Positions 1-32,000 of a DNA stretch of 32,000 bases are shown piece by piece. The translations under genes were made by a program, and so were the position numbers. The notes beneath the pieces were generated by a model. That model had not been told where the DNA came from, made no database searches, and worked only from the letters and a program-made list of their open reading frames with translations. This DNA comes from Photobacterium carnosum (GTDB lineage Bacteria; Pseudomonadota; Gammaproteobacteria; Enterobacterales; Vibrionaceae): assembly GCF_002849605.1 (NCBI RefSeq), contig NZ_NPIB01000002.1:54520-86519 (forward strand), given 5' to 3'. The first letter of the stretch is position 1; the number at the start of each line of letters is the position of its first letter.

Positions 1-2
1 GT

Positions 3-1028
3 GGCTTTGACTTTTTCTTGGTCTCCCCACAAACGGGAAGAATTATTGCAACAAAAAATAGTGAAATTGATAGTATTATTTTAAAAACCAAGCGTCATGA
101 TGCAGCGAAAAAGTTACGAATATCTGATTTTTACGAACATAAAAAAGGAATGGTCACCGCAAAGTTACAAGTAGATGCCCTTTTGAATGATCTTGACAAG
201 ATTCTCAAACAAAACCACCCGTTATTAAAAGAATATGGATTAGCTCGCCTATATACCAAAGAAGTAACTGACCTCGAAATCTATATTTCTAAATACGTAG
301 TGACTAATGATGATGCTGCAATTATTTCATCGCGTGATTTAACTGATTTTAATGAAACTAAAACTGGTTGTGAGGAATTAATACGTGACTGGTGGAACGC
401 ATTTAGCGTTATAAGAAGTGATGCTGAAAAGATACTGTTAACTGATTTTAATGATCTTAACAATAACCTTGATACGTTAATTGTTAAAATCCGTTCAGGA
501 GATTGTGACAGATCCGATTTAACTAATCTTCATGATAAATACAGCATTATCGAAGGCTATCTAAAAAATGATGAATATCTATCATCGCTATTTAAACAGA
601 ATCGTTTTAAGTGGGACACTGCTTACACCGAGGCATACAGGCTACTTAACCCTATATGGGCTTCTAGTGAATCAATCGAGACTAATCGTGGCGTTAGTAT
701 CAATACATTTAAACGTACGCACAGAGTGACACGGAGCCATAACGCTACAGTCCTCAAGATGATTCGTGTTGAGCAAAATAAAATCAGAGCACTGTGTAAC
801 GCTATTGATGATAGCAAGACAACTGCAAGCAAGCTAAAAGGAATCAGATTAAATTTAAATGGTATATTTGGTCAGTTTAAGATCAGTGTTAAATCTCTTA
901 ATAAGGAACATTTAAACACCACGAGTAAGAGGGTTATCGATAAGGTTGTAAACGAGACTACAACTAAATGTCTAAATGCGAGACAATCTTGTAATGACAG
1001 AATTGAGAACCATAACCAACCTGTTTAA
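3..1028 (+). CDS. hypothetical protein, 5'-truncated by window edge
   Basis: The frame is open from the left edge, with no in-frame stop upstream of the tracked start at 18. The product is helical and N/K/D-rich. It is followed by a hairpin at 1089-1121. No recognisable motif. Confidence 0.6.
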   Translation, partial: GFDFFLVSPQTGRIIATKNSEIDSIILKTKRHDAAKKLRISDFYEHKKGMVTAKLQVDALLNDLDKILKQNHPLLKEYGLARLYTKEVTDLEIYISKYVVTNDDAAIISSRDLTDFNETKTGCEELIRDWWNAFSVIRSDAEKILLTDFNDLNNNLDTLIVKIRSGDCDRSDLTNLHDKYSIIEGYLKNDEYLSSLFKQNRFKWDTAYTEAYRLLNPIWASSESIETNRGVSINTFKRTHRVTRSHNATVLKMIRVEQNKIRALCNAIDDSKTTASKLKGIRLNLNGIFGQFKISVKSLNKEHLNTTSKRVIDKVVNETTTKCLNARQSCNDRIENHNQPV

Positions 1029-1364
1029 TTCACCATCATGTAAGAAAAAACTCAAGACGAGAATTCTTCATAAAAAGTGATATAAAAACGGCATAGGTCG
1101 AAGATTGGAAAGCCTATGCCGTTAGTGTTATAGCGCTCAATAGAGATATGAGTTCTGTTAACATCACTATCCTACCAATAAAAATTACATTCAAACAGTA
1201 ATATTTTATATCGTAAGTTGATTACAAAAATAACATAACAAAAAAACCTCATTTCAGCGATAAAACATAAATACCGATCAATTCTCAGCCAATTAAAACC
1301 AATATACGTATAGAATAACGTTATACGTTGAAATCGTAGTATATTTACAACTACAATTACAGGC

Positions 1365-1811
1365 ATGGTGATATTTATGATGAATAACAACAGTGATGAT
1401 GACGACTTGCTTAGTGCTTTAACTATTACGTATAGAGAATCATTAAACGATATTATTTCTCAAAAAGGTATTCACTTTATAGTTCAAAACCTCAGTCCTA
1501 AATATACATTTAATTCTGAGTATGATTTGTGGACTGTTCTCGATACCCATTTTGATAATTATCAAGAGAAAAATATAGATGATGAGTTGTTTCTAACGTT
1601 AATAACGTTTAAAGAAGATAAACACGATATTATGTTTATGCTTGGCTTTTCTTCATGTTATCCCCGTCTCACAATGATGCTTAATGTTAAGCAGATGCAA
1701 GATTACTTGGCCACTGTTAACTACAAACTACCTATTAACGCGAAGCTCATATCTGGTCATGCTGGTTTAGTTCGGTTCGCTGATTTGAAGTTAGGTTTAA
1801 AAGACCAATAA
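1365..1811 (+). CDS. small acidic hypothetical protein (148 aa)
   Basis: Intact ORF with a poly-Asp stretch near the N-terminus (SDDDD). It is the first of a co-oriented run of small ORFs. No known motif. Confidence 0.55.
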   Translation: MVIFMMNNNSDDDDLLSALTITYRESLNDIISQKGIHFIVQNLSPKYTFNSEYDLWTVLDTHFDNYQEKNIDDELFLTLITFKEDKHDIMFMLGFSSCYPRLTMMLNVKQMQDYLATVNYKLPINAKLISGHAGLVRFADLKLGLKDQ

Positions 1812-1837
1812 AATAGTAACGCAACTACGATTGATTT

Positions 1838-2374
1838 ATGGAGATTTGTAACATCATGTTTAGAAATGAAAATATCGGGATGTCACAAAAAGCGGTTCTA
1901 ATGTTTACAGATAAAGAGTCCCCTTATCCGCACCCGCTAGATGTGCTAAATCATCTACTTGTATCAGCTCAAGAGGAATTTATTTTATGTGTTGACCAAT
2001 CTACTGAAACTTCTGAGTTAGAAAACCTACTTAGAACGGCTTCGGCAGAAATGGTTCAATACTATAATCCAGGCACCTCTTTTTCAATCGCTCCTATTGA
2101 TCTCTCACTTTGTATGAGTGATGCGCGTAAAGATGCCATTAAGTTCTTAAACGACGACCAAGTTAAACTTAATTGTGCATTAGGAAGAATTGAAGAATAC
2201 AAGACTTTATTCAAAACTCTTGAGTTTTCTAAGCCATATTTAATTGCACTTGTACCTATCGAAAATAACAAACAAATTCCGCCAATAGTGATCGGCGCTT
2301 TTGTCTGTGAATATGATGCTTATCAAAATCTACATTCGATGCTAGGCCAAGATGAAAAACACACGATACATTAA
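1838..2374 (+). CDS. hypothetical protein (178 aa)
   Basis: Intact ORF 27 nt after the previous gene. A strong hairpin terminator follows. Alternative internal ATG starts are possible. Confidence 0.6.
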   Translation: MEICNIMFRNENIGMSQKAVLMFTDKESPYPHPLDVLNHLLVSAQEEFILCVDQSTETSELENLLRTASAEMVQYYNPGTSFSIAPIDLSLCMSDARKDAIKFLNDDQVKLNCALGRIEEYKTLFKTLEFSKPYLIALVPIENNKQIPPIVIGAFVCEYDAYQNLHSMLGQDEKHTIH

Positions 2375-2391
2375 GTGGTAACGCCAATCAT

Positions 2392-2448
2392 CCCCTGTAA
2401 AGGATAAAATTTAGTTTATCCTTTACAGGGGGGTGAATCGGTTTTTTT
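2392..2448 (+). terminator. hairpin terminator
   Basis: Perfect 17-bp stem (cccctgtaaaggataaa 2392-2408 pairs with tttatcctttacagggg 2415-2431) and a 6-nt loop. A T7 run lies at 2442-2448, about 10 nt downstream. Confidence 0.6.
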
Positions 2449-2543
2449 AGTAAGTTAACAACAATAATATTTATCAATCATAGCGGCTTGCGCGTATTAA
2501 TTCCCATGCGAAAATATTTGCACACGAATACATTTAAATTAAA

Positions 2544-3014
2544 TTGGACACTAAAATGGGAAGCAAACCTGAATTTCTTATTCATATTTTTGAAAAAGAT
2601 GCTTTAACAATCTCAATACTGAAAGAGCTATTAAATCATCACTTAGTCCCTGCCCTTGGGGATGTGAGCGCAGTTTTAGATTTTACTGATGAATTTATTA
2701 CTCATATTAAAAACGTTTCAGGGGTGGCTGATTTAGTGATCAATCTAGCCATGATCGATGTTGATGCGTTTTTAGATTTCGCCAAAAATGATTTTGAAAA
2801 CGGGCATGATAACCTAGATAAAGAACAAGCATTACTTGTTGATAATTTGAAGAAAAAACTAGATTCAATCGGTTTGGCTCATGCCTCTCTTTATATAGTA
2901 AGTATAGATAACCTCGGTATTCAAAGTGCAATGCTTGGTGAGTATGAAGCTGTATGTCAGGCATCAAGTATTTTTATGAAAAAGGTATCAACTATTATTA
3001 TTGATAGCCATTAA
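2544..3014 (+). CDS. small strongly acidic hypothetical protein (156 aa)
   Basis: Intact ORF. The tracked start is TTG, and the ATG at 2556 (MGSKPEF) is at least as plausible. By my count it has about 25 D+E against about 12 K and no R. Confidence 0.6.
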   Translation: MDTKMGSKPEFLIHIFEKDALTISILKELLNHHLVPALGDVSAVLDFTDEFITHIKNVSGVADLVINLAMIDVDAFLDFAKNDFENGHDNLDKEQALLVDNLKKKLDSIGLAHASLYIVSIDNLGIQSAMLGEYEAVCQASSIFMKKVSTIIIDSH

Positions 3015-3119
3015 GCCAACTCCATTAGCTCATTTGAAAGATTTATACCGCTTTTAAATGAGCCTTGATTAAACAATATATAAATAATTGTACAAGTTAC
3101 ATATAAGGATTATCAATAA

Positions 3120-3365
3120 ATGGGAAATATCGCTGCAATTTCAGACGCAAAAGAACTGCATGATTTAATTGGTCATATCGCAATGAATGCGGGCTTTCTC
3201 CCCTCTCAAGCAGAATTACAATTGATTCGTGGAGAATTGAAATGTGGTCTTTCAGGGTGGTTTGTGCGCATAAGTTATGGCGATCAATCATTCGGAAATA
3301 TTTTATTGAGTGACGAGCTTAAGGATATGATCAAAGGTAAGGCTGAAAAAAGAAAATCCCACTAA
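3120..3365 (+). CDS. small protein, paralogue A of a duplicated cassette (81 aa)
   Basis: Aligns without gaps to the 3599-3853 product (SQAELQLIRGE..G..VRISYGDQSFGNI vs SQADLKLIVGE..G..LQVSYNNETLSNI). The two share a 5' leader, acaYataaggWatt. A hairpin follows. Confidence 0.65.
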   Translation: MGNIAAISDAKELHDLIGHIAMNAGFLPSQAELQLIRGELKCGLSGWFVRISYGDQSFGNILLSDELKDMIKGKAEKRKSH

Positions 3366-3375
3366 TTATATTTAT

Positions 3376-3410
3376 GGTAAGCCTGTTTACCTAATAGGCT
3401 TACCATTTCC
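3376..3410 (+). terminator. hairpin terminator
   Basis: 9-bp stem (ggtaagcct 3376-3384 pairs with aggcttacc 3396-3404), followed by a short, weak T-containing stretch (atttcc). Confidence 0.45.
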
Positions 3411-3598
3411 TCCTGTCGATATCTAATTTTGTCGTAATAGCCTTACAACACCTTATGATTAGTGATCAACTTAGTACATTAATCACGTCAACCACCCCCC
3501 GTTAAATTTTTTCTCTAATTATTAAAAAAAAACAATACAGTGCGGCAAAGAACATGTAGGTTCAGCCAAAACCTACACATAAGGTATTGAAACAAAAA

Positions 3599-3853
3599 AT
3601 GAAGAATGAAAGTGTAATCTCTAATATCGAAGACTTGATGGCATCTGTGAAATACGTAACGATGAAGGATGGCTTGATGACTTCTCAGGCCGATCTGAAG
3701 CTGATCGTCGGTGAGGATAAAGCTGGAGAACTCAACGGCTACCTGCAGGTGAGTTATAATAATGAAACACTCTCAAATATTAAAATTTCGGATAGAGTGC
3801 TTGAATGTTTAGTGCAGACAAAAGCTAAGATTGTTAGACGGTCATTTAATTAA
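3599..3853 (+). CDS. small protein, paralogue B of a duplicated cassette
   Basis: The ORF track starts at TTG 3587. The ATG at 3599 aligns residue-for-residue with the start of paralogue A and keeps the same taagg leader spacing. Confidence 0.6.
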   Translation: MKNESVISNIEDLMASVKYVTMKDGLMTSQADLKLIVGEDKAGELNGYLQVSYNNETLSNIKISDRVLECLVQTKAKIVRRSFN

Positions 3854-4123
3854 GCGATAACATCTTGTTTAGCACTCATTGAGACGATGCTGCAAAGATA
3901 CTGGTGGCATTTTTATTGGTTAGTGCGACGATGGTGTGCAAGTTCATTCCAAGGTGCCTCTACGGGCTGGACAGGTGTTGTTATGCAAGAACTTGTGTGA
4001 CGTTATTCAATATATTGACTGATGGTTAACAGGCGCACGTAATTATTGTATGTAGCTTACGATTATGTTTGTCGCGTCAGAATAAAACATACAAGCGAAA
4101 GAATTTAGGCTTAATCTAAATAT

Positions 4124-4144
4124 GGATGCTGGTGAACAGCATCC
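4124..4144. terminator. short hairpin downstream of the 526-aa gene
   Basis: Stem ggatgctg 4124-4131 pairs with cagcatcc 4137-4144, with a 5-nt loop. It lies 8 nt beyond the stop of the minus-strand ORF, and a weak U-tract follows on the minus strand. Confidence 0.4.
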
Positions 4145-4151
4145 AACTAAA

Positions 4152-5732
4152 CTAAAAATATAACTTGCTGCACTCTGTTTTAGTTTTTAAATTGTTGGGA
4201 AATCGTGGAATAACACCTAATAAATTCAAAATGTCGGGTAGATTGTATTTTTCTCTCTCGTGATCAGTTAATGGTCGTCCGTAATTGCGATCATCTAAAC
4301 TAATGGCTTTAGATATAGGTACGTCAAAAAAATCTAGTTTGTTAGTTGGAATGTGAAATTTATATCCCTGAAAATCAATCAAGTAGACATCATAATAATC
4401 GGCAGCAATAACGCGTATGAAAAAATCATTAGGGAAATGGTAATAAGGCGTTAAATCTGTTTTGTATAATTTCAGTTCGTCTGTGAAAAAATTTATCACT
4501 TTATCGATGTTATCAAACACTTGATTTTCAATTTCATATTGGCTGAAAAACTGGCTAAATCGGTCGATAATCGGTGCGTCACACTGATTATCCTCATCGG
4601 AAACTAAACATGCAATCGTATTAAAAATATATTCTAGTTCAGTAATACAATCATCATCGAGGGTAAAATCACAAAAAAATGGATTATCAAACTGTTCCTT
4701 TGATATCACTTTAGCCAGTTTTAACTTTATAGCCTCTTTAATTATGTGATGCTTTATCTTGTACAGCACTTCTTTATCTTTATATGTTAGACCTTCTTTT
4801 ATATGTCGATTAAATAATGATAAATAATACGGATAATTAACATTAAAAATATCAGACTCCAATTTCTCAGGCAAAAAGCCATTGTTATTTTTTCGGAGTT
4901 GATGATCTTCTGTTATTTTTACAAGTGCCAGATTTGTTGCGACAGTATCATTATAAGATTGTTGGTCAACAATTTGAGAGTGAGATATTACTGTCTCCAC
5001 ATTACCACTTATACAATTTCTACGCATAAAATCAAAAAAAGCGGGGATACGGGCGTTATCAGCAGCTTCTAAATTAGCCTTTAAAGATATACTGGGATCA
5101 AGTGATAATTGTAGGTGTTGAGCTTTGGGGGTTGAGTTAACGTATAACATCATACCCTTATTAGAACTTAGATTAATATCATCAAGTCTGCGTCCAAAAA
5201 TAGCTGCTAACTGAATGTGAAAATCAATAGATATTAGGTAATTAAAATCTTCAGCTATATCATTGAAAACAAGTTGAGGTATATCTTTTCTGTGAGCGAG
5301 ATTCTGGTGAGTAAGTGTGTTGAATAAATTGTTTATTAAGCTGTATTCCATTCCGTCAAAAAAGTTACCATTAACAGCATAAAAGTTTTTTTTTGCCAAT
5401 CTTTTAGCGGAACGTTTTTCTTCTTTAGCTTTAGCTCTCGCTATCTGTTTGGTAGCAAATTTTTCAGCGTCAACTATCTCCCACCCAATTAGGATCTTGG
5501 TAAGAACAAGTCCAGCATATTCCGAGACTATTGAATGTAGGTTATTCTTATTCTTCTTAGTTAAAACAAAACCTGAAGATAGCCCCATCACTAATTTTGG
5601 ATGCTTATCCATCAATAGACAGACATATTTAGCATAACTGGACAATAATGTTGATAATTGAGGTTTATCAAAAGTATTAATTGCGGCAAGGATATCTAAC
5701 CGGCGTTGTTTCTTTAAATCCACAATGGTCAA
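4152..5732 (-). CDS. large hypothetical protein (526 aa) bordering the repeat island; possible replication or partition factor (speculative)
   Basis: Long intact ORF with a TTG start preceded by GAGGA 8 nt upstream. It is basic at residues ~95-115 (KQIARAKAKEEKRSAKRLAKK). No NTPase or other motif recognised. It is transcribed away from the 1.7-kb gene-free island. Confidence 0.75.
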   Translation of the reverse strand: MTIVDLKKQRRLDILAAINTFDKPQLSTLLSSYAKYVCLLMDKHPKLVMGLSSGFVLTKKNKNNLHSIVSEYAGLVLTKILIGWEIVDAEKFATKQIARAKAKEEKRSAKRLAKKNFYAVNGNFFDGMEYSLINNLFNTLTHQNLAHRKDIPQLVFNDIAEDFNYLISIDFHIQLAAIFGRRLDDINLSSNKGMMLYVNSTPKAQHLQLSLDPSISLKANLEAADNARIPAFFDFMRRNCISGNVETVISHSQIVDQQSYNDTVATNLALVKITEDHQLRKNNNGFLPEKLESDIFNVNYPYYLSLFNRHIKEGLTYKDKEVLYKIKHHIIKEAIKLKLAKVISKEQFDNPFFCDFTLDDDCITELEYIFNTIACLVSDEDNQCDAPIIDRFSQFFSQYEIENQVFDNIDKVINFFTDELKLYKTDLTPYYHFPNDFFIRVIAADYYDVYLIDFQGYKFHIPTNKLDFFDVPISKAISLDDRNYGRPLTDHEREKYNLPDILNLLGVIPRFPNNLKTKTECSKLYF

Positions 5733-6455
5733 AATTAAATTCCTCGATGATTAATATAAATATTGGTATAGCATTGCCATACAACGTAATTTACAAACGC
5801 ATTACTATAAAGTATAGCCGCAATTACTGAATTGGCATCGAACGGAATAAATGAATAAAATGTAATTAACCATTCACTTGTTTGGTAAATTATCGGGGTA
5901 AACATCGATCTTCATTGAATAAATATGTAATTATGCTGGTGGTCAAAGGTTAAGTGACAATTTGATATTGTTCGCCATATTCGTTGAGTGGAAATTAAAT
6001 AAATGGATTATGGCTTACTAATTATCATGTTGTTGAGTTCTTATTTACATCCTATAAGAAATGGTGAAAGCCCATAACCAACAACGCACAAGGTGTCCTA
6101 TTTTTTTACTAATTCTGTTACCTCTATACTTACGGTGCTGATTATTAGGTAACAAATTAAAAAGTTAACCGTTTGATTTATATTAATAATCGCTTTTTGG
6201 TCTGCCCTATATTCAAAAAAAACATAAAATAAATTCATAAAAAATAAAAATTACCAACTTTTCAGCTCATCAACTGTTCTTTAATGTTTGAGTTGAACCG
6301 TTTTAACTTGTAATGGTAATGAATGGTTATTGCTGCTTCATTGCGTAATAACCATTTATTGCATGTACTTTTCAATAATATTCAGAGCAATAAAAAGCTG
6401 CTATTAAATTTAAAATCTAGCTAAAGTTATGCGTAATAATTATTACCATTAAAGC

Positions 6456-6972
6456 GTTACGGTGTCACCCTTATTCCCTATCGCCCACCTAGTTACAGTG
6501 TCACAATATAACGCCTCCCTCCCTATAGTTACAGCGTCACGTAATCAATGAAATCACCCATAACTATGGTTGCTAAACAAGCTTTATTAAGTAAAAACAC
6601 TCAAATTAAAAGTATCGCTCAATATTTAATCATGGTGGTTCAATGAATTAGAGTTCATCGAACCACCATGATTAAATAATGTACTAAAACAGGTCATATA
6701 TAGTACAAGTTACGGTGTCACCAGTATAATGAAGAATACTAGCCTCGTGTAGTTTTGGTGGCGCCACTTTAGTACCGGTTACTTTGGGTTGCTAATTTTC
6801 AATGCACGTTGAGTTCTCGTGTAATTTTCAATGCTAACAACCATAAAGAGGATTAATTCTCTTGTATGGGATATTTATTAGTCCATCCAGCAAAGTTACT
6901 CTGTTAAATATTTTATTACATCGTGACACTGTAACGTTAAGTGTCACCGTTTCAATTCAGTGACACGGTAAC
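6456..6972. repeat. array of 13-bp motif GTTAC(R)G(Y)GTCAC (iteron, centromere or Ter-like)
   Basis: Direct copies lie at 6456-6468, 6492-6504, 6528-6540 (36-bp phasing) and 6709-6721. Inverted copies lie at 6923-6935 and 6960-6972. A 12-nt variant in direct orientation lies at 6936-6947. I did not see the motif elsewhere in the window. Confidence 0.85.
6623..6678. repeat. perfect inverted repeat or hairpin, 19-bp arms
   Basis: tatttaatcatggtggttc (6623-6641) is the exact reverse complement of gaaccaccatgattaaata (6660-6678). The 18-nt spacer contains its own atgaa/ttcat mini-palindrome. Confidence 0.85.
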
Positions 6973-7451
6973 ACTTTAATGAAATGTAATTTCGGCTGCG
7001 GTTATTGGATAGATTTTAAATTTAGTACACGCAAAATAACGCCGCTAAATCTTTTTTAAAAGTGATAACAATATATCGCTAGTATGCCAAGATAGCATAT
7101 AGTGTTCATGCTTTATCTGTAGCTACTGTTTAAAATGGAGATGTGGGTATCGTTGATTGGATTAATTCGTACAGGTACTTTTTGCTTAGTTTTGATACTT
7201 TTTAAAATAGCCGTAGTACCATTACCGAAGCAAGGTGAAATCGCTCGCAGTGGCACGTTCTATCTGTGATGTAATAATGAGTACAAGATCAATTATAAAT
7301 AGGGATTAATTTAAAAATTACTCATAACTACCAGTAAAAATATAATTCAGGCAATGAATATTAATTCACTGTTAGTTAACGTATCTTCGGGAATATACCA
7401 AATATAAGTGAATAAAGTGCGATTTTATATTCACTTTTAAGTTATGTCGGT

Positions 7452-8093
7452 GTGTTAACTATTGCAGATAATTGTGAGATTAAAATTTTGTACTACAATA
7501 ACCATCCCCCTACATACAAGCAAAAAATATACGCGATGCGTATTTATAATGATTTAAATTTGATGATTCCTGTCGATGATATTTTAACATCATTAGAGAC
7601 AGCTCAAGATTTTATCAAGAAGCACTCCCCTTTCCATACTGTTTATCGGCGCCTAACGAACATCGTCAAAGCAGAATTTAAAGACGAATTATGTGAGGTT
7701 GAACTTGTTGAGTATGGTGAATACATCGATTGCCACCGTAACTTATCAATTACGGAAGTTATGGAGCATCTTCGTATCAATAAGACAGAATATTTAGATA
7801 GTATTGCTGCACATAAGGCATATATATTTAAATTAGCTCAAAGTAACTCAATGAGTGATTTTGATAATTATCAACTGGAAGACCTTGAATCTTGGAAACA
7901 ATTTAAAACAATTCATTTTTTTTATGATCTGTTACGTTTGAATTTAAACTACACAATCAACGATGCGATAAAACAATACGTTTGGCAATATGCCATTTAT
8001 ATCAATGGCACAATTAACTTCAATAATCACCGCATCTTTATGAATAACTTGCTATTATCTGAAAATTTAACGGCTATTTATGGTGATAGTTGA
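7452..8093 (+). CDS. hypothetical protein (213 aa) downstream of the repeat island
   Basis: Intact ORF with a GTG start, followed by a good terminator at 8160-8188. No recognised motif. Its position makes it a candidate binder of the 13-mers, which is speculative. Confidence 0.55.
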   Translation: MLTIADNCEIKILYYNNHPPTYKQKIYAMRIYNDLNLMIPVDDILTSLETAQDFIKKHSPFHTVYRRLTNIVKAEFKDELCEVELVEYGEYIDCHRNLSITEVMEHLRINKTEYLDSIAAHKAYIFKLAQSNSMSDFDNYQLEDLESWKQFKTIHFFYDLLRLNLNYTINDAIKQYVWQYAIYINGTINFNNHRIFMNNLLLSENLTAIYGDS

Positions 8094-8159
8094 TCATCGT
8101 AACCAGATAAAATTTAAAAAGGTGGGCATCGGTCCAAGCCATTGCGCTTCGTGGTGCTA

Positions 8160-8188
8160 ACAAGGGGAGCTATGCTCTCCTTGTTTTT
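8160..8188 (+). terminator. rho-independent terminator
   Basis: 11-bp stem (acaaggggagc pairs with gctctccttgt, one G-U pair), 3-nt loop, then TTTTT. Confidence 0.7.
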
Positions 8189-8236
8189 ATGTGCTATTTT
8201 GTCCTCAAATGGTCTTGATACGAAGAGATAATTACG

Positions 8237-8629
8237 ATGCAGCCACAGTCACTCGTTACACTAACAAAGACAAGGTTAAACAAAGCCAGAACCGCAAGAG
8301 GTGCATTCACCAACGCTCAAATAGCTGTATTTTTTGACGATGAGGTAATTGGCAACCCTATGCCATCTGGTTGGTTATCAACCGTGGAAGGGCGGCAAGT
8401 GCCTTTAAGCGACTTTATTACCTTTGTGGAGCTTGGGTGCAACCTTGATTATATCGATAAAATCAATAATAGTGGCTACATAACGGGGTATACGCTCATA
8501 CCGAAAGTTGAAGGTTTTTCAAAACTGAAAACTCTATCTCAGAACATCAAGAGGCTTGAGGAGACGCGTGGCAATTCAGGTAACTTGAGAGATCTAGCAG
8601 AGGCTCACTGGGGATTAAAAATCTCATAG
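8237..8629 (+). CDS. hypothetical protein (130 aa) in a GC-richer patch
   Basis: Intact ATG ORF. Its base composition is visibly less AT-rich than its neighbours. No confident family. Confidence 0.5.
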   Translation: MQPQSLVTLTKTRLNKARTARGAFTNAQIAVFFDDEVIGNPMPSGWLSTVEGRQVPLSDFITFVELGCNLDYIDKINNSGYITGYTLIPKVEGFSKLKTLSQNIKRLEETRGNSGNLRDLAEAHWGLKIS

Positions 8630-8639
8630 TGAATTAAAT

Positions 8640-8830
8640 TGGGTATAAGATCTTTCTAATTTCAACGCTTCCTTTCGCCAACCCAAGTCGTTCAGCAGGA
8701 GTCTTACCATCTTTTGAACTCTTCCATGATTAGATGTGGTACTTATCGGTCTTTCTAGCATGGACAACCTACGTCTAACAATTTGGAAGAAGCTATCGAT
8801 CGGGTGCAAGGATGCATCACGAAGTGCGAT
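8640..8830 (-). pseudogene. remnant of the C-terminus of an rve/DDE-type transposase
   Basis: The minus-strand translation gives ..HPIDSFFQIVRRRL..SNHGRVQK. After a +1 frame change it gives DGKTPAERLG. This resembles the transposase C-terminal pattern (E-R/S-F-F-x-T-L-K ... Y-N-x-x-R-x-H ... G-K-T-P-A-E). Stop codons lie immediately upstream and no intact catalytic core is present. Confidence 0.4.
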
Positions 8831-9181
8831 TTCATGCTAAGCCTTGAACGGTCGGTTATAACATTCTTGTCTACCAGTGCTACTCACAACAGCCTTATCT
8901 AGCGCGTTTTTTGCGATTAATAATGTGGCTTCATCTCTCGATATCATGTTCTCATCACATACTTACTCAATAAGCTTTTCACTAAACTTAACCATTCTAT
9001 GTCTTTGGTCTACAGTAAGTTCTTTGTTTATTTTTACATATAGAGCATGACAATTAGCTTTCGAACGCAAGGCAACAGGCGCGGTTGATGGCTGGCTCCT
9101 GATCCAGATGAAATAATACTGGTCACAAATGTTAGAAAAATCTATCCTTTAATAAGTAGAAAAATAAGGTTTTTAAAGCAA

Positions 9182-9934
9182 ATGAACAATAATAATAAAG
9201 TTAAGCCTGATATTATCAAAGCAGTAATGGATTATCGTTATAGTCAGGGTGAGAAATTTGAACGTTACTTTCAAACGACTAAGAATCGCTTTCAAGTCTG
9301 TACAAGCCGGAGTCGTAAACGCGAAATAATCGAAATTAATAGTACCATTGAACGGCTAAAGCAGCGTATAGAGCGTTACAGCGATATTGTTTCAATACTT
9401 TATAATCATGAGCAACAAATTAAAGTTTCAAATGTTAATTATATGTCGATCGGAGTTGTAAATAATGAATTTACACTTTTCAATCAATCGTTATTTTTAA
9501 GGTTTAATTGTGCCCCTCCTGAAACTCAGCTAACTTTTCTTGTTACTCCACAAACTATTAGTACCCATGCGGTTGTGCGCTATCTTGAACGTAACAATAC
9601 ACTAGATGTTAAGGCTGCTATTGTTGAGCTAGGAATGGCTTTAGTCGATTGCGCCCAAGAACTTGCCTCTCACTGCGCTCAAACAGGTCTATGTCCTACT
9701 GGGCATACAGAGCGTAATATCAAGACTATTAACGATGGTATTGCAATTATTATTATCCCTGATCCGAGTGTACTGGATTACTCCGAAGCCGATTGGAAGG
9801 TCGTAACATACATTTCGCCTGATATGGTAAAAGATTTCAATCTTCGTAGCCATGAAGCTGGATTTGTTTTGGATGACTACGCTATTGAATATAAGGATGA
9901 TATTCGATCCTATATCGATAACATGCTTAGTTGA
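9182..9934 (+). CDS. hypothetical protein (250 aa), first gene of a four-gene cassette
   Basis: Intact ATG ORF. It contains the motif THAVVRYLERN (H-A-x-x-R-x-x-E-R), seen in some small toxin or nuclease-like domains. This is a weak assignment. Confidence 0.65.
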   Translation: MNNNNKVKPDIIKAVMDYRYSQGEKFERYFQTTKNRFQVCTSRSRKREIIEINSTIERLKQRIERYSDIVSILYNHEQQIKVSNVNYMSIGVVNNEFTLFNQSLFLRFNCAPPETQLTFLVTPQTISTHAVVRYLERNNTLDVKAAIVELGMALVDCAQELASHCAQTGLCPTGHTERNIKTINDGIAIIIIPDPSVLDYSEADWKVVTYISPDMVKDFNLRSHEAGFVLDDYAIEYKDDIRSYIDNMLS

Positions 9935-10060
9935 GCCTTATCGGGAATGGGCGTGAACCAATATTCTTTCTATTAAAGTCAATTTTAGTCGTTTTCATAA
10001 GACAATAGATTTAAATATCAGGGTATGATTTTCAATAATTTTAATAATTAAGTAAAAATC

Positions 10061-10942
10061 ATGTCTGAAGATAAAAAGTTCTATTCGGCTTCATCATTAG
10101 CAAAGAGACTAGGTGTGGAATATTCAGATTTAGTTCGTGCCTTACTTTTATCACAATATGTTATGAGAGGTGCAGATCGAAAGCTTGTGCTTACAGATGA
10201 AGGTATTGCTGCAGGGGCTAAAATGGGGTCTTCGGATAAATACGGTCCTTTTATCCAATGGCCAGAAGGCTTAAATGTAGATGTTGAACTTAAAACCCCT
10301 ACTCAAAACACTAAATCGGTACCGCAAACCTCCAACAATCGTAATGCAAATACAAAAAACATTTCAAGTAGAACTTTAGCAAAGCGGCTTAATCTTGATG
10401 CTAATTACCTTAATGATATTGCTTGCGTTCTTGGTTGGGCGAGCAAAGCGAGCAAGGTGAACGGTTACCTCTCGACTAATCTTGGTTTAAAAGAAGGCAT
10501 AAGCCATGGTTATTCGTCCAAATATAATATGGCTTATTTGCTGTTTCCCCATAACATCCTAACTTATGACAAATTTAATAACTGCGTCGAGATATTTAAG
10601 CATTTAGAATTAAATAATATTGGGTTATATACCGGAACTGTCGAGTGTGTTCAAACAATGGCGGTAGATGGTCACATTGTAAATTCTATTTACCATTGCA
10701 TCATTGATAACTGGCTGCTGTTCCACGGCATCACACATATTATTAATTCTCGCAATCCATTCCCCAATACTGACTTTTTCTTACCAGAGTTAGGACTCTC
10801 GATTAAGTTCAACATGGATGAATCTACTGAAAGTATACCCATTGTCGATGAAACAAACGGTAGAATGATCACCTTTAATCCTAATAATATAATCCATATT
10901 GAAGAAGTCATGAATAAAGCATCGTTTACTTTACGTATTTAA
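10061..10942 (+). CDS. protein with two tandem HTH-like modules (293 aa)
   Basis: Internal duplication: SASSLAKRLGVEYSDL...LTDEGIAAGAKMGSSDKYGPF matches SSRTLAKRLNLDANYL...STNLGLKEGISHGYSSKYNMA. The C-terminal segment IDNWLLFHGITH...TDFFLPELGLSIKF loosely resembles a degenerate PD-(D/E)xK nuclease-fold core. Confidence 0.7.
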   Translation: MSEDKKFYSASSLAKRLGVEYSDLVRALLLSQYVMRGADRKLVLTDEGIAAGAKMGSSDKYGPFIQWPEGLNVDVELKTPTQNTKSVPQTSNNRNANTKNISSRTLAKRLNLDANYLNDIACVLGWASKASKVNGYLSTNLGLKEGISHGYSSKYNMAYLLFPHNILTYDKFNNCVEIFKHLELNNIGLYTGTVECVQTMAVDGHIVNSIYHCIIDNWLLFHGITHIINSRNPFPNTDFFLPELGLSIKFNMDESTESIPIVDETNGRMITFNPNNIIHIEEVMNKASFTLRI

Positions 10943-11060
10943 CTGACGATTATTTAGTGATCAAGGCGTCATCAATTCGCGTGAACCCTTGATCCCTAAC
11001 AATAAAACCAACACTTACTACGCTTTCAACGTCTAGCGTTATTTATCTTTGTAAGTATAA

Positions 11061-12224
11061 TTGTCTCGTGACTTAATAACAGAGACCATAATAATGCTTA
11101 CTCAAACGATAGTTAAAATAACCTTACTAGAAAAAAAAATTTTTAAAGATGAGATCCACTTACATCAACCTGGGGGTGATGTATGGAATATGTGCCAACA
11201 ATCCCATATAAATCGAAAGATCATGGAATTACAGGATAGAAGTAAATACTCACAGGAATTTTTTGATGATTATAATGATAAAAATAGTTTAGACGCCTCC
11301 ATTATAAAACGAATGTACTCCAGATTTTGGGTGTTATCCTCGGAACAAAGAGACGATGATGGAATCGCTCCTATGTTAACGATCAAAGATTTTATCGAGG
11401 TTTCCGAAAATCATTACAGAGAACATAACGACATTAGCTGTCAACGTACCGCAAAAAAGACAGTTAAAAAAATGTTCCATGGCGTCAATAAATGCTTACC
11501 GCTACCCACGCTTCTAACACCTCTAACTGGTAAGTTAATAAGCGAGTCAGAATTCAAGCTGGTACGTAGTGAATGTGGTCAGAACGTACACCTTTTCGTT
11601 AATCTTTATGACCAAGATGATGTAATACCATTCACCCCCAAAAATATAATTCGATACTATCACTACCCTAAAAAAGATGCGGTTAATTTATATCGAAATT
11701 TATGCCTCCCAAATATCAAATTATATATGCCTGTCGATGATACTAATTATACTGGTATGCCCCCTCATGAGGTCACACCGATCACTTATCTTCAAAACAA
11801 AGAAAATGGACGTATAAAAAGTGTCTGTTGGGATGTACCCGACGAATTGAAGATGATTAATCATGATTTGTTAGATAAAAATGATTTGATTGAATTAATC
11901 CAAAATGTCATTAGCCGCCCATTACCAGTTAGTAAATTATCATTATGGCGTGCAATGTGCGGAGAGTGGTACAACCGTCAAAATAATAATTTCAAATGGC
12001 ATGAGTTAAACGCTGACACTCAAAAACGGCATATAGTTAATTTTATCCGACATAGTTACTGTGGTTACACTCAGATCTACACCCTTCAAGACCGTGAATT
12101 AGCCGCTGAGTTACATGACATCGCATTTGACGCGTTACTAAGAAGGATCGGCCGCACCTTCCCATACCTCTCTGGTGAGTGTGTACGTCAGTTGAACCAC
12201 CGCTTTGATGAGGTCTATTATTAA
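11061..12224 (+). CDS. unknown-family protein, paralogue 1 (387 aa)
   Basis: Homologous over about 300 aa to the next ORF (F-x-GVNK-x-L-x-LP; YY-x-YP-x-KDA; NFIRH...GY-x-Q-x-Y; RRI-x-RTFPYL). The start is uncertain, either TTG 11061 or ATG 11094. Confidence 0.75.
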   Translation: MSRDLITETIIMLTQTIVKITLLEKKIFKDEIHLHQPGGDVWNMCQQSHINRKIMELQDRSKYSQEFFDDYNDKNSLDASIIKRMYSRFWVLSSEQRDDDGIAPMLTIKDFIEVSENHYREHNDISCQRTAKKTVKKMFHGVNKCLPLPTLLTPLTGKLISESEFKLVRSECGQNVHLFVNLYDQDDVIPFTPKNIIRYYHYPKKDAVNLYRNLCLPNIKLYMPVDDTNYTGMPPHEVTPITYLQNKENGRIKSVCWDVPDELKMINHDLLDKNDLIELIQNVISRPLPVSKLSLWRAMCGEWYNRQNNNFKWHELNADTQKRHIVNFIRHSYCGYTQIYTLQDRELAAELHDIAFDALLRRIGRTFPYLSGECVRQLNHRFDEVYY

Positions 12225-13372
12225 TGGCTAAAATAAGACAAAGACAAAAGTATCAAGATAAAATATTGCAATCAGTACAAGATAAACTGTGTACTGATAG
12301 AGAGAGAGAATTGTTAGAAGATATGGGTTTACCTGTAACCGCTAAGAGTGTTTTGTTCATGATGGAAAAACACCAAGCGGAAAGCTCTCCAGAAATTATA
12401 GATTATTCACAACGTCATTCTGTTGCAACATCTATATCGGAATGTATGTATGGTCTATTTTTAACTCAGCCAGTCGCCAATATTGACAATCAACACCGAG
12501 TGCTAAATATATCACAGCATATAAACGAACTTAGATGTTGTAAAGAAACAAGCGATTGGATCGTTGATGATTTTACCTTGCGCATTTTTAGAGGGGTTAA
12601 TAAGCGGTTAGAGTTACCTTGCGTTATTAGTAAACTCATCCTCGAATTAGAACTGCCAGCATTTAAAGCTAAAAACGTGGTGAAAGAAAGTTCTGTATTT
12701 TTATTCCAAGCGTGTGAAGTCGTTCGATTTAACGTAAAAAATTTAATTAAATATTACAATTATCCCGAAAAGGACGCCAAAGCATTTTACGAAAATTTAG
12801 CGATATATAATCAGTCCACACCACTCTACTTACCTAAAAATACGAAACACAAAAATAGAGAATTACCAGTAACATACGATAATACGGGTGATGTTATAAA
12901 AGTGTTTTGGGATATACCAACAAAACTCGTTGATGAGTTCATGCTGGAATATATTAATCATGAGAGCAGTGATCACCAGCTTGTAGAGTCAGACTTATGT
13001 GAAATTCTTAATATGTTAGATAAACCGTTGCCCATTGAAGACCTAAGCTTTTGGAAAATATTGGCAAAACAATTTTATATGGATAACGGTGAAGATTGGT
13101 CAGCGATGTCCGTGTCTCGACAAAAAAGGCTACTCACAAACTTTATTAGGCACAATATCCCAGGTTATAGTCAGGCATATCAGTTAAATGACAGAGCATT
13201 AGCTAAACGTCTGCATGATGATTATTTTGATCTAGTAATGAGACGGATAGCTCGCACGTTCCCTTACTTGGCTAATGAATGCAATAACCAATGGAGTTAT
13301 CGAGAAGGTAAGAACAATAATTCTGATGGTCTAATTGATAACTCAGGTAAGAAGCAATCTTTGCTTGATTAG
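12224..13372 (+). CDS. unknown-family protein, paralogue 2 (382 aa)
   Basis: Its ATG overlaps the upstream TAA stop by 1 nt (TAATG), suggesting translational coupling. It shares the conserved blocks of paralogue 1. Confidence 0.8.
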   Translation: MAKIRQRQKYQDKILQSVQDKLCTDRERELLEDMGLPVTAKSVLFMMEKHQAESSPEIIDYSQRHSVATSISECMYGLFLTQPVANIDNQHRVLNISQHINELRCCKETSDWIVDDFTLRIFRGVNKRLELPCVISKLILELELPAFKAKNVVKESSVFLFQACEVVRFNVKNLIKYYNYPEKDAKAFYENLAIYNQSTPLYLPKNTKHKNRELPVTYDNTGDVIKVFWDIPTKLVDEFMLEYINHESSDHQLVESDLCEILNMLDKPLPIEDLSFWKILAKQFYMDNGEDWSAMSVSRQKRLLTNFIRHNIPGYSQAYQLNDRALAKRLHDDYFDLVMRRIARTFPYLANECNNQWSYREGKNNNSDGLIDNSGKKQSLLD

Positions 13373-13414
13373 ATGTCTATTTTTGGTGTATCTGAATAAC
13401 AATGTAGTCATTCG

Positions 13415-13451
13415 CTTACAATAAACATAATTAATATATGTTTATTGTAAG
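13415..13451. terminator. AT-rich perfect hairpin between convergent genes
   Basis: cttacaataaacat (13415-13428) pairs with atgtttattgtaag (13438-13451), with a 9-nt loop. It lies between the ends of the 382-aa gene and the EAL gene. Confidence 0.45.
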
Positions 13452-13511
13452 TTAATTGGCAGCTACCCCATCCACGAATGGCAATAGCATTAGACCATTA
13501 ATATATAATGG

Positions 13512-14819
13512 CTATCCTTTTATTCTTGGCTCCGGATAACCAAAGTAATACCCTTGCCCAATATCACAGCCAAGAGAATGCATGATCACTGCTTGTTCAT
13601 GAGTTTCTATCCCCTCAGCTACGATTTTATGGTCCGTACAAAGCAATAAATCCACAGTCGAGCGGGTTAACGTTGATAATGACGTTTGATTCATGGATTT
13701 ATGGGCGGCAAGTGCTTTTTTTATTATGACTCTAGGAATGCTTTTTCTAGATTCTAATTTTAAAATTGATCGTATATCTAAATCTTGATAATTAAGATTA
13801 GTGCAGAAAAATCGGTCTAATTTGATGGTGTTAATGGGTAGATACATCAAATAATTAATATTGGATGTCCCAGTACCAAAATCATCGATAGCAATACTAA
13901 AACCTTGTGATGATATATCCATCAACGCATGATGAATTTTAGAATTTTTCTCTATAACCTGAGTTTCAACAATCTCGAATTCAATGAGTTCAGGTCTTAT
14001 CTTGAAAATTGCGGCGCTCTCACGTATAAAATCAACTAAATTACAGTGACGTTGGTTTAACGATGATCCATCAATATTTACAGCAATCTGTGTCATTTCC
14101 CCCTTTGCTACCCATGTCTGCGAATGATTAAAAGCCGTAGTTATAACCCACTTATCTAAATCGCATTGAAGTGTGTAAAATTTAAACCAATATAAAAAAT
14201 CTACAGGAGAGAGAACCCCATAATCTGGATGCCGCCATCTGAGTAATGATTCAACCCCCATTTCTTTGTTCGTTTTTAGATCTACTTTCGTTTGAAACCA
14301 AAGCTCTAACTCATTATTTTTCATGGCATTAAGTAAGTCTAATTTTGAGAAGGTATATTTCTCACTATTAAATTCTTCATCCGTTGAGTTACATGGCTTC
14401 GGTGGCTCTACATCTTCAAGTAATTCCTGGGCGCTTATATCACTCTGTTCATTAAAAATAGCAACTTTATATGACACATTAAATAAATGAGATATTGTCG
14501 TAGTTGAATGACAATAACCATATTCTAATAACGTTTGAAATTTAGCTCTGATGTGTGGGTTCGTTTGACCAGAACAAATAAGTGCAATTTGACTATAACC
14601 ATACTCAAATGCCATGATGTTTTTATTTTTCATAGATTTATGAGCCAACTGTAAAACCCACAATGCCACATCATTCATAACTGATGTAAAAACAAGATCG
14701 CCTAATATATCTTTATGAAGATGAGCATCAATAACGTCTACAATGACCAAATAAAACTCTTTTCCTTTATCTATTCGCGCCGTTAACTCTTCGTAAAGCT
14801 TGAATTTTTGAAGAACCAC
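13512..14819 (-). CDS. degenerate-GGDEF / EAL domain protein (putative c-di-GMP phosphodiesterase)
   Basis: EAL-domain signature blocks are present: GVESLLRW, AVNIDG, EFEIVET, IAIDDFGTG, IKLDR, VAEGIET and GQGYYFGYP. The N-terminal half has a GGDEF-like layout, with YGYSQ where GGDEF would sit. The start is GTG with GGAG 10 nt upstream. Confidence 0.9.
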   Translation of the reverse strand: MVLQKFKLYEELTARIDKGKEFYLVIVDVIDAHLHKDILGDLVFTSVMNDVALWVLQLAHKSMKNKNIMAFEYGYSQIALICSGQTNPHIRAKFQTLLEYGYCHSTTTISHLFNVSYKVAIFNEQSDISAQELLEDVEPPKPCNSTDEEFNSEKYTFSKLDLLNAMKNNELELWFQTKVDLKTNKEMGVESLLRWRHPDYGVLSPVDFLYWFKFYTLQCDLDKWVITTAFNHSQTWVAKGEMTQIAVNIDGSSLNQRHCNLVDFIRESAAIFKIRPELIEFEIVETQVIEKNSKIHHALMDISSQGFSIAIDDFGTGTSNINYLMYLPINTIKLDRFFCTNLNYQDLDIRSILKLESRKSIPRVIIKKALAAHKSMNQTSLSTLTRSTVDLLLCTDHKIVAEGIETHEQAVIMHSLGCDIGQGYYFGYPEPRIKG

Positions 14820-14989
14820 TATAATAAAGCTCCTTAAAAGTGTTAATGGGGTTTTATGCAGTATATATACTTAATAAAGTATGTCTTAAAAGAGACTACA
14901 TTTTTTTAAAATTGTAAGAGGAAAACGCTTGAAGTCGGATTTTTGAGCCATATACTATCTTTATACTCACTTTCAAATGGTTAATTATC

Positions 14990-15358
14990 ATGCGTAATAA
15001 ATATAAAATTGTAAGTGGCTTACTATTAATGTGGGCAAGTTTTAATGCTACAACCGCTTTAGCAGAGAATGAAGTCCCAGAGTGGGCTATTAACCCACCA
15101 CAAGGGACTGCTTCATATTGTACTGATATACTCTATATGGGTAAGGAAAAAGGAATTCTGGTAGCAAAGACATTTGCAAGTAACATGCTAAATAATCATG
15201 AACTTGGCCATTACGTCGAGGGTGCTGAAGGAATTCACTCATCAAGCTACCATCAAGATATTTTGACGGCTAAAGTAGGATTGCAAAAAAGCACTAAAAT
15301 TATCAAGCAGTATATTAATGACAATAATCTTTGCGTTTTGGTTGCCCATGACGCGTAA
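14990..15358 (+). CDS. secreted small protein (122 aa)
   Basis: N-terminal signal peptide ending ..TTALA/EN. The mature N-terminus, PEWAINPP, is reminiscent of LPP20-type periplasmic proteins, a weak assignment. Confidence 0.7.
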   Translation: MRNKYKIVSGLLLMWASFNATTALAENEVPEWAINPPQGTASYCTDILYMGKEKGILVAKTFASNMLNNHELGHYVEGAEGIHSSSYHQDILTAKVGLQKSTKIIKQYINDNNLCVLVAHDA

Positions 15359-15364
15359 TGGACG

Positions 15365-15916
15365 CTATTTGACGGCAATCTTAACTAATGGGTGTAATGG
15401 GTTACTCGCCATATAACTACCCTGACCTTGAATCTCCATTATTATCAAATCCTCATGAACTTGGCTGCTCAATTTGAGGCGGTTACTTGTAAGTAAATTT
15501 TTTAACTTAGTTCTGAATTCTTGTTCTTCTCCACCATTAAAGTAATCTGACACTAAGTAAACGATCATCTTTATAACCGCATCATCCAAAACTAAATATT
15601 CTTGTCGTGTTCCAATAACAACAAAATTAACCCAACGCCTTGGATCTTCTTTGTGGTGGCTTACAAAGTTAACTACCCCATTCTTCAGAAAAAGAATTGT
15701 GGTAAATGGGCACATGATTGAGTTGATATAAAAGAGCAACGATTCTGTATTGTTACCAATAATAATTGGTACAAATGACGGATCAATAGCGTTAGCTAAA
15801 GGAACATATCCGAATAAGTAAAATAACTGTATTGGGTATAAGAAAGAGATGGCAATAGACCGAATAAGGTTCGGTCTACTTTGTGCCATAAACCGATTTT
15901 TATCAAAATAGATCAT
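15365..15916 (-). CDS. membrane protein (183 aa)
   Basis: Two hydrophobic helices (IAISFLYPIQLFYLFGYVPLA and LLFYINSIMCPFTTILFL) followed by a soluble tail. No family recognised. Confidence 0.55.
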   Translation of the reverse strand: MIYFDKNRFMAQSRPNLIRSIAISFLYPIQLFYLFGYVPLANAIDPSFVPIIIGNNTESLLFYINSIMCPFTTILFLKNGVVNFVSHHKEDPRRWVNFVVIGTRQEYLVLDDAVIKMIVYLVSDYFNGGEEQEFRTKLKNLLTSNRLKLSSQVHEDLIIMEIQGQGSYMASNPLHPLVKIAVK

Positions 15917-15927
15917 GACGGTTTACT

Positions 15928-16416
15928 CTAATTTTCTGGCATTTCAAGATTGAACATACTTGATATTTGATATGTTATTAGTCGTTTTTTTTCTTCAGGA
16001 ATGATGCAGTAATGTAATGACACTTTTGTTTCAGGTCCTACAAATAAAATATAGTATTGATTCTTGCGTAACCCTGAAGGCATTAGATGAATTCGCTTTA
16101 CTTCACCATTACATTTAAAAGGGGTTTGTGATATTGCAATACTAAAAATTGTTAACTGTCTTAATAACGTTTTCCCGTCTTCTGACATTGATAATCGCCA
16201 ACGCATTGATAATAAAGCAAGTATTGCGATAACGCCCCATGGTGCCCATGTCGGCATGGTGTAGCTATAGAGAATCGAATGATAAATGCAAGATGTTAAG
16301 ATTAGTAATATTCCTAAAAATACAGCAACACCACACTTTGGCCATACAGATAAACTAATACCAATAAATCTCTCTTTCGTTTTTGGATCGACCGAATTTA
16401 CAGGAATAATAATCAT
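15928..16416 (-). CDS. membrane protein (162 aa)
   Basis: Two TM helices (GVAVFLGILLILTSCIY and APWGVIAILALLSM) followed by a soluble ~90-aa domain. It ends 12 nt upstream of the start of the 183-aa gene (15916). Confidence 0.6.
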   Translation of the reverse strand: MIIIPVNSVDPKTKERFIGISLSVWPKCGVAVFLGILLILTSCIYHSILYSYTMPTWAPWGVIAILALLSMRWRLSMSEDGKTLLRQLTIFSIAISQTPFKCNGEVKRIHLMPSGLRKNQYYILFVGPETKVSLHYCIIPEEKKRLITYQISSMFNLEMPEN

Positions 16417-16632
16417 CGTTTCCCCCTATGCGATTTTTATGTCAGTGAGTTTAACAAACAACATTGTCTTCCACTTCTGCAATAACGGTACGTAGTGCTT
16501 ATCTTTGGTGAAAAAACAAAAAAACATGCGATATCTGATAACGAACATTAATCAGGTAGCATTTTCATAATTATTTCTATTTAATATTCGTCATAATGTC
16601 CCTATGTAAAATTCTTAACGAGACTAATTGAA

Positions 16633-16953
16633 ATGATGGATGATGAAAAATTAACAGTAAGTAAAACTATCCACTGGGCAATAAAATGCGGTTGGAAAGT
16701 CGTAGCTGCAGTTCGAGGAATGGCATTTACTCAAGATAAAGACATTAATTTTTATATCGACGTTATCGCTGAAAGTCCAGACCAAAAAGAAAAATATGAT
16801 ATTGGTTTTTGGCCCGGTATAAATAAGGATTACCGCATTACAGAGAATGATTTGGCAGAGATTAAATGGTTGCATCCAGCAATTAAAATTGAACGTAATG
16901 TTACTACTCCGAGTGACAGGTCAAATTTGATTAACGTAACTAATAGGCAATGA
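16633..16953 (+). CDS. hypothetical protein (106 aa)
   Basis: Intact ATG ORF with normal amino-acid composition. Its 3' end overlaps the convergent 141-aa gene by 33 nt. Confidence 0.5.
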   Translation: MMDDEKLTVSKTIHWAIKCGWKVVAAVRGMAFTQDKDINFYIDVIAESPDQKEKYDIGFWPGINKDYRITENDLAEIKWLHPAIKIERNVTTPSDRSNLINVTNRQ

Positions 16954-17346
16954 AACAACTTGTTGTTCTGGATAGCTGCCACAATAGAAGTAGTAGCTAT
17001 TTGTATCTTTTGCCGTTGGTATAAGTACGTTCCCAGAGTGAATGTCACAACAAACTCTTTCACCATTATCTAACGTCGTTATCGTCTGATATTTTGGTGA
17101 TATAGGTGTGACATGAATACAGCTATATTGACCGGTTCTATCTTTTCTTGGTTTTAAATAAGTTGTGGCATCTACCATTTTCCATGTGTTGTACTGTAAT
17201 GGCATTAAAAACATGGGAGTGAAAGACGTGTCCTTTGTCATAACTGCCACTTTGAAGTTATCAATGAAATTACGAGTTCCATTTGTTAGCCCTAGAGCTA
17301 ATAATGCCCCAAAAAACACACACTGAAACACTTTGAATAGCCCCAT
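16921..17346 (-). CDS. secreted protein (141 aa), last gene of the small-protein operon
   Basis: N-terminal signal-like helix (FQCVFFGALLALGLTNG). The mature part contains several Cys. Confidence 0.6.
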   Translation of the reverse strand: MGLFKVFQCVFFGALLALGLTNGTRNFIDNFKVAVMTKDTSFTPMFLMPLQYNTWKMVDATTYLKPRKDRTGQYSCIHVTPISPKYQTITTLDNGERVCCDIHSGNVLIPTAKDTNSYYFYCGSYPEQQVVSLPISYVNQI

Positions 17347-17358
17347 TTGTAAAAACCT

Positions 17359-17565
17359 CTAGAATAAATCATCAAGATCTTCAGGCTTTAATTTTTTCTT
17401 AGGGCTGATAACTTTTTTATGGATGACTGTTGTTAACTTACTAGAATTAGTATGCCCATTACTACGTTCCACTACATGATGTTTATTTGTTAATGGAGAT
17501 GCTATCAGTGTGGTTGAGGTCAAACTTACTGATAATATAATAGTTACAATTAGTATGTTCTTCAT
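17359..17565 (-). CDS. small secreted protein (68 aa)
   Basis: Clear signal peptide (MKNILIVTIILSVSLTSTTLIA/SP). The mature part is basic. It lies 12 nt upstream of the next gene. Confidence 0.55.
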   Translation of the reverse strand: MKNILIVTIILSVSLTSTTLIASPLTNKHHVVERSNGHTNSSKLTTVIHKKVISPKKKLKPEDLDDLF

Positions 17566-17567
17566 GG

Positions 17568-17753
17568 TTATCTCAAATTATATGAATTTTTTAGTCGATA
17601 AAACTCTTCCAATACACTCAATCCAGAGAGCTGAGAGCTTTTCCGTAAGTTTTTTATAAAAGTTATTGGATCGGTTTTAATTTGTAATGATAATGTAACA
17701 ATTAAATCTAATTCATATTGCGAGATCCCCTCTTCAATGATAAGTTGCTGCAT
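17568..17753 (-). CDS. small helical protein (61 aa)
   Basis: Intact ORF that ends 2 nt before the start of the 68-aa gene. It has no signal peptide. Confidence 0.45.
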   Translation of the reverse strand: MQQLIIEEGISQYELDLIVTLSLQIKTDPITFIKNLRKSSQLSGLSVLEEFYRLKNSYNLR

Positions 17754-17776
17754 TACTTGTGTTACCTATTGTTTAG

Positions 17777-18259
17777 TTACATATAAAAATTGAAACCGAA
17801 CCTTACTATGTGAGTCGCAATACAAACGGAACTAACCAATATCACCAAGCTAACAAGACCAATAACATATGGGTCTAAAGTAAAAAAAGAGGATTTTTCC
17901 GCTTTTGATACCCGCAGGCCGGGCACTAAGTTAATTGTCCATACTGCTACTTCGTCAACCTCAAACACATTTGATTGATGCTGTGCCAGCAATGGTTGAA
18001 TTTCATCTATAAATGAAAATTTAAAATCATTACTATTGACGCTTACTACTATTACATTGATAAAATTATCAATTCGACACAGGACGCAATTAAAAGTTCT
18101 AATTTCACCGTTTGGCATCTTTATATCTAAATTTGCATGACCAGTATTTTTTAACTCCATAACTTCGACGTCACTCATGAAGCAAATCATACTCCCAACA
18201 AAGTGCGTTCCATCATAGATAGGAAATGAGGCCGTTATATTACTTTTTATGTTAATCAC
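17777..18259 (-). CDS. C-terminally membrane-anchored protein (160 aa)
   Basis: Soluble N-terminal domain plus one C-terminal TM helix (VIGLVSLVILVSSVCIATHIV). Its start overlaps the upstream gene by 8 nt. Confidence 0.6.
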   Translation of the reverse strand: MINIKSNITASFPIYDGTHFVGSMICFMSDVEVMELKNTGHANLDIKMPNGEIRTFNCVLCRIDNFINVIVVSVNSNDFKFSFIDEIQPLLAQHQSNVFEVDEVAVWTINLVPGLRVSKAEKSSFFTLDPYVIGLVSLVILVSSVCIATHIVRFGFNFYM

Positions 18260-18503
18260 GATAGCGCCGAAAAAAAATAAACATTAAGTAAATCATAACC
18301 AGTATTCCTAAGGTAGAAGTCCCTACGGTTAATGCACCCAAGATCATATCTATAGCTTGATCAACCCTAACATCAAGGATTGAAGATGTAGGCATTATTG
18401 CTACGAGTAATAATTCAGCGCACCCATTTAGACATGCAATGCTTGTTATAACTATCGCAATTAAAATCCGTCCTCCCCATGCGCTGTCACCTTTTACTGT
18501 CAC
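18252..18503 (-). CDS. small polytopic membrane protein (83 aa)
   Basis: Two to three hydrophobic helices and a basic C-terminus (FFRRYRD). It lies 1 nt from the upstream ORF. Confidence 0.6.
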   Translation of the reverse strand: MTVKGDSAWGGRILIAIVITSIACLNGCAELLLVAIMPTSSILDVRVDQAIDMILGALTVGTSTLGILVMIYLMFIFFRRYRD

Positions 18504-18504
18504 T

Positions 18505-18732
18505 CTATATGCCTACAGTTGGTCTCATTAAGCTATAAATATAAGATAATATTGGCATGTCTTTAAATGGACTATCAATATAATGATATGATTTACAACA
18601 ACTTTCTTTAAGTATTAATACAAAAACATCATGATTACATGATGAGTAAGAGATAAATAACGCAGCAAAAAAAAATGCAATAGAAATACAACAAGAAATT
18701 TTCAGGGGTGCACTTATCGTATTGATATACAT
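18505..18732 (-). CDS. small Cys-rich membrane or signal-anchored protein (75 aa)
   Basis: Hydrophobic N-terminal segment (ISCCISIAFFFAALFISY) and six Cys. It is first in the operon. Support is moderate only. Confidence 0.4.
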   Translation of the reverse strand: MYINTISAPLKISCCISIAFFFAALFISYSSCNHDVFVLILKESCCKSYHYIDSPFKDMPILSYIYSLMRPTVGI

Positions 18733-18830
18733 TTTCTATCTACCCCAACCCTTTCCAACAGTACATTTTGAATTTGCAAGATGTATGATAAGTTGCGACA
18801 GGGTTTTAATCAATAAATAGAGGGTACAAA

Positions 18831-19178
18831 ATGACACCATGGTTGCGTTTATTAACAGCTATTACACAAAAAGTGAATATTCATGGAATTACAGTGGATG
18901 AGTTTCGTTTGGCAGCTACAATTTGGGAAATGAAACGTTCAGTACATCACACTGAAGCAATGTCCATTTTGTTTCAAAATAACCTTGAATCATCACCAGA
19001 AGATGATAATCGGGATGCCTTTATTGATAGCGTGAGTAACCTTATCGATAAAGGTTTTTTGGCTTGGGAAGGAGATGACCTACAACTGGCATTCACAGGT
19101 GAGATGTTTATTATCGAAATCTATCAAATAGCCCAATCGGAGCTAACAAAGCGACTTTTCGACCCTGAATTACAATAA
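18831..19178 (+). CDS. hypothetical protein (115 aa)
   Basis: Intact ATG ORF with AGAGGG about 8 nt upstream. It is divergent from the small-protein operon. Confidence 0.55.
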   Translation: MTPWLRLLTAITQKVNIHGITVDEFRLAATIWEMKRSVHHTEAMSILFQNNLESSPEDDNRDAFIDSVSNLIDKGFLAWEGDDLQLAFTGEMFIIEIYQIAQSELTKRLFDPELQ

Positions 19179-19202
19179 ACTAAAAAATCGTAGCCCAAAT
19201 AC

Positions 19203-19233
19203 GGTAGATGCTCATAGTGAACGGGCATCTACC
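19203..19233. terminator. hairpin between convergent genes
   Basis: ggtagatgc (19203-19211) pairs with gcatctacc (19225-19233). It lies between the 115-aa gene and the OmpA-like gene. Confidence 0.4.
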
Positions 19234-19245
19234 AAAAATTAAAAA

Positions 19246-19845
19246 TCAATAAACAAGTAATGCTCTACGGTTTCTAGTTCTGGCTTCGTTAGTATGCGCA
19301 GAATCGGCTGGATGCGTTTCACCATAGCTCTCACAGGTTAATTGCACCTTTCTAACGCCTAGCTTTACTAACTTTTTACACACGTTATCAGCTCGACGCT
19401 GCCCCAAATCATAATTGTAATCAACGCTCCCTTTTTCGTCAGTAAAACCCACTACCAATAGACGACTTGCTAAATTTTGCTTTAAATAAGTCGCATTTTT
19501 TTTAAGCATGTCATTAAATGACGTTCTTACCTTATCTCGACTAAACTGGAAATATACAGTCTTATTGATTGGCTGGTGGGCAAGAATAGGTTCGATATCA
19601 TCGTCAACAGCATCCACAATAGCCATAGCTACCTGAGTTTCCCTTGTTATAGAGTGGGATTTCTCATTTACATCCTCTTTCCATGAGTTACGTAGTTGTT
19701 CTGCCTTATTTGAAGTAAGAACGTTTACAGATTCATGTTTGATGCTTACATAAGGAGTGACCATCAAATTTGATTGTTGAGAACTACACCCAGTAATAAC
19801 TGATACTAGAACTGCTCCAAGTAATAGTTTATTTTTCATGTACAA
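19246..19845 (-). CDS. OmpA/Pal-family peptidoglycan-associated lipoprotein
   Basis: Lipobox VITGC/SSQ after a signal peptide. The C-terminal OmpA_C signature is present: GFTDEKGSVDYNYDLGQRRADNV...NRRALLVY. Confidence 0.9.
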   Translation of the reverse strand: MYMKNKLLLGAVLVSVITGCSSQQSNLMVTPYVSIKHESVNVLTSNKAEQLRNSWKEDVNEKSHSITRETQVAMAIVDAVDDDIEPILAHQPINKTVYFQFSRDKVRTSFNDMLKKNATYLKQNLASRLLVVGFTDEKGSVDYNYDLGQRRADNVCKKLVKLGVRKVQLTCESYGETHPADSAHTNEARTRNRRALLVY

Positions 19846-20180
19846 TTAACCTTAAATCAATTAGTTATAATTAAGAATTATTTAAAATGCATCTTAATAG
19901 GGATTATATGGCACGATATTTTTTGAAAAACATACAGCATTGTATGTTTGCATGTTTTTTTTATAGTCCATATAATGCGCGAAAATTCAAATACTCTCAC
20001 TGTTTAATTAAAATTGTTAATGACAATAATTGTAACATTTTTTAGATAGACGAATTAATGCGCGAAATTTTAATATTGCAAGAAATGAGAAATGTGTTTC
20101 CTATAATGCGGTATAGATCCATTGGTGTAGAGATTTATTGCGTATATAATCCATCTAATAAGAAATGGAATGCATACATT

Positions 20181-21101
20181 ATGTCTAAGCAATCTAAAAT
20201 TGAGCAAAACTTAAAACATCTAAAATACCAACTAGACAGAGAGATAAATAATTTAACCTCCCTACTAAGAACATTGGATGTTATAGACAGTAAGGTTTAT
20301 CTACTTCCAGAAATAAAAGATGCCGATACTCATAAAGATATTAAAAAGATTAGCGTGTCATTAGTGTCTGATTATAAAGCTTTTAATTTGGCTCTACAGT
20401 CTTTTTCAACTTTTGAAAAAGGTCTCGGGGATTCAGGTAAAAGAGCTTTTAGGTTACCGGGGTATTTGGTTGTAAATGGAAGTGCTATTCAAAAAGAAAA
20501 CCTATACGAAAACATAACTAGGATAAACAAGTTAAAAGATGATTTTAAAAAACAGGTTCAGGGCTATAGTAAAAATTCTAATAAGAAATACAATCTAGTT
20601 CATAGTCTGTTTAATAATCTGATGACTGTGCAAGTATACAGGCATATTCCATTGGTTACGGAAAATGTCGAATATATAAATTTTAGTTGGACAAATAAGC
20701 ACATTACATATAAAACATCTATACAAGAAATTTTAAACTTGTTAGATAGACACAGAAAAAAAACACCAAAGAGAAGTAATTCTGAAGATTGGAATCGAAT
20801 TATTGACAACGAAATTTCTATTATTAATGAATTACCAAAGGATACGACGTTAAGATTTAAACGAGTAAGTAAGCCTATTACTAGAGTTGATGTAGTCCCA
20901 TATAAGAAAAACAAACAAATTATATCAAATATACCATTAATTCTTTTTCAAACAGAAAAGCCCGTTGTTAGTAATCTTCAAGACTATCTAAGTGCACAAA
21001 GGCGAAGTTTCCGCGAAGATACTACAATCTATGGGATACCTGTCATTAAAAGATTGCATTTATATAAGAAACATATCAAACGAGTAACTAACTTAAAGTA
21101 A
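20181..21101 (+). CDS. tus: Tus-like DNA replication terminus site-binding protein
   Basis: Blocks are collinear with E. coli Tus as I recall it: VYLLPEIKDADTH vs VFSLPEVKKEDEH; AFRLPGYLV vs AVRLPGVLC; NITRINKLKDDF vs HIQHINKLKTTF; INFSWTNKHI vs LRFGWANKHI; RFKRVSKPITRV vs KIKRPVKVQPIARV; VIKRLHLYKK vs IIPRLHLYVAD. Starting at ATG 20181 gives 306 aa and aligns the N-termini. The tracked start at 20058 adds 41 unmatched residues. Confidence 0.8.
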   Translation: MSKQSKIEQNLKHLKYQLDREINNLTSLLRTLDVIDSKVYLLPEIKDADTHKDIKKISVSLVSDYKAFNLALQSFSTFEKGLGDSGKRAFRLPGYLVVNGSAIQKENLYENITRINKLKDDFKKQVQGYSKNSNKKYNLVHSLFNNLMTVQVYRHIPLVTENVEYINFSWTNKHITYKTSIQEILNLLDRHRKKTPKRSNSEDWNRIIDNEISIINELPKDTTLRFKRVSKPITRVDVVPYKKNKQIISNIPLILFQTEKPVVSNLQDYLSAQRRSFREDTTIYGIPVIKRLHLYKKHIKRVTNLK

Positions 21102-21130
21102 ATACTCTAATCTAACTTGGAAAATAAAAA

Positions 21131-21757
21131 ATGACAATTTCATCAATCAAAAGCGATATCAAAGAAGCAGTAGAAATTAAAACTACTAACAATATGGTCC
21201 CAAAAGCTGAAGCTATGCAATATGCATCAGATAATAATATTAAAAGTATGAGAGCTTGGTTCGCCTTTCATAACCTCCGTAACGGTGGTAGCTTTCGTCC
21301 ACAAAATATCCCTGGAGATCCATCTAAATTCTACGGTAAGACTGGTGAATGGCAAGGTTGGCCAGAGTTTTTAGGTACTGAACAAAAACCAACAAAAACT
21401 CTCACGGCTGAATTTGTTGACTTAGAATCATGTAAAGAGTGGTTTTTAGCTAACAAGATTTCTAGTGTCTTAATGTTTAGGACGTTCTGTAAAGTTAAAC
21501 AACGTCCATCATCTATTCCTGCAGCTCCAGACAAGGTTTATGGTGTTAAATTTTCAGAATTATTAGCCCCAAAGAAAGAACGATACCTATCTTTTGAAAA
21601 ATCCAAAGAAAAAATAGCACCAATGGGTTTTAAAAATTACTTAGAGTTTCGTCAAGGACGTCGAGATAATATGGATATATTGCATGATGTACCATGTAAT
21701 CCAGATAATATCTATTCAGACTCATGGGTTAATTGGGCTGATTTCTTGGGTAAGTAA
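21131..21757 (+). CDS. 'integrase-repeat' protein with three tandem repeat units
   Basis: Three helix + P-x-x-P-x-x-x-Y...W-x-[GN]-W-x-[DE]-F-L-G units: IPGDPSKFYGKTGEWQGWPEFLG, IPAAPDKVYGVKFSELL (degenerate) and VPCNPDNIYSDSWVNWADFLGK. It starts 29 nt after tus. Confidence 0.75.
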   Translation: MTISSIKSDIKEAVEIKTTNNMVPKAEAMQYASDNNIKSMRAWFAFHNLRNGGSFRPQNIPGDPSKFYGKTGEWQGWPEFLGTEQKPTKTLTAEFVDLESCKEWFLANKISSVLMFRTFCKVKQRPSSIPAAPDKVYGVKFSELLAPKKERYLSFEKSKEKIAPMGFKNYLEFRQGRRDNMDILHDVPCNPDNIYSDSWVNWADFLGK

Positions 21758-22107
21758 TCAATTATATATAAGAAAAGTAAGTGTATATATTAAAAAAAAT
21801 TTAATGAATAAATAAAAGATGTTGCATAATTAATAGTTATGCTTAATGTTGATTATAGGTAATGTCAGGCTAAATCAATTCCCTTTTTGAGGGGTATGAG
21901 ATGCATTATTCAATAGGGAGTATTAAACATTACTTCTCTGTTGAATAATGTCTACTTTTTAATTCGATATATTTAATTCATGTATATGTACTATAAATGA
22001 ATTAAATATATCAATATTCCCTTTTTCATATTAAAAGTTATTCATTCATAATAATGCATATGAATATATAGCTCTATCTTAGATTTATCCCATTGCAAAA
22101 TGACTAT

Positions 22108-23394
22108 TTAAAAAGTGATAACCCTTTGTTTTGCTTTTATTGGTATATTTTTCTTGGGGTTAAACCCCTTTGGCTTTTCCGCTCTAATGCTGTAAGAACC
22201 ATTAGGGTAGTAGAGGTTATAATAAAGAATATCCCAGTTATGATTCTCAGGGCTATGAACACTCTGTGGATGCATTTTTTCATTATACCCTTTTATATCA
22301 CCCGCTAGCGCATACGTTACAAATGGTTTCTTTTGAGCTCCATAATACAACTCTTGCACCAATACTATGCCTCTGAGTGGTGTAATACGCGGATCGTCTT
22401 CGTTTGTGAACTTAAGATTAATACCACCGATAAGCGTCCCCGCCTCGTAACCATTAGCATAATACTCCGTTGGACTTAACTCACTAGGTAAGTTGGTAAG
22501 AACACAATTATCAGCAGGCTTGTAAATGAGGCTATCTAATGCAGATGCGTATACTCCCATGGATTTATCCATCAGATTATAACTCGTATCATTTAAACCA
22601 TTACCCTTTGAGGTTATTTTTAAAACAATTGCCGTATCTGTCATACGATTAATACCAATTGATCGGATTTTATATCCAGATTTGGCAGCTTCCATTGCTA
22701 GCATGTTCAATTTTTTGAATTCTTTCTTCTGCTCATTAGTTAAAGGTTCTTGCATCCCTGAATACAGCAGTTTAGCTCTTGTGTAATCGTCATACTCTTC
22801 TCGGATCTGCCATAGAGGTTTATGGCTCACTAATTGTTTCGTTTCATTATAATTATCGTTAATCATGAATGTTTGAGTTTGGTCATCACCACCAGCATCA
22901 ATAAGTGCTGCTAACTTCATATAAGCAGTTGCTTTCTTTGTTTCAGAAAGATCACCTTTCATATTCTTAATTTCATGATCCGCCAACCGCTGAACTTGCT
23001 CTTTTAAAGCTGCATTTAGCGTTACTTGTTCTACGTATTTTTTAATTTCAGATAAATCATAAACTGCAGTTACATCGACTAAAGCACAACCATACGTACT
23101 TTCTGGGCAACTTTTAATGCGTTTATTTGTGACCTCTTTATGAATAACAAATGGTGTGGCAGATATGAGTAACTGTTTTTCATTCTCAGTGATATTGGAT
23201 GTAAAGATCCCTGCATTCTCTTTGATGCTGTCTCCCAATGTGTTTATCGCAACTTTTGTAGCTAACTCATAGCCATTTACTGGGGAATCATTTTCAGTTA
23301 GTGGATAACTTCCCGTTAAGGATGCAGACAAAGCAAATGCATTTGTACTACCAAGCATAAGGGCAACTAAAACCGTCTTTTTGAAATTTATCAT
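22108..23394 (-). CDS. secreted protein (428 aa) downstream of traG
   Basis: Signal peptide MINFKKTVLVALMLGSTNAFA/LSA. A terminator at 23505-23526 separates it from traG. No family recognised. Confidence 0.75.
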   Translation of the reverse strand: MINFKKTVLVALMLGSTNAFALSASLTGSYPLTENDSPVNGYELATKVAINTLGDSIKENAGIFTSNITENEKQLLISATPFVIHKEVTNKRIKSCPESTYGCALVDVTAVYDLSEIKKYVEQVTLNAALKEQVQRLADHEIKNMKGDLSETKKATAYMKLAALIDAGGDDQTQTFMINDNYNETKQLVSHKPLWQIREEYDDYTRAKLLYSGMQEPLTNEQKKEFKKLNMLAMEAAKSGYKIRSIGINRMTDTAIVLKITSKGNGLNDTSYNLMDKSMGVYASALDSLIYKPADNCVLTNLPSELSPTEYYANGYEAGTLIGGINLKFTNEDDPRITPLRGIVLVQELYYGAQKKPFVTYALAGDIKGYNEKMHPQSVHSPENHNWDILYYNLYYPNGSYSIRAEKPKGFNPKKNIPIKAKQRVITF

Positions 23395-23504
23395 ATGTCA
23401 TCTCGTTTTAATTATTTACGATACCCATTAATGATATCGGTATTATTGATATGCGCTAGTGGCATTTTATCGTAAGTAACAAACATCAATAATATTTAAT
23501 TAAT

Positions 23505-23526
23505 AAAAAACCAGTCCGAAGACTGG
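23505..23526 (-). terminator. rho-independent terminator after traG
   Basis: On the minus strand, ccagtc-ttcg-gactgg is followed by TTTTTT. It lies 30 nt past the traG stop. Confidence 0.7.
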
Positions 23527-23555
23527 CTTTTAGTTACGAAAGAACAATTACTGCT

Positions 23556-26500
23556 TTAGAAATGACCTTTTGTATCCTGATTAATTGTTGATACAGCATC
23601 AGGTCTTCCATCTTTTTGAATCAACGTGTGCATATGGCCGCTCTCACTTTTTAATGCGATAGCCGCGCTTGACTCTCCTTGATGTCTACCTTCGATTGAA
23701 AACGTATCGTCACCAATTTGAACTTTATTACCATCACTTTTCATAATCGCGTCAAACGAGCCTGTTGGTACGCTCAAATTTCCATTGTTGTCAGTAAATG
23801 ACGCAACCTTCATAGGTGTGTCTTTGGTTGCTTCTCGCTCAACTCCACCAGCTCTATAATTGTCAACTTGTGACTCTGGACGACCTATTGCATTATCAAG
23901 AGGCATACTCTTCCATGCAGTATTTTGATCCCGAGCCACTGTCTCATCGCCTAAAGTGGTGCTTGTTGGCTTGACTAATTCACTTTCCGCACCAACCAAT
24001 TCAGCCATACCCTTTTGGGCATTATTTTTTTGTTCAGAGCTTGCCATTGGGTTGTCAATTACCGACTGTAATGCCTCTTTATATTTCCCTATATTTTCAA
24101 CGTTATGTTGTTCGCCTTTCCCTGTGGTATTAAACATCCTTTCGGCACTACTCGAAACGCTGTCTATTATATTGTCCAAAGCGTTACTGTCTTCTTTTGA
24201 CCTGTTCTCAGCGCCGTACGTGTTGGTGGAAAAGCCAAAGCTCCCCCCTTTATTAACAACATCACTGAACCGCTCACGAGTGGTTACATCTAATCCTGAA
24301 TCTGCTGCCGCTGTATTCGTAACAGCAATTTGTTGCAATTTAGCATCATCCTTAGGACGGTAATCTTTGAACCCATTTGAATACGATGGTGCTTGGCCTT
24401 TAAATCCAGGTGTAGTTGATGAAGATCTACTACTTACCCCATTTTCTTTACGTTCGCTTGCCGCAGAGTTAATTTCTTCCGCGTTTGGTTGTCCCTTGTT
24501 GGCATTTATTACATTGCTTGCTGAATCAGCAACATTGTTGAGAGCGGCACCAGTTTTTACCTCGCTAGAATTGCCGCTATCTGTATACGCGGTTGGGTTT
24601 TCACTAATAACCTTAGCCATCGCTACATATCGAGCAGCTTCGGCTTTATCTTCTTTAGTCGCATTAGCCCCATACCCTCTAGCAATTTTATCGTTAACCT
24701 CGGTTTGACGGTTTGGGTCTTTCATCGCAGCTAATGCTTCAGGATCGTTTAGCTGTGATAATATTTTCTGATCACCTTGGGATTGTTTTGGGTCATCAGC
24801 AACAAAATTACCAGCCTTCATCCCCATATCCCCCATAAAGTCATAAACTTTACCTATATCTTTTTGTGCTTTTCTCATTTTAACGTCATTGTCACCCATC
24901 CCATCATTTACGGTCTTTACAACCGCATCGCCATTTCCACTCAGTTTATTAGCAGCTTTTCCTTGAGCCGTATCATTTGCCTGATGCTGGTGGTCTTGAT
25001 CAACGGCTTTATCGTTGGCGATGGCTTGGCTTCTAATGCCACCAGTATTATTAGCCGTAATATTAACACCGGTACCCATATCTTTTGGTTTAGCAAAATC
25101 AGTAGGTGATGATGATGGTGTACCAATCGCTTGTTTTTTCTCATTAAGCGATTCATTAGTAATACCGCTACGCGAACCAACGTCCCCCATCAATCCCTGA
25201 GCCGCTCCGTTACCCATGTCTCTGAATTGATTTGCAGCTTCATCAAGATTCTTCAGACCACCGCCAGTTGCAGCGTTTAGTTCTGATAGCATATTTCCTT
25301 TGGCATAGTTTGCGAATACAGCCCCTAATGATCCATTGAGCATATTTCTATCTAGACCATCAAATACACGTTGAGCATAACGAACTTCAGCATTCTTACG
25401 CTCATTCATGTTTTTACTATTTACACCACTAATACCCGATTGAGATAAATCAGTTGCAGCCTGTTGAGCTGTTTTCAACGATTGAACTGTCTCAGGTGAT
25501 GCTCCTGAGTTTGTAAGAGCCGTTTGAAGAGCCTTCGTTTTATTGTCATCAGATAAGCCAGTGATCGCTTGCGTATTCACGTCGTATTGACCACCAGCGG
25601 CACTAACCGCTTGAGCCAATTCTTTATCATGCCCAGTCTGATGAAGCGTTGCTGCAGCAGCATTATTAAGTGCATTACTTTCCATAGTGCCATTTGCAAC
25701 TTTAGAACCAAAATCAGACCGATCATTTAATGCACTAGCAAAGTTAAAGGCTAACGAGCTACCAATTCCTTTCGCAACATTATTCATTGATTGTGTTGTC
25801 TGAACCAAGCTTTGAGCTTCAGAATACGCATTGGATGCCATTTTGGTGTTGCTTTCTGAAGAACCCCAAGCCTTAGTTTTTCCTATCTGCTGGTTATGGC
25901 TTATTTTTGAAAGATCGGAGCTCATACTATTCATAATCTTATCGTGGCTTGCTTGCCAATTACTTGATGTAGATTGACGAGCTGCTGCTACTTTGCTTAA
26001 TCCTGAGTCAAGAGCTGCACGTATCCCACCCGTAAGTTTCAAGCCTACAGCACCACCGAAAGCACCACTAAGTTTACCCCCCCCTTTGGCTTTTAAGCCT
26101 GTATCTTTGATTGGCTTGCCGTCTTTATCCAATTCTGGTTGTTGAGAATTACTAAAGTCAAATCCACCACCAAGAGCTGCCGCCACTTCACTTTTAGCCT
26201 CTGCACCAAAGTCACCATGAAGCGCCATGGCCATTAAGGATGATTGTTGACGTGTTAAACCGAATTCATTTGAAATAGCTTTACCAACCGTAGCGCGAGA
26301 TGCGGTACTTGCAGCCATTGATGATGTTATGTCTCGTCCTTTTGCCTCGGTATCCATAGCAGATAAAACGTCACTATGCATTTTTTGATTGGCAGTGGAC
26401 ATTTGACGAGTTGCTGTAGATAGCCTTTGAGTCGCACCCGCAACGGCATCTGAACTGGCATTTGTAGCTGCATTACTCATGTTATAGGATTTGACACCTA

Positions 26501-28106
26501 ACTGTGCTGGTTGATTGAGGTCGTCATGAGTTAATGACGTACTGTTAGTGACACCATTAAAACTCGAAGTTAGTCCAGCCGAAGATGATTTACCATAATT
26601 AGCAGGACTCGCTACTTTAGGAGAACCAACGGCTGCTGCTTCACCACCACCACCACTAGACGCACTGTTAGCAAGGTTGATTGCAGTATGCACTGAACCA
26701 TACATAATCATTAGTGATAATGCTGGCACCATTGTTTGCAATGTAGAACCCATAGCAATGAATGATTGAAGGTCCGTAAATGTGGTATTAACGCCAGCCC
26801 ATGACATAACCCCAATGTGCGTATCCTTATTAGTCATTTCGTTAAGGTATGTTTGTAAATACAGGTTAACGCCAACTTGTAACACTGGCCATGTATTCAC
26901 CCATACTAACAACAAGATGTACTTTGCAATCATACCAATACCTTTACTACCAAAAGCAGCAACAAACGGCATGATTGGACCTAACAAGTAGATTAACGCC
27001 TCAAGATAAGTCATTAACGGTACAGCCATTTCAGACCATAGAGTAAATTGAGTTGCTGAGGAAAAGTGTCGAGAGTCCATAGCCTCAAATTCGGCTTGAG
27101 AAGCAAGGCGACCAGATAGATCACTATATTGATTTTTGATCTTAGCTTGGTAATACATGTATTTAAGCATCTGATTAGATTTCATTTGCCATGCTTTTAC
27201 ACCCTGATCCGTAATCATAGCTAAGCCTCTTTCGGCATTCTTGATGTTTGGATCCATTCTGAGATTTCGAGTTTCTATATAGTCTTTAGATGTATCGTTA
27301 AAAGCATCCTCCATTGCGCCGTTTAGTTTTTTATAGGCATCACCACATCCCATAACTTCAAAGCCATGACCAAAAACTAGATTTACTGATGTTGTCCATC
27401 CGTTATAGTTCATGCCCATATATTTCCACGCGTCATTAGATATACGAGCTTGAGCCATATTAACTTCTTGAACGCGAGAACCGTTGTACTCATCCTTTAA
27501 TACGCAATCTTGCATGTAGTTCAAAAGTGATTGTCGAAGATCTGGTTCGCTTTGAGCGTTAACTAAACCATGACTTGCTCGGTAATGCGTAGTTGCTGTT
27601 GGGTCACCAGTGATCCTCATATTCATTAATGCACGTAAAGGTTCTAATCCGTTACCAACAATAGAATAATTACGTGTTGATGGATCATCATCGAGCATTG
27701 ATGAGATAGTGGATGATGTGTACTCCCCTGGTAAAACTGCAGTTTGGTAAAAGTCACGCAATGAGGTAGCTAATTCATAGCCAAGTCTAGTCGTTATCGA
27801 TGCAGACAGAGCAATGCCAAGCGGAATATTAGGTATTGGGGTTACATCTGTTTGATTGTTGCTAAACAACGTTATCGTAGTTGTATTACAGAACATAAAA
27901 TAAACGAAGAGCAAACTCGTGAAGAACTCTTTGAATTCTATCTTTCCGGGATTCCAGACGCTTTTAGCGAATATAAACAACAAACTTATAAGTAACCCAA
28001 TTTTCCCTAACGTGTAAGGCATGGATGTTTCATACATGTGCGACAGGCCGAGCATAACGACCTTTATGTAAGCCGGATCACCGACCGAATATATATTAAA
28101 TAACAT
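23556..28106 (-). CDS. traG: TraG (F-type T4SS mating-pair stabilisation / pilus assembly), unusually long at 1516 aa
   Basis: The N-terminal ~480 aa form a polytopic TraG_N-like domain (MLFNIYSVGDPAYIKVVM.., multiple TM helices). It lies directly downstream of traH. The remaining ~1000 aa are S/A/N/G/Q-rich low-complexity sequence. Confidence 0.9.
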   Translation of the reverse strand: MLFNIYSVGDPAYIKVVMLGLSHMYETSMPYTLGKIGLLISLLFIFAKSVWNPGKIEFKEFFTSLLFVYFMFCNTTTITLFSNNQTDVTPIPNIPLGIALSASITTRLGYELATSLRDFYQTAVLPGEYTSSTISSMLDDDPSTRNYSIVGNGLEPLRALMNMRITGDPTATTHYRASHGLVNAQSEPDLRQSLLNYMQDCVLKDEYNGSRVQEVNMAQARISNDAWKYMGMNYNGWTTSVNLVFGHGFEVMGCGDAYKKLNGAMEDAFNDTSKDYIETRNLRMDPNIKNAERGLAMITDQGVKAWQMKSNQMLKYMYYQAKIKNQYSDLSGRLASQAEFEAMDSRHFSSATQFTLWSEMAVPLMTYLEALIYLLGPIMPFVAAFGSKGIGMIAKYILLLVWVNTWPVLQVGVNLYLQTYLNEMTNKDTHIGVMSWAGVNTTFTDLQSFIAMGSTLQTMVPALSLMIMYGSVHTAINLANSASSGGGGEAAAVGSPKVASPANYGKSSSAGLTSSFNGVTNSTSLTHDDLNQPAQLGVKSYNMSNAATNASSDAVAGATQRLSTATRQMSTANQKMHSDVLSAMDTEAKGRDITSSMAASTASRATVGKAISNEFGLTRQQSSLMAMALHGDFGAEAKSEVAAALGGGFDFSNSQQPELDKDGKPIKDTGLKAKGGGKLSGAFGGAVGLKLTGGIRAALDSGLSKVAAARQSTSSNWQASHDKIMNSMSSDLSKISHNQQIGKTKAWGSSESNTKMASNAYSEAQSLVQTTQSMNNVAKGIGSSLAFNFASALNDRSDFGSKVANGTMESNALNNAAAATLHQTGHDKELAQAVSAAGGQYDVNTQAITGLSDDNKTKALQTALTNSGASPETVQSLKTAQQAATDLSQSGISGVNSKNMNERKNAEVRYAQRVFDGLDRNMLNGSLGAVFANYAKGNMLSELNAATGGGLKNLDEAANQFRDMGNGAAQGLMGDVGSRSGITNESLNEKKQAIGTPSSSPTDFAKPKDMGTGVNITANNTGGIRSQAIANDKAVDQDHQHQANDTAQGKAANKLSGNGDAVVKTVNDGMGDNDVKMRKAQKDIGKVYDFMGDMGMKAGNFVADDPKQSQGDQKILSQLNDPEALAAMKDPNRQTEVNDKIARGYGANATKEDKAEAARYVAMAKVISENPTAYTDSGNSSEVKTGAALNNVADSASNVINANKGQPNAEEINSAASERKENGVSSRSSSTTPGFKGQAPSYSNGFKDYRPKDDAKLQQIAVTNTAAADSGLDVTTRERFSDVVNKGGSFGFSTNTYGAENRSKEDSNALDNIIDSVSSSAERMFNTTGKGEQHNVENIGKYKEALQSVIDNPMASSEQKNNAQKGMAELVGAESELVKPTSTTLGDETVARDQNTAWKSMPLDNAIGRPESQVDNYRAGGVEREATKDTPMKVASFTDNNGNLSVPTGSFDAIMKSDGNKVQIGDDTFSIEGRHQGESSAAIALKSESGHMHTLIQKDGRPDAVSTINQDTKGHF

Positions 28107-28108
28107 AG

Positions 28109-29548
28109 TTATACCTGCGGCATAGTCATCGCTTTTTCTTCCAAAAAGGAGGTCAAGCTGGTCATTACGTTCATTTTGTCTAAATCGGCAATATTCTTAT
28201 CCCTGAAAATTTTATACTGCTCTTTAAGCCGACGTTGCCCATCCTCAAGCAATTTAATTGCATCTTCTGAGGCTTGAGGCGTACCCATTGACGCGGCTTT
28301 AATGTCAACCAACATTTGGTCTATACCCTCAATGATGACGTTGATCCCATCTTGCGCCGTAGTTCTAGCAACAATATCAGCGTACTGTGCTTGAGCTGTT
28401 GGGTTATGTGATAGTTTAAATAGCGTTGTCATAACTGGGACAGGAACGCTTTCGATGAACGTTTGTTGGGTACTGTTAAGTTTGAGCTTATGACTAATTT
28501 TATCTGCAATACCTAAATCCCCCGGACCTGAACCAAGCAATAATTTTTTAGCCAGAGGATAAGTGCCAACCCAATTTGCTTTTATGGTTCCTTCATTATT
28601 TTTAAACTTTAGACAATCGGTTGAACTAGGGACGCACTCTAATAATTTTAATGGTGTACTACCATCGGCATAAACCAACTCATTTATATTTTTAATCGTT
28701 GGGGGTATAGTCACAACATTTGGGGATTTAGCATTGGCTGCGATATTTTTGGCATCAACGATACGAACTCCTACAAGTGACATAATTAACTCTTTAACTT
28801 CTGAATCGTTTTTAAATCCAACAAACCGCCAGTTTTTTATTTTTGCGGCATCGAATAAGTTAAAAATAAGATTACCAGTCATACCTCTATCATTTGGTTT
28901 TGAAGATCCGTCTGGTTGTCTTACCGAGTTATCACTTAACATGTCTAAGAAAGAGCCCTCTTGAGGGAGTAACTGATCAGCCCAAGACGTGTGATTTGAT
29001 GCCCATCCTTCGATACCTGCAGCGTCACGAATGTTCTTTGAAATATTTTGTGAAAATGGTTGTTCCATTAGAACTTTTGAGACGTCTTGACATGATGCTT
29101 TTGCCAATCTGTTCATATCACTTACAAGTTTACTGACCCCTTGCATGATTTGTGCGCACGAAGGACAAATTGATTGTATAGCTAAATTGAATGCATAAAC
29201 GGCTGCTCCACTTGCAACATTTCTGGCAACTTGCACTAACTCTTCTCGCTTAATTAACGAAAAACTTCCACCAAACATATCAAGTCCACCACAACCGACG
29301 TTCATGCTTGGCGGGGTAAATTGAATTAACTCAGGTTCATGCAAATGAAAGCGAAGGCTCGTCATACCAAACGCATATCCATTACGTTTTTGCGTTTCGA
29401 ATGAGTGTCCCGGTGCGCTTACTGTCGTCATTTGAGAGAATACGTCCTCAAGGAAATTATCCGCGTAAGCTGTTGATGTTGTTGTAATTGTAATACAACA
29501 AGCCAACCCAATACTTATGGCAGAATTTTTTATTTTTAGTCTTTTCAT
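28109..29548 (-). CDS. traH: TraH (F-type T4SS pilus assembly protein)
   Basis: Signal peptide plus the characteristic block PPSMNVGCGGLDMFGGSFSLI...AAVYAFNLAIQSICPSCAQIM. The gene overlaps traF by 4 nt and abuts traG. Confidence 0.92.
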   Translation of the reverse strand: MKRLKIKNSAISIGLACCITITTTSTAYADNFLEDVFSQMTTVSAPGHSFETQKRNGYAFGMTSLRFHLHEPELIQFTPPSMNVGCGGLDMFGGSFSLIKREELVQVARNVASGAAVYAFNLAIQSICPSCAQIMQGVSKLVSDMNRLAKASCQDVSKVLMEQPFSQNISKNIRDAAGIEGWASNHTSWADQLLPQEGSFLDMLSDNSVRQPDGSSKPNDRGMTGNLIFNLFDAAKIKNWRFVGFKNDSEVKELIMSLVGVRIVDAKNIAANAKSPNVVTIPPTIKNINELVYADGSTPLKLLECVPSSTDCLKFKNNEGTIKANWVGTYPLAKKLLLGSGPGDLGIADKISHKLKLNSTQQTFIESVPVPVMTTLFKLSHNPTAQAQYADIVARTTAQDGINVIIEGIDQMLVDIKAASMGTPQASEDAIKLLEDGQRRLKEQYKIFRDKNIADLDKMNVMTSLTSFLEEKAMTMPQV

Positions 29549-30576
29549 TTAGCATCTCCACCAAAAGCCAACTCTCCACGTTCCTTCCCTGAGTAACGTT
29601 CTTCAAATTGTTTTTTCAGTTGTTTAGATAAATATTTAGGGTCGTTGTAAATTTTATTCTCATCTAAAGTGATTGGTTTATTCGGATCTTTAACTAATTC
29701 AATCTCACGAACATGCTGTGCCTTTTGATAATCTACTTGCGATATCCATTTTTGTTGTTTTCCTATAACTATGATGCGATTAGCTAACTCATCAAAAGAA
29801 GTCAGACCCGCAGCAACATTTATCATCTTACTGCCATCTTTGGTGACTAAGTACATGGTCGGATAAACCATAACGTGAAGCTTTTGGGTTAATTTTCCGT
29901 AGGTATCAGTAACGAAATAATCTTTCCACGGATTCCCAGGGATCATCTTTCCATCAACCGAAATAGGCAAAACCTGCAATCCTGTTTGCTGCTGTAGTTT
30001 GTACAGAATTGGAGCTTGCTGGTGGCAATATTGACAAGTTGATTTGAAGAAAAAGAAAATACCCACCTTTTTTGATATTTCTTTTAGTGCTTGGTAACTT
30101 GCCGTACGACGCTGATCACCATATTGAATCAATGCGTTCTGATGCCCCGGTCTACGTAATTCCTCATTTAGAGTCGGATCTAGTTTTGATACCTCCATTG
30201 AAACGGATGAAAACTTAGATGCCTTATCAAGCATTAATCGCTGAGCGTACATATATCGCTGAACGTTCTCATACGTTGGATAGTCAATAGCTTCATCTCT
30301 TAATCGAGGGATGTTATCTCGTAGCCACTTAACGGTGATCTGAACGTTTTTCGTAGTTGGCTTACTATTATTTTCGATAACGACATCTTTTTTGGGTTTT
30401 GGCTTTTTAGGTTTTGGCTTTGGTGCTGGTTTTTGTTCGGGTTCATACCAAAACCACCCCTGATCCTTTTTGTTATAAAACGAGTCACCATGACCGTAGG
30501 TGTTAGCTGTTGCCGTTATTGCATTACAAGTAGCCATACAAGCAATGACGGCTAATAAAACAGGTTTAATCTTCAT
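29545..30576 (-). CDS. traF: TraF/TrbB-type thioredoxin-fold periplasmic T4SS protein
   Basis: Signal peptide, the GWFWYE motif, a Pro/Lys linker (KPAPKPKPKKPKPKK) and a thioredoxin-like core that retains CQYC. Confidence 0.88.
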   Translation of the reverse strand: MKIKPVLLAVIACMATCNAITATANTYGHGDSFYNKKDQGWFWYEPEQKPAPKPKPKKPKPKKDVVIENNSKPTTKNVQITVKWLRDNIPRLRDEAIDYPTYENVQRYMYAQRLMLDKASKFSSVSMEVSKLDPTLNEELRRPGHQNALIQYGDQRRTASYQALKEISKKVGIFFFFKSTCQYCHQQAPILYKLQQQTGLQVLPISVDGKMIPGNPWKDYFVTDTYGKLTQKLHVMVYPTMYLVTKDGSKMINVAAGLTSFDELANRIIVIGKQQKWISQVDYQKAQHVREIELVKDPNKPITLDENKIYNDPKYLSKQLKKQFEERYSGKERGELAFGGDAK

Positions 30577-30665
30577 TATTTTCGCATACTGTAATCGTGA
30601 ATAATTCGAATAAGCACCTTTAATTTGGCACCATTACCATGAATTTAATGCACCGTTATTCGGAA

Positions 30666-31196
30666 TTAATCGAAAGGTAGAAATTTCTTTTCTTTATAGT
30701 TTGCCTTACTACCACCCATACAAAATGGACACGTTTTATAGTTGTATGTATAGGCATCATTATATATATGGTTCAATCCACACTTATCGCATCGGGCCGT
30801 AATAATTTCACCGTTAAATAAGGCAACAAACATCGAATGAATACGGTTAATGTCTGCTAATTCATTGTTGAAATTGATCTTGTAAAGACGAGCTACGGCA
30901 ATTAATTCATCTAGATTTACTGCTCGGTGGAAATCAATATTTTCTGGCGAACAATTGCAGTAATAATAATAAATTATATTGGCGTGTAATCTTCGGTTGC
31001 GACCAGCCGACACCCACGAAGCTCCACTCCTAAACTTAGCCTTTTTTAGTTGAAGAGATGCTTCCATTGCACAGTCAATTCTAAACAGCATTGTCAGTAA
31101 TTTTTTTGTCGCACCGAGATCGGCCATTTCGTAAATCTGACAAATACGTTTTATATGACGAGTACGTTTACCGTAGATCAACACTTTCCTGTTCAT
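30666..31196 (-). CDS. FlhC-family transcriptional activator subunit (SetC/AcaC-like)
   Basis: The C-terminal Cys4 cluster CDKC-x16-CPFC has the same C-x2-C-x16-C-x2-C spacing as the FlhC zinc site. It is adjacent to, and 1 nt overlapping with, an FlhD-like gene. It sits upstream of traFHG, as in IncA/C-type elements. Confidence 0.75.
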   Translation of the reverse strand: MNRKVLIYGKRTRHIKRICQIYEMADLGATKKLLTMLFRIDCAMEASLQLKKAKFRSGASWVSAGRNRRLHANIIYYYYCNCSPENIDFHRAVNLDELIAVARLYKINFNNELADINRIHSMFVALFNGEIITARCDKCGLNHIYNDAYTYNYKTCPFCMGGSKANYKEKKFLPFD

Positions 31197-31579
31197 TAAT
31201 TACCAGCATTTTTATTCCGCACCACTTTCGTATTCAAAGCTAATAAATGCTGAGCAGTAATAGCAACATTACTCACTCGGCTACCATTACTATCATTCTC
31301 ATCAATTGCATTAAACAAATCGATAATTGAATGAGTAGTCTTCCCATTATTACCTTTGACCCCATTAAAATTCAGCATTGGTGGTAATTGAACAAATATT
31401 GCCTCTATTACATGGATAGGAGTAGAGCTTAGCCGTAATGCTTCTTCCTTACTCAGTCTGCACATGCAAGCTACTGATATATGGTCTATTAACGCCATTT
31501 CCCTCAAGGCTAACACGTAGGTCGTTTGCGCTATCTGTAGAGCCCTGTAACTTTCATAATTTATAAACTCAATTTCCAT
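31196..31579 (-). CDS. FlhD-family activator subunit (SetD/AcaD-like)
   Basis: Small helical protein directly upstream of, and coupled to, the FlhC-like gene. The N-terminal helical region (YRALQIAQTTYVLALREMALID) resembles the FlhD dimerisation helices. The call rests mainly on context. Confidence 0.6.
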   Translation of the reverse strand: MEIEFINYESYRALQIAQTTYVLALREMALIDHISVACMCRLSKEEALRLSSTPIHVIEAIFVQLPPMLNFNGVKGNNGKTTHSIIDLFNAIDENDSNGSRVSNVAITAQHLLALNTKVVRNKNAGN

Positions 31580-31811
31580 AGTTTGAACAATAAATATTAA
31601 AAACGTAAGAGTTATTCAATGTTACTAGATTTACATCTTGATTCAATGATTTTAATTGTAAGGCAATGACATTAAAATCCTCTCTTTAGTAATGCAACTA
31701 CGAAAAAATCATTACAAACCTATTTTTTATAGTTATAGTTTACTTACGCTATCAAAAACCAACGTTAGCGACGAATAAGCAGTAAAACAAACCGATTATT
31801 GGAGATGTTAA

Positions 31812-32000
31812 ATGGGTCAAGATGTAACCTTGGGCTCAAATGAAGAATATTATGGCACCCCCTCAGTGATAGTGGATGCATTAAACACTCTTAGTAATGA
31901 GTACGAAAATATTATCTTTGAAATGGAAGGCATTGTTGATCATTACTGGATCGCTTGGCGGCAAAAAAATAATGAATTAAAAGCAATGCGTATGCGTTCG
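31812..32000 (+). CDS. hypothetical protein, 3'-truncated by window edge
   Basis: ATG at 31812 with GGAG 8 nt upstream. The frame stays open for 63 codons to the window end. It is divergent from the FlhD-like gene and is absent from the supplied track because it is incomplete. Confidence 0.4.
   Translation, partial: MGQDVTLGSNEEYYGTPSVIVDALNTLSNEYENIIFEMEGIVDHYWIAWRQKNNELKAMRMRS

Follow-up and report, generated by a model that had tools for sequence, protein, structure and literature searches.

We used sequence comparison to characterize a 13-bp motif array in Photobacterium carnosum DNA and conclude, from its pattern of conservation, that it is a real, selected, single-locus cis site. Its most likely identity, which we propose tentatively and with a little less than even confidence, would be the Ter region of the plasmid's own Tus, that is, a compact replication fork trap built of divergent Ter sites. 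The window analyzed here (a single stretch of 32,000 nucleotides) is part of a conjugative Photobacterium megaplasmid of the MOBH type (P. carnosum/P. toruni), in support of an earlier appraisal of the letters alone (the sequence-only reading), which had assigned the element to a plasmid. All array-bearing plasmids have one common backbone, and every array-bearing replicon (the window, the P. toruni plasmid, and the P. damselae plasmids p1 and plas1) carries an intact Tus-family gene.

The array lies in an island, positions 5733 to 7451, with no ORF of 60 aa or more; the longest, at 5735 to 5905, encodes 56 aa. All six copies of the motif were found where the sequence-only reading had placed them. 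Four are on the plus strand, namely, w1 (6456 to 6468), w2 (6492 to 6504; GTTACAGTGTCAC), w3 (6528 to 6540; GTTACAGCGTCAC), and w4 (6709 to 6721), and two are on the minus strand, namely, w5 (6923 to 6935; plus-strand reading, GTGACACTGTAAC) and w6 (6960 to 6972), the start-to-start spacings being 36, 36, 181, 214, and 37 bp. The motif had been written GTTAC(R)G(Y)GTCAC; this form is present except for its R position, and because the 6960 copy has C there, the consensus becomes GTTAC-V-G-Y-GTCAC. This consensus has six matches in the window against 0.06 expected (0/100 shuffles). A 12-nt plus-strand variant at 6936 to 6947 (GTTAAGTGTCAC), defective through deletion of one base, and the 25-nt near-palindrome at 6923 were likewise found as described, as were three further pairs of short repeats (6793/6822, 6568/6787, and 6342/6430). 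The C-rich spacers that had also been remarked upon are a feature of the window; C-richness is not kept in the P. damselae version of the array.

Two aspects of the locus had gone unremarked. The first is that the whole locus forms a nested dyad of ca. 600 bp. The outer inverted repeats (6406 to 6418 on the plus strand, AAATTTAAAATCT, and its reverse complement at 7011 to 7023 on the minus strand), the 22-bp ends (6447 to 6468 and 6960 to 6981), and the 6492/6923 pair, in which w5 is the mirror partner of w2, have a common center at 6713.5 to 6714.5. This coincides with the center of the 6709 copy, and w4 thus sits exactly at the dyad center of the locus. A degenerate relic of the motif with three mismatches (6895 to 6907) occupies the mirror position of w3, as computed from the centers. 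The left terminal 22-mer (plus strand) consists of the flank CATTAAAGC and w1, and the right one (minus strand) consists of w6 and the flank ACTTTAATG; the left matches the reverse complement of the right at 20 of 22 positions, and the 22-mer CATTAAAGTGTTACCGTGTCAC is the candidate binding sequence. The left outer repeat forms the end of a conserved A+T-rich block (6384 to 6418, plus strand). The second aspect is a long palindrome or hairpin at 6623 to 6676, with arms of ca. 25 bp and a 4-nt center (DNA fold, -22.2 kcal/mol; z = -9.1). A search of the island against Rfam returned no family and only spurious miRNA-hairpin matches to this palindrome.

A complete relative is the P. toruni plasmid NZ_CP101696.1 (264,682 bp), which is 97.7% identical at this locus. 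The sequence-only reading had named scattering of the motif over the replicon as an outcome that would refute it. The result favors the observation: on this complete plasmid, the 13-mer, at zero to one mismatch, is confined to the array locus. Between positions 6400 and 7101, the window and the P. toruni plasmid differ at 34 positions, none of which falls within the 78 bp of motifs (P = 0.018). Because C is replaced by T in P. toruni at 6945, within the 6936 variant, while the six intact copies are unchanged, the comparison suggests that this defective variant is probably unconstrained. The differences inside the palindrome (6642 and 6653) both improve its pairing.

The same 13-mer, in the same plus-block-then-minus-block layout, was found de novo in the two P. 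damselae plasmids, p1 and plas1, where the surrounding DNA is at chance identity to the window and the flanking genes are different, the array being situated between an endonuclease-I gene and a 97-aa ORF. Across the three plasmid lineages, 10 of the 13 positions are invariant in 16/16 copies, position 7 is G in 14/16, and the T3/C11 asymmetry (one side GTTAC, the opposite side GTCAC) is kept in all 16. Copies w2 and w3 align with P. damselae copies d1 and d2, respectively. Conservation also extends to features outside the motif: the flank TTAAAsT recurs at the outermost P. damselae copies, the right outer repeat has a counterpart there (ATTTCAAATTT) with the same dyad center, and the 6384 to 6418 block is identical in 33/36 aligned columns between the window and p1, amid neighboring DNA that is unalignable. 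The P. damselae palindrome has another sequence but the same inner ATGAA-N6-TTCAT as in the window. There is one array locus per plasmid, with the plus block always preceding the minus block, a rule that the lineage-specific extra copies w1, w4, and d3 still follow.

In plas1, a 9.4-kb Tn3/IS26 insertion separates the plus and minus blocks. The plasmid nevertheless keeps five copies, four of them exact and one (p5) with the same position-7 G-to-C change as P. damselae d5. Such an insertion would be harmless to a fork trap but damaging to an origin or to a recombination synapse. It therefore bears upon the idea that the locus is a site-specific recombination site (for multimer resolution, or attP-like), in which the 13-mers would be oppositely oriented arm-type or accessory sites on two arms, the ATGAA-N6-TTCAT palindrome would be the core, and a backbone tyrosine recombinase would act. 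The nested dyad, with two arm modules of ca. 100 bp and a palindrome whose inner 5-6-5 is conserved between plasmids, does have this general shape; a tyrosine recombinase is 63% identical between P. toruni and P. damselae and missing from pW7G, an array-less plasmid of V. cholerae, and several integrase genes lie 10 to 30 kb away. However, the palindrome is off the dyad axis of the arms (by 65 bp in the window, by 17 bp in P. damselae), one arm has been split off in plas1, and no recombinase gene adjoins the array. A search for dif/cer-like sites yielded none that were convincing, and a 36-bp spacing is unusual for arm-type sites. On balance, we consider a recombination site unlikely.

Inverted ends with internal repeats also call to mind a relic or nonautonomous transposable element of Tn7/Tn402/Mu-like build, in which transposase-binding repeats lie just inside terminal inverted repeats. 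The 22-bp ends, with their 20/22 inverted match, and the further inward-facing copies on both arms fit this description, and the P. toruni plasmid bears a Tn7-like CRISPR-associated transposon. A syntenic island in V. campbellii, tried as an analogue of the array and rejected, has opposed repeats (CAATAAAGTTTGTACA) that resemble Tn7-type end repeats; they are like Tn7 TnsB sites, and this resemblance speaks for the same idea. Against it, the Tn7-like element on the plasmid itself has no 13-mer at its ends, and the array is present in a single copy per plasmid. Pattern scans of 185,579 representative genomes and of metagenome and viral collections detected no related copy, only unrelated tandem repeats. 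The locus has neither TG...CA termini nor a target-site duplication, and because conservation between the plasmids reaches beyond the inverted repeats, the array loci are orthologous rather than independent insertions. Purifying selection in situ, with no transposase, would also be left unexplained. A transposon relic is therefore, in our judgment, very improbable.

The sequence-only reading had interpreted the direct repeats and inverted pair as an iteron origin with its Rep operator and had named the two flanking orphan genes, encoding 526 and 213 aa, as the obvious candidate binding proteins. Neither proposal was supported. The orphans have no homologue in other PLSDB plasmids, and the P. 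damselae arrays are flanked by other genes; neither protein matched any family, PDB sequence searches were empty, and AlphaFold2 predictions made without alignments (pLDDT, 33) were unusable. Since both orphans are absent from the P. damselae plasmids, the origin/Rep reading fails in this form. More broadly, the reading of the locus as an iteron-type origin or as an incompatibility locus, with a Rep operator and served by either the orphans or a distant Rep, is the one to which we give the least credence. The array does resemble the origins of RK2, P1, pSC101, and Vibrio ori2 in having direct and inverted repeats with an adjacent, conserved A+T-rich block, and initiator-titrating iteron clusters lie at a distance from the origin on Vibrio chromosome 2 (PMC6212839). 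Unlike those origins, however, it has no adjacent rep gene, no DnaA box (in either the window island or the P. damselae island), and a depletion of GATC (none from 5908 to 7286), and its unit is 13 bp phased at 36 to 37 bp rather than ca. 20 bp phased at ca. 22 bp. The window island matches the IHF consensus exactly only once, at 6166, and the P. damselae island has nothing corresponding. Three real iteron origins are found elsewhere: each of the initiator genes (those of Rep, RepB, and RctB) has iterons of its own next to it, none of which resembles the 13-mer, and the Rep gene at 210 kb has a perfect DnaA box. RctB was also rejected as the binder of the 13-mer, being only 26% identical between plasmids in which the 13-mer is identical and having different iterons.

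Other proteins encoded nearby fared no better as candidates. A telomere-resolution site served by a protelomerase-sized gene was rejected because nothing in the 526-aa protein points to a recombinase or protelomerase, the sequence record is a circular one, and the P. damselae plasmids lack the gene. The conserved neighbors of 293 aa and 387/382 aa (the latter being paralogues) were considered as binders and set aside, there being no family or PDB matches for them; they look like accessory or defense genes, since a distant homologue occurs in a restriction-modification/PD-(D/E)XK context. It could also be supposed that the array is an operator for some transcription factor or nucleoid-associated protein of the backbone, controlling a small RNA or peptide gene or organizing the DNA locally. 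The locus is, after all, a conserved cis site within a gene-free island, a 44-aa ORF at 7135 to 7269 is partly conserved in another contig, and many uncharacterized proteins are common to the P. toruni and P. damselae plasmids and missing from pW7G. The flanking genes nonetheless differ between plasmids, promoter-like matches are at chance level, and the array contains no terminator-like site (the single match, at 5766 to 5782, is at chance level) and no Rfam family. A symmetric structure of 600 bp with five to six sites also far exceeds what an operator needs, and we regard this explanation as quite unlikely.

A plasmid centromere, the other possibility raised by the sequence-only reading, is weakened by the presence of a ParA/ParB-like pair with its own adjacent sopC-like array. 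As a centromere-like or ParB/KorB-type array, the locus would bind dimers of a plasmid partition or silencing protein on pseudo-palindromic 13-mers (6-N-6), for segregation or global regulation. The near-palindrome GTTACr-G-yGTCAC has the length and center of the Vibrio chromosome 2 parS2 site and matches it (full consensus, NTTTACANTGTAAAN) at 9 to 10 of 13 positions. Like F sopC and Vibrio parS2, the array consists of tandemly phased short near-palindromes in noncoding plasmid DNA, and clustered repeats in such DNA are typical of plasmid centromeres. Its conserved spacing of 36 to 37 bp suggests cooperative binding, a centromere would tolerate a transposon insertion between the blocks, and pW7G lacks both the array and the RctB/ParA module. 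parS2 itself is 15 bp, with the half-site TGTAAA conserved in 10/10 sites (PMC3688505). Unlike sopC and parS2, however, the array is strictly asymmetric, with convergent blocks, and lies more than 100 kb from every par gene; the T/C asymmetry (16/16) and the convergent block order would be irrelevant to a symmetric dimer. The plasmid's type Ia Par pair, ParA (HTH_54) and a 372-aa protein (83% and 76% identical between plasmids, respectively), has a conserved sopC-like array of 10 to 40 units directly downstream, with a shared core, and for this reason was rejected as the binder. Taken together, these findings make a centromere improbable.

Our preferred candidate for the binder is the Tus homologue encoded at 20181 to 21101 on the plus strand of the window, which matches PF05472 (E = 1e-56) and the E. 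coli Tus structures 1ECR/4XR0 (E = 2e-20) and is 100% identical to a P. carnosum protein. It shares 49 to 50% identity with the Tus proteins of the array-bearing P. damselae plasmids, and the motif has stayed the same while Tus has diverged to 50% identity; in enterobacteria, Tus orthologues of 46 to 59% identity likewise retain their Ter (PMC8707476). Vibrionales have no resident tus (PMC6549158), and a plasmid-borne Tus therefore needs sites on the plasmid. In all three plasmids, the array is located 42 to 45% of the circle away from the RctB origin, on the plateau of maximal cumulative GC skew or at its edge. The skew is low-resolution evidence: in the P. toruni plasmid, GC skew and GGGNAGGG switch 20 to 35 kb from the array, and in pW7G the skew disagrees even with the annotated origin. 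The array lies on the tus-proximal side of one syntenic block, 13 to 50 kb from tus, and, unlike in enterobacteria, no site was found adjoining tus itself.

The proposed sites are not of the E. coli type. The E. coli Ter core is GTTGTAAC, with G/C at position 6, in contrast to GTTAC-VGY-GTCAC here; the 13-mer shares GTAAC/GTTAC with the core, but the overall match is weak, at ca. 7 to 8 of 12 to 13 positions and about equal in either orientation. When the array-bearing plasmids were searched for E. coli-type Ter (GNRNGTTGTAAYKA, at most one mismatch), only scattered chance matches were found, none of them in the island. The E. coli ter site is a nonpalindromic 23-bp sequence with 12 conserved core positions, 6 and 8 to 18 (PMC8347550). 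As for the residues by which E. coli Tus holds the flipped C6 (listed in PMC10331603, where R6K is also mentioned), H144 is kept in the window Tus, while F140 is replaced by Y, G149 by N, E49 by T, and E47 by A, and the I79 region is deleted.

Vibrio relatives whose Tus proteins are 31 to 36% identical lack the array, which counts against the fork-trap reading, and have one isolated exact copy of the 13-mer each. In pW7G (Tus, 36% identical), related motifs at 25.7, 30.5, and 38.6 kb, convergent about a GC-skew peak, resembled a dispersed fork trap; this candidate was rejected because the three copies occupy the same codon of three paralogous genes (73 to 78% identical) and reflect paralogy rather than Ter. 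Contigs encoding Tus proteins of 70 to 75% identity were too short to extend to any array.

In several respects the putative system is like Tus-Ter of E. coli and other Enterobacterales: the replicon encodes a PF05472 protein, the short, nonpalindromic site has ca. 11 to 12 conserved positions, the sites form two oppositely oriented groups far from the origins and apparently in the region of the skew maximum, and the site is conserved across Tus orthologues of ca. 50% identity. In E. coli, however, the sites are spread over hundreds of kilobases, whereas here they lie within 0.5 kb and are phased at 36 to 37 bp; there is no tus-adjacent site, the C6-lock residues are only partly kept, and the setting is a plasmid whose host order has no resident Tus. 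Compact, dyad-symmetric fork traps, tens to hundreds of base pairs across, do exist in the ter pair of R6K and in IR-I/IR-II of B. subtilis. R6K relies on the host Tus and canonical Ter, while the candidate terminator protein here is plasmid encoded and its site sequence is new. The B. subtilis terminus shares with the array a pair of sites per arm (adjacent there, 36 to 37 bp apart here), but its RTP is an unrelated, dimeric winged-helix protein.

If the array is indeed a fork trap, Tus, encoded 13 kb away, would bind each asymmetric 13-mer as a monomer, with the left same-sense block and the right opposite-sense block facing each other. A fork arriving from either side would displace Tus at the first block through its permissive face and would then be arrested at the nonpermissive face of the second block, such that replication of the ca. 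265-kb plasmid from the Rep/RepB/RctB origins, 100 to 150 kb away, would end inside this ca. 600-bp locus. We infer that Tus is the binder, that it binds in a polar manner and in the sense that lets forks enter but keeps them from leaving, and that the forks meet at the array. A monomeric Tus does not account for certain features, namely, the 36- to 37-bp spacing of the pairs, the extended flanks of the terminal copies, and the central palindrome. Moreover, because the array-bearing plasmids share one backbone, co-occurrence does not separate Tus from other conserved backbone proteins, such as the tyrosine recombinase mentioned above. It is conceivable, though rather doubtful, that the array is no Tus site but a cis maintenance element of MOBH megaplasmids belonging to no described family, perhaps a new kind of fork barrier, terminus organizer, or segregation site. 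In that case, an unrecognized backbone protein would bind the asymmetric 13-mers of the nested dyad cooperatively, as pairs spaced at 36 to 37 bp.

Gammaproteobacterial plasmids often carry Tus genes, and the chromosomal fork trap is believed to have come from these (PMC6549158). In the searchable literature, we found no Ter site defined for any such "mobile" plasmid Tus, and in Pseudoalteromonas chromids, a search for Ter by the E. coli consensus failed (PMC7858055). Even if Tus is not the binder, the array is a strongly selected and unexplained cis element. Should the 13-mer prove to be the cognate site, it would be the first Ter sequence for a divergent Tus clade and the array a natural compact tandem trap, and the pair would provide a second specificity for studying how Tus recognizes and locks onto DNA. 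The 13-mer would then also show where replication ends in a family of aquaculture-associated resistance megaplasmids.

The window carries six copies of the 13-mer GTTACRGYGTCAC, at 6456, 6492, 6528 and 6709 on the plus strand and at 6923 and 6960 on the minus strand, and a search allowing at most one mismatch matched exactly these six sites, against 0.06 expected by chance. Start spacings between successive copies are 36, 36, 181, 214, and 37 bp. The sequence-only reading had thus placed the array correctly, and on re-inspection its 12-nt variant at 6936, its 25-nt near-palindrome at 6923 and its three other short repeat pairs were all found again, as was the absence of any ORF of at least 60 aa from the surrounding island (5733-7451). 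No tRNA or Rfam family was found in the island, where promoter- and terminator-like matches were no commoner than chance. This supposedly gene-free interval holds a 44-aa hydrophobic small ORF (MEMWVSLIGLIRTGTFCLVLILFKIAVVPLPKQGEIARSGTFYL) at 7135-7269 on the plus strand, which may encode a small membrane peptide and whose 3′ part is also conserved where an unrelated metagenome contig (L151) begins.

The island is 97.7% identical to a Photobacterium toruni circular plasmid (NZ_CP101696.1; 264,682 bp), to which the whole window is ca. 99% identical, and the window's Tus (replication terminator) protein has a 100% match in P. carnosum, encoded on a contig of 265,951 bp. Retrieved whole, the P. 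toruni plasmid proved to be a MOBH conjugative megaplasmid with MobI, a MobH relaxase and F-type tra genes. Its initiator genes are Rep (210 kb, adjoining dnaN) and RepB (218 kb), with an RctB-domain initiator protein at 256 kb; its partition-type genes encode ParM, a type Ia ParA with a 372-aa partner, and a ParB/Spo0J-like protein; and it too carries a Tus homologue. Rather than being scattered over this replicon, which would have told against the sequence-only reading, the 13-mer (0 to 1 mismatch) occurs only at the array in the entire plasmid. Outside the window, at 177.9-194.8 kb, lies a Tn7-like CRISPR-associated transposon (TnsA, TnsB, TniB, TniQ, Csy2, Csy3, and Cas6f), and the same region encodes a 1,235-aa reverse-transcriptase-domain protein.

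Comparison between plasmids confirmed and strengthened the observation: the array is an asymmetric cis element with dyad organisation that is under selection and shared by diverged Photobacterium megaplasmids. Between the window and P. toruni, 34 of the 39 differing positions in 5733-7451 lie in 6400-7101, where divergence is about 4.8% versus about 0.8% window-wide; motifs excepted, this segment is a local hot spot of substitutions and small indels. The six motifs, 78 bp in all, contain none of the 34 differences (P = 0.018), while the defective 12-nt variant does differ, at 6945. A de novo scan of both strands for clusters of 13-mers with at most 2 mismatches, covering the complete P. toruni plasmid and the P. 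damselae plasmid p1 (NZ_CP076735.1; 299,701 bp), found this same locus again in the former and, without prior input, yielded the identical motif in the latter, at 81345 and 81382 (plus strand) and at 81523, 81757, and 81794 (minus strand). As in P. toruni, the motif locus in p1 is the single one across the plasmid. BLAST made no connection between the window and P. damselae islands, and in a MAFFT alignment of the two just a few blocks are conserved, namely, the 13-mers, a 33-bp A+T-rich block on the left, the flanks of the outermost copies and the outer inverted repeat; flanks of orthologous copies are identical at 2 to 6 of 12 positions, which is chance level. Across the window, p1 and a further P. 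damselae plasmid, plas1 (NZ_CP018299.1), 10 motif positions are invariant in 16/16 copies, changes are limited to positions 6 to 8, and every copy keeps the GTTAC...GTCAC asymmetry. In plas1, a 9.4-kb Tn3-family/IS26 resistance insertion separates the plus block from the minus block, and all five copies are kept, four of them exact; plas1 copy p5 shares a position-7 G-to-C variant with p1 copy d5.

The locus is a nested dyad whose common centre (6713.5-6714.5) is also that of the fourth copy (6709-6721). Sharing this centre are an outer inverted repeat, AAATTTAAAATCT, at 6406 and (reverse complemented) 7011; inverted 22-bp ends at 6447-6468 and 6960-6981 (20/22 match); and the pair formed by the second and fifth copies (6492 and 6923). 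The three corresponding P. damselae pairs share a centre at 81575.5-81576.5. Each arm is a conserved module of ca. 100 bp, running from the outer repeat to a flanked 13-mer (50-53 bp start-to-start) and on to a second 13-mer (36-37 bp); the arms are mutually inverted, and the 360-420 bp of variable DNA in between contains lineage-specific extra copies and a long palindrome (6623-6676; predicted fold, -22 kcal/mol; z = -9). The palindrome sequence differs among plasmids, the inner ATGAA-N6-TTCAT alone being shared. The two differences between the window and P. toruni inside the palindrome (6642 and 6653) each replace a mismatched or wobble pairing by a Watson-Crick one.

The sequence-only reading had taken this layout for an iteron origin, or possibly a centromere, bound by the products of the flanking 526-aa and 213-aa orphan genes. 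The iteron-origin and flanking-orphan reading is not supported. No DnaA box was found in the island, the lone IHF-consensus match (6166) is without an equivalent in the island of P. damselae, and GATC is depleted, with none between 5908 and 7286, whereas about 5 would be expected for an island of 1,719 bp. True origins with unlike repeats lie elsewhere: in the dnaN-rep interval, ten 22-bp iterons and one 36-bp repeat accompany a perfect TTATCCACA box; upstream of RepB lie three or four iterons of 22 bp in 3/3 plasmids examined; and RctB has iterons of its own. None of the Rep, RepB or RctB repeats compared with the 13-mer is similar to it, and we regard an iteron or incompatibility locus as improbable. 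Neither orphan has a Pfam, NCBIfam, PHROG, or PDB match; single-sequence AlphaFold2 models of both (pLDDT 33) were not usable. No homologue of either was found in any other PLSDB plasmid, and in p1 the array is flanked by an endonuclease-I gene on one side and a 97-aa ORF on the other. Because the orphans lack counterparts there and other genes flank the array, they are not the conserved binder.

A centromere-like site would fit the resemblance of the 13-mer to the parS2 format (half-site TGTAAA; PMC3688505), but the ParA/372-aa pair is already served by a sopC-like array. ParA(HTH_54) and its partner, for which no Pfam match was found, are 83% and 76% identical, respectively, between the P. 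toruni and P. damselae plasmids, and directly downstream of them lie 10 to 40 tandem units of 49-50 bp (about 40 at 250.9-252.9 kb in P. toruni and about 10 at 261.0-261.45 kb in p1) sharing the inverted-repeat core ATCGTwTC-AGGGGTG-rwACGAT. Since its own array is immediately downstream, this system is accounted for, and we consider a centromeric role for the 13-mers quite unlikely.

The array may instead act as a compact trap in which the plasmid's own Tus stops replication forks, with the 13-mers as candidate Ter (Tus stop) sites, a reading to which we give slightly less than even weight. The Tus homologue is encoded at 20181-21101 (PF05472, E = 1e-56; E. coli Tus structures, E = 2e-20), and its alignment retains the DNA-binding signature (P42, H50, K89, RLPG, H144, YR, W-x-NK, and KR232). 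Vibrionales lack a resident tus, and “mobile” tus genes borne on plasmids have been described (PMC6549158); tus is carried by pAQU1 and IncA/C plasmids (PMC4036041). In the literature searched, we found no report defining the Ter sites of plasmid-borne tus, and a Ter consensus search in Pseudoalteromonas chromids was also without success (PMC7858055). Our own consensus search found no E. coli-type Ter on these tus-bearing plasmids; therefore, a cognate site must exist and look different. Like the E. coli Ter core, the 13-mer is short, non-palindromic and of similar information content (PMC8347550), and its confinement to one locus, the opposition of its two blocks and its large distance from the origins are as expected of Ter. 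Plasmids with 50% identity between their Tus proteins have the 13-mer in common, which matches the behavior of enterobacterial Tus orthologues, 46-59% identical, that retain their Ter (PMC8707476). RctB is merely 26% identical between plasmids sharing the 13-mer. Compact dyad-symmetric fork traps have precedents in R6K and in IR-I/IR-II of B. subtilis; in B. subtilis, each arm has a pair of sites. R6K is mentioned in PMC10331603. An insertion between the blocks, as in plas1, would be neutral for a fork trap.

The E. coli Ter core (GTATGTTGTAAC) matches the 13-mer at 7-8 of 12-13 positions in either orientation; the match is equal because the 13-mer is pseudo-symmetric (GTnAC-N3-GTnAC), and trap polarity is therefore not assignable. 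Conservation of the Tus lock residues is only partial, with Y in place of F140, N of G149, T of E49, and A of E47, and no motif site was found near tus. The array lies 42-45% of the circle away from the RctB origin, a position just roughly terminal. On the cumulative GC-skew curve it falls inside the plateau or at its margin, the plateau spanning 78-114 kb in P. toruni and 70-100 kb in p1. KOPS-like GGGNAGGG octamers form two strand-pure arcs across the whole P. toruni plasmid and p1 (in P. toruni, 14 sites, those on the plus strand running from 250.9 kb past 0 to 50.4 kb and those on the minus strand at 76.0-181.1 kb), which may simply reflect GC skew; the strand switch is near a conserved LytTR/Dam/integrase gene group, 20-35 kb distant from the array. 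The conserved pair spacing, terminal flanks and palindrome are unexplained by a monomeric Tus. A single backbone is common to every array-bearing plasmid, so that conserved proteins other than Tus could be the binder, such as a tyrosine recombinase that is 63% identical and absent from the V. cholerae plasmid pW7G; a recombination site and the operator of an unknown regulator are each improbable.

Repeats in Vibrio relatives bear neither for nor against the Ter reading. In pW7G, whose Tus is 36% identical and whose GC skew does not fit the annotated origin at all, three related motif copies converge about the GC-skew peak. We rejected these as a dispersed fork trap, since they lie at the same codon (GDPVTEY) of three paralogous genes (L139:24791-39634) for secreted-looking proteins of 466-531 aa that are 73-78% identical. 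The syntenic gene-free island of V. campbellii pIFL1_1 (L137:5700-6190) holds two nested opposed repeat sets, CAATAAAGTTTGTACA and ACAATAAAGTTCGCCCG, which resemble Tn7-type TnsB-binding end repeats. A transposon relic is an unlikely reading of the Photobacterium array. Each of these two plasmids has one isolated exact 13-mer, that of pIFL1_1 at 6373 (L137).

A second 13-bp motif, GTAAGTGCATTAC, has ca. 20 copies on the P. toruni plasmid and ca. 18 on p1 (at most 1 mismatch; chance expectation well below 1), dispersed and in both orientations, with one copy 200 bp left of the P. damselae array (e.g., p1 81139); it was not found on pW7G, and a global regulator of the plasmid may use it as its operator. 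The 387-aa and 382-aa paralogues (11061-12224 and 12224-13372, plus strand) and their 293-aa neighbour (10061-10942, plus strand) have p1 counterparts, 39-52% identical, between an EAL gene and the array, and none on pW7G. The 387-aa family comprises just 7 clusters among 5.8 billion proteins; one member, 40% identical, has a PD-(D/E)XK protein and the S subunit of a type I restriction system as neighbours, a setting suggestive of a role in defence.

A compact Tus fork trap is the best-supported mechanism for the array, albeit as a candidate only, somewhat short of an even probability. If true, it would constitute a new variant of a known system.

Follow-up and report, generated by a model that had tools for sequence, protein, structure and literature searches.

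A backbone tus gene on a MOBH conjugative megaplasmid of Vibrionaceae and its possible place at the replication terminus

The 32,000-nucleotide stretch of DNA analyzed here (the window) carries an authentic, intact gene for a replication terminator of the Tus family, and this gene almost certainly belongs to the backbone of the large conjugative plasmid on which it lies. We propose, as the somewhat favored reading, that this backbone Tus would bind a diverged Ter site on the plasmid and form a polar barrier that marks one edge of the termination zone, at a point roughly across the circle from an RctB-type origin like that of Vibrio chromosome 2. The features on which the argument draws are the following, in window positions.

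19246-19845, minus strand: OmpA-family lipoprotein gene, the divergent left-hand neighbor of tus (Pfam OmpA, E=8.6e-18; same place in all related loci)
19947-19976, plus strand: sigma-70-like promoter TTTGCA-18-TATAAT, likely the tus promoter (10/12, the best promoter-like match in 19700-22200)
20027-20040, plus strand: candidate vicinal Tus-binding site or operator, TAATTGTAACATTT, between promoter and ATG (low confidence)
20058-20180, plus strand: in-frame upstream extension, read as non-coding and part of the tus 5' leader (ATG 20058 is ATA in two related loci; Pfam match starts at residue 54)
20181-21101, plus strand: tus, encoding a Tus-family protein of 306 aa (Pfam PF05472, PDB Tus chains, AlphaFold2/Foldseek, RefSeq)
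21131-21757, plus strand: orf208, a co-oriented conserved gene 29 bp 3' of tus (next to tus in relatives)

A protein of 306 aa is encoded from the in-frame ATG 20181, inside a plus-strand open reading frame at 20058-21101. The first-pass annotation had taken it for a Tus homologue and had named a profile search and a structure prediction as checks, and both agree with it. The product matches Pfam PF05472 (Ter) over its full length with 193.2 bits (E=7e-57), far above the curated cut-off of 22 bits, its residues 13-295 aligning with profile positions 4-296 of 296. It also matches PDB chains of E. coli Tus (E=1.6e-20), to which it is 26-29% identical. An AlphaFold2 model made from a 54-sequence family alignment (mean pLDDT, 93.1; pTM, 0.85) has the Tus fold, with two alpha/beta domains and the inter-domain beta-strands that make the DNA cleft. 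Compared by Foldseek with the PDB, the model retrieved Tus entries only, with 1ecr_A, the E. coli Tus-Ter complex, at E=9.7e-28 and TM 0.82 over 307 aligned columns; the best non-Tus entry had an E value of about 0.5 (none below 0.4). The predicted pI is 9.91, and RefSeq WP_256385111.1 carries an annotation identical to the window gene, with the 306-aa start. That the gene encodes a Tus-family DNA-binding protein is, in our judgment, virtually certain. The NCBIfam Tus equivalogs TIGR02648 and NF002810 are not reached (122.8 versus 178.3 bits and 114.6 versus 323 bits, respectively), and by sequence scores the protein classifies as a member of the family, not as an orthologue of chromosomal enterobacterial Tus.

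The start at ATG 20181, which the first-pass annotation preferred to a mis-tracked upstream one, is borne out by relatives and by RefSeq. ATG 20181 and the codons that follow it are kept in relatives with 71 to 75% identical Tus, and the codon at ATG 20058 reads ATA in two relatives with 75% identical Tus. In the long, 347-aa form, the Pfam match begins only at residue 54, so nothing in the family corresponds to the 41 codons added by starting at ATG 20058. Judged by this conservation, ATG 20181 is the true start. Databases hold both the 306-aa and the 347-aa forms, and some 347-aa records from GenBank or gene callers are labeled “hypothetical protein.” The promoter block at 19947-19976 is the most conserved block upstream of the gene; it is present in all relatives, including the P. 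damselae locus with a 50% identical Tus, is recognizable in V. cholerae pW7G, and likely drives tus transcription. A search for an asymmetric motif common to the P. toruni and P. damselae leaders found only promoter-like elements in common.

Window positions 3084-32000 are 99.2% identical to plasmid unnamed1 of P. toruni WD2103 (NZ_CP101696.1; circular, 264,682 bp), and positions 1-3095 match the same plasmid 16.4 kb further away, with identities ranging from 99.2 to 99.5% overall. The genes around tus include TraG/TraH/TraF, MobI(A/C), the MobH relaxase, TraD, and F-like pilus genes, from which we identify the element as a MOBH conjugative megaplasmid; the earlier suggestion of carriage on a mobile element is thus supported. 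Its family is that of the large MOBH-type conjugative plasmids of Vibrionaceae, represented here by a plasmid of about 265 kb, and P. iliopiscarium carries the same Tus protein cluster. The local gene order, an EAL-domain gene followed after an interval by OmpA (minus), tus (plus), orf208 (plus), and TraG/H/F (minus), is kept in P. damselae p1, whose Tus is 50% identical, in metagenomic contigs (75%), and in V. cholerae pW7G and other Vibrio plasmids of about 300 kb (36%). Since this order is conserved across relatives, we regard tus as a backbone gene of the plasmid family rather than a recent passenger. The neighboring orf208 lies directly 3' of tus in P. damselae p1, V. cholerae pW7G, and metagenomic relatives, and tus and orf208 probably share one operon; searches of orf208 against Pfam and NCBIfam gave no match and no family assignment.

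To our knowledge, no plasmid-encoded Tus outside Enterobacterales has a defined Ter site or demonstrated fork-arrest activity. Plasmid-borne tus of this kind is nevertheless already known, annotated, and published. With the window Tus as a tblastn query, PLSDB yields homologues in at least 1,428 records, a count that includes a few mis-filed chromosomes; 172 of them cover at least 80% of the query. The hosts include Klebsiella, Citrobacter, Escherichia, Vibrio, Pseudoalteromonas, Photobacterium, Shewanella, and Aeromonas. The Tus family is small, with 274 representatives at E<=0.001 out of 1.84 billion cluster representatives. The branch formed by the P. toruni and P. damselae proteins is isolated, its next full-length representative being 32% identical, and neither a one-genome-per-species set nor a metagenome contig collection contained further members of it. 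The P. damselae plasmid pAQU1 carries a Tus annotated by Nonaka et al. (2012; PMC4036041), who also reported homologues on IncA/C and IncT plasmids, and a 2025 paper includes tus in the map of a pAQU-type Vibrio plasmid. Galli et al. (2019; PMC6549158) described tus on plasmids, including those of Vibrionales, found Vibrionales to be without a resident tus, and proposed that chromosomal tus genes were domesticated from plasmids.

Some of the expectations attached to the first-pass annotation are not supported by this record. That plasmids carry Ter sites and rely on the Tus of their host is true of R6K and R1 but is no general rule, given the PLSDB records with Tus. A mobile element with its own Tus is not unusual either, having been published (PMC6549158, PMC4036041) and named in a near-identical RefSeq record. 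Finally, action independent of the host is not a special feature here: the window tus lies on a plasmid in an order without a resident tus (PMC6549158), and therefore host-independent action is the only option for its product.

In the mechanism that we propose, tus would be transcribed from the conserved sigma-70-type promoter some 200 bp in front of it, probably along with orf208. Its product, acting as a monomer, would clamp an asymmetric plasmid-borne site whose sequence is unlike that of E. coli Ter, and the bound protein would present a polar barrier to the replicative helicase. This barrier would fix one boundary of the termination zone in a bidirectionally replicating, RctB-initiated megaplasmid whose host order is without Tus. 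A site in the leader of the gene itself would in addition let Tus regulate its own gene, as happens with TerB in E. coli. Polar fork arrest by the window Tus is plausible; for a polar fork barrier placed at the plasmid terminus in particular, we regard the case as evenly balanced. Only tentatively do we extend the proposal to a complete, self-contained Tus/Ter trap on the plasmid. Such a trap would recognize a Ter that bears no relation to the E. coli consensus and would work where replication of an RctB-initiated (Vibrio chromosome-2-type) megaplasmid ends, the host order having no Tus of its own.

The geometry of the replicon bears on this proposal. An RctB-domain initiator is encoded at 256,168-258,069 of NZ_CP101696.1 (Pfam RctB_central, E=4.9e-22), adjoining parA/parB-like genes and a 15-copy repeat array at 250,991-252,829. 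Two further initiators, of the Rep3 type, lie at 210.4 and 218.3 kb and count against the proposal, since the origin in use may be any of the three. The tus gene, at 122,609, is about 1 kb or less from the antipode of the RctB region (half circle, 132.3 kb). The detrended cumulative GC skew of this plasmid has a range of 2405, compared with 1118 +/- 239 in block shuffles, 0 of 500 of which reach the observed value. Its curve has a minimum at 250,851, climbs to about 80 kb, forms a plateau from 80 to 120 kb that is rich in integrases and IS elements, and falls steadily from tus onward. P. damselae p1 has the same backbone, reversed, and a skew range of 2517 versus 997 +/- 229. There, the minimum lies at the edge of a resistance island of about 40 kb inserted beside the RctB replicon, the plateau spans 70 to 110 kb, and tus (58.6-59.6 kb) stands at the plateau edge with its upstream side toward the plateau. 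With a breadth of about 40 kb and much mobile DNA in them, the plateaus locate the terminus only coarsely.

An exact antipodal position was considered as a rule for the family and rejected: it holds in P. toruni and fails in two P. damselae plasmids, in which the arc from RctB to tus spans 34% and 28% of the circle. The resistance island next to the RctB origin explains part of the P. damselae deviation. The feature that is conserved is the position of tus at one boundary of a skew-defined termination or variable zone, in the same orientation as E. coli TerB-tus, and this observation is suggestive.

The same geometry could be read differently, with Tus forming a local polar barrier near tra/oriT rather than defining the terminus. 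Such a barrier might keep forks out of the highly expressed transfer genes or make them traverse these genes in the direction of transcription, or it might stop forks from the secondary Rep3 origins, like the Ter sites near the origins of R1 and the Pseudoalteromonas chromid, which enforce unidirectional replication. In keeping with this, tus always adjoins the TraG/H/F block, about 11 kb from mobI/oriT, the plasmid has three initiators, antipodal placement is not conserved in P. damselae, and a model with an origin-proximal tus has been published for R1 and Pseudoalteromonas (PMC6549158, PMC7858055, PMC10331603). However, 87 to 133 kb separate tus from every initiator gene (210.4, 218.3, and 256.2 kb), so the gene is not origin proximal in the manner of R1 or the Pseudoalteromonas chromid. 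Moreover, the GC skew changes regime at tus in two plasmids, which a terminus boundary fits better. We therefore consider a local barrier unlikely, although it is the strongest of the alternatives to a terminus boundary.

The DNA-binding and lock residues of the window Tus were compared by aligning it with E. coli Tus translated from the control locus (E. coli numbering throughout). Residues P42, H50, K89, R93-L-P-G96, H144, Y156-R157, F170, W172, N174, K175, R232, K235, Q252, and R302 are kept, and F140 is replaced by the likewise aromatic Tyr. Among these, we take K89, R93-LPG, H144, Y156-R157, W172, K175, R232, K235, and Q252 to be the DNA contacts of the Tus-Ter structures. The window protein differs in having T for E49, K for I79, N-N for P148-G149, and T for A173, and it is without two residues at V236-Q237, in the DNA-contacting hairpin. 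Mulcair and colleagues are said to have described, in 2006, how the flipped C6 of Ter is received by a pocket made up of I79, F140, H144, and G149, with E49 and R198 reportedly assisting lock formation. In the 54-sequence alignment, the changes at E49, I79, and G149 are restricted to the four members of the P. toruni/P. damselae branch, and P148 is also replaced, by R, in one sequence outside it; the same four members carry the V236-Q237 deletion in a 23-sequence alignment. A clade-specific, remodeled lock pocket, striking in the 54-sequence alignment, was set aside on the wider comparison: these positions differ considerably among 143 family representatives, with E at position 49 in 85, G at position 149 in 48 and N in 15, and H at position 144 in 96. 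Since these positions vary family-wide, the changes at E49, I79, and P148-G149 cannot be read as loss or remodeling of the lock.

This variation also weighs on a second alternative, that the protein keeps the Tus fold without the cytosine lock and serves as a transcriptional repressor, for example as an autoregulator of tus-orf208, or as a non-polar roadblock, with no fork trap. The replacements at E49, I79, and P148-G149 and the two-residue deletion in this branch would suit such a protein, as would a candidate site that has no G.C pair at the lock position and a long conserved leader with several promoter-like repeats. Against it, His144 and an aromatic residue at position 140 are retained, the full-length fold and the basic cleft are intact, positions 49 and 149 differ among family members at large (E in 85/143 and G in 48/143), and the gene holds a conserved position at the edge of the skew plateau. 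We judge a protein without the lock to be improbable, marginally more so than a local barrier near the transfer genes.

The proposed terminus barrier calls for a binding site. The window contains no copy of the E. coli Ter core GTTGTAAC (1.2 expected), and its matches to E. coli Ter at three or fewer mismatches number 17, compared with 17.5 +/- 4.4 in shuffled sequence. On the 264,682-bp plasmid NZ_CP101696.1, every match to GNATGTTGTAACTA has two or more mismatches, and its eleven copies of GTTGTAAC all have a base other than G at position 6. Scans of the related loci for E. coli Ter were likewise negative, with chance-level matches only. The heptamer TTGTAAC occurs six times in the window (7.0 +/- 2.6 expected), which is chance level; of these copies, those at 1846, 20030, and 26877 on the plus strand and 22316 on the minus strand had been listed correctly in the first-pass annotation, which missed two more on the minus strand, at 164 and 17543. 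Its statement that no canonical Ter is present thus holds for the window and extends to the whole plasmid. Because no canonical site is present, any cognate site must be diverged, as had been supposed. In the Pseudoalteromonas chromid, too, a search with the E. coli Ter consensus fails (PMC7858055).

The one lead that survives is TAATTGTAACATTT, which lies on the coding strand of tus and contains TTGTAAC as in the Ter core. In E. coli, a Ter site in the tus promoter autoregulates tus (PMC10331603), and in our E. coli control locus TerB lies 11 bp before the tus ATG, on the coding strand. The candidate is placed as TerB is, between promoter and start, and is invariant in relatives with 71 to 100% identical Tus; the whole intergenic region is conserved too (69%), and the conservation of the motif is indistinguishable from that of the leader in general. 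It has no G.C at the lock position, its extended motif has no other good copy on the 265-kb plasmid, and the P. damselae and V. cholerae tus leaders lack it. We consider it improbable that the motif at 20027-20040 is the Tus site.

Several other candidates were tried and rejected. The sequence GTTGTAAGGCTnTTACGA, an inverted “Ter-like” pair in front of P. damselae tus, was discarded because it is part of an abundant palindromic site family, GTAA-N5-TTAC, with 45 copies on the P. toruni plasmid (7.5 +/- 2.8 expected); this family looks like the operator of a dimeric regulator rather than an asymmetric Ter. The pair of TAATTGTAAC copies at 17543 (minus) and 20027 (plus) was considered as a narrow trap. 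Its one-mismatch count in the window is not enriched (10 versus 6 +/- 2.4), relatives with 75% identical Tus do not conserve the distal 10-mer copy at 17543-17552, and, when the two seed copies are left out, the local clustering (5 in 3 kb) is marginal. The ATTGTAACTAA sites flanking the RepB gene (216.7 and 221.8 kb) and a 13/13 match to TerB positions 10-22 (76.6 kb) have only a 7-mer in common, and a syntenic GTTGTAAC at 102.2 kb in P. damselae has the opposite functional orientation.

That no convincing site was found on the plasmid itself would suit a Tus that acts in trans, on the host chromosomes or on a competing plasmid. Nothing speaks positively for such action, the chromosomes of V. 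cholerae are without a fork trap (PMC6549158), and the conserved backbone position beside the terminus plateau argues for action in cis; we consider an in trans role very unlikely. A chance reading frame or decaying pseudogene without function, for which nothing speaks except the low G+C content of the tus region (29%), is effectively refuted by the intact full-length match to the family profile and fold and by 50 to 75% identity and synteny conserved across species.

The hypothesis that plasmids were the source of domesticated chromosomal fork traps has, as far as we know, no characterized plasmid system behind it. A tus gene at the edge of a skew-defined terminus, opposite an RctB-type origin and in a host without Tus, would offer a clean place to test that hypothesis. 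With the gene named in RefSeq and plasmid tus published, its value is that of an experimental handle rather than a discovery. If a self-contained trap does exist on this plasmid, it would be a living example of the plasmid-borne precursor of domesticated chromosomal fork traps, possibly with a modified cytosine-lock pocket. The system could also reveal the extent to which Ter recognition and the lock mechanism may diverge.

Among the closest known systems are the tus genes of pAQU1-type, IncA/C, IncT (Rts1), and Vibrio MOBH plasmids. These resemble the window element in their MOBH relaxase, MobI(A/C), and F-like tra genes, occur in the same host family, and bear the same annotation; the Vibrio and P. 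damselae megaplasmids also share the synteny around tus. We know of no defined Ter and no tested function for any of these plasmid Tus proteins. The window Tus differs from other plasmid-borne Tus in belonging to an isolated branch and in being encoded on a plasmid with an RctB-type and two Rep3 initiators. R6K and R1 also combine polar fork arrest with a plasmid, but they carry the sites only and borrow the protein from the host, whereas the window plasmid carries the Tus protein without a recognizable Ter site.

Compared with E. coli Tus (1ECR, 2I06), the window protein is of the same family, fold (TM 0.82), and length class, is likewise a basic, monomer-type protein, and keeps the DNA-cleft residues, including K89, R93, H144, K175, R232, and Q252. 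It differs in being only 26-29% identical and below the NCBIfam equivalog cut-offs, in the replacement of E49, I79, and P148-G149, in the two-residue deletion in the DNA-contacting hairpin, and in having no GNATGTTGTAACTA-type site in cis. Like E. coli TerB-tus, the window tus stands at one edge of a termination zone with its upstream region toward the zone. The chromid (chromosome 2) of Pseudoalteromonas offers a further parallel, a Tus on a plasmid-derived replicon of a marine gammaproteobacterium. There, however, tus directly adjoins ori2 and is tied to unidirectional replication, in contrast to the window tus, which lies near the antipode of an RctB-type origin.

NZ_CP101696.1, the circular conjugative plasmid unnamed1 of Photobacterium toruni WD2103, and the window are collinear, except that this reference has a 16.4-kb segment of its own at 89,087-105,507:

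Window 1-3095: matches NZ_CP101696.1 85,997-89,086
Window 3084-32000: matches NZ_CP101696.1 105,508-134,428

These two matches overlap by 12 bp at the junction (window 3084-3095). The reference-only segment encodes a site-specific integrase, DUF4238 and IS256 along with other genes, and appears to be an integrative element that one plasmid variant has acquired in its terminus/variable zone. Upstream of the tus neighbourhood, in window 1-19200, nearly all ORFs are without a Pfam match: ten larger ones were tested, with a sub-threshold YkyB-like match in the ORF at 4152-5732 as the sole result; the RefSeq names there are likewise "hypothetical", except for an EAL-domain protein at 13512-14819. 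The public records for the tus gene itself (window 20058-21101) are inconsistent with each other.

Two features lie downstream of tus:

21131-21757, + strand: orf208, which constantly adjoins tus on its downstream side in this Photobacterium/Vibrio plasmid family
21962-22015: long AT-rich hairpin, ~23 paired bases with a 5-nt loop

The product of orf208 has no match in Pfam or NCBIfam. Visual inspection suggests that a motif of the form IP-x-DP-x-K-x-Y ... W-x-G/N-W-x-(E/D)-FLG is repeated in it, once around residues 60-82 and again at the C-terminus, and it is possibly a functional partner of Tus. The hairpin sits in the intergenic gap where the tus-orf208 unit and the TraG-side genes converge, with a folding energy of -13.5 kcal/mol versus -3.0 +/- 1.4 in shuffles (z = -7.5). 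The region flanking it is just ~68% conserved in the metagenomic relatives whose Tus is 75% identical. This hairpin may act as a bidirectional terminator or represent a structured element of some other kind.

NZ_CP101696.1 (sections L002-L007) is rich in palindromic sites of the form GTAA-N5-TTAC, of which ttGTAAGTGCATTACaa is a typical example; the window has these copies:

1213, 3434, 15011 and 20869: GTAA-N5-TTAC sites

Across the 265-kb plasmid there are 45 copies, compared with 7.5 +/- 2.8 expected from Markov shuffles, and the same half-sites at spacings of N4, N6, N7 and N8 show no enrichment. The related P. damselae plasmid p1 (L008) also carries copies, at 7397+ and 10048-. GTAA-N5-TTAC probably serves as the operator for a dimeric plasmid regulator.

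Outside the window, NZ_CP101696.1 carries a repeat array and other annotated cargo:

250,991-252,829 (section L007, 991-2829): fifteen-copy array of cctgatacGATGTAATGCA(A/C)CAACGAatcgtatc
183-195 kb, 177.9-181.6 kb and 208.2-209.3 kb (sections L005 and L006): other cargo, by annotation

Copies in the array are spaced by about 75, 113 or 150 bp. A ParB-family gene borders the array on one side and the parA/RctB-type replicon on the other. The GC-skew minimum of the plasmid coincides with this array, which is centromere-like or iteron-like. According to the annotation, the plasmid carries a dnaN of its own, three genes for RecT and one for a 1,235-aa reverse-transcriptase-domain protein. Type I-F Cas genes are also annotated, as part of a Tn7-like element whose genes include TnsA, a Mu-type transposase, TniB, TniQ, Csy2, Csy3 and Cas6f; by annotation, this gene layout is that of a CRISPR-associated transposon.
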